From Macrostomum lignano (lineage: Eukaryota), in assembly GCA_002269645.1 (NCBI GenBank), contig NIVC01000446.1, positions 434,001-498,000 on the forward strand: DNA of 64,000 nucleotides, written 5' to 3'. Shown in pieces: positions 1 to 64,000 of this stretch. The translations under genes were made by a program, and so were the position numbers. Position 1 is the first letter of the stretch, and each line of letters begins with the position of its first letter. The notes under the pieces are model-generated. The model saw only the letters and a program-made list of their open reading frames with translations, made no database searches and was not told where the DNA came from.

Positions 1-13
1 GGTCAGTACAGCT

Positions 14-839
14 ATGGCGAATTCTAGCGAAAACAGCAGCTGCTCTGACAGCCTCCAGCTAGACAGGTGGTCATTGGCCACCGCGCTTGCATTGGGAGCG
101 ATCTCGTTTGCCACTGTCTTCGGCAACTCCTTGGTACTTCTCGCTGTCCTGCTGCACACATCGCTGCGCTCTACCACCGTCATCTTTGTCTCTAACCTGG
201 CCGTTGCTGACCTGTTGCTAGGGGTCTGCGTTCTGCCTCTGAGCAGCGTGCTGGAAATTACCCACGGCTGCTGGCTGTTCGGGCCGCTGCTCTGCGACCT
301 GTGGGCCTCAATTGACGTGCTGTGCTGCACCGCCAGCATCATGTCGCTGTGCGCCATCTCAATGGATCGCTACGTCGGAGTGACCCGGCCGCTGCAGAGG
401 GGCCGTATTGTCAGCAAGCGGCGGGCCTGCGTCATTGTCCTGTGCGTCTGGTTGCTGTCAGGCCTCGTGTCAGTCGGCCCGCTTATTGGCTGGCGAGACC
501 AGCAGCAGCAGCAGGCAGCAGACGGCGATCACCAGCAGTGCGCGGTGTCCGACAATCCGTCCTACATTATGTTCTCCTCGCTGTTCTCGTTCTATCTGCC
601 GCTTGGCATTGTCGTGTTCTTCTACATCCGGGTCTACCAGGCGGCGGCGCGCCAGACTCGCTTCCTCGCCTCCGGGGTCAAGACGACTCGAGCGACCGGC
701 CACGGTTCCTCCAATGCCTCGCATGCCACTGCGTCTGACACCGTCACGCTGCGGGTACATCGCGGCGGCGCCGGAGCTGGTGGCGGCCGCGGCGGTCCAT
801 CGGGTGACCTGCAGTTCAGCTCGCGACTGCTCGCAGCAG
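14..839 (+). CDS. Biogenic amine GPCR (alpha1-adrenergic/octopamine-alpha-like), exon 1 (TM1-TM5, ICL3)
   Basis: Class A motifs GNSLV (TM1), SNLAVADL (TM2), DVLCCTASIMSLCAISMDRY (TM3 Asp + DRY), FSSLFSFYLP (TM5 serines), VTLRVHR in ICL3. Donor GCAG|GTGAAG at 840, phase 1. ATG at 14 is near the window edge, so an upstream extension cannot be excluded. Confidence 0.93.
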
Positions 840-1081
840 GTGAAGATTTTGGCTGTAAAATGCATTACCGAGATTAGGAAGCTTTCAGGTTTTTTTAGCA
901 CTTTTTCTAAGCAAGAATTCGCTGTCTTGCACAGCGCTGAATGGGCTTTGGCTATAGACAATCTCGGTTTAGAAACAATACAGCAAGACAGTAACAACTG
1001 AAATTTTGCTTGCTTGCGTTGTCTTGTAGCATTTAAAAATTAATTGAACTCTCAATAGACAATCGTCTCTATACCTCATAC

Positions 1082-1390
1082 TGGCGCCCCTGGTGCTGGA
1101 ACCCCTGGTGCTAAAGCCCCTGGTGCTAAAGCCCCCTGTTGCTAAAGCCCCTGTTGCTAAAGCCCCTGGTGCTAAAGCCCCCTTTTGCTAAAGCCCCTGT
1201 TGCTAAAGCCCCTGGTGCTAAAGCCCCTGGTGCTAAAGCCCCCTGTTGCTAAAGCCCCTGTTGCTAAAGCCCCTGTTGCTAAAGCCCCTGTTGCTAAAGC
1301 CCCTGGTGCTAAAGCCCCCTGTTGCTAAAGCCCCTGTTGCTAAAGCCCCTGGTGCAAAAGCCCCTGTGCAAAAGCCTTTGGTGCTGGCGC
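1082..1390 (+). repeat. 15-bp minisatellite (GCTAAAGCCCCTG(G/T)T)
   Basis: About 20 tandem units, bounded by GGCGCC. Confidence 0.92.
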
Positions 1391-2054
1391 CGAGTTTCAT
1401 TTATAGCTACGAGAAACAGTCAGCTTACAAGTAAAAAGCAGTCCCAATTCAAGTCTATGCAGAAATGTGACGTCATTCTCCTACGTATAGAACCTATGCG
1501 ACAGGGACTACTAAAACATCGGGACGGGAAACAAGGCAAATCATGGCGAAGTTTTTACGAGGCTGGTTAAATCTATGGCCGCGTCAATGCAGCAGTAGCT
1601 ATTTCAATATTTTAATAAATATTATACTTTATTATATCTGTGAATTTTTATATTCAGGTGCTTCTATGAACTGTGTATATTTATTTGAAAGTTCATTGGA
1701 AAAATATTTCATAAAACATATAAGGTAACATTGAGGGCTATTTGTAAGGGCCGTTAATAGTGAATGTCTGCACTCTCGTTGCACAAACGGGTGAGTGGGC
1801 AGTTAAGCGTCGCTCCCCCTCAACCGAGTACATGCCAACAACACAAGCAGAAAAATCTGGCTAGTCCTATCCGTCGTCACCATTCTCATGGGCAGTAGTT
1901 AACCGGTTAATTACTGGGTTAACCGCCTCCTGTCGTCGTCGCTAACTTTGGCGTTGACTCGCGGACCTGCCATACAGAACGTAATACGACTTGGCAAACT
2001 GATTAGCTACTGTATTACGGTTAACTGAGAAAATTTCAATGTTTGCTATGAAAT

Positions 2055-2086
2055 CAGGGACTACTCAAACACCTAAGTAGTCCCTG
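2055..2086. mobile_element. 32-bp mini element made of two TIR tips of the outer element
   Basis: CAGGGACTACT-CAAACACCTA-AGTAGTCCCTG; flanks TATGAAAT / AATGCAAT match 6/8. Confidence 0.55.
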
Positions 2087-2242
2087 AATGCAATGTAATG
2101 TAATCTGTCACTTTTGAATACCCTCTGTCAAAATTGCTTGCGAATTGTTAATAAAGGTTGAAGTTTGTCATTTTTGGTTAAAAATCGTCTTTATTGCATT
2201 TGAGTTTGTCAAAATAGGTTGAACATTTCAACGAGGGGTATC

Positions 2243-3130
2243 CATGGATGAATAATATAACTGGATCGCCAGAAGCTCGATTTTTTTGGTCCTAGCCATA
2301 GACAAGCACCAGCATCACAAGAAGCTCAGAATGCCGTACTTTCACACATAGACAAATAGCCGCTGCAGAAGCTGCAAACCTTTATTTATAAGTATACTTA
2401 TAAGCTCCTTTAGGAATGTGAGAGCGTCAGCGACGGACGAACTGATTGTCTGTGCAGCCAAGCAGACCTTCATCTTGTGTCGCTGCCACAATTCAATGCA
2501 TTTCTTTGTCAGCCGATTTCCGATTCGAACCCCCTCAGCTTCTTGCAGATTGTGCGATAGTTCCAGATAGTGCCAGTTGATGATGCGATCGTGAACAACG
2601 AATACTCCCAAATCGGCCAGCGAATTGCGCACCAACTTTATCAAATGACTGTTGTCAATGAATGCGAATATGCGATCTGGTTGCAAACAGATTTGGAAAT
2701 AAGGACTAGACGGCAGCTCAGCTCCAAGTTTCCTGTACGTCGCAAGGTTCGCAGAGCAACGAATTTGAAATGTGGCTTTGCTTCCACATTGCTGTTCCAC
2801 TGCGCTAGTCGATACGGATCACCGATTGGATAAGAAAAAAAGGTGACAGGTTTCGTGCCTTGTTCACTTTTGGATAGGCATCCGATTGCAGCACAAATTC
2901 TGACGTCCTTATTCATCTCGCGGAGCCATCTTTTGCCGCCCTGCATATATTGCGAGCATGTGCTTGGACATAAAATAGAATACTTATAAATAAAGGTTTG
3001 CAGCTCCTGCAGCGGCTATTTGTCTGTGTGAAAGTACGGCATTCTGAGCTTCTTGTGATGCTGGTGCTTGTCTATGGCTAGGACCAAGAAAATCGAGCTT
3101 CTGGCGATCCAGTTATATTATTCATTCATG
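2243..3130 (-). mobile_element. Internally deleted P element (THAP9-type), inner element
   Basis: ~155-bp TIRs starting CATG(G/A)ATGAATAATATAACTGG; TSD GGGGTATC / GGGATATC (7/8); encloses transposase fragments. Confidence 0.88.
2400..2916 (-). pseudogene. P-element/THAP9 transposase remnant
   Basis: THAP-like start ICAAIGC...VTFFSYP...RLAQW, then a frameshift/deletion into core motifs DNSHLIKLVRN, LQEAEGVRIGNRL, KMKVCLAAQTISSSVADAL. Confidence 0.85.
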
Positions 3131-3653
3131 GGGATATCACAGACTGTCAAAATTGAATGCAAAGATGTCAATATTGAGTGCAGATTTTGCAAAATAGAAA
3201 GTAAAAAGGTGTAGACTGCAGTCGAAATAGCGGTGTCACAAGCTTCAAGTAATAGAAGATAACCATAGACAACAAAGTATCGCTCTATACAAATAAGCCA
3301 GCCAGCCTCGTCAGCTGCTAACAAACCAGCATCGTAAAAACTTCGCCATGATTTGCCTAGTTTCCCGTCCCGATGTTTGAGTAGTCCCTGGTAAGCGATA
3401 TTTCTCCAGTTTATTGAAGATTTATCGGCTTTTGTTACGGAATTGGCCGACCTGTCAATCTAAACTTTCTCGAATTTCTTTCTGGGAATTCTCACAATTT
3501 TACTCAACCGGAAATTGCAAATCAGCCGCGTGATCCAGTAGCTGTGTTATTTTTCTAGGAATGTTCTACAGGCATTTCTAGGAAAAAATTTAATAAAGAA
3601 AAACAAAATCGGGACTGAGCCAACATAAAAGGTGTCTCAGCCTTTATTGGGTG

Positions 3654-4770
3654 TGTCTGAGCCATCAGATTGTGTCTGAGCCTCTGAGCCACCAGATTGT
3701 GTCTGAGCCTCTGAGCCATCAGAGATTGTGTCTGAGCAATCATAGATTGTGTCTGAGCCATCATAGATTGTGTCTGAGCCATCAGAGATTGTGTCTGAGC
3801 CATCATAGATTGTGTCTGAGCCATCAGATTGTGTCTGAGCCTCTGAGCCACCAGATTGTGTCTGAGCCTCTGAGCCATCAGAGATTGTGTCTGAGCAATC
3901 ATAGATTGTGTCTGAGCCATCATAGATTGTGTCTGAGCCATCAGAGATTGTGTCTGAGCCATCATAGATTGTGTCTGAGCCATCAGAGATTTGTGTCTGA
4001 GCCATCAGATTGTGTCTGAGCCTCTGAGCCATCAGAGATTTGTGTCTGAGCCACCAGATTGTGTCTGAGCCTCTGAGCCATCAGAGATTGTGTCTGAGCA
4101 ATCATAGATTGTGTCTGAGCCATCATAGATTGTGTCTGAGCCATCAGAGATTGTGTCTGAGCCATCATAGTGTCTGAGCCATCATAGATTGTGTCTGAGC
4201 CATCAGAGATTGTGTCTGAGCCATCAGAGATTGTGTCTGAGACATCATAGATTGTGTCTGAGCCATCATAGATTGTGTCTGAGCCATCAGAGATGTGTCT
4301 GAGCAATCATAGATTGTGTCTGAGCTATCATAGATTGTGTCTGAGCTATCATAGATTGTGTCTGAGCCATCATAGATTGTGTCTGAGCCATCAGAGATTG
4401 TGTCTGAGCCATCATAGATTGTGTCTGAGCAATCATAGATTGTGTCTGAGCCATCATAGATTGTGTCTGAGCCATCATAGATTGTGTCTGAGCCATCATA
4501 GATTGTGTCTGAGCCATCAGAGATTGTGTCTGAGCCATCAGAGATTGTGTCTGAGCCATCAGAGATTGTGTCTGAGCCATCATAGATGTGTCTGAGCAAT
4601 CATAGATTGTGTCTGAGCCATCATAGATGTGTCTGAGCAATCATAGATTGTGTCTGAGCCATCAGAGATTGTGTCTGAGCCATCATAGATTGTGTCTGAG
4701 CCATCACAAGAGATTGTGTCTGAGCCATCATAGATTGTGTCTGAGCCATCATAGATTGTGTCTGAGCCCA
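3654..4770 (+). repeat. ~21-bp minisatellite (TGTGTCTGAGCCATCATAGAT)
   Basis: Tandem units with length variants. Confidence 0.95.
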
Positions 4771-5601
4771 TGTAATTCGGGGCTGAGCCATCAGCTGAAA
4801 CACGCAGCGGCTTTGAGTCTGACTTAATTAAAAAAGGCACTTTATCCAAGCAGTCCAAAAGAAAAATTACCCTCAGGATTAGTCTTCGGTCTCGGCCGGG
4901 GAGCCGCACAGTTGACACCGAAAAAATGAAAAATTCTGAAAGAAGAACGGAGCAGCAAATGCGGACTGGGAAATCTCCCTCTTGCCTGAGTCTCTGCGGA
5001 TTACGAAGCTGGGGAAATTTCTCAACCTTAATCCTTAATCTAGGCAACTACCAGCGCGCGATCCGGCACCCGCGGGTTCTTCTCCTGCTCTATATGTGTA
5101 GGAAGCTTATCATTGCTGGGAAGAAAAGCAATTTCTCTAAAAATAAGAAGGGGAAAAAGCAAAGACAGATGCGTCTCGTAGCTTGTGGGCGTCTCCGCAG
5201 CGTTTATTATTGCCAAAAAGCAAACTACCTACAGACTCTAAGATGCGAGCCCCGTTCCGTTAGTTACTGCTGGTTCCTTTGTTTGCTTAGCGATTTGACA
5301 CGCTCAAAGCTGCAGCAGTTTGTGTGCAAGATTGTAATATAAGCCGGCCGACAAGCAGCTTGGCTTTGCTTCACAACCCCCCCCCACAGTGGACGTGTCA
5401 TACATATGTGACTGTCTGCAGGAGGAAGTCTAAGTCCAGTGAGTTGAGCATCATAGACAGCTGGAGCAGAAAGGCGCTATGCCACTCGCGAATCGCGAGA
5501 TGCTTAATAGGAAGGTTTATTCTGAAGCGAGAGTTTAAGTTAATGGCCAAGGTTAATGGAGAGATAGTCTGAGTCGTAGCTCCAAGTCGTTAGCGCACGA
5601 G

Positions 5602-5810
5602 TGTCTATGGCATTATTGCAAGATCAAGCCGTGCATCTATCACATTGCCGACTGGTCTATGGCCTGAAATTGCCTGACTGTCTATGGCATTATTGCAAGA
5701 TCAAGCCGTGCATCTATCACATTGCCGACTGGTCTATGGCCTGACATTGCCTGACTGTCTATGGCATTATTGCGAGATCAAGCCGTGCATCTATCACATT
5801 GCCGACTGAT
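5602..5810 (+). repeat. 77-bp tandem repeat, ~2.7 copies
   Basis: TGTCTATGG recurs at 5602, 5679 and 5756. Confidence 0.9.
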
Positions 5811-6647
5811 AGAGCCAACTGTGGAGAAGACTTCAATTTTACCATAAACTAAAAGATGAATTATCTTGCATTAATGCGCTATTGTCTGCGCACTGATTGA
5901 TCTGCCAAGTATTTTTATGTACTCGTAAGAGTATTTAAACGTCTATGGTAGAAACCATGATCTGCATTCACTTGTTGGGCATACCATTTGGCAATGGCAA
6001 TTCGGCCGGGTCGATGAGAATTGCCTGCAGACGAATTTCCCGCCGAGGTTCACCCGCAATGATTTTTACTTCCCAATTCACCCCCAATGCTTAGTAAGTG
6101 AAAGTCTTAATAAAGATATTTACCCGATCAAAATGCTTCGATGGTAACTGCATATTAAATGCTTACTTTTCTTGTAGGTTTTCATTTTTTATACACATGC
6201 AAGGGTACATCTGTGAGTGAATACTTCATAATTCATGCAATATGCCATGTAGCTTTATCCTCTAAATCTCTTAAGCTGCAAATGTTTTAGGATAATACAT
6301 TAGAGCTGTTAAATAATACATGTAATTATTTGATGCAAAAAGACTTGCAACTAATTCTGGGCTCGATTTGAGATCACTTTAGTAAATTTGAGTCAGTAAT
6401 GAACAGTTGAATGCTGGATCTCTACAACAAGTAGCTTAGTTTAGCTTTGTTATAAAGAAGTAAGACTATAATGAGAGCCTGCTGTTTTTGTGCCCCATCG
6501 GATCGATAAGCAGTGTTAGTTCTCAAGCTTTTTTCAAAGTCTTTTGCATGGTTCAAAGTCATTTTCTGGAAATATAACTCATCATCATTATTGACTTTTG
6601 AGGTCGTTTGGGCACAGTATAGCGTGCTCGGCAGATTAGTGGTTAAC

Positions 6648-7106
6648 TTAGGGACTAGATTAGGATTTAGATGAAGATTTAGGTTAGGAAATTAGGTTAA
6701 GGATTTAGGTTATAATTTAGGTTAGGATTTGGGGTGTGATTTAGGATAGAGTTTTTAGTTAAGTGTTAAAGCTAATATTTAGGTTAGGGCTTAGATGAAG
6801 ATGAAGATTTGAGTTACGAAATTCGGTTAGGTTAGGGATTTAGGTTAGGGATTTAGGTTAGCATTTAGGTTAGGATTTAGGTTAGGGCTTATCGATGTTT
6901 AAACTAAAATTTAGGTTAGGGTTTAGATGAAGATTTAGGTTAGGGTTTAGATGAAGATTTAGGTTAGGGTTTAGATGAAGATTTAGGTTAGGAATTTAGG
7001 TTAGGATTTAGGTTAGGGTTCACCGGTTTAGCTTAGGTTTTAGGTTGAAATTTAGGTTAGGATTTAGATTGAGGTTTAGGTTGGGGTTTAGGTTAGGGTT
7101 ATAGGG
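6648..7106 (+). repeat. Degenerate interstitial telomere-like tract
   Basis: TTAGGG/TTAGG/TTAGGA variants interleaved with GATGAAGATTTAGGTTAGGGTTTA. Confidence 0.75.
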
Positions 7107-7477
7107 TCGGCAGTCAATTACTGCAGTCAAGTGTGTCAGATGCTTTTTAAGCCTCAAGAAATTTTCCATCTTTTAGTAACACTCTAAAAAAAATAATTGA
7201 TTTCAGAAAGAATGCAGTCCGACATAATGACAGTACGGGCTGTGCTGCATAGTGAGTCATCAGGACCGCTCATGAATATTCTACCATGCAAGCTTTATCT
7301 TAGAATTACTGATGGTCTATTGATAGCATGGCTTCTAGCTTTGATGCAGTTCACTTCGAATGCTAAATGAATTGCACTTTTCACAAATTTTACTTTGACT
7401 TGGTATTTGGCTATTTAGATTTAATTACTTTTTAATTTGCTATTAGTCTGCTTTATTACTGCTCTTTGTAGCTCTTA

Positions 7478-7790
7478 GCATCGTGGTTGTAGCCTAGTGG
7501 TTAAGATCTAGAGCGTCGGACTCACGACTGAAAGGTCGGAGGTTCGATTCTCGACCCAATCGGACGATAACTTGCGTCCTTGAGCAAGACACTTATAACT
7601 CTGCATTGCTTCAGTTCACCCAGCTGTAAAATGGGTGCCAGCATTAGCTGGGGTAATTGAGGCTGTGTTTGGCGACCCCCAGTCTTTGTTGATTGAACAG
7701 CCGTACACAGCTTTCAGATGCACCGCGCAATAGCTGCGGCTGAGCTGTCGGTTGCACATCTGCTCATTAGGGCAGGTGTAACCAATTATT
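7478..7790 (+). mobile_element. tRNA-derived SINE with CORE-like domain, copy 1
   Basis: A box TAGCCTAGTGG, B box GGTTCGATTC, then CCTTGAGCAAGACACTT...CTTCAGTTCACCCAGCTGTAAAATGGG; AT-rich tail; second copy at 23361. Confidence 0.8.
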
Positions 7791-8009
7791 AATATTATTT
7801 TAGTAGTATGCTTTTTATTACTATGAGTATATAGCCTGTGTTATATAAGAGCGTACAGCTTGAAGAACACAATACACGAATCATAACATTTATTTGAATT
7901 TATCCAGATCTAACGGTGACAGTGTTTTCGCCACTTCTAGTCCTTAATTAAACCCTTTGTGCTTACTTAAGCTGGTTTGGTTTATCTAGAAGCGATGGAT
8001 GCCCACTGG

Positions 8010-8500
8010 CTGGAGGTAGTTGGGGCAGGCCAGATGGGTGTTGGGGCAGGCCGAAGGGGTGTGGTTGGGCAGGCCGGAGGGGTGTTGGGGCAGGCCGGAG
8101 GGGTGTTGGGGCAGGCCGGAGGGGTGTTGGGGCAGGCCGGAGGGGTGTGGTTGGGGCAGGCCAGAGGGGTGTTGGGGCAGGCCGGAGGGGTGTTGGGGCA
8201 GGCCGGATGGGTGTTGGGGCAGGCCAGAGGGGTGTTGGGGCAGGCCGGAGGGGTGTTGGGGCAGGCCGGATGGGTGTTGGGGCAGGCCAGAGGGGTGTTG
8301 GGGCAGGCCGAAGGGGTGTGGTTGGGCAGGCCGGAGGGGTGTTGGGGCAGGCCGAAGGGGTGTGGTTGGGCAGGCCGGAGGGGTGTTGGGGCAGGCCGGA
8401 GGGGTGTTGGGGCAGGCCGGAGGGGTGTGGTTGGGGCAGGCCGGAGGGGTGTTGGGGCAGGCCGGAGGGGTGTTGGGGCAGGCCGGAGGGATGTTATGGC
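8010..8500 (+). repeat. G-rich 21-bp minisatellite (GGGGCAGGCCGGAGGGGTGTT)
   Basis: Tandem G-run units upstream of GPCR exon 2. Confidence 0.93.
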
Positions 8501-8706
8501 AGGCCTAGCGACTCGCGATTACTTATGGGGTTCCAATACTAACTTTAAGGAATTCTATTGGCTGAGAAAGCATGGCCTAACCCAATACGCCTCTGAGGCC
8601 TTCGCTCGCTGATTGGCCAGCCAATCAGGGACGTGGGTCAGACCGAGAAATCTTATTAGTCAATTAACTACGTGATTCATCTTATTCACAAATTCATGAA
8701 TTTCAG

Positions 8707-8814
8707 GCAAGCTGGCCAGATTTCGACGCGAGAAAAAAGCAGCAAAAACGCTCGGCATAGTTGTCGGCGTCTTCATTGTCTGCTGGCTGCCGTTCTTTTT
8801 CCTCTATCCGTTCA
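8707..8814 (+). CDS. GPCR exon 2 (end of ICL3, TM6)
   Basis: TTTCAG acceptor; reads (G)[35 protein letters not shown]; GTGAGT donor at 8815; phase 1 at both ends. Not in the ORF track. Confidence 0.95.
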
Positions 8815-8974
8815 GTGAGTTGGGTGAATCAAAGCTCAGTAGAGACCTCCTCGTACAATATTATTTTCAGTATGCAGATTTGCATATACTGACTTGACGT
8901 AAAGTGCATACTTGTAATAATGTGTGGTGTTTAGTGCGTCTTTTAGTGCCACAGGTGAGATGTTAGTGCTACAG

Positions 8975-9247
8975 GGGTGGGGTGGGGTAGGGTAGGCTGG
9001 AGGGGGTGGGGCAGGCTGGAGGGGGTGGGGCAGGCTGGAGGGGGTGGGGCAGGCTGGAGGGGGTGGGGCAGGCTGGAGGGGGTGGGGCAGGCTGGAGGGG
9101 GTGGGGCAGGCTGGAGGGGGTGGGGCAGGCTGGAGGGGGTTGGGGTAGGCTGGAGGGGGTGGGGCAGGCTGGAGGGCGGTGGGGCAGGCTGGAGGGGTTG
9201 GGGCAGGCTGGAGGGGGTGGGGCAGGCTGGAGGGGGTGGGGCAGGCC
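8975..9247 (+). repeat. G-rich 19-bp minisatellite (GGGGCAGGCTGGAGGGGGT)
   Basis: Related unit, downstream of GPCR exon 2. Confidence 0.93.
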
Positions 9248-9330
9248 GCGGTGCCAGCTGATTGATTGTAAGGGCAGGCAGGCACAGTCAATCGCTCCAG
9301 CAACTTGCATTCCCCTCCTCTCCCATCTAG

Positions 9331-9590
9331 AATGGATCTTCTGCAAGTCCTGTGCCATTCCCGAGCTGGCATTCAAGGTGGCCTTCTGGCTGGGCTACTG
9401 CAACTCGCTCTGCAATCCGGTCATCTACGCCTGCTGGAACCGCGACTTCCGTCGGGCATTCGGTCGCATCCTCACCTGTCAGGTGCGACGTGCCAATCGT
9501 GCGGGGGCACAGACCCGTGCGACAGCTGCAACCGGAGCCAGGAGTCAGCAGAAGCCGCTGCTTCTGAATAACTTGTCTGAGTTGCACTGA
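9331..9590 (+). CDS. GPCR exon 3 (ECL3, TM7, helix 8, C-tail)
   Basis: Pyrimidine tract + TCTAG acceptor; reads [43 protein letters not shown]; TGA at 9588-9590. Spliced CDS is 1194 nt (397 aa). Confidence 0.95.
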
Positions 9591-9694
9591 GCACAGGCAG
9601 GAAGTAGACTGCAGAGAATGCTAATTGGAGGGGGTCGGAAACTGAAAGGGCACCAATATTTGATGTCTTGGTTGGTGCCCCTGTCTCTTAGTGA

Positions 9695-10630
9695 GCGCCC
9701 CTGTGTCTTAATTGGTGGGCGCCCCTGTGTCTTAATTGATGGGCGCCCCTGTGTCTTAATTGTTGGGCGCCCTTGTGTCTTAATTGGTGGGCGCCCCTGT
9801 GTCTTAATTGGTGGGCGCCCCTGTGTCTTAATTGTTGGGCGCCCCTGTGTCTTAATTGGTGGGCGCCCCTGTGTCTTAATTGGTGGGCGCCCCTGTGTCT
9901 TAATTGTTGGGCGCCCCTGTGTCTTAATTGGTGGGCGCCCCTGTGTCTTAATTGGTGGGCGCCCCTGTGTCTTAATTGGTGGGCGCCCCTGTGTCTTAAT
10001 TGTTGGGCGCCCCTGTGTCTTAATTGGTGGGCGCCCCTGTGTCTTAATTGGTGGGCGCCCCTGTGTCTTAATTGTTGGGCGCCCCTGTGTCTTAATTGGT
10101 GGGCGCCCCTGTGTCTTAATTGGTGGGCGCCCCTGTGTCTTAATTGTTGGGCGCCCCTGTCTCTTAATTGGTGGGCGCCCCTGTGTCTTAATTGTTGGGC
10201 GCCCCTGTCTCTTAATTGTTGGGCGCCCCTGTGTCTTAATTGGTGGGCGCCCCTGTCTCTTAATTGGTGGGCGCCCCTGCTGTCTCTTAATTGGTGGGCG
10301 CCCCTGCTGTCTCTTGGTGGGCGCCCCTGTGTCTTAATTGGTGGGCGCCCCTATCGATCTTTTGGTGGGCGCCCCTGTGTCTTAATTGGTGGGCGCCCCT
10401 GTCTCTTGGTGGGCGCCCCTGTCTCTTGGTGGGCGCCCCTGTCTTTTGGTGGGCGCCCCTGTCTCTTGGTGGGCGCCCCTGTCTCTTGGTGGGCGCCCCT
10501 GTCTTTTGGTGGGCGCCCCTGTCTCTTGGTGGGCGCCCCTGTCTCTTGGTGGGCGCCCCTGTCTCTTGGTGGGCGCCCCTGTCTCTTGGTGGGCGCCCCT
10601 GTCTCTTGGTGGGCGCCCCTGTCTCTTGGT
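9695..10630 (+). repeat. 24-bp then 20-bp GGGCGCCC minisatellite
   Basis: GGGCGCCCCTGTGTCTTAATTGGT grading into GGGCGCCCCTGTCTCTTGGT, just after the GPCR stop. Confidence 0.95.
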
Positions 10631-13600
10631 GCAGGAAATCACGCAGGAAATGTGTTCTGTGCATGTGGCACATCGCGCACCTTTGATTATTGTTGTTAAA
10701 ACTTACTACAAAAATGTGATACATTGGATTGCGTACATTCAGGCACCCATATACTGATTACATGTGCTCATATCTTCTAAAAATGGCTCATTCTATAGGC
10801 ATAACAGTCAAGTACATTTGCAACATGTATAAATAACCCATTTGTGCATAACCGTCACTCCTAATACCATATAGTCAGAAAATCTCTGATGTTTTATTAA
10901 ATTAAGTGGCATCAATCAGCATTGTAACTGAGAACTCATTGATTAATGCACGATCATGTAACTCTATTTATTCATTGTAACACAGTTCATAAATACTATA
11001 ATATAACATTTTGCCATCTAAGTGTTAAAACTGCAATAATTATGTTTTCTATATGTTTTCCAAAAGTTTCAAAAAACGATTTGATGTTTTGCATTGAGCT
11101 GAATGGGGTTGGGCCATAGACTATTTCTGTAAATACGGTGGAGGTGCAGAAGGTCCAGAATTTGCGAGTGCATAGCGTCCTCTTTTCTGCTTTAATCTGT
11201 CCATGTTGAAAGCACTCTGCCTGTTTAGCCCTACCAATAAATGTAATTTTAATCACATGGTTGAAAAGTCGCCATTTTTTATAGCATGACGAATATAGCA
11301 GCCCGTCAGCCTTAATCTTATAAATAATCTTAGACGGAATGAAAGTGTCACACAGGCTCTCTAAACCGCAACATCTGAGAAGTGTCCGGGCGGAACCCTG
11401 ACCATGACAGCTGCGGAACACATTCGATCACGCGCTAGTAGCACGCGAGATATGATGGGATGTACTGTTGGTTCTGCATGAACCTTCATTGTAGCTCAAT
11501 TAATCACGCGACAACTTGTGTGTTGTTTTGTTTTGCGAGAGTTTGTGTCTTCTTGATTAATTTTAGGGAACATGCTCATAAAAACGCTCAGACAGGGTGC
11601 ACAGTGGCTTTTTTACTTTCTAATCGAACGATCAAAGGAATCAAACGATCGGGGTCGTGTTGCGCGAGAGTCAGACGTACGCGTTTACCCGCTGTGTGAG
11701 CTGCTCTACATCTGACACCCTCTAATATATAAGTGTGAGTGCGTGCCTATGTTGTACTCATACGTATAAACTAGACATCGTTAATTGGTTAAATTCAGCT
11801 AATCGGCCAATCAAAATTGCCTTCATCAGAACGATCTTCATTCATCATCGATCGTTAGACATTGGCAGCCGGCGCATCGTATTCCAGTCACAGAATTGGT
11901 AATCAATTGGTCTGCATACTTTCTACACTTAAAATCTAGCTGAGGTTCTGAGTTTGCCTCTGTCTTTGTCTGACCCAGCTATATTCCACAGCTAGATTAG
12001 GATTATTATATACATTATTGTACTTTGAAGCGGCTTGCAAGTGGTAGCTGGTATAGCAAGCGAGCAAAAAGATTTTGCGTATATTTGTTTAAGCATCATC
12101 ATTTATTTAACGAGAATAGGGAGGTGTGAGTCAGATCGAACTGGCTGGCTGGGCAAAATTACAGGCGTCTGTGTACAGGCGTCCCCGCTCTCAGCCGTGC
12201 ACCGGTCTGGCCGCCACAACTTCGCTTTTTTACAACAGCTAAAAATAAATGCAGTACAGTGGACCAAACTGTATCATAGTATAGCTCGTATGTCGTTGGC
12301 ACATGCTTAATTACCCAAATCTGAAATTTCATGCTACAAACATAAAGGTACATGTGAATACATTTAAATAGGTATTACCATGTACCGAATTTTTCCTTAT
12401 GTTTCTACTATCAGTAGAAAAAAATGTGAATTTCAATAATTAATTTCACGTGTACGTTAATTACAAGTAAATTAAGTAAATTAAAGTAATCTTAAAAACT
12501 GCTATTGTATTGTATAGTATAGTAATTGTATTGGTGCATCCTACGCTCGTAAAATATCAATCTTGCAGTTTTTTCTAGACTAGTAAAAAATTTCGCGGGT
12601 TCGGCCGAAAATCTACATGCAGTATATGAATTGCAAACGCGTCTTGGCGTCTTTTAACAGAGCTACCAGTTCTTTTATTGTTCGTTAAGTTTTCTGTTGC
12701 TTTATAGTGAAGTAGATAATATTCTGAGCAACTTAGAGACATGTTTTCCGTTTCTACATGCTACAGATCCATAAATTTACTTTAAATTTAAAGATCAATA
12801 CGTCTTCGCCATATTTAACACGACTGCGAGTGAATGTAGCGTCCTACTAGCTTCCACGCATTGCACACATGATTTTAAGAGAAAAAATAAATTAGTTGGC
12901 AGGTTAGTCCTACCTAGCATTCCATCATAATATAGAATGCTATTATGCTTTATAATGTAGAGAGTTAGCTGCCAACAATTTTATAAGGGCTATAAATTAT
13001 GCTTGCTGGCCTTATACTATCTTTTGCCATATTATGAATGAAAGTTATATTATTTGACTATTTAAGTAGGAAAAGTAAACAATGTAATTAATTTCTGCAA
13101 TATATTATTTTTTTAATTAAAAGTTTGTTAAAGCTATCTGACGGATTTAATAAAATCCGGATGCCGTGTTGCAACTTTGAGTCTTTCAGAAAAAAGCAAA
13201 AATGTACTAGTACATTGCTTTTATAAAAGCCTAGGATAAGAAACTGCGAACTGTGATTGTTGTGAATCTGATCCGTATCTATTCGTCTATTTATTATCCA
13301 TTATTAATAAGTTCAGATAACCAATTGTCCTTGTCAAATATTAGGCCCCTATTGATAGGGGCCTAAGCCCATACCTAAATAATACTTGCTGGCGTATAAT
13401 ATAGGCCTAATATATAAAAGTTTAGCCCTAGCCCTTGCCCCTTGGCCTTGCCTTACTCCAGGGTTCGGCAACCTTTTTCCACTTGAGGGCTAGATGAGGT
13501 TTTCAGTTCAAGACCACAGTCCACACTCCACAGGTCGCACCCCCCCCATGCACAGATTACTCTGCCCAGACTGCTCCCCCACCAGCCCACCCTGGGTCTG

Positions 13601-15079
13601 GGTTAATTTGTTATCTAATATCTATACATAGTAGGTCTATATTAAAAATATAGAAACATGCCTTTATACTATAGAGATCTAGAATCAGTTAGGCCTATCT
13701 ATATAATATAGAATTGTAGATTATATTTCTTTGCATTTAGATAGGCCTATTCTATTCTATGATTATGAATCTCTCCTACAACCTAGGTGCAAGTGCAATG
13801 AGATTAGGGGGCCTAAGATATGCTAATATAGGCTCTGCTCTAGCCTAGGTCCTTAGGATAGGATAGACCTAGGTTTATTGTAGCATAATAGTAAATAGAG
13901 TACTATCCTTATTATATTTATTTTATTAGGCCCCTATAACACAACGCAATACCCTAAATGGATATTTGTTAATATATTATAAAATAAAAATGAAGGGATA
14001 TGGAAGCCAAAATAAGCAATAAGAGAGAATAATAAAAGAATAAAGAATTAAAAAAGATATAGCCATAGGGCTAGCTAATTGCAAAATCCTAGGCCTACTC
14101 ATTGCTTAACAGAACATAATCCTTATATTTACTTTTATATAGGCCTAGGCCTAATATCCTAAATGGATAATTTGTTAATGAAACATTGTAAAACAAAAGT
14201 GAAAAAAAGATATAAAAGCAAAAATGAGGCAGAATAATCAGAAACTCTGTTTTTTTCACTTTTGGGTCTTTGATTTATTTTCCATATCTCTTTTCACCTT
14301 TTTTATAATATATTATTAACCAATTGCCCATTTAGGATATTGTATAACAAAAGTGAATGTAAGGATCATGCTCTAATAAGCTACAATTATAGAATTTTTG
14401 CAATCATGGCTAGACCTAAATCTATTTTAATTCTCACTATTTTTCCAGGTATTAAGCCTATGCAAAAAATTAATGCAAAATGTTAATATCATAAAATTAA
14501 AGAATGTTATATAAATATTAAAATAAACAATTAGACCTAATAAAACTTTATTATTATAAAGATAGGCCTAGGGCTAATAAATGCTAAAAAGAATTGTTTT
14601 ATCTATTATTTAAACTAAGAAAGGATATTAATTTAGTATCTACTAATTGTCTATATAGATAATACTTTTAAAATTATTGATTGCAATTATGACCTAGTCT
14701 CAAATTGTTGGAAATTAGATAGGATAGGATCATATATAGATTATTTGCATTTGGCTTAGTTTTAACTATGCAATTAATTTAGTTTTTTAACTTAATTAAT
14801 TATTAGATAGATCTTAAATTATAAAATCTGTTTATATAGCTAAATTTTGTTGAATAAATCTTAAAAAGTTATGATTTTTTATTTAAACCTGGCTTTTTAC
14901 AATTTATGTCACCTAGATTGCTTAGATTAGCAAGCAGTTATACATAGGCCTTTGTATCTTAAAATATTGATAATATAATATCTAATTATATCTTTTATGT
15001 ATATGCCTTAGCCTTTGCCATGGCCATACTTTGGATCATGTTAAATGCATATCAGAACACCAAAACTAAATGTACATAA

Positions 15080-15866
15080 GGCTCATTCCATATAAGCATG
15101 GTCGTAACATGACAGGTTATTTTTACTTATAAAATGAAATCTAATAATAGAATATACTAAACCAATATTTTAAATGAAAGATTATTTTGTCTAGAATATA
15201 TTTATAGAGTTTCATATAGATATCATCATTAGTATAGATGCTATTAAACCTTAAATGACACTTATGGTCGTAACGACAGGATTTTTGACATATAGAAACT
15301 AAAAGGTAAAAGTCTTATAACATTTTTCATTTTTGATATTTTGCAATACATTTTTAAAATTTGACTAAGAACATCTTTAGAAATCATACTCTTTTATTAG
15401 AATATATAAACTCAAAAGGCAACAAAGATACAAAAGAAAAGGCAGCCTTATGGTCGTAACATTATGGTCGTAACATATTTTTTTCTGTCAATTCAGTAAC
15501 TTTGAGGTACTAATACATTAAAAATATAATAGATTATTTGGTCACCAATGCTTTTATCTGATGATGCAAGTACTATACTTTTATCTATAGTTTGTTTCAA
15601 CCTTCAAAAGCTTTCTATTTGTTTTTAAAAGGTACAAAATCTTAATGATGTCTTTTGCTTCGAAAAATGTCCAAATTTTTACAAAAATGACTTTTTGCCA
15701 ATTGATAACATACTAATCCAACATTTTACCATTCCTTTATTCTTAGATTGTATATATTGCACAATATAAACATTTGGTAAAAAAAATAGGCTAATTAGGC
15801 AATGGCAAGCAAAAATATTGACTTTTTTCTATTTTCCAAATATGTCCATCTTATATGGAATGAGCC
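15080..15866. mobile_element. MITE-like element, unclassified
   Basis: TIR GGCTCATTCCATATAAG / CTTATATGGAATGAGCC; ATAA on both flanks (4-bp TSD candidate); internal motif ATGGTCGTAAC repeated 4 times. Confidence 0.65.
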
Positions 15867-16591
15867 ATAATGCATACCAAACTAAATACATATTAGAAAA
15901 TTTTATCATATCTAAAAAGTATATTTTAGCCTATTTTTAGATATTATATCAGGCCTAATATGGATGCATGCAAATTTGGCAAAGTCTAATTTTTATTTAT
16001 TGATTGCAACCATGGCTTTAGATATAAGCCATCTGCTATAGTATGGCATTGTCAGCTAAAAGCACTGCAGAAAAATTTACATTAGAACAAAAGTTGGATT
16101 AGAACACTGTGTTGATACTACTGCTGTATATGTATGTACATTTAGATTTCTGTGCCAAAAAGGTGCCTTAAGACTAGCCACTAAACTCCTATATGATCTT
16201 TGAAATGTATTCAATCAAAGTAGACACCACTGCAATGTCTCAATGTCTATGACCAGACTTTAGGTGTCATATTTTTGTTGAAAACTATGTCGTGCTGACC
16301 AGGTAATTTTTAATATAAACATCCTTTAAAAGTATTGCTATTGACTGATTGATAGCATATATTTATAATTTTCTGATTACAAGCGATGAAATCAATGGAA
16401 ATAATTTAAAACAATAACCAGTTCAGCTAGTGCTAAGTGTACTTTTCCTGCACTCTGCAATAGTTGATAAAGTACATAAATGTACTTTTACTTTCCACTG
16501 GCACCGGTTGGTAATTTAAAAATCGCAACACCTGACAGCACAGCACAGCAAATTAATAAAAGGCGATAGCTCAGACTAAATCAGCTCAAAA

Positions 16592-16840
16592 ATGATGTGC
16601 GATGTGATGCCCACAATATCGGAGGATGGCAGTAGTCAGGGCGATCGCGAGTCCCAGTTATCCGAGGATGGTGCCAACAATGTTGAGCAGCTGATGATCA
16701 ATATGCTAGATGAGCGAGACAAGCTTATGGAATCGTTGCGGGAGGCCCAGGAACAGCTGGGTTTGGCCCAGCAGAAGATGGACGAGTTGGAGCGCGACAG
16801 AGAATTGCTTAATAAGCAGCTCAGTTCCGCCATGCCACAG
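16592..16840 (+). CDS. PPFIA: Liprin-alpha exon 1
   Basis: Hallmark N-terminus MMCDVMPTISED and NVEQLMINMLDERDKLMESLRE; CAG|GTGAGT donor, phase 0. Confidence 0.96.
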
Positions 16841-16936
16841 GTGAGTCATCTGTTTAGTTTCTGGGGATAGGGGCTTCATGCTATATATAAACCTAACCCT
16901 AGCCTAAATCGTTAAGCGGTCAAATAACTGACATTC

Positions 16937-17092
16937 AAAGCTCAGGCTGTCAGTCAAATGGCTGTCAGTCAAGTCGCTGTCAGTCAAGTCGCTGTCAGTC
17001 AAATGGCTGTCAGCTTCAAATAGCTGTCAGTCAAATTTCTGTCAGTCGTATGGCTGTCAGTCAAATAGCCGTCAGTCAAGTGGGTGTCAGCT
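16937..17092 (+). repeat. Short 15-bp array (GGCTGTCAGTCAAAT)
   Basis: Matches the degenerate right edge of the 44.1-51.5 kb satellite. Confidence 0.85.
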
Positions 17093-18179
17093 TTGGCCTA
17101 CAGCGCCTACAGCGCAGGCCCAAGCTTCTAAAAGTCTTCTTCAAAGGGTTTGTTTTTACTGTCTGTCTAAATGTCTGTTAATCAGATTAATCAGAGTTAT
17201 AAAAGTGCGGATGTTTTCTATCATTTCGTGCATCTGTCTTAAAGCATCATAGAATGGTCCTTTTGTAGGTTTATTTAACAATTATTCGAATTGATAAATG
17301 TTTGTTATATTTTAAAAGCCGGTTTCTCGACAAGACGGAGGAGTACTCTCTGTGATAAAAGTTATACTGTATGTAAATTTGCACCGTTAGATTTTGATTT
17401 TAGGTCGCTGCAATTTTCTTGAACCTCAGCATTAAAGCATTGAGTGTTTATATATTCGTTAGTATGGGCCAAGTTAATTCCCTGCGGGATTTAGCCGGGA
17501 ATGGGGAGGGGAGGGGAGGGGCACGGGTGGGGGCCGAAATCCGGAAGAAAGGAAAATGAGGGGATCGCTGAATTACAGACAGTTTTAGAGGCTGTAGGGA
17601 TATTAACCGCTTTAACTTCCTTCCCCCCTCTCTCTCTGTTTCCCTTCTTTTAGTATTTTGCGGTATGGATATGCCCTCGGTGCTAACCTTTGTGTGTATG
17701 TAATATACATATATTATACATGCAATGGGGCATCTCAATACTCAATTTACTCATACTCGGAGAACTTTTGTTCTTTGCATATGAATGGGTTTTTTAGTCG
17801 GGAGACTGCAGACACTAATTCCAATATCTTGAATTAATTCCCTAATTATATTAACTAGCTTAAGAATTTTTATGCATATATCGTATATAAATATAAGCCT
17901 AGTTGACTTTTGTTCATTCATTGTAAACAACACAGGATATTTTCAAGTTGACAGTTGACACACAAGTACACAGTCTAAGAGACAACAGTCAGTGTATGCC
18001 GAGTCTAAGGTGGAGCCTGTCAAACTGTATTACATCAGTGATTTCACAGACACAGGAAGCAGCAGGGGTGGGATTAGGGAAATATGCATCGATTTTTAGG
18101 AGCTATTTAAGGAGAAGTGCTTTGATATTTTCATTACTACAAAATAAGCAAGCGAAATAATAAAACAGCTATGCATAGG

Positions 18180-20030
18180 CTGGTTGGCAATGGCTAGGAT
18201 GTCAAGGCTCATGGGGGGAGTTGCTGAGATGCTAAAGCTCATGGGGTGAATTGCTGAGATGCCAATTGGCTCAATGGGGAGTTGCTGAGATGCCAATTGG
18301 CTCAATGAAGAGGTTGCTGAGATGCCAATTGGCTCAATGGGGAGTCGCTGAGATGCCAATTGGCTCAATGGGGAGTTGCTGAGATGCCAATTGGCTCAAT
18401 GGGGAGTGGCTGAGATGCTAATTGGCTCAATGGGGAGTTGCTGAGATGCCAATTGGCTCAATGGGGGGAGTTGCTGAGATGCCAATTGGCTCAATGGGGG
18501 AGTTGCTGAGATGCCAATTGGCTCAATGGGGAGTTGCTGAGATGCCAATTGGCTCAATGGGGAGTTGCTGAGATGCCAATTGGCTCAATGGGGAGTTGCT
18601 GAGATGCCAATTGGCTCAATGGGGAGTTGCTGAGATGCCAATTGGCTCAATGGGGAGTTGCTGAGATGCCAATTGGCTCAATGGGGAGTTGCTGAGATGC
18701 CAATTGGCTCAATGAAGAGGTTGCTGAGATGCCAATTGGGTCAATGGGGAGTTGCTGAGATGCCAATTGGCTCAATGGGGAGTTGCTGAGATGCCAATTG
18801 GCTCAATGGGGAGTTGCTGAGATGCCAATTGGCTCAATGGGGAGTTGCTGAGATGCCAATTGGCTCAATGGGGAGTTGCTGAGATGCCAATTGGCTCAAT
18901 GGGGAGTTGCTGAGATGCCAATTGGCTCAATGGGGAGTTGCTGAGATGCCAATTGGCTCAATGGGGAGTTGCTGAGATGCCAATTGGCTCAATGGGGAGT
19001 TGCTGAGATGCCAATTGGCTCAATGGGGAGTTGCTGAGATGCTAAAGCTCATGGGGTGAATTGCTGAGATGCCAATTGGCTCAATGGGGAGTTGCTGAGA
19101 TGCCAATTGGCTCAATGGGGAGTTGCTAAGATGCCAATTGGCTCAATGGGGAGTTGCTGAGATGCCAATTGGCTCAATGGGGAGTGGCTGAGATGCCAAT
19201 TGGCTCAATGGGGAGTTGCTGAGATGCCAATTGGCTCAATGGGGAGTTGCTGAGATGCTAAAGCTCATGGGGTGAATTGCTGAGATGCCAATTGGCTCAA
19301 TGGGGAGTTGCTGAGATGCCAATTGGCTCAATGGGGAGTTGCTGAGATGCTAAAGCTCATGGGGTGAATTGCTGAGATGCCAATTGGCTCAATGGGGAGT
19401 TGCTGAGATGCCAATTGGCTCAATGGGGAGTTGCTGAGATGCCAATTGGCTCAATGAAGAGGTTGCTGAGATGCCAATTGGGTCAATGGGGAGTTGCTGA
19501 GATGCCAATTGGCTCAATGGGGAGTTGCTGAGATGCCAATTGGCTCAATGGGGAGTTGCTGAGATGCCAATTGGCTCAATGGGGAGTTGCTGAGATGCCA
19601 ATTGGCTCAATGGGGAGTTGCTGAGATGCCAATTGGCTCAATGGGGAGTTGCTGAGATGCCAATTGGCTCAATGGGGAGTTGCTGAGATGCCAATTGGCT
19701 CAATGGGGAGTTGCTGAGATGCCAATTGGCTCAATGGGGAGTTGCTGAGATGCCAATTGGCTCAATGGGGAGTTGCTGAGATGCCAAGGCTCATGGGGGA
19801 ATAGCTTAGAGGTCAAGGCTCATTGGAGCAATTGCTGAGAGGTCAAGGCTCATTGGAGCAATTGCTGATAGGTCAAGGCTCATTGGAGCAATTGCTGAGA
19901 GGTCAAGGCTCATTGGAGCAATTGCTGAGAGGTCAAGGCTCATTGGAGCAATTGCTGAGAGGTCAAGGCTCATTGGAGCAATTGCTGAGATGCCAAGTCT
20001 CAATGGGGGAATTGCTAAAATGTCAAGGCT
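18180..20030 (+). repeat. 31-bp minisatellite (GCTGAGATGCCAATTGGCTCAATGGGGAGTT) with 30-bp variant tail
   Basis: About 50 units plus a GAGAGGTCAAGGCTCATTGGAGCAATTGCT variant from ~19810. Confidence 0.95.
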
Positions 20031-20394
20031 CATTTTGGATTGCTAAAATACTTTGACTTTGGGGGCTGCTGAGATGTCAATGGTCAATCGTGAGTTGGTG
20101 GTTGTTGGCCAAGCATCAAAGAGAGAGTTTGTTAATGCTTTTTGCTTTGAATATAATTTTCGTTAAGAAACTAACAATAGTGACTGTAGAAGGTCGAAAC
20201 CTACTACATGTAGTTTATTCTATAAGTTTTTATTGCTCTCTCTGTTGCCTCCCCAATGGGGGCGAAGATTGCTCTCTAGTCTGTTTTTTGTTTAGGTTTA
20301 GGGCCAAGCAAAAGAGCTATTACTCTGGGGAATTTCTTTGCGGAATTTGAGTTGAACTTTTCTTCTCTTGGCTAACCGAGTGTTTCCTGTGCGA

Positions 20395-20620
20395 TATAAG
20401 CACTAAGCATGTTTATTATGTCAGTATACTGACAAATCTCTATAAGCACTAAGCATGTTTATTATGTCAGTATACTGACAAATCTCTATAAGCACTAAGC
20501 ATGTTTATTATGTCAGTATACTGACAAATCTCTATAAGCACTAAGCATGTTTATTATGTCAGTATACTGACAAATCAATATAAGCACTAAGCATGTTTAT
20601 TATGTTAGTATACTGTCAAA
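20395..20620 (+). repeat. 46-bp tandem repeat with 16-bp palindrome
   Basis: Period 46; each unit contains TGTCAGTATACTGACA. Confidence 0.92.
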
Positions 20621-21214
20621 TAAAAATGGCTGATAAGTTTGATTTTGTTCAGCTTGAACATTTTTTGTATGATGCTCGGCCTTATAAAGTGAGCGAATTT
20701 TGGCAACACGGTCATCTGAAACGGCAAACTGTATCAAATGAACGAGGAAAGCAAGATAAAAACATGAAGCAAGACAAAAAAATAAAGTGCAGGATTGATT
20801 TTGTCTATGGTTGAACTTCATGGTCTAAAAAAGAATCAATTAGGAATGAGATTCCGCACGAGTGTTTTTCTGCCATAGACTCACCACAAGTTAGCGTTCA
20901 AGAATCTTTACATTACTGGCAGCATGAGTGTATATTTAATTCTTAGTGCAAAAAATGCAGAGCAACTTAATCAGTGAACTGAGCGAGTATATTCCTGCTC
21001 ATTTGGCGGAAAGGCAAAACTGGGCGCCAATAACTCAAGTATCGAGAAGATAGAAAGACGAAGATTAAGGCTCGGCAACCGTAGTGCCGATTGCTTTCCT
21101 TATCCTGTTGCTTCAGAGTGAAAAATCTCTTGTACTGGCTGGCCTCGTTGTTCGCACTTAATTCGTACTATATTTGTGAGTGCTAGACTTCTTTTAGCTA
21201 GCTGTTTTTGAGGC

Positions 21215-21832
21215 TATACTGTAAGGGGGCGCCAATGCTATACTGTAAGGGGCGCCAAAGCTATACTGTAAATAGGCGCCAAATCTATACTGTAAGGGGG
21301 CGCCAATGCTATACTGTAAGGGGGCGCCAATGCTATACTGTAAGGAGGCGCCAAATCTATACTGTTAGGGGGCGCCAATGCTATACTGTAAGGGGGCGCC
21401 AAATCTATGCTGTAAGGGGGCGCCAAATCTATGCTGTAAGGGGGCGCCAAATCTATACTGTAAGGGGCGCCAAAGCTATACTGTAAATGGGCGCCAAATC
21501 TATACTGTAAGGGGGCGCCAATGCTATACTGTAAGGGGGCGCCAATGCTATACTCTAAGGGGGCGCCAATGCTATACTGTAAGGGGGCGCCAATGCTATA
21601 CTGTAAGGGGGCGCCAATGCTATACTCTAAGGGGGCGCCAATGCTATACTGTAAGGGGGCGCCAATGCTATACTGTAAGGGGGCGCCAATGCTATACTCT
21701 AAGGGGGCGCCAATGCTATACTGTAAGGGGGCGCCAATGCTATACTGTAAGGGGGCGCCAAAGCTAGGCTGTAAGGGGGCGCCAATGCTATACTGTAAAG
21801 GGGCGCCAATCCTATACTGTAAGGGAGCGCCG
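21215..21832 (+). repeat. 24-bp minisatellite (CTATACTGTAAGGGGGCGCCAATG)
   Basis: About 25 tandem units. Confidence 0.94.
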
Positions 21833-23360
21833 TATACTACTTATGCCAGCCAATTAGTGGTACAGTCTACTCCCCTTGCTTATCAACACAGTTCATTTTT
21901 GTTTTTTTACTGCAGACTAAGCTTATTTATTATTATTATCACTATGTGTATAATTTCTAATCCAACTTACTTCCACTGTAAATACATTAAAATCAATAGC
22001 TCATGCTCTGCTAGCTCAAACTAAGCTATCGTGTGCTCAAACGATCAGACTCCTCAATAGAAGCGTATAGTTTAATCCAGCCACTACATCGCATGCCCGA
22101 GTAAATTACTATGGGGCACTGATATTGACATTGGATAAAATCAATAGGTGAAAATGGCTACCTTAGATAATACGGCTTGATTTTTTCCAAAATATGTTGT
22201 TGTGCAGTTAAAAACATACGGTATTTTGGATTCCCAATGATTGAGAGATTATAAATGCTAAAAATGAACAAGTCAAGTCTGCTTTAAATTTGATGCGTGC
22301 TCTGGTGCAATGCAATTCTTAGTGAAAGAAGCAGATCAACAGGCGATACTGTAGCGATGCAGTTAAGTTTTACCCTGTTGCAGCCGCCAGGGGGCGGTCA
22401 ATGACGCCGCTGAAGATGAGAGAACAAGAGGCCTAGGAAATTGGGTACAGAGTGGGGAATTCGGGGTCTCTTCCCCTCATCTGCAGCAGCAGCAGTATGA
22501 TTAAGTGCGGCTTGCCCCCCCCACCCTGAACAGCCGCTCAAACCCCCGCGGGGACTTCCTCCATCCTGCTCGGTCCTCTCGTTCCCATTTTTGTCGTCGT
22601 TCGCCCCCCGCCGTCCCCCACCCCCTTGACAACTATACATAATGCTGAATACTATTATAATGTGGCATGTATTTATATTGTGGTGATATATGCATTGGCG
22701 CTAGGCTTGTTTGGCAGCTCAAGCTTGAAAAACTCAATTGGACTTTTCCTCTGTCCTGCTATGCAATGCTGCATATACAGAATTGGACTCTGGAGAGTCT
22801 GAACTGGCCAAGACCACAGTCGCTGCGGCGGGGGGGGGCTGTTCTCAAAAATGCTTTTTCCTTCTCGTATTTCGCACTCTAAGCCTGATTCTGAGCTGCA
22901 CGAATTGCTCTAGTTATTTATTTATGAGCATCAAATAATTTACAACTTGGTCTGGTTACTTGGGACTGTTGATCGTTTAGGGCCAGACCCCCTACTGGCT
23001 ACTGCTGTTTCCAAATCACGCAAGTCAGCTAAAAGTTTAACCTTTGATGCTTTAGATTAACGTGTTGACTGGCTTACTGGCTTCTACAGGTGGTTCTTGA
23101 GTTGAGCTACGGCTCATCAAACGCTGATTTATGTACGGCCAAAATGCATACTCGATATTTTCGACTCGGCCTTTAATAATAAGAATTCCACTCCTAAAGT
23201 TCATCTTTCCAAACACGAGTTGGGTAAAAATCTAGAAGGATTTGTTTTTATATTTCATGGCCAGACCGAAAATGAGCTAGTGCTAATAAATGATAAATTT
23301 TGCGATGGAAAAAGAAAAAATTATCAACCAAGTTAAGACACTAGTTAATCCGAACCACTA

Positions 23361-23535
23361 GGCTTGGCGGTTGTAGACTAGCGGTTAGAGCGACGGACTC
23401 ACGACTGAAAGGTCGGGGTTTCGATTCCTGATTCTACTGGGAAAAATTTGTGTCCTTCAGTAAGACACTTGACTCTGCATTGCTTCAGTTCACCCAACTG
23501 TAAAATGGGTGCCAGCATTAGCTGGGCTAATTGAG
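23361..23535 (+). mobile_element. tRNA-derived SINE, copy 2 (3'-truncated or diverged)
   Basis: Aligns to copy 1 from GGTTGTAG through GGACTCACGACTGAAAGGTCGG to CTGTAAAATGGGTGCCAGCATTAGCTGGG. Confidence 0.78.
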
Positions 23536-24164
23536 GGGTTATGACAGGCCAAGTGGCTTCGGCCATACATGTAGACATTTCCCCAGTTAATTAACCTCTC
23601 AATTGGTCAAGCCATAGCTCAGCTCATAAAACACATGGAAAAGCCATTCAAAGTTTATCTGAAGCATCAACTATTACTTCTTTCAGTTCTTTTAACAGTA
23701 GGGTCTGGCCTAATCGATAACTATCCTAACTAGCAACTCTTGTATATAATGTTTCCCAGTGCTAAGCCAAAACTGCTGCGTATGAAGGAATTCTTGTTCA
23801 GTTCCCATCTGATCTCATCGATCAGCTTGTTTCTAAATAGTTTGACCCAGAAAGTGGACTAGCAAATTCAACCGCACTTGTCCTTAATAGATACCAACTT
23901 GAATTTTAGAAATGCATAATAAATTGTATCAATTTTTTAGCGATAGTAATTGTTGGCAATATTGATTCTTAGGAATGTTTTGCTATTTTTAGGGTATAGG
24001 CTGACTTAAAACTTTTTTTCGAGGGTCCATCAGGCGCTTATGATATATTAACAATTTATCGCGTTAATTTAAAAATGCTTGATTTGTAAAATGAATGAAA
24101 TGAAATGGCCGCAGCTTCCCTACATAAATTTAATGAAAGAGGCAGCCAAGCTGCATAAATTACA

Positions 24165-25612
24165 AGAGACAGGGGCGCCCACCAAGAAACAGAGGGCGCC
24201 CACCAAGAGACAGGGGCCCCCACCAAGAGCCAGGGGCGCCCACCAAGAGACAGGGGCGCCCACCAAGAAACAGAGGGCGCCCACCAAGAGACAGGGGCCC
24301 CCACCAAGAAACAGAGGGCGCCCACCAAGAGACAGGGGCGCCCACCAAGAAACAGAGGGCGCCCACCAAGAAACAGAGGGCGCCCACCAAGAAACAGAGG
24401 GCGCCCACCAAGAGACAGGGGCGCCCACCAAGAAACAGAGGGCGCCCACCAAGAGACAGGGGCCCCCACCAAGAGACAGGGGCGCCCACCAAGAAACAGA
24501 GGGCGTCCACCAAGAGACAGGGGCGCCCACCAAGAAACAGAGGGCGCCCACCAAGAAACAGAGGGCGCCCACCAAGAGACAGGGGCGCCCACCAAGAAAC
24601 AGAGGGCGCCCACCAAGAGACAGGGGCGCCCACCAAGAAACAGAGGGCGCCCACCAAGAGACAGGGGCGCCCACCAAGAAACAGAGGGCGCCCACCAAGA
24701 GACAGGGGCGCCCACCAAGAGACAGGGGCGCCCACCAAGAAACAGAGGGCGCCCACCAAGAGACAGGGGCGCCCACCAAGAGACAGGGGCGCCCACCAAG
24801 AAACAGAGGGCGCCCACCAAGACAAGGGCGCCCACTAAGAGATGGGGGCGCCCACCAAGAGACAGGGGCGCCCACCAAGAAACAGAGGGCGCCCACCAAG
24901 AAACAGAGGGCGCCCACCAAGAAACAGAGGGCGCCCACCAAGACAAGGGCGCCCACTAAGAGATGGGGGCGCCCACCAAGAGACAGGGGCGCCCACCAAG
25001 AAACAGAGGGCGCCCACCAAGACAAGGGCGCCCACCGTGAGACAGGGGCACCCACCAAGACAAGGGCGCCCACTAAGAGATGGGGGCGCCCACTAAGAGA
25101 TGGGGGCGCCCACCGTGAGACGGGCGCCCACCAAGACAAGGGCGCCCACAAAGAGATGGGGGCGCCCACCAAGAGACAGGGGCGCCCACCAAGAAACAGA
25201 GGGCGCCCACCAAGAAACAGAGGGCGCCCACCAAGACAAGGGCGCCCACTAAGAGATGGGGGCGCCCACCAAGAGACAGGGGCGCCCACCAAGAAACAGA
25301 GGGCGCCCACCAAGACAAGGGCGCCCACCGTGAGACAGGGGCACCCACCAAGACAAGGGCGCCCACTAAGAGATGGGGGCGCCCACTAAGAGATGGGGGC
25401 GCCCACCGTGAGACGGGCGCCCACCAAGACAAGGGCGCCCACAAAGAGATGGGGGCGCCCATCAAGAGACAGGGGCGCCCACTAAGATACGGGGGCGCCC
25501 ACCAAGAGACAGGGTCACTCACCGTGAGACGGGGGCGCCCACCAAGACAAGGGCGCCCACCAAGACAGGGACGCCCACCGTGAGACAGGGGCGCCCACCA
25601 AGAGACAGGGAT
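24165..25612 (-). repeat. 20-bp GGGCGCCC minisatellite, inverted relative to 9.7-10.6 kb
   Basis: GGGCGCCCACCAAGAGACAG is the reverse complement of the 10.3-10.6 kb unit. Confidence 0.95.
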
Positions 25613-25900
25613 GCCACCCAAAACACCAAATATTGGCTCCCCTTACGGTTGCGACCACCCTCGAGGTAAAATTACTGCTCACGTCACTGGGCCATACTGT
25701 TATCCCCGCAGAATATTTAAGTTATCTCAATAGTCTTTAATACCGTCTTCATTGTCTGACTTTTAAAAACTTGAAAATAACATTTGAATTTCGATTGTCT
25801 GCATTCTTGAAAATTCGTCAAGAACAGTGCTTCAGCAAACATTTTAAAAAACATAATTGCTAAAAAAAGTTAAATGAATAAACTGCTGTATTTTGTGCAG

Positions 25901-26332
25901 GATGTCGCCGTACTCAGCCGCGAGCTCAATTTAGTTCGCGAGCAGCTTCGCGAACGCGAAGACGAAGTTAGCGATCTGAAGGCTGAGCGAAACAATACTA
26001 GATTACTGCTGGAGCATCTCGAGTCACTGGTTGCTAGGCACGAGCGTTCGCTTCGTATGACAGTTGTCAAGCGGCAGGCAGCCTCACCAGCTGGCGTCAG
26101 CTCCGAAGTGGAAGTGCTCAAAGCTTTAAAGAGTCTATTTGAGCATCACAAAGCTTTGGATGAGAAAATCAAAGAGAAGCTGCGACAAGCTCTTGACAGG
26201 TCTGGTCAGCTGGAGGAGGAGCTGAGCTCAGCCAATCAGGAGCTGTTCAGCCTGCGGGAGCAGGTTGCCAGGCTGACTAGAGCATCAGAGAGCGCAGGTG
26301 CTGCTGGTGCTGGTGCTTCATCAGATGCAGTT
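25901..26332 (+). CDS. PPFIA: Liprin-alpha exon 2 (coiled coil, LH1 region)
   Basis: TGCAG acceptor; [34 protein letters not shown] and [23 protein letters not shown]; GTAAGT donor; phase 0-0. Confidence 0.96.
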
Positions 26333-26359
26333 GTAAGTATGACTGCTTTGATCATTGGT

Positions 26360-27560
26360 TGTCAGACAGTCAGGGAAGCATAGTGAGTGTGTCAGACAGT
26401 CAGGGAAGCATAGTGAGGTTGTCAGACAGTCAGGGAAGCATAGTGAGGGTGTCAGACACAGTGAGTGTCAACCTCACTAGACAGTCAGGGAAGCATAGTG
26501 AGGTTGTCAGACAGTCAGGGAAGCATAGGGTGTCAGACAGTCAGGGAAGCATAGAGGGTGTCAGACACAGTGAGAGTGTCAGACAGCCAGGGAAGCATAG
26601 TGAGGGTGTCAGACACAGTGAGTGTCAGACAGCCAGGGAAGCATAGTGAGGGTGTCAGATAGTGAGTGTCAGACAGCCAGGGAAGCATAGTGAGGATGTC
26701 AGACACAGTGAGAGTGTCAGACAGCCAGGAAAGCATAGTGAGGGTGTCAGACACAGTGAGAGTGTCAGACAGTCGGGGAAGCATAGTGAGGGTGTCAGAC
26801 ACAGTGAGAGTGTCACACAGTCAGGGAAGCATAGTGAAGGTGTCAGACACAGTGAGAGTGTCAGACAGTCAGGGAAGCATAGTGAAGGTGTCAGACACAG
26901 TGAGAGTGTCACACAGTCAGGGAAGCATAGTGAAGGTGTCAGACACAGTGAGAGTGTCAGACAGTCAGGGAAGCATAGTGAGAGTGTCAGACAGTCAGGG
27001 AAGTATAGTGAGAGTGTCAGACACAGTGAGAGTGTCAGACAGTCAGGGAAGTATAGTGAGGGTGTCAGACACAGTGAGAGTGTCACACAGTCAGGGAAGT
27101 ATAGTCAGGGTGTCAGACACAGTGAGTTTCACACAGTCAGGGAAGTATAGTCAGGGTGTCAGACACAGTGAGTGTCAGACAGTCAGGGAAGCATAGTGAG
27201 GGTGTCAGACACAGTGAGTGTCAGACAGTCAGGGAAGCATAGTGAAGGTGTCAGACACAGTGAGAGTGTCACACAGTCAGGGAAGTATAGTCAGGGTGTC
27301 AGACACAGTGAGAGTGTCAGACAGTCAGGGAAGTATAGTGAGGGTGTCAGACACAGTGAGAGTGTCAGACAGTCAGGGAAGCATAGTGAGGGTGTCAGAC
27401 ACAGTAAGAGTGTCAGACAGTCAGGGAAGCATAGTGAGGGTGTCAGACACAGTGAGAGTGTCACACAGTCAGGGAAGCATAGTGAGGGTGTCAGACACAG
27501 TGAGTGTCACACAGTCAGGGAAGCATAGTGAGGGTGTCAGACACAGTGAGAGTGTCAGAG
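26360..27560 (+). repeat. ~48-bp composite minisatellite filling liprin intron 2
   Basis: GTCAGACAGTCAGGGAAGCATAGTGAGGGTGTCAGACACAGTGAGAGT units. Confidence 0.93.
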
Positions 27561-27617
27561 ACACTGCCAGTCAGCTAGCAATCAAACAACCGTCAGTCGC
27601 GCCACCCACTGTTGCAG

Positions 27618-27839
27618 CCGGCTGTGTCCAACGGCAACGCCGAGGCGGACCTAGACGCCGCTAAAATAGTGGACTATCAGGACCGGCTTGACAAGAGCAG
27701 TGCCGAGCTGCTTCTGAGCAGGCGTCAAAACTCCGAACTGTCTGGTCGCGTGCGCGAACTCGAAGAGGCTCTGCACCGCGCCCAGGCTGAGAGCAGTCGG
27801 AGCGGCGAAGTTATTGAACGATTGCAGCGGGATCTCAAG
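27618..27839 (+). CDS. PPFIA: Liprin-alpha exon 3 (coiled coil)
   Basis: TTGCAG acceptor; PAVSNG...IERLQRDLK; AAG|GTTTGC donor; 222 nt, phase 0-0. Confidence 0.85.
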
Positions 27840-27904
27840 GTTTGCGCTGAGTTTAATGTACTTTTTATAATGTGCATTAAATAATTCGTTACTGCCAGAG
27901 TTTT

Positions 27905-28603
27905 TGCGTTTCAGAATCTGCCAAAGAGTTTCAGTGTTGCAGAATGTGCCAATTAAAAGTTGCAGTGTTTCAGAATCTGCCGAAGAGTTTCAGTGTTGCA
28001 GAATCTGCCAATTAAGAGTTTCAGTGTTGCAGAAACTGCCAAAGAGTTTCAGTGTTGCAGAATCTGCCAATTGAGAGTTTCAGTGTTGCAGAATCTGTCA
28101 ATTAAGAGTTTCAGTGTTGCAGAATCTGTCAATTAAGAGTTTCAGTGTTGCAGAATCTGCCAATTAAGAGTTTCAGTGTTGCAGAATCTGTCAATTAAGA
28201 GTTTCAGTGTTGCAGAATCTGTCAATTAAGAGTTTCAGTGTTGCAGAATCTGCCAATTAAGAGTTTCAGTGTTGCAGAATCTGCCAATTAAGAGTTTCAG
28301 TGTTGCAGAATCTGCCAATTACGAGTTTCAGTGTTGCAGAATCTGTCAATTAAGAGTTTCAGTGTTGCAGAATCTGCCAATTACGAGTTTCAGTGTTGCA
28401 GAATCTGCCAATTAAGAGTTTCAGTGTTGCAGAATCTGCCAATTAAGAGTTTCAGTGTTGCAGAATCTGCCAATTACGAGTTTCAGTGTTGCAGAATCTG
28501 TCAATTAAGAGTTTCAGTGTTGCAGAATCTGCCAATTACGAGTTTCAGTGTTGCAGAATCTGCCAATTAAGAGTTTCAGTGTTGCAGAATCTGCCAATTA
28601 AGA
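27905..28603 (+). repeat. 31-bp minisatellite in liprin intron 3
   Basis: AAGAGTTTCAGTGTTGCAGAATCTGCCAATT units. Confidence 0.94.
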
Positions 28604-28705
28604 GCGTATAAATCAGTACTACAGAAATCCTTATAAAAAGTTGTCATCTCAGATTGCCGCAGCTGTAGTAATAATAAAAACATAACTGGAACCATCCAAC
28701 CCCAG

Positions 28706-29485
28706 GAGGCGGAGGCGCAGCGCGAGGATCAAGAAGAGCGCATCGCCACTTTAGAGCAGCGCTACCTCAGCGCCCAGCGCGAGACAACTTCGGCGCACGA
28801 GCGCAACGACAGGCTAGAAGAGCAGCTAGCAATGCAGGCGAACAGTTTGCGCTTAGCCGAGGAGAAATTGCGCCAACTGACAGCGTCAGACAGTCAGAAT
28901 CAGCAGCAGCAGCAGCAAGGCTCCGGATCAGCTGACGCTAGCGATAAAGCTTTAGCCGGATCAGAAACCGGACAGGCCGATCCAGCCGAACTGCTGGCCG
29001 AACTAGAAGAGATACGCAATGAACTTTCCCGTTCTCAGCAGAGAGAGAAACTGCATGAGGAGCATAACAGTAGACTGTCTGCCACGGTTGACAAGCTGCT
29101 GATGGAGAGCAACGAGAGGCTGCAGTTGCACTTGCACGAGAAAATGTCCGCATTGGAGGAGAGAAACCAGCTTAGCGCCGAGTTGGATCGCATCAGGCGA
29201 GCACTGGAGGACTCGCAGTTTGAACGGGACGATCTAACACTGGAGTTGGAGCGGTTGCGGCAGCAGCAACAACAGCAGCTGTTGCAGGAGGGCCAGGCCT
29301 GTCTGCGACCTGCCCGCGGTCGTTCCAGCGGCGTCGACGGAAACGGGGGCGGCTGCGGCACGCCTGGCAGCGGCGGCGCTTCCGCTGGGCGCGGCGAAAT
29401 GTCGATTGAAGCAAAAGTGCGCACTCTTGGCGAGGGTGATTTTGAGCGACTGGCTCAGCAGCACGTGCTGCAGAATGTGCAACAG
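28706..29485 (+). CDS. PPFIA: Liprin-alpha exon 4 (coiled coil)
   Basis: CCCAG acceptor; EAEAQREDQEERIATLEQRYLSAQRETTS and RLSATVDKLLMESNERLQLHLHEKMSALEERN; CAG|GTAGGC donor; phase 0-0. Confidence 0.93.
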
Positions 29486-29514
29486 GTAGGCTTTGTCTTG
29501 TCTGGTTTAGGGTT

Positions 29515-29955
29515 GTACAATATCCAATAATAACATCCCCCTGTCACTGTACAATATCCAATAATAACAACCCCCTGTCACTGTACAATATCCAATAATA
29601 ACAACCCCCTGTCACTGTACAATATCCAATAATAACAACCCCCTGTCACTGTACAATATCCAATAATAACAACCCCCTGTCACTGTACAATATCCAATAA
29701 TAAAACCCTGTCACTGTACAATATCCAATAACAAAACCTTGTCACTGTACAATATCCAATAATAACAACCCCCTGTCACTGTGCAATATCCAACAACACC
29801 CTGCCACTGTGCAATATCCAACAACAACACCCTGCCACTGTGCAATATCCAACAACAACACCCTGCCACTGACTGTGCAATATCCAACAACAACACCCTG
29901 CCACTGACTGTGCAATATCCAACAACAACAACAACAACAACAGCAACAACAACAT
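29515..29955 (+). repeat. 34-bp minisatellite decaying into (CAA)n in liprin intron 4
   Basis: GTACAATATCCAATAATAACAACCCCCTGTCACT units. Confidence 0.92.
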
Positions 29956-29961
29956 CTGCAG

Positions 29962-30348
29962 GCATTTGACATCTCTGCCGCAGGCCCCTCCGACGCGCCA
30001 GATTATCCGTCGGCATTCTCGGACTCGGCCGATCCTCAGCAGACAGCTGACGCGCACTCGTTAGCCGCAATGATCCAGGAGCAACTAGACGCTATTAACA
30101 ATGAGATCCGACTTATTCAGGAAGAGAAAGAATCAACTGAGCAGCGTGCCGAAGAGCTCGAGTCCCGTGTTGGTAGCGCCTCTCATCTGGCTGCTTCTAG
30201 CGCTGGCTGGGCCGGGCCCAGTCCGCCTATGAGCGGCCGAAGCACGCCCGCCACAGCGGCAGTCGCTGGCCGCTACATGGTTAGTAGCGGAGTCAGCAGC
30301 AGCATTGGGGTTGGCGCCTCTCCGGCCTATGCCACCGTGTCTAGCGGG
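29962..30348 (+). CDS. PPFIA: Liprin-alpha exon 5 (LH2/SAH region)
   Basis: CTGCAG acceptor; [43 protein letters not shown] and [10 protein letters not shown]; GTGAGT donor; phase 0-0. Confidence 0.93.
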
Positions 30349-31016
30349 GTGAGTTCGAGTCATGCAGAATTTATTGTCCACTTTCATTTGTTTTTTCTCT
30401 ACGCGTAGTTTTAATAATTATTTAGCTTGTTCATTGTTTCAAAATATAATTCTTGATATTTTTAACTGCTTTGCATTGCACTGTTTTATTCTATTTTTCA
30501 CTGCCAGCGGCCCAGGCTCGATTCCTTACAATAAATACAGTTAGGGCTGCTGTACACTCCTGTGTGAGTATGTGCCTGTGCGTATGACTGCTTAATGGGC
30601 AGTAATGCCTCTCCGGTTGTGCACTTGTGTGACAATGTCTCTTGAAGTGCGCCAGGGTGCACGCAGCCCCCAGCCTGTTATACGAGCGTAAAAAGTGCCA
30701 TAGAAGTGTAACTTAGCAGCTAATTTCAATAACAATTCATAGCTTTTTTATTGTCGCTAGTCAGTGCTTTTAGATAATATTTTGTCTATGGTAAAACTAT
30801 CACAACTTTGATTTCACTCTATAGCCTTTGGTTCTAGCGTCACTTCCGGATAATGTCCTTGAGTTCTGGATAATGTCCACAATTAATTTAGAAAAACAGT
30901 ACAACAATGCACAGTAACAAAAAGATGACAAGAAAACACTAGCAAAATACAGTCCAATTTCAAGAGGCCGTAAGTCTCTTGAAATATTTTGGCTTGTGTC
31001 AGTTACACATGAATTC

Positions 31017-31400
31017 TCACAGACTGCATTGGTTGAACATGTAGTTTTGTATGACGATGTTCTTGCCATTTGGATGAGCGTTTGCGAAGTTGACCGCCTC
31101 CTGGACGGTTGAGCTCTGGATGTTGACTGGGCAGACGCTTGTGTTGACTGCTGGGCTATCTGTTGTACTGGTTGATGGGCACACGCTCGGAATAACAGGG
31201 CCATCTGAATCCGGTGTAGTGTTTTTCTCCATGTCCAGTACCTTGCTTTCGGCGTCGCTGCACTTCTTTAGCACCTTGTCACGTCTGATTGAGAGATATC
31301 TGCGAACGGTCTTTTCGCACTTCTGGCCGGTTATCGCCATGATGTCGACCATGGAATGTCCAGCTGCTTCTAAGTCGCACATCCTGCTAAGCCCAGTTAA
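31017..31400 (-). pseudogene. Tyrosine-recombinase (Crypton-like) C-terminal remnant
   Basis: LEAAGHSMVDIMAITGQKCEKTVRRY resembles the YR box LxxxG...IxxxTGH...VxxY (His replaced by Gln); ends ...YMFNQCSL. No upstream domain recognised. Confidence 0.5.
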
Positions 31401-31420
31401 TCAGATGCACTTGGTCTGCC

Positions 31421-32091
31421 CAAGGACGACTTAAGTAGAGGGACGGGAAACCTCGTTTCTCAGAAAATTTTAGAAGGCCGGTTTTCCCGAAAAAATACAC
31501 TACGGAGATAGGAAGTTTTAAGTTTTTCAGCACAAAAAATGCTATTGCTTTTGATAGGAGGCAGATCCAGTGTTCATCTTTTGATATGCTGTGCCTTTCT
31601 TATTGCTCTATCGATATTCATAAAGCTTTTCGTTCAGAAAATTAGGATTCTATGTTCATTTTGTATTCTACGTATATTTGCACGTGTCTTGTGCCTAAAA
31701 ACCATTGAAATGACACACCTCTGCTCTTTGGTTTTATGAGTCTATTTTGTCATTCTCAGCTAACTGTGTAACAAATATTTGCAACAGAGATGATAAAATA
31801 GATTCATAAAACCAAAGATTCTAGTTGTGTCATGCATATTTATGGATTTTAGGTACAGGAAATGTACGTAGAATAAAAAATTAACATAGAATCGTACTTT
31901 TCTGAACGAAAAGCTTTATGAATATCGATAGAGCAATAAGAAAGGCACAACACATCAAAAGATGAACACTGGATCTGCCTCCTATCGAAAGCAATAGCAT
32001 TTTTTGTGCTGAAAAACTTAAAACTTCCTATCTCCGTAGTGTATTTTTATAAGAAACAAGGTTTCCCGTCCTTCTGCTTGAGTCGTCCTTG
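31421..32091. mobile_element. Foldback MITE of P-like family
   Basis: Near-complete palindrome (~320-bp arms) starting CAAGGACGACT; perfect 8-bp TSD GGTCTGCC at 31413-31420 and 32092-32099. Confidence 0.9.
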
Positions 32092-32296
32092 GGTCTGCCA
32101 TGATGCTTTTCTAGCTAGTAGGATTATTTGAGAATCTTCATTTTCTCCATCCCCTTTCCCCCCTCTGTGCCTTTCTTCTTCGAAAACTTCGAAGTATTAC
32201 TAAATGCTAGCGTTTTTCTATTTTGTTTAAGAGATTCACTATTTCTTAATATAATATTCCCCTCTCTCTCGCTCAATTCACCGCCGCCGATGCCAG

Positions 32297-32383
32297 AGTC
32301 TGTACTGCTCTCGGCACAATCACAGCTTCTCTGCTTCAACGCCACACCTGGCCAATACGCCAGTGTCGGTGTACCACGGACAG
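32297..32383 (+). CDS. Candidate cassette exon of liprin-alpha (29 aa)
   Basis: Pyrimidine-rich tract then GCCAG; open in phase 0 (SLYCSRHNHSFSASTPHLANTPVSVYHGQ); CAG|GTATAG donor; 87 nt symmetric. No homology recognised. Confidence 0.35.
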
Positions 32384-33203
32384 GTATAGTGTAGATTGCT
32401 TCCTATTGTAGAATGTATAATGCATAGCGCAGTTTGTGTCCATAGTTTCTAAACCATAAAAACCTCACTTTATATGCTTGTTATTGATGTTGTAATAACT
32501 TTTATTATGCGCGCGCATGCCCTCTGCAAATCTGTGCGATTAGCATCTAGAAATAATGGATTAACGGATTAAGTAATAGTTAAAATATTCAGTGGTCAAT
32601 AAACAGGATGATCTACTAAAGTTAAAATTTGGCTTAATCAGGGTTTTCGTCCGATTCACAACCATGACAGCCAACCCCTAACTCGCAGGGAGTGTACATG
32701 ACTGACGATTAGATAGTCAAAAAGTGCCCGATTAATACATGTTGTAAACTTCCGTGTTTGTTTAGCAAGTTCAATTTAAACTAATAAAAACCAAAATAAT
32801 ATTTACGTAATCGGTCTATATTGCTTGGCTTGCTAATTAATTAATTAGGTAATTGTTAACCTGGCCTATTAACCTCTATTCTAACCAATACATGCATTAT
32901 TCCTATTGCATCTCCTTTAGACACTATTCAATCAATTAATTATGTTGTACTACTTGGTGAGTAGTAACCCATTGAATTGAATTGTTGCTTTGTTTAGTCA
33001 TGCTTAAGCTTATTTGTCAGGGTTTATTTAGGGAAATCGGTTCTACATTTCATTGAAAATTTTGTCATTTTCTACCTTTTTGGACAGTTTTGCCTTCTAT
33101 AGGTTCTGGGCGCCGGTTTTATATACTACTTACTACTTTTAGTAGACAGTAAGTACTAAAAGCAACAAAATCGATATAGCGCGCCGTCTATTATACCTTT
33201 TAG

Positions 33204-33376
33204 ATTCGCTCGGCCTCCACTCTGCCGCACGCATCTGCCCAGTTGCCAATGACAACAGCCAGTAGTCAGAGCCCCCAGCAACAGCAGCAGACTCGAAGCG
33301 ACAATTCTCCGCCAGGTACACCGCGCTCGTTGCGACTCGAACGGGTGGCCCAGGCTCTGGCCAAGGCGCACGATGG
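33204..33376 (+). CDS. PPFIA: Liprin-alpha exon 6
   Basis: TTTTAG acceptor; SDNSPPGTPRSLRLERVAQALAKAHD matches the liprin-alpha SPPxxPRxxRL motif; GTAAGT donor; phase 0-2. Not in the ORF track. Confidence 0.9.
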
Positions 33377-33835
33377 GTAAGTGCCGAGTCCTGGCTGACT
33401 ATTTGGGGGTGACGTAGGCAATTTGCTAGGAAAATTAAATGAGAATCCTAAAGTGAAACCTATTTGTCAATTTTATCACACTCTGCCTTGCAGTACTCAA
33501 ATATGTAAAAGAATTTTTCCAGCATACATCGCACCATATCGGGTATTATCAAAGATACCAGAATAACTGGATATGTCACTCGCAAAAACTGCGCTCATCC
33601 ACTCCTTTTTAGTAGCAAAATTAGCCTTTTTGTGCCTTTTGAAATATTAAGATTGAAATTTATTAACTTTTTCAAGATATTTACAGGTTTTAAGAGCTGC
33701 AGACATCGCCTCTGGCTGTCTACAAGCACTCCTATTATATCAGCATATTCATCCTGTTTTTTCAAACTCCAGACTGCCTCAGACTCTGAATTATCCAATT
33801 AAGTAAACCAATAAAGGGCGCCCCAGCCCCCCAGA

Positions 33836-34415
33836 CAGGCCGACAAACTGTTGGGCTTTCCTATTGCTCGCTTTTGCCTGACTTTGACCTCTCTCTCTCT
33901 CTCTCTCTCCTTACTGCTCTCTCATTGGCTGAGCTAAATTGGGCCTGCCCCCCTAGTCTGAGTTTCGTCCGTCTGACTTTGACCTCTCTCCTTACTGCTC
34001 TCTCATTGGCTGAGCTAGATTGGGCCTGCCCCCCCCCTAGTCTGAGTTTCGTCCGTCTGACTTTGACCTCTCTCCTTACTGCTCTCTCATTGGCTGAGCT
34101 AGATTGGGCCTGCCCCCCTGCCCCCCTAGTCTGAGTTTCGTCCGTCTGACTTTGACCTCTTTCCTCACTGCTCTCTCATTGGCTGAGCTAGATTGGGCCT
34201 GTCCCCTAGGCTGAGTTTTGTCCGTCTTGCGTTCACTTGTGTACATCAAGTTAAATGCTGGCTGTTCATTCTTTACCTCATATGCTCCTGAGGTGGCAAA
34301 CCCCGAGGAAGGAAAGGAAATTTTTTCTGCCACATAAAATTTAAGTAACACTGCGCAGACAAGCTACTAAATAAAGAGTAGACGCTCTAAGTTTCACATC
34401 TAACTATATGGGATG
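33836..34415 (+). mobile_element. Dispersed repeat, copy 1 (four internal 84-94-bp units)
   Basis: Shares 5' AGGCCGAyAAACwGTTGGGCTTTCC and 3' GGCAAACCC...AAATTTAAGTAACACTGCGCAGACAAGCTACTAAATAAAGAGTAG with 54533-54900. Confidence 0.75.
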
Positions 34416-36049
34416 TATCCAGCTATTCTGTTATCTCTGCTTTGCCATAACAAGCTAGAGGGAATATGAAAGTACATTAAAGAGATAGAAATAGTAAAAA
34501 TTGTAGATTATTTATTCCTGCCAATGCACTTTGTAGCGGAATAAGGCCTTAAAATAAATGAATTAATCGAACGCTTTTTTATAATGGTGACTTCTACTGG
34601 TTCTGACAGACTTTTGTCTTGAAAACTCAGATTTATTTTAACTTTAATTAACTTTTGTTTTTTGTTTAATTGATAAGAAATTTATTGCACCTTAATATCT
34701 AAATATTCCTAAATTATGTTGGATTGTGGTTGTGCTATATATTTTTATATGCCCTCCTGAGCACAATATTGAACTTGAAATTACATTATTATCAATTCAG
34801 TAATGCGCCTTTATATGCACTATACTAACGGGTGCTGGGTGTTGTGAAACAGTTTTGGTACAGCAATTTTAATGTTTACATGCTTGACATTTCGTTCGCA
34901 GTGGTGAACAATTGAGTTGGATTATACAATACGTCTACAGTACTGTGTCATCATGCGACAGGTTGGGCCAGAGACAACACCAAGCTTTCTGACTGAGAGC
35001 CAAGCCCGTAAACCGTAAACCCGGGGTTAGGACCATAGACAACTGCTGTAGCATTAGCAGCAGCAGCCAGTCTGTGGCCTAAACCCCCAGCCGAAGTGAT
35101 GCATCTCTGTACAGAAATCTGCGTGTTGTCTATGGCCCAACCTGTCTCCGTTCTCTAGGCTTCCAGCTCTCAGCAGTGTCCGAACTTAAAATTGAAAATT
35201 CGTGTGCAGAGAATAATAAGAGGGAAAATCGTGTCCTAAATAATAAATATTTGCAGTTTCACCGGTCAGTCCTACGAAGAACCGACTCCAGTGGTTGCCC
35301 AAGCCACTCGGGCGCCCATTGCACGCCAGCACTCGCTTAATATCAAGCAGAGAATAAGGTTCGAGAGGTCCCCGCCCCAACAGTTTTTTTTGTACACGAT
35401 ATTTTTCCCGTGTGTCACATTTGATTCTAATATAGTACTAGGATTTTTTTAATTATCAATATCGCTCCCTGAATCTTCTAATCCTAATTTTTAGGGCAGC
35501 TACTGTTAGTAGTCTGTATTCTTTCTTTCTGTATATTAGTGTCAGTGACCTTATTGCAACTATCCTGCTTGTATGTACTTATAAATTTACTAATTCAATT
35601 TTAGCTTCCATGGCCGCTATTAAAGGGGCCCTATTAGAAAATCTATATTGTATTATTAGTTTATCAATAATCTATTGAAACATTCACATCAGTGAATGTA
35701 AACAATAGGCTCCACATCGATTCTTGATTAGATCCTACATATAGATTTTTTGGCTGATAATTACATGATACTTTTATTTGGGTCTATCTGAGTTAAAAGC
35801 ATGCAAATTTACTAACTTGTTATGCATATAAATAACCACGCTTCTTTTCGAATAGTTCAAAGTGTACTTTTGATTACATTGATTTGGTAATCGTTTAGAT
35901 ACGGAATTACCTCAGCTGAGATTTCTTAGCTAAATATCTTAAATTGATTCTTTTTGTTTGATTACGTGCTTGTTAAATTTTTGCATGATTTATGACTGAC
36001 AGTTTTTTAATACTTTCAGCTTATACATTTTTAAACTGTAACGCAATAA

Positions 36050-36515
36050 CCATCAGATCTCAGCCACAGTTGTAGAGTAGAGATCTCAGCCACAGATATT
36101 TTGAGAGTAAAGATCTCAGGCACAGATATTTCTAGAGTAGAGATCTCAGGCACAGATAGTTGTAGAGTAGAGATCTCAGGCACAGATATTTTGAGAGTAG
36201 AGATCTCAGGCACAGATAGTTGTAGGGTAGAGATCTCAGGCACAGAAATTTTGCGAGTAGAGATCTCAGCCACACATAGTTTGAGAGTAGAGATCTCAGC
36301 CACACATAGTTTGAGAGTAGAGATCTCAGCCACACATAGTTTGAGAGTAGAGATCTCAGCCACACATAGTTTGAGAGTAGAGATCTCAGCCACACATAGT
36401 TTGAGAGTAGAGATCTCAGCCACACATAGTTTGAGAGTAGAGATCTCAGCCACACATAGTTTGAGAGTAGAGATCTCAGCCACACATAGTTTGAGAGTAG
36501 AGATCTCAGCCATAG
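36050..36515 (+). repeat. 30-bp minisatellite (GAGTAGAGATCTCAGCCACACATAGTTTGA)
   Basis: About 15 tandem units. Confidence 0.93.
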
Positions 36516-36725
36516 TTGTAGAGAGGGTGTCAATAAATGCTAGTGGGTAAGCGGCTGCTACTTGTCTATGGCAGAAACTCTCAATTCGAGCTTCTAGCAG
36601 TACTGTCTCCTCATTTATCCCTGCTTGCCCCGAAATTAAGGCAAGTTCAGTGTAAGAGGATATGCTGAGCAGCCTGTGTTGCTAGAATTACAATAATTAT
36701 ATTTTCACAGTCTGTCATCCCGCAG

Positions 36726-37189
36726 GAACTCGCTGGAGTCGCCGCAGTCGTCACCCTCCTCCGGGAGTCAGGACTCGCTGCACAAGTCGCCAGCTGCCGC
36801 AGCCGCTGCCGCCGCCTCTAAAAAGCGCACCCGGTTTGGCACTCTTGGCAGAATTTTCAAGAAAGACTCGGCCTCTTCTGCTGCGGCGGCCGCTGCTTCA
36901 GCCAGTCCGCAGCACAGCCAACAGCACCAGCAGCAACATCAGCATCATCAGCAGCATCACCAGCTCCATCAGATGCAACTCATACAGCAGCTGCAGCAAC
37001 AACAACTGCAGCAGCAGTATCGCACTCTACCGCACCATCATCACCTGCAGCATCAGCATCATCCAAGCTCTTCATCAGCCGCAGCATCAGCGGCCGCTGT
37101 TGTCAGCGCCAGCGGCAGCACCGCCAGCTTGGGCAGGCGGCCACCGGGTTATGCCTCCCCTCTGACTGCCGCTTCACCGCTGCCATCCA
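36726..37189 (+). CDS. PPFIA: Liprin-alpha exon 7 (with Ala/Gln/His low-complexity insert)
   Basis: CGCAG acceptor; SSSGSQDSLHKS...KKRTRFGTLGRIFKK (cf. [26 protein letters not shown]); GTGAGT donor; phase 2-1. Confidence 0.88.
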
Positions 37190-37699
37190 GTGAGTTGTAA
37201 TTCTTATTGGTTATCACTGATTTCTCATAAATCCCAGAGTGTGCTTTGCCTAGTAGTACTTACCTATTTCTGTCTCCAATTTTAAGGCCCAATGCACGAG
37301 GACAATCCCATCTGCTGATAGAATTTTGCAAACTGATTGATCAACAGTCATTTTATCATTTCTTTCGCAACTGATTTGTATTCATTATATCAAGATTGTC
37401 CATTTTGAAAATAAGTATAATTTGAGCGCATATGCTCGTGATAAGCAAGGTCGAACAGTCTAACACCACACAGTGCGACAGATTGCAGGTGCATTTTCTT
37501 TTTCAATTATTGTTTCAAAAAATGGTACCGGATTCATCAATTTGGACTGAATTTTGTATAATTTCGAAAAAAATAATTTCTCAGTTTTCCTTTTGGCGAC
37601 TATTTATTAAGAATCCTCTTTAACCTGCACACATCGCATTATTAATTTATGACTGTTAGCGTCCTTCAATACCTGTTGTCTGTTGCTACTCTCTCAAAG

Positions 37700-37820
37700 G
37701 CTTGATGCAAATGGACGCCACCTATCCTCTGGAGATGGCCGCCTCATATCCTGGAAGCCCGGCCGCGTCCCAGCAGCAGTTCTTCGGGCAGAAGGGCGAG
37801 GACCGGCGTAGGAGAAAAAA
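37700..37820 (+). CDS. PPFIA: Liprin-alpha exon 8
   Basis: CAAAG acceptor; LMQMDATYP...GEDRRRRKK; GTGAGA donor; 121 nt, phase 1-2, which exactly bridges exons 7 and 9. Not in the ORF track. Confidence 0.82.
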
Positions 37821-37845
37821 GTGAGACAGTTTTAATTCTCTCAGC

Positions 37846-40600
37846 TGGGTAGAGTAGCAGTGAGAACCTACTCAAGGGGTAGAGTAGCAGTGACAACCTA
37901 CTCAAGAGGTAGAGTAGCAGTGACAACCTACTCAAGAGGTAAAGTAGCAGTGACAACCTACTCAAGAGGTAGAGTAGCAGTGACAACCTACTCAAGAGGT
38001 AGAGTAGCAGTGACAACCTACTCAAGAGGTAAAGTAGCAGTGACAACCTACTCAAGAGGTAGAGTAGCAGTGACAACCTACTCAAGGGGTAGAGTAGAAG
38101 TGACAACCTACTCAAAGGGTAGAGTAGCAGTGACAACCTACTCAAGAGGTAGAGTAGCAGTGACAACCTACTCAAGAGGTAGAGTAGCAGTGACAACCTA
38201 CTCAAGAGGTAGAGTAGCAGTGACAACCTACTCAAGAGGTAGAGTAGCAGTGACAACCTACTCAAGAGGTAGAGTAGCAGTGACAACCTACTCAAGAGGT
38301 AAAGTAGCAGTGACAACCTACTCAAAGGGTGGAGTAGCAATGAGAAGCTACTCAATGGGTAGATTTGCAGTGAGAACCTACTCAAGGGGTAGAGTAGCAG
38401 TGAGAACCTACTCAAAGGGTAGAGTAGCAGTGAGAACCTACTCAAGGGGTAGAGTAGCAGTGAGAACCTACTCAAAGGGTAGAGTAGCAGTGAGAACCTA
38501 CTCAAAGGGTAGAGTAGCAGTAAGAACCTACTCAAGGGGTAGAGTAGCAGTGACAACCTACTCAAAGGGTGGAGTAGCAATGAGAAGCTACTCAAAGGGT
38601 AGAGTAGTAGTGAGAACCTACTCAAAGGGTAGAGTGGCAGTGAGAACCTACTCAAGGGGTAGAGTAGCAGTGAGAACCTACTCAAAGGGTAGAGTAGCAG
38701 TGACAACCTACTCAAAGGGTGGAGTAGCAATGAGAAGCTACTCAATGGGTAGATTTGCAGTGAGAACCTACTCAAGGGGTAGAGTAGCAGTGAGAACCTA
38801 CTCAAAGGGTAGAGTAGCAGTGAGAACCTACTCAAGGGGTAGAGTAGCAGTGAGAACCTACTCAAAGGGTAGAGTAGCAGTGAGAACCTACTCAAAGGGT
38901 AGAGTAGCAGTAAGAACCTACTCAAGGGGTAGAGTAGCAGTGACAACCTACTCAAAGGGTGGAGTAGCAATGAGAAGCTACTCAAAGGGTAGAGTAGTAG
39001 TGAGAACCTACTCAAAGGGTAGAGTGGCAGTGAGAACCTACTCAAGGGGTAGAGTAGCAGTGAGAACCTACTCAAAGGGTAGAGTGGCAGTGAGAACCTA
39101 CTCAAGGGTAGAGTAGCAGTGAGAACCTACTCAAGGGTAGAGTAGTAGTGAGAACCTACTCAAAGGGTAGAGTAGCAGTGACAACCTACTCCAAGGGTAG
39201 AGTAGAAGTGACAACCTACTCAAAGGGTAGAGTAGCAGTGAGAACCTACTCAAAGGGTAGAGTAGCAGTGAGAACCTACTCAAAGGGTAGAGTAGCAGTG
39301 ACAACCTACTCCAAGGGTAGAGTAGAAGTGACAACCTACTCAAAGGGTAGAGTAGCAGTGAGAACCTACTCAAAGGGTAGAGTAGCAGTGAGAACCTACT
39401 CAAAGGGTGGAGTAGCAGTGACAACCTACTCCAAGGGTAGAGTAGCAGTGACAACCTACTCAAAGGGTGGAGTAGCAATGAGAAGCTACTCAAAGGGTAG
39501 AGTAGCAGTGACAACCTACTCAAAGGGTGGAGTAGCAATGAGAAGCTACTCAATGGGTAGATTTGCAGTGAGAACCTACTCAAGGGGTAGAGTAGCAGTG
39601 AGAACCTACTCAAAGGGTAGAGTAGCAGTGAGAACCTACTCAAGGGGTAGAGTAGCAGTGAGAACCTACTCAAAGGGTAGAGTAGCAGTGAGAACCTACT
39701 CAAAGGGTAGAGTAGCAGTAAGAACCTACTCAAGGGGTAGAGTAGCAGTGACAACCTACTCAAAGGGTGGAGTAGCAATGAGAAGCTACTCAAAGGGTAG
39801 AGTAGTAGTGAGAACCTACTCAAAGGGTAGAGTGGCAGTGAGAACCTACTCAAGGGGTAGAGTAGCAGTGAGAACCTACTCAAAGGGTAGAGTGGCAGTG
39901 AGAACCTACTCAAGGGGTAGAGTAGCAGTGAGAACCTACTCAAGGGGTAGAGTAGTAGTGAGAACCTACTCAAAGGGTAGAGTAGCAGTGACAACCTACT
40001 CCAAGGGTAGAGTAGAAGTGACAACCTACTCAAAGGGTAGAGTAGCAGTGAGAACCTACTCAAAGGGTAGAGTAGCAGTGAGAACCTACTCAAAGGGTAG
40101 AGTAGCAGTGACAACCTACTCCAAGGGTAGAGTAGAAGTGACAACCTACTCAAAGGGTAGAGTAGCAGTGAGAACCTACTCAAAGGGTAGAGTAGCAGTG
40201 AGAACCTACTCAAAGGGTAGAGTAGAGGTGACAACCTACTCCAAGGGTAGAGTAGCAGTGACAACCTACTCCAAGGGTAGAGTAGCAGTGACAACCTACT
40301 CAAAGGGTAGAGTAGCAGTGAGAACCTACTCAAAGGGTAGAGTAGCAGTGAGAACCTACTCAAAGGGTAGAGTAGCAGTGACAACCTACTCCAAGGGTAG
40401 AGTAGCAGTGACAACCTACTCCAAGGGTAGAGTAGCAGTGACAACCTACTCAAAGGGTAGAGTAGCAGTGACAACCTACTCAAAGGGTAGAGTAGCAGTG
40501 ACAACCTACTCAAAGGGTAGAGTAGCAGTGACAACCTACTCAAAGGGTAGAGTAGCAGTGAGAACCTACTCAAAGGGTAGAGTAGCAGTGAGAACCTACC
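37846..40600 (+). repeat. 30-bp minisatellite filling liprin intron 8
   Basis: GGGTAGAGTAGCAGTGAGAACCTACTCAAA, about 90 units. Confidence 0.96.
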
Positions 40601-40648
40601 TAGATGCAGCAAGCAGCATCCCCGACTACTCGTGAACCTACTCCGCAG

Positions 40649-41220
40649 AGAGGAACTCCTAGACGTGGTAATGCGCGAGTGCACCAGCTTCGCCCAATGG
40701 ACTGGGCCAACCATAGTGGCCTGGCTAGAACTGTGGGTCGGCATGCCAGCCTGGTACGTGGCCGCCTGCCGAGCCAACGTGAAGTCCGGCGCAATCATGT
40801 CGAATCTGTCCGATCAGGAGATTCAACGCGAAATTGGCATATCGAACCCGTTGCACCGGCTGAAACTGCGCCTAGCCATTCAGGAGATGGTCACCTTGAC
40901 CAGCCCACAGACACAGAATGGCCAGGCTGTGACCCAGCCTAATTTGAACTTGGCCTGCGGCCAGATGGGTCACGAATGGATTGGCAACTATTGGCTGCCT
41001 AGTCTGGGCCTTGGCCAGTATCGGTCCGCCTTTATGGAGTGCCTTGTGGATGCTCGAATGCTGCCGCATCTCAACAAGAAAGATCTTCGGTCGCACCTAA
41101 AAATGGTCGACGCATTTCATCGGGCGTCGCTTTCATGCGGCATCCAGGCGCTGCACATGCTCGGCTTCGACCGGGCCCTGCTGGAGGCGAGGCGGGAGGA
41201 GTGCACTGCTAGCGACACTG
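40649..41220 (+). CDS. PPFIA: Liprin-alpha exon 9 (SAM1, SAM2)
   Basis: CCGCAG acceptor; [67 protein letters not shown] and [33 protein letters not shown]; GTAATA donor; phase 2-1. Confidence 0.97.
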
Positions 41221-41295
41221 GTAATACTTGCTGCTGTTTGTCTGCCAAATTGTAACTTCAGTTACTTTGTGCATTAGCCAGCTTAGCTTGTCAGG

Positions 41296-42082
41296 CAGTC
41301 AGTCAGTCAGTCAGCCAGTCAGTCAGTCAGCCAGTCAGTCAGTCAGTCAGTCAGTCAGTCAGTCAGTCAATCAGTCAGTCAGTCAGTCAGTCAGTCAGTC
41401 AGTCAGTCAGTCAGTCAGTCAGTCAGTCAGTCAGTCAGTCAGTCAGTCAGTCAGTCAGTCAGTCAGTCAGTCAGTCAGTCAGTCAGTCAGTCAGTCAATC
41501 AGTCAGTCAGTCAGTCAGTCAGTCAGTCAGTCAGTCAGTCAGCCAGTCAGTCAGTCAGCCAGTCAGTCAGTCAGTCAGTCAGTCAGTCAGTCAGTCAGTC
41601 AGTCAGTCAATCAGTCAGTCAGTCAGTCAGGCAGTCAGTCAGTCATTCAATCAGTCAGCCAGTCAGTCAGTCAGTCAGTCAGTCAGTCAGCCAGTCAGTC
41701 AGTCAGTCAGCCAGTCAGTCAGTCAGTCAGTCAGTCAGTCAGTCAGCCAGTCAGTCAGTCAGTCAATCAGTCAGTCAGTCAGTCAGTCAATCAGTCAGCC
41801 AGTCAGTCAGTCAGTCAGTCAGTCAGTCAGTCAATCAGTCAGCCAGTCAGTCAGTCAGCCAGTCAGTCAGTCAGTCAGTCAGTCAGTCAGTCAGTCAGCC
41901 AGTCAGTCAATCAGTCAGTCAGTCAGTCAGTCAGTCAGTCAGTCAGTCAGTCAGTCAGTCAATCAGTCAGTCAGTCAGTCAGTCAGTCAGCCAGTCAGTC
42001 AGTCAGTCAGTCAGTCAGTCAGTCAGCCAGTCAGTCAGTCAATCAGTCAGTCAGTCAGTCAGTCAGTCAGTCAGTTAGTCAG
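41296..42082 (+). repeat. (GTCA)n microsatellite filling liprin intron 9
   Basis: ~790 bp of tetranucleotide repeat with sporadic variants. Confidence 0.97.
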
Positions 42083-42117
42083 CACCGCTAATCCAGCACC
42101 CATCTCACCCACCCCAG

Positions 42118-42497
42118 ACCTGATAGTGTGGAGCTCAGACCGGGTGCAGTCCTGGCTGGGCCGCATCGGCCTGAAAGAATTCGCTGCCAACCTGCAAGAC
42201 GCCGGCATCCACGGCGCCCTGATGCTGCTTGACGAGTCCTTCGACTGGACCAGCCTGGCTCTGACGCTGAAGATCCCAGCCTCAGCTGCTCAGGCTAGGC
42301 AGACCCTGGAGCGCGAAATGACCAGCCTTGTTGAACGCGAGCGGCGCCTGCTATTCGACACTGGCGACTCGGCTAGCGCCGATAGCGGCGCCGGCGCCAA
42401 ATTGCAGCGCAGCAACAGTTGGCGCAAGAAACTGCGCGCCAGCTCGGCTAGCCGAAAATTAATGATGAATACGCCGCCACCTACTGACAGTAGCTGA
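42118..42497 (+). CDS. PPFIA: Liprin-alpha exon 10 (SAM3, C-terminus)
   Basis: CCCCAG acceptor; DLIVWSSDRVQSWLGRIGLKEFAANLQDAGIHGALMLLDESFD; TGA at 42495-42497. The ten exons sum to 3780 nt (1259 aa). Confidence 0.93.
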
Positions 42498-44136
42498 TAG
42501 TGCTTATTGTTGTTCCTATATATTTATCTAATAGCCAGAATTCAGTATTGCTTTTGTCAGTAAGGTTAGTTGTGAAGATTGGTCTGGTAATTTCCAACCT
42601 GTTTTTTTTATTGGCTGTAATATCGTTGACGAGAGTCTGTTTCACAATGGATCTACTAGCTAGTCGCGGCCACAATATGCATGCGTATTGGCTGTATTAT
42701 GAGAATGCTGCAGCTGTTGTTCAAACGCCTTACAAATGCATGATAATAATGATGACGCGTTTTCAATTTTATTGCTTTAATTATTTGCTTAAACGTTAGT
42801 TTAAAAAAATTGTGTTAAATCTGTTTTACAACAGAAGCGGTGTGCAATGCTTCAACACTTTTTTATTTAGTCAGTCTGTCAATGCTGTTTTTTGTCCTGT
42901 TTTTTTGCTATTAATTATTATTCTATTGTTATGAAGTGCAATTTTGCTTTTTATCTAGCTGTTTTACCTAGCTAGCTACTAACAGTAGTTCAGAGTGGAG
43001 AGTAATATCGGTACACGTTTTCTTTTTTTTAACTGTACAGTCGCAATCTGCATGCCCTGAGAATCTCTTTAATTAATTTATATTTTTATTGTCGCTAATA
43101 ACTAGTCTTGAGAGATGGCAGTTGTTGTTGTTTTTAACTCTAAACAAGTTTTTTTTCACTAAAGAAATCTTAGTGAAATCTTAGCAAATTTAATTCAAGA
43201 TACGTGATGGAGCTTTTGTCTATGGTAGCAAGGCTGGCACAGCAGCATCACACCTTCATTACCATAGACAAAAGCCCAACTGGCCTGCAAAAAGCCATAC
43301 TTTTATGCATGTGCATTACCATGGATAGCTGAAAATAGGAAATATCCTGTCTCACTGATGCGGCTATATTGCTGCAGATTCTGAATCAAAGTTTGTTTTA
43401 AATGCATGAGTTGATCATCTCGGCTTACCTCTGTTTTAGCTTGCAGAATACTTTTTTTCTGTATTTGCTTTTTCTTTCAGATTTTTTATAGAAATATTAA
43501 TATTAATAATAATTTGCGACGAGAGTGCTGTACAGAGTAGGTTGGATGCATAACTGCATGCATTATGATTTGTGTTATTGTCTATATTGATTATTGCAAT
43601 TTTTTGCATTATCCTAAGCACACAAGTAACCCCCTCCTTTGCTGTGTCTACAAAATACCTGTGCAACTCCCTTGAATCTTGTTATTAAATATAAATTCTT
43701 TAACTCTCTATTGATAATAATTATCATTCTGTAATAATACAATAAATCGCTAAAATTAATATTATAACTACTAGTATTGCTTGCTAGCCACGCAATTGTA
43801 AATATTAAGTTTACTATATTATTATGATATATAATTAATCTGTCATTCTGTCATTTTGTCGTGTGTTCTCTCTCGGAGTCTGTCTGTATAGTTAGAGTTG
43901 TATACCGGTACTTGGTAAGCTATAGGATTCGATATATTTTACCACTGAAACATTTTTGTGCATCAGTGCGGCTAATTGCACAATTATTATAATAATTAAT
44001 AAACTAATTAATGCTATATTTATAGCCCATCCTACAAGTTATATATGCAGTCACAGATGCCATAAAATGCGCTCTTGGTTAGTTAGTTTAATGTCATTTT
44101 TCGAAGCATTATGACTGCCTACCCTGACCTGTTCTG

Positions 44137-47100
44137 GCTCTCAGCTTCAAATGGCTGCCAGCTTCAAATGACTGTCAGCTTCAAATGGCTCTCAGCTTCA
44201 AATGGCTCTCAGCTTCAAATGGCTGCCAGCTTCAAATGGCTCTCAGCTTCAAATGGCTGCCAGCTTCAAATGACTGTCAGCTTCAAATGGCTCTCAGCTT
44301 CAAATGGCTCTCAGCTTCAAATGGCTGCCAGCTTCAAATGGCTCTCAGCTTCAAATGGCTGCCAGCTTCAAATGACTGTCAGCTTCAAATGGCTCTCAGC
44401 TTCAAATGGCTCTCAGCTTCAAATGGCTGCCAGCTTCAAATGACTGTCAGCTTCAAATGGCTCTCAGCTTCAAATGGCTGTCAGCTTCAAATATCTGTCA
44501 GCTTCAAATGACTGTCAGCTTCAAATGGCTGCCAGCTTCAAATGACTGTCAGCTTCAAATGGCTCTCAGCTTCAAATGGCTGCCAGCTTCAAATGACTGT
44601 CAGCTTCAAATGGCTCTCAGCTTCAAATGGCTGTCAGCTTCAAATGACTGTCAGCTTCAAATGACTGTCAGATTCAAATGGCTGCCAGCTTCAAATGACT
44701 GTCAGCTTCAAATGGCTCTCAGCTTCAAATGGCTCTCAGCTTCAAATGGCTGCCAGCTTCAAATGGCTCTCAGCTTCAAATGGCTGCCAGCTTCAAATGA
44801 CTGTCAGCTTCAAATGGCTCTCAGCTTCAAATGGCTCTCAGCTTCAAATGTCTGTCAGCTTCAAATGTCTGTCATCTTCAAATGTCTGTCAGCTTCAAAT
44901 GTCTGTCAGCTTCAAATGTCTGCCAGCTTCAAATGTCTGTCAGCTTCAAATGGCTCTCAGCTTCAAATGGCTGCCAGCTTCAAATGACTGTCAGCTTCAA
45001 ATGGCTCTCAGCTTCAAATGGCTCTCAGCTTCAAATGTCTGTCAGCTTCAAATGTCTGTCATCTTCAAATGTCTGTCAGCTTCAAATGTCTGTCAGCTTC
45101 AAATGTCTGTCAGCTTCAAATGTCTGCCAGCTTCAAATGTCTGTCAGCTTCAAATGGCTCTCAGCTTCAAATGGCTGCCAGCTTCAAATGACTGTCAGCT
45201 TCAAATGCCTCTCAGCTTCAAATGGCTCTCAGCTTCAAATGTCTGTCAGCTTCAAATGTCTGTCATCTTCAAATGTCTGTCAGCTTCAAATGTCTGTCAG
45301 CTTCAAATGTCTGTCAGCTTCAAATGTCTGCCAGCTTCAAATGGCTCTCAGCTTCAAATGGCTGCCAGCTTCAAATGACTGTCAGCTTCAAATGGCTCTC
45401 AGCTTCAAATGGCTCTCAGCTTCAAATGGCTGCCAGCTTCAAATGACTGTCAGCTTCAAATGGCTCTCAGCTTCAAATGGCTGTCAGCTTCAAATATCTG
45501 TCAGCTTCAAATGACTGTCAGCTTCAAATGGCTGCCAGCTTCAAATGACTGTCAGCTTCAAATGGCTCTCAGCTTCAAATGGCTGCCAGCTTCAAATGAC
45601 TGTCAGCTTCAAATGGCTCTCAGCTTCAAATGGCTCTCAGCTTCAAATGGCTGCCAGCTTCAAATGGCTCTCAGCTTCAAATGGCTGCCAGCTTCAAATG
45701 ACTGTCAGCTTCAAATGGCTCTCAGCTTCAAATGGCTCTCAGCTTCAAATGGCTGCCAGCTTCAAATGACTGTCAGCTTCAAATGGCTCTCAGCTTCAAA
45801 TGGCTGTCAGCTTCAAATATCTGTCAGCTTCAAATGACTGTCAGCTTCAAATGGCTGCCAGCTTCAAATGACTGTCAGCTTCAAATGGCTCTCAGCTTCA
45901 AATGGCTGCCAGCTTCAAATGACTGTCAGCTTCAAATGGCTCTCAGCTTCAAATGGCTGTCAGCTTCAAATGACTGTCAGCTTCAAATGACTGTCAGATT
46001 CAAATGGCTGCCAGCTTCAAATGACTGTCAGCTTCAAATGGCTCTCAGCTTCAAATGGCTCTCAGCTTCAAATGGCTGCCAGCTTCAAATGGCTCTCAGC
46101 TTCAAATGGCTGCCAGCTTCAAATGACTGTCAGCTTCAAATGGCTCTCAGCTTCAAATGGCTCTCAGCTTCAAATGTCTGTCAGCTTCAAATGTCTGTCA
46201 TCTTCAAATGTCTGTCAGCTTCAAATGTCTGTCAGCTTCAAATGTCTGCCAGCTTCAAATGTCTGTCAGCTTCAAATGGCTCTCAGCTTCAAATGGCTGC
46301 CAGCTTCAAATGACTGTCAGCTTCAAATGGCTCTCAGCTTCAAATGGCTCTCAGCTTCAAATGTCTGTCAGCTTCAAATGTCTGTCATCTTCAAATGTCT
46401 GTCAGCTTCAAATGTCTGTCAGCTTCAAATGTCTGTCAGCTTCAAATGTCTGCCAGCTTCAAATGTCTGTCAGCTTCAAATGGCTCTCAGCTTCAAATGG
46501 CTGCCAGCTTCAAATGACTGTCAGCTTCAAATGCCTCTCAGCTTCAAATGGCTCTCAGCTTCAAATGTCTGTCAGCTTCAAATGTCTGTCATCTTCAAAT
46601 GTCTGTCAGCTTCAAATGTCTGTCAGCTTCAAATGTCTGTCAGCTTCAAATGTCTGCCAGCTTCAAATGGCTCTCAGCTTCAAATGGCTGCCAGCTTCAA
46701 ATGACTGTCAGCTTCAAATGGCTCTCAGCTTCAAATGGCTCTCAGCTTCAAATGGCTGCCAGCTTCAAATGACTGTCAGCTTCAAATGGCTCTCAGCTTC
46801 AAATGGCTGTCAGCTTCAAATATCTGTCAGCTTCAAATGACTGTCAGCTTCAAATGGCTGCCAGCTTCAAATGACTGTCAGCTTCAAATGGCTCTCAGCT
46901 TCAAATGGCTGCCAGCTTCAAATGACTGTCAGCTTCAAATGGCTCTCAGCTTCAAATGGCTGTCAGCTTCAAATGACTGTCAGCTTCAAATGACTGTCAG
47001 ATTCAAATGGCTGCCAGCTTCAAATGACTGTCAGCTTCAAATGGCTCTCAGCTTCAAATGGCTCTCAGCTTCAAATGGCTGCCAGCTTCAAATGGCTCTC

Positions 47101-50100
47101 AGCTTCAAATGGCTGCCAGCTTCAAATGACTGTCAGCTTCAAATGGCTCTCAGCTTCAAATGGCTCTCAGCTTCAAATGTCTGTCAGCTTCAAATGTCTG
47201 TCATCTTCAAATGTCTGTCAGCTTCAAATGTCTGTCAGCTTCAAATGTCTGTCAGCTTCAAATGTCTGCCAGCTTCAAATGTCTGTCAGCTTCAAATGGC
47301 TCTCAGCTTCAAATGGCTGCCAGCTTCAAATGACTGTCAGCTTCAAATGGCTCTCAGCTTCAAATGGCTCTCAGCTTCAAATGTCTGTCAGCTTCAAATG
47401 TCTGTCATCTTCAAATGTCTGTCAGCTTCAAATGTCTGTCAGCTTCAAATGTCTGTCAGCTTCAAATGTCTGCCAGCTTCAAATGTCTGTCAGCTTCAAA
47501 TGGCTCTCAGCTTCAAATGGCTGCCAGCTTCAAATGACTGTCAGCTTCAAATGCCTCTCAGCTTCAAATGGCTCTCAGCTTCAAATGTCTGTCAGCTTCA
47601 AATGTCTGTCATCTTCAAATGTCTGTCAGCTTCAAATGTCTGTCAGCTTCAAATGTCTGTCAGCTTCAAATGTCTGTCAGCTTCAAATGTCTGCCAGCTT
47701 CAAATGTCTGTCAGCTTCAAATGGCTCTCAGCTTCAAATGGCTGCCAGCTTCAAATGACTGTCAGCTTCAAATGGCTCTCAGCTTCAAATGGCTCTCAGC
47801 TTCAAATGTCTGTCAGCTTCAAATGTCTGTCATCTTCAAATGTCTGTCAGCTTCAAATGTCTGTCAGCTTCAAATGTCTGTCAGCTTCAAATGTCTGCCA
47901 GCTTCAAATGTCTGTCAGCTTCAAATGGCTCTCAGCTTCAAATGGCTGCCAGCTTCAAATGACTGTCAGCTTCAAATGCCTCTCAGCTTCAAATGGCTCT
48001 CAGCTTCAAATGTCTGTCAGCTTCAAATGTCTGTCATCTTCAAATGTCTGTCAGCTTCAAATGTCTGTCAGCTTCAAATGTCTGTCAGCTTCAAATGTCT
48101 GCCAGCTTCAAATGGCTCTCAGCTTCAAATGGCTGCCAGCTTCAAATGACTGTCAGCTTCAAATGGCTCTCAGCTTCAAATGGCTCTCAGCTTCAAATGG
48201 CTGCCAGCTTCAAATGACTGTCAGCTTCAAATGGCTCTCAGCTTCAAATGGCTGTCAGCTTCAAATATCTGTCAGCTTCAAATGACTGTCAGCTTCAAAT
48301 GGCTGCCAGCTTCAAATGACTGTCAGCTTCAAATGGCTCTCAGCTTCAAATGGCTGCCAGCTTCAAATGACTGTCAGCTTCAAATGGCTCTCAGCTTCAA
48401 ATGGCTCTCAGCTTCAAATGGCTGCCAGCTTCAAATGGCTCTCAGCTTCAAATGGCTGCCAGCTTCAAATGACTGTCAGCTTCAAATGGCTCTCAGCTTC
48501 AAATGGCTCTCAGCTTCAAATGGCTGCCAGCTTCAAATGACTGTCAGCTTCAAATGGCTCTCAGCTTCAAATGGCTGTCAGCTTCAAATATCTGTCAGCT
48601 TCAAATGACTGTCAGCTTCAAATGGCTGCCAGCTTCAAATGACTGTCAGCTTCAAATGGCTCTCAGCTTCAAATGGCTGCCAGCTTCAAATGACTGTCAG
48701 CTTCAAATGGCTCTCAGCTTCAAATGGCTGTCAGCTTCAAATGACTGTCAGCTTCAAATGACTGTCAGATTCAAATGGCTGCCAGCTTCAAATGACTGTC
48801 AGCTTCAAATGGCTCTCAGCTTCAAATGGCTCTCAGCTTCAAATGGCTGCCAGCTTCAAATGGCTCTCAGCTTCAAATGGCTGCCAGCTTCAAATGACTG
48901 TCAGCTTCAAATGGCTCTCAGCTTCAAATGGCTCTCAGCTTCAAATGTCTGTCAGCTTCAAATGTCTGTCATCTTCAAATGTCTGTCAGCTTCAAATGTC
49001 TGTCAGCTTCAAATGTCTGTCAGCTTCAAATGTCTGCCAGCTTCAAATGTCTGTCAGCTTCAAATGGCTCTCAGCTTCAAATGGCTGCCAGCTTCAAATG
49101 ACTGTCAGCTTCAAATGGCTCTCAGCTTCAAATGGCTCTCAGCTTCAAATGTCTGTCAGCTTCAAATGTCTGTCATCTTCAAATGTCTGTCAGCTTCAAA
49201 TGTCTGTCAGCTTCAAATGTCTGTCAGCTTCAAATGTCTGCCAGCTTCAAATGTCTGTCAGCTTCAAATGGCTCTCAGCTTCAAATGGCTGCCAGCTTCA
49301 AATGACTGTCAGCTTCAAATGCCTCTCAGCTTCAAATGGCTCTCAGCTTCAAATGTCTGTCAGCTTCAAATGTCTGTCATCTTCAAATGTCTGTCAGCTT
49401 CAAATGTCTGTCAGCTTCAAATGTCTGTCAGCTTCAAATGTCTGCCAGCTTCAAATGTCTGTCAGCTTCAAATGGCTCTCAGCTTCAAATGGCTCTCAGC
49501 TTCAAATGGCTGCCAGCTTCAAATGACTGTCAGCTTCAAATGGCTCTCAGCTTCAAATGGCTGTCAGCTTCAAATATCTGTCAGCTTCAAATAACTGTCA
49601 GCTTCAAATGGCTCTCAGCTTCAAATGGCTGCCAGTTTCAAATGACTGTCAGCTTCAAATGGCTATCAGCTTCAAATGGCTCTCAGCTTCAAATATCTGT
49701 CAGCTTCAAATGACTGTCAGCTTCAAATGGCTGCCAGCTTCAAATGACTGTCAGCTTCAAATGGCTCTCAGCTTCAAATGGCTGCCAGCTTCAAATGACT
49801 GTCAGCTTCAAATGGCTCTCAGCTTCAAATGGCTGTCAGCTTCAAATGACTGTCAGCTTCAAATGGCTGCCAGCTTCAAATGACTGTCAGCTTCAAATGG
49901 CTCTCAGCTTCAAATGGCTCTCAGCTTCAAATGGCTGCCAGCTTCAAATGGCTCTCAGCTTCAAATGGCTGCCAGCTTCAAATGACTGTCAGCTTCAAAT
50001 GGCTCTCAGCTTCAAATGGCTCTCAGCTTCAAATGTCTGTCAGCTTCAAATGTCTGTCATCTTCAAATGTCTGTCAGCTTCAAATGTCTGTCAGCTTCAA

Positions 50101-51515
50101 ATGTCTGTCAGCTTCAAATGTCTGCCAGCTTCAAATGTCTGTCAGCTTCAAATGGCTCTCAGCTTCAAATGGCTGCCAGCTTCAAATGACTGTCAGCTTC
50201 AAATGCCTCTCAGCTTCAAATGGCTCTCAGCTTCAAATGTCTGTCAGCTTCAAATGTCTGTCATCTTCAAATGTCTGTCAGCTTCAAATGTCTGTCAGCT
50301 TCAAATGTCTGTCAGCTTCAAATGTCTGCCAGCTTCAAATGTCTGTCAGCTTCAAATGGCTCTCAGCTTCAAATGGCTGCCAGCTTCAAATGACTGTCAG
50401 CTTCAAATGGCTCTCAGCTTCAAATGGCTCTCAGCTTCAAATGTCTGTCAGCTTCAAATGTCTGTCATCTTCAAATGTCTGTCAGCTTCAAATGTCTGTC
50501 AGCTTCAAATGTCTGTCAGCTTCAAATGTCTGCCAGCTTCAAATGTCTGTCAGCTTCAAATGGCTCTCAGCTTCAAATGGCTGCCAGCTTCAAATGACTG
50601 TCAGCTTCAAATGGCTCTCAGCTTCAAATGGCTCTCAGCTTCAAATGTCTGTCAGCTTCAAATGTCTGTCATCTTCAAATGTCTGTCAGCTTCAAATGTC
50701 TGTCAGCTTCAAATGTCTGTCAGCTTCAAATGTCTGCCAGCTTCAAATGTCTGTCAGCTTCAAATGGCTCTCAGCTTCAAATGGCTGCCAGCTTCAAATG
50801 GCTCTCAGCTTCAAATGACTGTCAGCTTCAAATGGCTCTCAGCTTCAAATGGCTGTTAGCTTCAAATGTCTGTCAGCTTCAAATGGCTGTCAGCTTCAAA
50901 TGTCTGTCAGCTTTAAATGTCTGTCATCTTCAAATTGCTGTCAGCTTCAAATGGCTGTCAGCTTCAAATGGCTGTCAGTCAAATGTCTGTCAGCTTCAAA
51001 TGGCTGTCAGTCAAATGTCTGTCAGCTTCAAATGTCTGTCATCTTCAAATGGCTGTCAATCAAATGTCTGTCAGCTTCAAATGGCTGTCAGCTTTAAATG
51101 TCTGTTATCTTCAAATGGCTGTCAGTCAAATGTCTGTCAGCTTCAAATGTCTGTCATCTTCAAATGGCTGTCAGTCAAATGTCTGTCAGCTTCAAATGTC
51201 TGTCATCTTCAAATGGCTGTCAGTCAAATGTCTGTCAGCTTCAAATGTCTGTCATCTTCAAATGGCTGTCAGTCAAATGCCTGTCAGCTTCAAATGTCTG
51301 TCATCTTCAAGTGGCTGTCAGTCAAATGTCTGTCAGCTTCAAATGTCCGTCATCTTCAAGTGGCTGTCAAGTCAAATGGCTGTCATCTTCAAGTGGCTTC
51401 AAATGCCAGTCAGATGGCTGTCAGCTTCAAATGTCTGTCATCTTCAAGTGGCTGTCAGTCAAATGGCTGTCAGTGAAATAGCTGTCAGTCAAATGGCTGT
51501 CAGCTTTAAATGCTT
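44137..51515 (+). repeat. 17-bp satellite (CAGCTTCAAAT-GGCTCT/GGCTGC/GACTGT/GTCTGT) with higher-order repeats
   Basis: ~7.4 kb intergenic array; rare variants recur at exact multiples of 17. Confidence 0.97.
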
Positions 51516-51557
51516 GGCAGCGAACTATCGGGCTCTATATATTTATCGATTTAAGTA

Positions 51558-52546
51558 TACCTTTTCAACTTCGGATTCGTCAAAAGTGAGTTCAAATTCG
51601 TCAGCGTATGCACAACTATATAGCGCTCAAGGGGAAGAGAATGAGTGTCTATGGAAATTTTTAGAGAAAGTGACTTCGAATTCGTTTAAGTAAGTGAAAT
51701 TCGTCAGTGCAAATGCAGCCTGATCAGAAAAAGTGTCTGCTTTGTCCATGGTAAGAAAAGGTGTCTATGGTAAATTTAAGTAAGAAAGTGAGTGAATTTC
51801 GTCTGTGGAAAAGTAGCCCAATTTCTTGAAATCTTCATCTCATGCTTTGATTGTTGTCAGGGATGCCCTATATGACAATTTCGTCTGTGGATCGCTCTAG
51901 ACTCGTGCGATGTTTTCAACAAGGGCGAGACTGGAGAAAACTCGCTATTGAACTGGATATCAAGAGGACAACTGCCAGTGACATCATCAGGAGATATTTT
52001 GATGAGGGTAGGATTGATCTTAACGTGAGTGGAGGTGCAGTGAGACCAAAGTTTTCTGAGGGGGTGCTCGGGGCGTTGACGAGGTATGTGGAAGAGAAGC
52101 CGACTGTGACCCTCAAAGAAATGCAGCAAAAGCTTGTTGCAGATTTTCCTGCTGCTCCTGCTGTGACAACGCAGGCAACCAGTCGTCGGCTTGACGGGAC
52201 TTTGTGCGTTACATTGGCTGTTTGTTGTCATGTAGGGCATCTCTGACAACAATCAAAGCATGAAATGAAGATTTCAAGAAATTGGGCTACTTTTCCACAG
52301 ACGAACTTCACTCACTTTCTTACTTAAATTTACCACAGACACCTTTTCTTACCATGGACAAAGCAGACACTTTTTCTGATCAGGCTGCATTTGCACTGAC
52401 GAATTTCACTTACTTAGACGAATTTGAAGTCACTTTGTCTAAAAATTTACCATAGACACTCCTTCTCTTCCCCTTGAGCTCTATATAGTTTTGCATACGC
52501 TGACGAATTTGAACTCACTTTTGACGAATCCAAAGTTGAAAAGGTA
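51558..52546 (+). mobile_element. Tc1/mariner (IS630-like) deletion derivative with ~320-bp inverted arms
   Basis: TA|TACCTTTTCAAC ... GTTGAAAAGGTA|TA; arms about 51558-51878 and 52225-52546; centre encodes a bipartite HTH. Confidence 0.85.
51863..52246 (+). pseudogene. Truncated Tc1-like transposase (DNA-binding domain only)
   Basis: WRKLAIELDIKRTTASDIIRRY (HTH), GGAVRPK (GRPR-like linker), YVEEKPTVTLKEM (second HTH); no DDE domain. Confidence 0.75.
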
Positions 52547-53562
52547 TATTAAACCAAAATTTTAGTTATCTCATTAGTTAGTCAAATGTCACCATAGGGA
52601 TTAGAGATTTATGGCAAATAAATATCGCGAATTTCAATAATAGTCTGATGGCGCAGCGATGTATGATGAATTGTATATTTAGTCTATAATTATGTGTGTT
52701 ATCTACGGTTACAATGTAAGAGTTCAGCCTCTCATTTGATATTCTCCATAGCAATACGAATAGCGCTATTGTTTTGTTGTTACGATAGAGAAACTTGCGA
52801 TAAAAATGAATGAAAAAATCGAAATGTCTGAAATGGCGAAAGGCAATGAAGCTGATGAAACTTGCTCTAAAGGTTAGATAGGCTTTACTAGCAAATGACA
52901 CACTGGGAGAGCTGCAGTTGCAACTCGAACTCTTGATATAGGAATCTGCTATTAGATATCTAATCTCGCCTCCTTCATAAATATGCGCAGCCGCACCGCT
53001 CTCCCAATGTGGTGCATGGTGAAAAAATGGTCGAAATTCGAGTTTTTAATAGTCAAGAACAAGATCGAAAAAAGTACATCATCCCGTAAGATGAGAGCGA
53101 AATGGCAAGCGAAATTGTTTAGCGGGTGAAACCAAAGATCATATATACACAAGATGGGCCACTCATTAACCGCCTATGTGGCGGCTATAGAAGCTAATTT
53201 AAAAAAAATTTGCATCTCGCGACAGCGCGAAAATCAACTACTGAACTTAATTTCGTCAGTAGTCTCTGCAGTGAATTCATGTGAATTCACCATTCTTAGT
53301 TCAATTGAGTAGTTTTTAAATTATTTCATGAGAAGTTTTATTAAACTCTCAAAAATAGCTTCTATGTCCCTAAGCTACTGAACTCAAAATTTAAGCAACC
53401 CATGTGTCGGCTTTTTTCGCACAAGTGACGAAAAACAGCGGTCGCACTTTCCCTACAGCCGCAATACAAAGTGGCCTATCTAGGGAATATAAGATCTATG
53501 GGTGAAACCGAAAAAAACATCAGAAAAATCTGCAAAATTTCAGTCAGCCAGGCTGTGCGGCC

Positions 53563-54408
53563 TCACTTCTGGCCAGCCTGCACTTTGTACTCGAGCAGAG
53601 TGCGGAATTTCTTCGCGTCGCCCTCGGCATAGTTCGCGCACACGGCTACGCGACTGGCGCCTGGCTGGGCCGCCGCGGCGAGGCTGACCCGGCCCAGCCA
53701 CTGACCGGCGGCCTGCGACGACGGCTTCAGCGACGTCCAGGACTCGCCGCAGACAACGGAAACGGCTCGAGCCTCGGGCACGATGAGGCTGAAGTCGACA
53801 GCGCGATCGCTGGCTGCCAGCTGGCCGCTGGTTGGGCTGCGCAGCGAGCAGCCCTCAGACCAGGCAGCGAACTGCAGCGGGTAGCGCGGGCCGGCGCCGC
53901 TGCGAGCCAACCAGGCGCTGGAATCGGCGCTCCGCTTCGGTGCACAGATTAGCAGCTGCCACAGGTTGGCCAAATTGTCGTGCTTCTCAGTGGCTGGCAG
54001 GCCGAATATCACCAGCTTGTAGTAGCCGGGGGCGGGCAGCCACACGCGGAAGGAGGCGGCGCCGTCATTCTGCCGAATCTCCTGCAGCACGCAGTCGGAG
54101 CTGCAGGTGCTGCTCTGAGAGCCCGAAGCGGCCAAGCGGACCAGGTGCGCCGCTAGTCGCAGGGGCCGATCGGGTTTCATCGAGAACTCGAACGCGGGGT
54201 CGTCGCCGACTGGCTGTTTGCTTGAAACCAGCGGGTCCTCGTGCGAGGTGCACGCGAGGCCGAACTCGGCAGCCTTCTGCGTGCCGCCAAGGTGCCCAGG
54301 CGGCTGATGAAGCGCCTCGGAAGCGTCTGTGCCGCGGCGGCAGACCAGCAGAAGTTGCTGCACCAAGTGCAGCCGGTCTCCATCCTGGGGTCTGCCACCA
54401 GCGTACAC
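53563..54408 (-). CDS. KY/Hillarin-like gene, last exon (C-terminal beta-sandwich repeats)
   Basis: CATTTCAG acceptor; splice gives GLHVLE|VYAGG; FRVWLPAPGYYKLVIFG; stop at 53563. Confidence 0.85.
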   Translation of the reverse strand: MYAGGRPQDGDRLHLVQQLLLVCRRGTDASEALHQPPGHLGGTQKAAEFGLACTSHEDPLVSSKQPVGDDPAFEFSMKPDRPLRLAAHLVRLAASGSQSSTCSSDCVLQEIRQNDGAASFRVWLPAPGYYKLVIFGLPATEKHDNLANLWQLLICAPKRSADSSAWLARSGAGPRYPLQFAAWSEGCSLRSPTSGQLAASDRAVDFSLIVPEARAVSVVCGESWTSLKPSSQAAGQWLGRVSLAAAAQPGASRVAVCANYAEGDAKKFRTLLEYKVQAGQK

Positions 54409-54532
54409 CTGAAATGAGCAAATGCAAACAACGGTAACTGTAGAATATCTTACTTATTAAAAAGGAAGATTGCAGGAAAACTTGAAAAGCCAAATCCAGT
54501 GCATGTGCACAGCAAGAAAGAAAAGGGTTGCG

Positions 54533-54900
54533 CCAGGCCGATAAACAGTTGGGCTTTCCTCTTGCCCGCTGGTGCCTGACTTTGACATCTCCTTATTGCT
54601 TGGATTGGATTGGGCCTGCTTCCTAGGCTTAGTTTTGTCCGTCTGATTTTGGCTTCTCTCCTTACTGCTCTCTCATTGGCTGAGCGGGAGATTAGGCCTG
54701 CCCCCTAGGCCGATTTTCGTCCGTATTGCATTCACTTGTGCACATCGAGTTATATGCTTGTCGTACTTAACCCAATATGCTCCTTAGGCGGCAAACCCAG
54801 AGGAAGGAAAGGAAATTTTAGCTGCCACATTAAATTTAAGTAACACTGCGCAGACAAGCTACTAAATAAAGAGTAGAGGCTCTACTTTTCACACATCTAA
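54533..54900 (+). mobile_element. Dispersed repeat, copy 2 (two internal units)
   Basis: Homologous to 33836-34415; lies in the last intron of the KY-like gene. Confidence 0.75.
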
Positions 54901-55101
54901 TCACAAATTCTAACTAGAGAGAAGAAGACGGCAAGGTCAGACACCAACATACCTCGTGGGCATTCTACTCGTAGAATTCTGTTTCATATGCTGTTTCCGC
55001 TTCCTGCACCGCTTCTTTCTGATTAATCCTTGACTAACCCACAACAAAGCTTTCGTACAAATTTAGGTCTATAAATAAATAATAAGTACTCAGCCGCTCA
55101 C

Positions 55102-56570
55102 CTCCAGAACGTGCAGGCCGTCTGTAGGCGGCAGCGGCCGCACCAGCAGGTGTCCGGCAGCCATCCGAACGATGCAGGATGCGCTATCCGCCAGCCTGCC
55201 AGCGGCCTGCTGCGCCTGCTGGTCGCAGCCGCGTAGCTTCACAACGTAGCGCAGGCGTTCGGCAGCGCGACTGGACAGCTTGAATCGGACATCCTCGGCC
55301 TGGCCGTCGGTCACCTCTACGATTGGCAGCGGCATGTCCACGCCTTCGCCCGCCGTGACCGCCGTCAGATTGAAGCCGCCCATGGCTGACCAGTTGGCAT
55401 CGGCAGGGCCATAGCCGGAGGTCTGGCACAGGGGGAAGGACGGTACAGTTTGATCGACTTCCGCGTTGATTTGATACACGCAGACTGACTCGAACACGGC
55501 GCTCTGCTGTTGCTGCTTTTGAGCAGTCTGGGCGAGGTCTCTGGCGTAAATCGTTAGTTTCCAAGTTCCAGTGGAAGGTGGCCGCGCCGCCACCACAAGA
55601 CAGGAGTAGCGCCTGTCGAACAGGTGCAAAACTCGGTGCTTGACTGAAGCTGCTTTAGCGGCGGTAGACTTGGATTCTGGGCTCAGAGTGGCGATGAAGC
55701 TCAGGCGGCCAGCCAGGCCTGGCGGGACGCCAATTCGGATGATCAACGCCGGGGACAGAGGCGCCAGCTGCAGGTCCTCGTCAGCTGCGCCTGGCCGGCT
55801 GGAGCGCCACTGAATGGTCGATTCCGGATGCGACCGCAGCTCCAGGCCGTATTTAAAAAAGGCGTTTTTCACCTGCGCCAGGGCATTGAAGCGTTCGATT
55901 GTCAGCGGCTTCTCCAGCAGCTGCCAGCTGGCTCGGTCGGGAAAGTGGGTGAACACGAACTGGGCCGGCCTGGCCAAGAAGTAGAACTCATCCAGCTGCC
56001 TGTCGCCAGCCTCCTGCTGCTGTTTGCCGCCGCTTCGATAACCGCGCGCAGCCCAGAAGCTGTCAATCAGGCGCCAGCTGCCGTTGAGGCGGACGGCGTT
56101 CCACAGGTGCACGGCGTCGCCAATGGCCGGATCTCTCGGTCCGCCGCGCACCGAGCCTTGGACGAGCCGGCAGTCCAGGCCGAAGGCGCGGCACAGGAGC
56201 CGCAGCGCGACTGCCATCGCTGCGCGACCCTCGACGGCAGCGGAGAGCAGCGCCTCAGCGGATTGCGGCTCCCGCTGCACCGGACAGGCATCCGGAGTGG
56301 CCAGGCAGAGCCAGACGAAAGCGAGACGCAGCCGCTCCATCAAGTCGGTGACGTTGGGCTGGCCAACCAGCTGCCAGACCAGCTCGCGTAGGTCCGACGG
56401 CTTTGTGCGGCCCTCAGCCAGTCTCTGCGCGTGAGCGTCCACCGCTGCCAACTGTTCCAGCGATAGCCGGCCAACTGCGGGCACGGCGTCTTGCTCCGGT
56501 TCCGCATCGGCATCTTCTGCTAGCAGATTGCTTGGCAGCTTGAACTTTTTTGGTGGTTTGCTCGGCGTGA
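55102..56570 (-). CDS. Transglutaminase-like (KY peptidase/Hillarin/LTD-1 family) core exon
   Basis: TTGCAG acceptor, phase 1; LCRAFGLDCRLVQG, HLWNAVRLNGSWRLIDSFW, FYFLARPAQFVFTHFPDRASWQLLEKP are family motifs; GAG|GTGAGC donor, phase 0. Confidence 0.88.
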
Positions 56571-56946
56571 CTGCAATTGTTTGGCACGGGGATCGTGTAC
56601 AAAAAGTCAATATTCGCATGGGTTGCGGGCACCCTTGTACACACGCTCACACAGGGTGTACATGTGATCTTTGACTCTCTAATCGTCAGGCATGTACTCC
56701 GTGCCTTGGGGGTTGGCCCTCAAGGCTGTGAATCGCATGACGACCCCCTCCCCAGGGCGAGTTTTCGTGCACGCAAGCTCCAAATGAATGCAGCCGCGCA
56801 CGAACTCGAGCCCGGGTCTCAGCTCGAGTATCCGACACGATAACCTCAGAGCTACACCAGCCCCTGTACAGAATGTGCATGTATGTACCACAACACCGAG
56901 ACAATATTTGATAGATTAACTGCCACAGAAGGCAGGACTTCCTCAC

Positions 56947-56988
56947 CGCATTTCCCGTACTCTCCTGTGGCCTTCCACGACCGAGACT
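56947..56988 (-). CDS. KY/Hillarin-like gene, 42-nt micro-exon
   Basis: CATTTTCCAG acceptor, GTGAGG donor; (K)SRSWKATGEYGKC; phase 1-1. Confidence 0.65.
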
Positions 56989-57057
56989 CTGGAAAATGAC
57001 ACGAATTTCTTTAGGAAGCTGCGCATTTGTGGCTCTGGAACATGTTGAATAACTTAC

Positions 57058-57124
57058 TCTCGTCAGCGCACTCTTGTAGGCAGGAGAGGACGGATGGAAA
57101 ACTTTCAGAGGAGAATGCTTGGTC
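57058..57124 (-). CDS. KY/Hillarin-like gene, 67-nt micro-exon
   Basis: TTTAATTTCAG acceptor, GTAAGT donor; DQAFSSESFPSVLSCLQECADE; phase 0-1. Confidence 0.7.
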
Positions 57125-57217
57125 CTGAAATTAAAGAAATTCTCCAGCGTTTTCTTTTCAATCCAAAAGCGCCTACCACCGAATGTACTTTGAAGAGTAA
57201 AAAAACTCCTCACTCAC

Positions 57218-60200
57218 CTCTTCGCCCATGTCACCAACTTGGAATCCTGAGTACCACCCCGAATAAGCCGACTGCGATAGAGACGTGGCGTGATGATGAA
57301 TATTCTGGTTGAGCTCCTCAGCAACTGAGGCGTCAGACTTCACTTCTCCGAACATGAACAGCTCCCTGGCTGCCCGGCGCCGCTTCTCATAAATATCCTC
57401 TTCCGGGTTGGATGCGGTGGAGCCCATTGTCCGAACTTTCTTCGTCTTCGACTGCTCCTCGATTTCTGTAGCACCCGATTTCTGTTCCTGGCTCTGCGAC
57501 TCCAAGCTACCAGCTCCGCTGCCTTTTGACCTCCACCAGTAGCTGATGCTCAAGTACTTCGCTATGCCCTGCGATTCCTTGGTTTCTTCAGACGTCTCAG
57601 CTGTTTCAGTTTTCGATGCATCTACCTCGGTTTCCTCCGAAGTAACGTCTGACGCTTCGGTCTCCTGAGTTGACGTTTTGTAGATGGTTTTCTCCTGCAG
57701 AGTTGAGCGCCTTGTAGCCAGTCGGGAAGACATCTGAATAGTAGTGTCCACTGAGGTATCGACTGAGATGGCTGTGCTGTCCATTGTAGTGGTTACATGC
57801 TCGTGAAGGGATTCAGATTGTCCCTGGTTAAAATCTCCAATGAGCAGCTGAGATTCGTGAACAGATAGAGTAGAGTCAAAGTCTTGAAACTCAGTGGTCT
57901 CCTGAGTCTGCTCAAACTCAGTGGTCCCATCAGTCTGCTCGATCTCAGTGGTCCCCTGAGTCTGGTCGATCTCAGTGGTCTCTTCAGCCTGCTCGAACTC
58001 AGTGGTCTCTTCAGCCTGCTCGAACTCAGTGGTCTCTTCAGCCTGCTCGAACTCAGTGGTTCGAACTCGAACCTCAGTTTGCTCGAACTCAGTGGTCTCT
58101 TCAGCCTGCTCGAACTCAGTGGTCTCTTCAGCCTGCTCGAACTCAGTGGTTCGAACTCGAACCTCAGTTTGCTCAAACTCAGTGGTCTCTTCAGCCTGCT
58201 CGAACTCAGTGGTCTCTTCAGCCTGCTCGAACTCAGTGGTCTCTTCAGCCTGCTCGAACTCAGTGGTCTCTTCAGCCTGCTCGAACTCAGTGGTCTCTTC
58301 AGCCTGCTCGAACTCAGTGGTCTCCTGAGTCTGCTCGAACTCAGTGGTCTCTTCAGCCTGCTCGAACTCAGTGGTCTCCTCAGTTTGCTCGAACTCAGTG
58401 GTCTCTTCAGCCTGCTCGAACTCAGTGGTCTCTTCAGCCTGCTCGAACTCAGTGGTCTCCTCAGTCTGCTCGAACTCAGTGGTCTCTTCAGCCTGCTCGA
58501 ACTCAGTGGTCTCCTGAGTCTGCTCGAACTCATTGGTCTCTTCAGTCTGGTCGATCTCAGTGGTCTCCTCAGTCTGCTCGAACTCAGTGGTCTCTTCAGT
58601 CTGGTCGATCTCAGTGGTCTCCTCAGTCTGCTCGAACTCAGTGGTCCCCTGAGTCCACTCGAACTCAGTGATCTCAGTGGGCTCCTGAGTCTGCTCGATT
58701 TCAGTGGTCTCCTCACTAGTCGCCATCTTTGTTTTCCTTTCTAGTTCGGTGTTGCCTTGAGTCGCACTTTCAAGTGCTTTGGATTTTCCTTTTCTCGACC
58801 GCTTCTTTTTGCGTCCTCCTGCCTGCTCTGATGCCGAAGCACCTTGCGATTGTTTTTCCTGCTCCCTCGCTCCAGACTTTCGCACCACAGTTGTCACTGT
58901 TTCCACTGTGGTCACGGTTTCTGTCCTCTGCTCAGCTTCCAGGGAGTCGCTTTGCCGGCTTGCCGAGTCAGTAGCGTCCAAAGACTTCGAAAAGTCGTTG
59001 CCCTTCTTTTTGATTCGCCGATAAGCCCACGAATCGGTGTATTTGGTCTCGCCAGCCTCCTCGTATTCCTCATCAGAAGTGATGATGCCTTCGTCAAATT
59101 GTGAGTCAGTGTCAATGCATCGAATGTATTTCTCTACACTCGAAGTCTCCTCAATTGTCTGAGAAATTTGCTTCGTCTCCTCAGCTGTCCGGTTGATGTC
59201 TGTTTTAGTCTGCTGAATTTGTTTGTCTTCCTTCTGTCTGGTGGAAATTCCGCGCACCGTGGTTAGACTTTTGACATCAAACTGATTGGCATAGTGGCCA
59301 GTCAATGTTGAAATTTTTCTGTAGTCAGATTCAGCAGGCCATACACTGCCAATTTCAACCGTTTGTTTAGCTTTCGTTTCGGTAGCCGCTCCGATTTCAC
59401 TCTCAGAAGCAGTCTCGACCTGTTTCGACGTTTCGATAGTAAGATATTCGGTCTCCAGAGACTCTTCGGTGGGTATGTTATCGGTGGATCTACGATGAAG
59501 CACTACGAAGGAGTCTGCCTCGTCTGCATCCCGTTTAGTCCTGACCGCAGATCCGATGAGGCCGGTCTCGTACCTGTCAGAGTCGGTCTCAATCTTTGCA
59601 ATGGTAACGGTACTTCCGCTCTGAACTCTCCACTCTCCGGTCTGACTAACGACAGTCTTCTGAGTGACAGTGGCGGATGTCGTAGTCGTACTAGAGCTGG
59701 TGGTCGAAGCTTTGGATTCAAAACTTTCAACAGTGGCAACGCCGCAAACTGCTCTGAGGCTTGCCGGGTCAACTTGTCGAGCGTGATGACTTGTGAGCGA
59801 CGATATCTGTCGGTAGTCGGCGACGGGAAGATCCCTTTCACTCACTCTTGCAACCTTCTTATCGCCGTCAACAACAGAGCTACGGGAGCTTGTCTTTGTT
59901 GTTGATATTGAGGTCAGCGAAGTCGATGAAACGGGTTTACCAGATTCGGTTGTTCGAGTTTCACTACCACCGGAGACAAAGACGGTTTTATTGGTTCCTG
60001 CAGCACCAGTTTTGTTTTTAAAGAAAATTTCTAAACTGTTTGAATCGCTTCTTCTAACGTAATGGCTAGCTAGGGTCGAAATAAAAACATAATTCGAAGC
60101 AGGCTTGAACACGTCTTCAGTACTAGCTGTCACATTCAGTTTAGAACACTTCTCTATGCTCCTGATTGCGTCAGAAGCCCGCTCAGTCCTATCAGAAGTA

Positions 60201-63200
60201 TCAGTAGTCTTCTCAGTTGTCTCCTCAGTGGTCTGCTCGATCCCAGGAGAAGTCTCAATGGTCTCCTCAGTGGTTTGCTCGATTTCCTGAGAAGTATCAA
60301 TGGTCTCAGTTGTCTCCTCGGTGGTCTGCTCAATCTCAGTAGTCTCAATTGTCTCCTCAGTGGTCTGCTCGATCTCCTGAGAAGTCTCAATGGTCTCCTC
60401 AGTTGTCTCCTCGGTGGTCTGCTCGATCTCCTGAGAAGTCTCAATGGTCTCCTCAGTTGTCTCCTCGGTGGTCTGCTCGATCTCCTGAGAAGTCTCAATG
60501 GTCTCCTCAGTGGTCTGCTCGATCTCCTGAGAAGTCTCAATGGTCTCCTCAGTGGTCTGCTCGATCTCCTGAGAAGTCTCAATGGTCTCCTCAGTTGTCT
60601 CCTCGGTGGTCTGCTCGATCTCCTGAGAAGTCTCAATGGTCTCTTTAGTTGTCTCCTCGGTGGTCTGCTCGATCTCCTGAGAAGTCTCAATGGTCTCCTC
60701 AGTGGTCTGCTCGATCTCCTGAGAAGTCTCAATGGTCTCCTCGGTTGTCTGACCAATGTCAGTTGTATCTATGGTCTGCTCAATGGTCTGCCCGATAATC
60801 TGCTGTGTCCCAGAGTTCGTACTGGTGACCCTTCCTGTCTCTGTAGTCACTGAGTCCACTATTCGGTTTCTTTTAATTTTGTAGATTTCCGTCTCGAAGT
60901 AAAAGTCGCTGCTTTCAACGGACTTCTCTGAGCCGCTAACTGTTGTTAGCAGCTCAGTCGATTCTTCGATGTTTCGAGAACCTCTGCACCGGAACTCTCC
61001 GAAAGATTCTGTCTCTCTGCCAGTGGATGTGCCGGTTATAACGTAGGCATAGCCAGCGACTTCAGAATCGTCCGAGTTGACTGAGGCATGCGTTGATGCT
61101 GTTGTCCTTTTTCTGGACTCCTCAACGGTTTTCTCGATCTCCTGAGACGTCTCAATTGTCTCCTCAGTTGTCTCCTCGGTGGTCTGCTCGATCTCAGTAG
61201 TCTCAATGGTCTCCTCAGTTGTCTCTTTAGAGGTCTGCTCAATCTCCTGAGAAGTCTCAATGGTCTCCTCAGTTGTCTCCTCGGTGGTCTGCTCGATCTC
61301 CTGAGAAGTCTCAATGGTCTCCTCAGTTGTCTCCTCGGTGGTCTGCTCGATCTCCTGAGAAGTCTCAATGGTCTCCTCAGTTGTCTCCTCGGTGGTCTGC
61401 TCGATCTCCTGAGAAGTCTCAATGGTCTCCTCAGTTGTCTCCTCGGTGGTCTGCTCGATCTCCTGAGAAGTCTCAATGGTCTCCTCAGTGGTCTGCTCAA
61501 ACTCCCGAGAAGTCTCAATGGTCTCCTCAGTTGTCTCTTTAGAGGTCTGCTCGATCTCCTGAGAAGTCTCAATGGTCTCCTCAGTTGTCTCTTTAGAGGT
61601 CTGCTCAATCTCCTGAGAAGTCTCAATGGTCTCCTCAGTTGTCTCTTTAGAGGTCTGCTCAATCTCTTGAGAAGTCTCAATGGTCTCCTCAGTTGTCTCC
61701 TCGGTGGTCTGCTCGATCTCCTGAGAAGTCTCAATGGTCTCCTCAGTTGTCTCCTCGGTGGTCTGCTCGATCTCCTGAGAAGTCTCAATGGTCTCCTCAG
61801 TTGTCTCCTCGGTGGTCTGCTCGATCTCCTGAGACGTCTCAATGGTCTCCTCAGTTGTCTCCTCGGTGGTCTGCTCGATCTCCTGAGAAGTCTCAATGGT
61901 CTCCTCAGTAGTCTCCTCAGTGGTCTGCTCAATCTCTTGAGAAGTCTCAATGGTCTCCTCAGTTGTCTCCTCGGTGGTCTGCTCGATCTCCTGAGAAGTC
62001 TCAATGGTCTCCTCAGTTGTCTCCTCGGTGGTCTGCTCGATCTCCTGAGAAGTCTCAATGGACTCCTCAGTTGTCTCCTCGGTGGTCTGCTCGATCTCCT
62101 GAGAAGTCTCAATGGTCTCCTCATTTGTCTCCTCGGTGGTCTGCTCGATCTCCTGAGAAGTCTCAATGGTCTCCTCAGTTGTCTCCTCGGTGGTCTGCTC
62201 GATCTCCTGAGAAGTCTCAATGGTCTCCTCAGTGGTCTGCTCGATCTCCTGAGAAGTCTCAATGGTCTCCTCAGTGGTCTGCTCAAACTCCCGAGAAGTC
62301 TCAATGGTCTCCTCAGTTGTCTCCTCGATCTCCTGAGAAGTCTCAATGGTCTCCTCAGTGGTCTGCTCGATCTCCTGAGAAGTCTCAATGGTCTCCTCGG
62401 TTGTCTGACCAATGTCAGTTGTATCTATGGTCTGCTCAATGGTCTGCCCGATAATCTGCTGTGTCCCAGAGTTCGTACTGGTGACCCTTCCTGTCTCTGT
62501 AGTCACTGAGTCCACTATTCGGTTTCTTTTAATTTTGTAGATTTCCGTCTCGAAGTAAAAGTCGCTGCTTTCAACGGACTTCTCTGAGCCGCTAACTGTT
62601 GTTAGCAGCTCAGTCGATTCTTCGATGTTTCGAGAACCTCTGCACCGGAACTCTCCGAAAGATTCTGTCTCTCTGCCAGTGGATGTGCCGGTTATAACGT
62701 AGGCATAGCCAGCGACTTCAGAATCGTCCGAGTTGACTGAGGCATGCGTTGATGCTGTTGTCCTTTTTCTGGACTCCTCAACGGTTTTCTCGATCTCCTG
62801 AGACGTCTCAATTGTCTCCTCAGTTGTCTCCTCGGTGGTCTGCTCGATCTCCTGAGAAGTCTCAATGGTCTCCTCAGTAGTCTCCTCAGTGGTCTGCTCA
62901 ATCTCTTGAGAAGTCTCAATGGTCTCCTCAGTTGTCTCCTCGGTGGTCTGCTCGATCTCCTGAGAAGTCTCAATGGTCTCCTCAGTTGTCTCCTCGGTGG
63001 TCTGCTCGATCTCCTGAGAAGTCTCAATGGTCTCCTCAGTTGTCTCCTCGGTGGTCTGCTCGATCTCCTGAGAAGTCTCAATGGTCTCCTCAGTTGTCTC
63101 CTCAGTGGTCTGCTCGATCTCCTGAGAAGTCTCAATGGTCTCCTCAGTAGTCTCCTCAGTGGTCTGCTCAATCTCTTGAGAAGTCTCAATGGTCTCCTCA

Positions 63201-64000
63201 GTTGTCTCCTCGGTGGTCTGCTCGATCTCCTGAGAAGTCTCAATGGTCTCCTCATTTGTCTCCTCGGTGGTCTGCTCGATCTCCTGAGAAGTCTCAATGG
63301 ACTCCTCAGTTGTCTCCTCGGTGGTCTGCTCGATCTCCTGAGAAGTCTCAATGGTCTCCTCAGTTGTCTCCTCGGTGGTCTGCTCGATCTCCTGAGAAGT
63401 CTCAATGGTCTCCTCAGTTGTCTCCTCGGTGGTCTGCTCGATCTCCTGAGAAGTCTCAATGGTCTCCTCAGTGGTCTGCTCGATCTCCTGAGAAGTCTCA
63501 ATGGTCTCCTCAGTTGTCTCCTCGGTGGTCTGCTCGATCTCCTGAGAAGTCTCAATGGTCTCCTCAGTTGTCTCCTCGGTGGTCTGCTCGATCTCCTGAG
63601 ACGTCTCAATGGTCTCCTCAGTGGTCTGCTCGATCTCCTGAGAAGTCTCAATGGTCTCCTCGGTTGTCTGACCAATGTCAGTTGTATCTATGGTCTGCTC
63701 AATGGTCTGCCCGATAATCTGCTGTGTCCCAGAGTTCGTACTGGTGACCCTTCCTGTCTCTGTAGTCACTGAGTCCACTATTCGGTTTCTTTTAATTTTG
63801 TAGATTTCCGTCTCGAAGTAAAAGTCGCTGCTTTCAACGGACTTCTCTGAGCCGCTAACTGTTGTTAGCAGCTCAGTCGATTCTTCGATGTTTCGAGAAC
63901 CTCTGCACCGGAACTCTCCGAAAGATTCTGTCTCTCTGCCAGTGGATGTGCCGGTTATAACGTAGGCATAGCCAGCGACTTCAGAATCGTCCGAGTTGAC
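57218..64000 (-). CDS. Giant Glu/Thr-rich repeat exon of KY/Hillarin-like gene (5' end outside window)
   Basis: One open frame from the window edge to 57218 (>=2261 codons). Repeat-length variants keep frame (42/54-nt and 27-nt units). Ends GAG|GTGAGT, phase 0. Confidence 0.8.

What the first reader, a model, noticed from the sequence alone, without database searches (positions are those of the whole stretch)
53563..64000. Giant acidic repeat protein fused to a KY/Hillarin transglutaminase-like module
A chain of canonical splice sites with matching phases (57218, 57124-57058, 56988-56947, 56570-55102, 54408-53563) joins >=2261 residues of Glu/Thr-rich, probably extended polyanionic sequence to a ~750-aa KY-type region. 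Known relatives (KY, Hillarin/LTD-1, fungal Cyk3) carry short, LIM or SH3 N-termini as far as I recall, and act as muscle or cytokinesis scaffolds. This architecture could be a new spacer or spring-like cytoskeletal protein. It is the strongest novelty candidate in the window.
Basis: partly seen in the sequence, partly recalled or inferred. Interest (0 to 1): 0.75.

Follow-up and report, generated by a model that had tools for sequence, protein, structure and literature searches.

The report
Giant acidic repeat protein with KY module
A flatworm (Macrostomum lignano) gene most likely joins a very long, strongly acidic Glu/Thr-repeat region to an inactive transglutaminase-like "KY/hillarin" scaffold module; the module is ordinary, the acidic part has no detectable relatives, and no transcript yet shows that the two parts are joined.

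Summary
On the minus strand one frame stays open from 64000 to 57173. It encodes at least 2261 residues (25% Glu, 23% Thr, net charge about -480). The five proposed exons have GT..AG borders at the stated coordinates and splice into one 3068-codon frame that stops at 53563.

Exons 4-5 encode a genuine KY-type module: Transglut_core, four Ig-like_KY stretches, a confident AF2 model and 4248 relatives. The nucleophile Cys is missing, as in its nearest hillarin-like relatives, so it is probably a binding scaffold and not an enzyme. The organism is Macrostomum lignano. A partial UniProt model, A0A1I8FY85, already joins the end of the repeat exon to the KY exons.

The fusion is likely, about 0.6, but unproven. 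The donor AG|GTGAGT at 57218 is the only such site in the 6.9-kb exon and is in the right phase. There is no poly(A) signal before exon 4. Against it, the M. lignano spliced leader ends in ATG and exon 2 begins in phase 0, so an 808-aa KY-only mRNA is possible. GC3 also jumps from about 0.5 to about 0.78.

The novelty claim is overstated. KY modules already occur behind LIM, kinase, CH, FERM and vWA domains, and behind N-terminal extensions of 1860-3000 aa. The polyanionic repeat itself has no homologues.

The parts
57218..64000 (-). Exon 1, 5'-incomplete because it runs off the window. It encodes 2261 codons of Glu/Thr-rich sequence and ends at the donor GAG|GTGAGT.
   Evidence: One frame is open across both repeats and unique stretches. 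The consensus donor is unique within the exon.
60211..63664 (-). Three arrays of the 54-nt / 18-aa unit TTEETTEETIETSQEIEQ, with a 14-aa variant. They lie at about 62789-63664, 61133-62401 and 60221-60745. They sit inside a higher-order tandem repeat with unit lengths of 1263 and 1656 nt.
   Evidence: TRF rows 61133-63632 and 60211-60751. A looser pattern finds 49 units, 36 of them full 18-aa units. Their differences from the consensus fall mainly on codon position 3. AF2 draws the array as a long helix at pLDDT 74-85; charge-hydropathy says disordered.
60746..61132 (-). Non-repetitive block of about 129 aa within the higher-order repeat (KTVEESRKR...DSVTTETGRV...DIGQ). Further copies lie at 62402-62788 and, cut by the window edge, at 63665-64000.
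   Evidence: The copies are 100% identical at DNA level over 408 nt, and over 354 nt for the cut copy. Pfam finds nothing significant (only CENP-H at E 0.076, below its cut-off). AF2 pLDDT is below 50.
58721..60220 (-). Unique middle region of about 500 aa, near neutral charge. It holds three copies of a ~25-aa motif P..[DN]Y..IS[ST]L[TA][SG]H[YH]....D..SL (aa 1303, 1395, 1559) and a basic cluster GGRKKKRSRKGKSK.
   Evidence: No homologue turned up in the 5.8-billion-protein search and there is no Pfam hit.
57888..58675 (-). Array of the 27-nt / 9-aa unit EETTEFEQ[AT], about 28 copies.
   Evidence: TRF: period 27, 28.5 copies, 86% matches. 24 units match the pattern.
57425..57427 (-). In-frame ATG that opens MGSTASNPEED. 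This is a possible internal start with an N-myristoylation-like motif and would give an 877-aa short isoform.
   Evidence: One search lists the in-frame Met positions. Family members P0016, P0061, P0128 and P0129 start with MG...S/T. This is inference only.
57125..57217 (-). Intron 1 (93 nt). If it is retained, the giant ORF ends at TAG 57175-57173 (...GDMGEEVSEEFFYSSKYIRW*).
   Evidence: There is no AATAAA or ATTAAA between 57175 and 56571.
57058..57124 (-). Exon 2 (67 nt, DQAFSSESFPSVLSCLQECADE). Its acceptor TTTCAG| is in phase 0, so it is also usable as an SL trans-splice acceptor that takes its ATG from the spliced leader.
   Evidence: The SL sequence and the [T/C]TNCAG motif are from PMC8629364. 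The peptide has no homologues and the exon is unverified.
56947..56988 (-). Exon 3 (42 nt, (K)SRSWKATGEYGKC). Skipping it keeps the frame.
   Evidence: The exon is unverified, and the public model P0001 omits it.
55102..56570 (-). Exon 4. It holds the start of the KY module (conserved KPPxxFKL motif), the transglutaminase-like core (about 56062-56274) and Ig-like_KY domains 1-2. His (AVHLWNAV) and Asp (LIDSFW) are kept; the nucleophile Cys is absent (Arg in its column).
   Evidence: Pfam, core alignment, HMMER relatives and the AF2 model at pLDDT 83.
53563..54408 (-). Exon 5. It holds Ig-like_KY domains 3-4 and the stop TGA at 53565-53563.
   Evidence: Relatives align right to the C-terminus.
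53337..53342 (-). AATAAA, about 220 nt after the stop; the likely poly(A) signal of the gene.

Best explanation
This is one Macrostomum lignano gene on the minus strand, with its 5' end beyond 64000. It encodes a protein of at least 3068 aa in two parts.

(i) The N-terminal part is a lineage-specific, recently expanded polyanionic region. It contains three 18-aa Glu/Thr repeat arrays inside a higher-order tandem repeat. After these come a 500-aa unique region with three copies of a short linear motif and a basic cluster, a 9-aa repeat array, and a 220-aa tail.

(ii) The C-terminal part is a single KY/hillarin-type module: a transglutaminase-like core plus four Ig-like_KY domains.

The core lacks the nucleophile Cys. 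It most likely acts as a protein-binding anchor, as shown for Cyk3 and proposed for hillarin, LTD-1 and KY, and not as an enzyme. The module would tether the long acidic chain to a cytoskeletal structure (actin, septin, Z-disc-like or axonemal). There the chain would act as a charged spacer, brush or cation-binding element.

Shown: the ORF, the repeats, the splice-compatible chain, the identity and fold of the module, the missing Cys, and the absence of homologues for the N-terminal region.

Inferred: that exons 1-5 lie on one mRNA, that exons 2 and 3 are used as drawn, and all functional statements.
For: - The ORF is continuous across non-repetitive segments in one frame only.
- Variation among repeat units is biased to the third codon position.
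- The donor AG|GTGAGT at 57218 is the only such site in the 6.9 kb around exon 1 and one of 3 in 128 kb. It lies 45 nt before the stop, in the phase that fits the next acceptor.
- There is no poly(A) signal between the retained-intron stop and exon 4, whereas AATAAA follows the KY stop.
- Exon 4 opens exactly at the conserved start of the module and has no in-frame Met for 75 codons.
- Pfam finds Ig-like_KY (7e-27) and Transglut_core.
- There are 4248 HMMER relatives. The best non-self hits are hillarin-like double-module proteins (E 1e-96 to 4e-101) that align over nearly the whole module.
- AF2 gives pLDDT 83 and pTM 0.78. The best solved fold is FAP246 of the ciliary C1b projection, E 4e-15.
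- The Cys is absent while His and Asp are kept.
- Catalytically inactive TGc domains act as binding modules in Cyk3, and hillarin and LTD-1 are implicated in cytokinesis and the cytoskeleton (PMC3718969).
- UniProt A0A1I8FY85 (M. lignano) joins the same exon-1 tail to the KY exons through the same intron 1.
- Relatives with N-terminal extensions of about 1000 to 3000 aa ahead of a C-terminal KY module exist.
Against: - No transcript, EST or peptide evidence was reachable.
- GC3 rises from 0.47-0.57 in the unique parts of exon 1 to 0.74-0.81 in the KY exons, with different codon preferences. That would suit two genes or a recent fusion.
- The M. lignano SL ends in ATG and the exon-2 acceptor is in phase 0. 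About 30-39% of genes are trans-spliced and about 7% of assembled transcripts are polycistronic.
- The peptides of exons 2 and 3 have no homologues.
- The public model looks ab initio, not transcript-derived.
- The N-terminal region has no homologue anywhere, so nothing outside this genome shows that it is expressed.
Confidence: 0.6

Rival explanations
1. Two cistrons lie in one transcription unit. The giant acidic protein ends at TAG 57175-57173 and intron 1 is not removed. The KY gene is SL trans-spliced at 57124 and takes its AUG from the 3' end of the spliced leader, giving an 808-aa KY-only protein (M+DQAFSSE...).
For: - The SL sequence ends in ...TTGCATG and the preferred trans-acceptor motif [T/C]TNCAG fits TTTCAG at 57124.
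- Exon 2 starts in phase 0. Exons 3 and 4 do not, and they run into stops if read from an SL-ATG.
- Operons and trans-splicing are common in this species.
- Codon usage and GC3 break between the two parts.
- Single-module relatives with short N-termini exist, for example P0009 at 701 aa.
Against: - A perfect cis donor sits 93 nt upstream in the matching phase. Its chance occurrence there is of the order of 1e-3. An acceptor with a cis donor upstream is normally cis-spliced (Conrad et al. 1993, as cited in PMC8629364).
- Only 49 nt separate the stop from the acceptor, with no AATAAA or ATTAAA.
Confidence: 0.2
2. The main product is a short isoform of about 877 aa that starts at the in-frame Met of MGSTASNPEED (ATG 57427-57425), from an internal promoter. 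It would be N-myristoylated like several family members. The upstream repeat region would be translated rarely or only in a minor isoform.
For: MGSTAS fits the G-{EDRKHPFYW}-x(2)-[STAGCN]-{P} myristoylation pattern, cited from general knowledge. P0016 (MGCGATK), P0061 (MGCGGST), P0128 (MGTGGSK) and P0129 (MGCGSSH) begin this way. The context acaATGG resembles a Kozak site.
Against: 2191 codons upstream are open in the same frame across unique sequence, which is hard to explain unless they are translated. There is no polypyrimidine/AG acceptor or other signal upstream of this ATG. The pattern is short and common.
Confidence: 0.1
3. The repeat region is not a functional coding sequence. It would be a minisatellite-rich stretch, a decaying pseudo-exon, or an assembly artefact of collapsed or expanded repeats that happens to be open.
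For: The window holds several other minisatellites that are open in many frames on both strands and a 7.4-kb 17-nt satellite. The higher-order repeat copies are 100% identical. The region has no homologues.
Against: About 1100 codons of non-repetitive sequence are open in one frame only; for 500 random codons alone the chance is about 4e-11. Variation among units is biased to the third position. The exon-1 tail is 100% identical over 272 aa in the independent ML2-derived model.
Confidence: 0.05

Closest known systems
Hillarin-type double-module proteins (leech and Drosophila hillarin; here P0002, P0003, P0005 and P0006, 1194-1296 aa)
   Same: These are the best sequence relatives, at 31-34% identity and E 1e-96 to 4e-101 over nearly the whole 771-aa module. 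They share the order TGc core plus Ig-like_KY domains, the KPPxxFKL start motif, and loss of the catalytic Cys with His and Asp kept.
   Different: They carry two modules in tandem and a short N-terminus. The window protein has one module and at least 2261 aa of acidic repeats. The match is to their second module.
Giant LIM-KY proteins (C. elegans LTD-1 class; here P0077 at 3534 aa and P0025 at 2383 aa), plus P0145 at 2888 aa, where no LIM domain was detected
   Same: They have a C-terminal KY module behind a 1860-3000-aa, largely non-globular and partly repetitive N-terminal extension. This shows that 'giant extension plus KY' already exists as an architecture.
   Different: P0077 and P0025 start with a LIM domain. 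The extensions are near neutral (net charge per residue 0 to -0.045, against -0.21 here), and their repeats are unrelated. In their cores His is replaced by Asn and Asp by Asn. The window's N-terminus is not visible, so a LIM domain cannot be excluded.
Vertebrate KY (kyphoscoliosis peptidase)
   Same: It has the same Pfam pair, Transglut_core plus Ig-like_KY, and a cytoskeletal (Z-disc, filamin C) context (papers; general knowledge).
   Different: KY is about 660 aa with a short N-terminus and is reported to keep the catalytic triad (from memory, not tested here). The window's core lacks the Cys.
Fungal Cyk3
   Same: It has a catalytically inactive transglutaminase-like domain that works by binding (Rho1-GDP) (PMC3718969). 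This is the best mechanistic precedent for a pseudo-enzyme anchor.
   Different: It was not among the hits compared here.
FAP246 (Chlamydomonas C1b projection of the ciliary central apparatus; PDB 7n6g, 7sqc)
   Same: It is the only solved structure found that matches both the papain/transglutaminase-like core and the following beta-sandwich chain (sequence E 1.3e-8; Foldseek E 4e-15 over 690-790 columns).
   Different: It has LRR and EF-hand domains in place of acidic repeats (bioRxiv 10.1101/2021.06.16.448709). Identity is 13-16% and the global TM-score is low (0.22-0.24).

Membership tests
KY/hillarin-type transglutaminase-like module family (Pfam PF01841 + PF23265) | Transglutaminase-like core domain detected above the curated threshold | tested here: met
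   PF01841 scores 25.2 bits against a cut-off of 23, E 2.1e-5, at residues 207-277 of the 878-aa query. The margin is small.
KY/hillarin-type transglutaminase-like module family (Pfam PF01841 + PF23265) | KY-like Ig-like domains after the core | tested here: met
   PF23265 scores 94.5 bits against a cut-off of 27, E 7.4e-27, in 4 stretches. The AF2 model shows four beta-sandwich units after the core, pLDDT 83.
KY/hillarin-type transglutaminase-like module family (Pfam PF01841 + PF23265) | End-to-end homology of the module with family members | tested here: met
   P0003 matches at E 3.8e-101 over query 32-765, P0006 over 4-765 and P0007 over 5-766. There are 4248 hits at E<=1e-3. All eight nearly invariant alignment columns are kept.
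Catalytically competent transglutaminase/papain-like enzymes | Cys-His-Asp triad | tested here: not met
   The column that holds Cys in P0024 (GRAVCSGYA) holds Arg in the window (AVEGRAAMA), and no Cys lies nearby. His (VHLWNAV) and Asp (LIDSFW) are kept.
Hillarin proper | Two tandem W180/KY modules | tested here: not met
   The window has a single module, and there is no second Pfam hit in the 2261 upstream residues. Sequence 5' of 64000 is unknown.
LTD-1 / LIM-KY proteins | N-terminal LIM domain | not testable with these tools
   The N-terminus lies beyond the window edge. No LIM domain was found in the parts scanned. No eukaryotic genome collection was available to extend the locus.
Cyk3 | N-terminal SH3 domain with a single TGc domain | tested here: inconclusive
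   No SH3 hit was found in the scanned parts, and the N-terminus is not visible. The module here carries Ig-like_KY domains and groups with metazoan hillarin-like proteins.

The most novel reading that the evidence does not exclude
The gene makes a single protein of more than 3000 aa. A recently expanded polyanionic chain found only in this lineage (net charge about -480) would form either an extended brush or long single helices of 18-residue (five-turn) periodicity. A pseudo-transglutaminase KY module would moor it to the cytoskeleton or axoneme. That would be a new type of charged spacer, ruler or cation-buffering element with no homologue outside Macrostomum.
Probability: 0.3. Interest if true: 0.5.

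Novelty: new variant of a known kind. Interest (0 to 1): 0.33.

Why it matters
KY-family proteins (KY, hillarin, LTD-1, Cyk3) are poorly understood cytoskeletal scaffolds, and KY is a human myopathy gene. If the fusion is real, three things follow.

- It adds an extreme example to the family's pattern of a C-terminal KY module placed behind varied N-terminal regions.
- It shows a giant protein region built very recently by tandem duplication; the 408-nt blocks are 100% identical.
- It gives M. lignano, a transgenic and RNAi-tractable model, a handle on what KY modules bind.

It does not open a long-standing question. The general architecture already exists elsewhere, so the value is modest and depends on transcript confirmation.

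Tried and rejected
1. Word-indexed homologue searches gave only P0001 and P0002 when the query was the KY module plus the exon-1 tail, and only P0001 with the KY module alone. The full HMMER scan solved this.

2. A search with the unique middle region (aa 1257-1760) found nothing.

3. Exact-sequence look-ups of exon 5, the exon-4 ORF and P0001 in assembly collections found nothing.

4. Literature searches for Macrostomum with kyphoscoliosis, hillarin or transglutaminase found nothing relevant.

5. I first argued that the KY exons must need an upstream start codon and therefore must be fused. I withdrew this after reading that the M. lignano SL donates an ATG.

6. P0001 does not count as independent support for the fusion. 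Its 1-nt deletion, non-consensus donor and frameshifted stretches indicate an ab initio model on an error-prone assembly.

7. BLAST self-comparison of the middle region found no larger internal domain repeats beyond the three short motifs.

8. Rfam found nothing in the window.

9. A coiled-coil reading of the 18-aa unit is not supported. Only two hydrophobic residues occur per 18, spaced 6 and 12 apart (direct inspection).

Full report
**The observation**

On the minus strand a single frame is open from the window edge at 64000 to a TAG at 57175-57173. Position 64000 is codon position 1, and the ORF continues beyond the window.

I read the proposed borders base by base and joined them in a script. 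Exon 1 ends at 57218 before GTGAGT. The remaining exons are exon 2 (57124-57058), exon 3 (56988-56947), exon 4 (56570-55102) and exon 5 (54408-53563). All have AG acceptors and GT donors. The phases are 0/0/1/1/0. The joined 9207-nt CDS has one stop, the terminal TGA at 53565-53563, and encodes 3068 aa.

Exon 1 contributes 2261 residues with 24.7% Glu and 22.9% Thr and a net charge of -479.

**Anatomy of exon 1**

It contains the following parts, from 5' to 3'.

- Three arrays of a 54-nt / 18-aa unit, TTEETTEETIETSQEIEQ, with a 14-aa variant (TRF; units counted). They sit inside a higher-order tandem repeat with unit lengths of 1263 and 1656 nt.
- A non-repetitive block of about 129 aa within each higher-order unit. 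The copies are 100% identical at DNA level over 408 nt, which indicates very recent duplication or homogenisation.
- A unique region of about 500 aa with near-neutral charge. It holds three copies of a ~25-aa motif (P..[DN]Y..IS[ST]L[TA][SG]H[YH]....D..SL) and a basic cluster GGRKKKRSRKGKSK.
- A 27-nt / 9-aa array (EETTEFEQ[AT], about 28 copies).
- A unique tail of about 220 aa.

**Is exon 1 coding?**

The arrays alone cannot show it. They are open in several frames on both strands, and so are unrelated minisatellites at 24.0-25.4 kb and 37.7-40.8 kb. However, only one frame also crosses about 1100 codons of non-repetitive sequence. In addition, differences among the 18-aa units fall mainly on third codon positions (32 of 47). 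I conclude that exon 1 is, or very recently was, protein-coding.

**The C-terminal part**

Pfam finds Ig-like_KY (PF23265, 94.5 bits, four stretches) and Transglut_core (PF01841, 25.2 bits, just above its cut-off). A full HMMER scan of 1.84 billion representatives gives 4248 relatives. The best non-self hits are double-module, hillarin-like proteins of 1194-1296 aa. They are 31-34% identical, with E from 1e-96 to 4e-101, and their second module aligns over almost the entire 771 residues.

An AF2 model built on 24 sequences is confident (pLDDT 83, pTM 0.78). It shows an alpha/beta core followed by four beta-sandwich domains. The only solved structure that matches both core and beta-sandwich chain is FAP246 of the Chlamydomonas C1b central-apparatus projection.

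In an alignment of the cores, the column that holds the nucleophile Cys in P0024 holds Arg in the window. His and Asp are retained. The nearest hillarin-like relatives also lack the Cys. The module is therefore most likely a non-catalytic binding domain. This was shown for Cyk3 and has been discussed for hillarin and LTD-1 (PMC3718969).

**Organism and prior annotation**

The only near-identical protein is UniRef A0A1I8FY85, a 'TGc domain-containing protein' of Macrostomum lignano. The window is therefore from this free-living flatworm.

That 1061-aa partial model already joins the last 290 residues of exon 1 to the KY exons through the same intron 1. However, it carries a 1-nt deletion near the end of exon 1. 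It reads exon 2 in another frame, uses a non-consensus GTGCGC donor and skips exon 3. It also has two further frameshifted stretches. It looks like an ab initio model on an error-prone assembly, so I do not count it as transcript evidence.

**Are the two parts one gene?**

Evidence for one gene:

- AG|GT[AG]AGT occurs once in the 6.9 kb around exon 1, exactly at 57218. It occurs three times in 128 kb of both strands. Finding it 45 nt before the ORF's stop, in the phase that fits the next acceptor, has a chance of the order of 1e-3.
- No AATAAA or ATTAAA lies between the retained-intron stop and exon 4, whereas AATAAA follows the KY stop by about 220 nt.
- Exon 4 opens within five residues of the conserved KPPxxFKL start of the module. 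It has no in-frame Met for 75 codons.

Evidence against:

- The M. lignano spliced leader ends in ATG, and the favoured trans-acceptor motif [T/C]TNCAG fits TTTCAG at 57124 (PMC8629364).
- Exon 2 starts in phase 0, so SL trans-splicing there would yield an 808-aa KY-only protein. Exons 3 and 4 cannot be used this way.
- Trans-splicing (30-39% of genes) and polycistronic precursors (about 7% of transcripts) are common in this species.
- GC3 jumps from 0.47-0.57 in the unique parts of exon 1 to 0.74-0.81 in the KY exons.
- An in-frame MGSTAS... at 57427 resembles the MG...S/T N-termini of several family members. A short isoform is therefore conceivable.

Weighing these, I put the single-gene reading at about 0.6, the two-cistron reading at about 0.2, and the short isoform as main product at about 0.1. 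A non-functional or artefactual repeat gets about 0.05. Exons 2 and 3 are unverified, and skipping the 42-nt exon 3 stays in frame.

**Likely mechanism**

The KY module is a pseudo-enzyme anchor that binds a cytoskeletal partner. This is inferred from the family and was not tested. The N-terminal chain is a long polyanion.

Charge-hydropathy places every exon-1 segment on the disordered side, and the arrays far on that side. Single-sequence AF2 gives pLDDT below 50 for the unique parts but draws the 18-aa array as one continuous helix at pLDDT 74-85. Eighteen residues is five helical turns. However, the lack of Lys/Arg partners and the high Thr content argue against a stable single helix. Extended brush or long helix therefore remains open. 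A role as spacer, spring or cation binder is speculation.

**Comparison and novelty**

It does not hold. Among the top 150 representatives the module follows a protein kinase (P0008), CH domains (P0012), FERM (P0024) and vWA (P0019). It also follows very long extensions: P0077 (3534 aa, LIM plus about 30-aa repeats), P0145 (2888 aa) and P0025 (2383 aa, LIM).

What is unusual here is the nature of the extension. Net charge per residue is -0.21, against 0 to -0.045 in those proteins. The extension has no homologues and shows signs of very recent expansion.

I rate it a new variant of a known kind. It is of modest interest and depends on transcript confirmation, which public M. lignano RNA-seq, SL-read and poly(A) tracks could give quickly.

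Noticed in passing
window 44135-51512: A 7.4-kb satellite of a 17-nt unit (TGGCTGTCAGCTTCAAA, about 435 copies, 90% matches) lies about 2 kb 3' of the KY gene's stop. It produces many overlapping ATG ORFs on the + strand.
   Followed up: partly
window 51851-52252: Near-palindromic 131-aa ORFs lie on both strands. The + ORF hits HTH_23 and PAX (paired-box-like HTH). It is probably the N-terminal fragment of a Tc1/mariner-type transposase, or an inverted duplication of one.
   Followed up: partly
window 14-877 (+): An ORF with a strong rhodopsin-family GPCR match (7tm_1, E 1.8e-51).
   Followed up: no
window 28832-29530 (+): An ORF that matches liprin-alpha-like coiled-coil domain 2 (PF25526, E 1.6e-27), probably one exon of a liprin gene.
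   Followed up: no
window 24056-25389 and 37744-40798: Two further minisatellite arrays are open for 400-555 codons in several frames on both strands (for example the RVAVTTYSKG and [10 protein letters not shown] units). This shows that long ORFs over arrays are not evidence of coding in this genome.
   Followed up: partly
window 53563-56570 versus 57218-60220: There is a sharp codon-usage break inside the proposed gene. GC3 is 0.74-0.81 in the KY exons and 0.47-0.57 in the unique parts of exon 1; for example, GCC+GCG make up 68% against 28% of Ala codons. This is unexplained. It is compatible with a recent fusion or with two genes.
   Followed up: partly
window 60746-61132, 62402-62788, 63665-64000: The non-repetitive blocks of the higher-order repeat are 100% identical at DNA level (0 differences in 408 nt and in 354 nt). 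This implies very recent duplication, gene conversion, or an assembly effect on copy number.
   Followed up: partly
window about 59250-60100 (aa 1303, 1395, 1559) and about 58775-58816 (aa 1729-1742): A ~25-aa linear motif, P..[DN]Y..IS[ST]L[TA][SG]H[YH]....D..SL, occurs three times in the unique middle region. An NLS-like basic cluster, GGRKKKRSRKGKSK, is also present. No known domain or partner was identified.
   Followed up: partly
L001 (Logan SRR16288329 contig, 3897 nt): This is a complete transcript that encodes a 1265-aa double KY-module (hillarin-like) protein. In the word-indexed search it is the only relative besides P0001. Its organism was not identified.
   Followed up: partly
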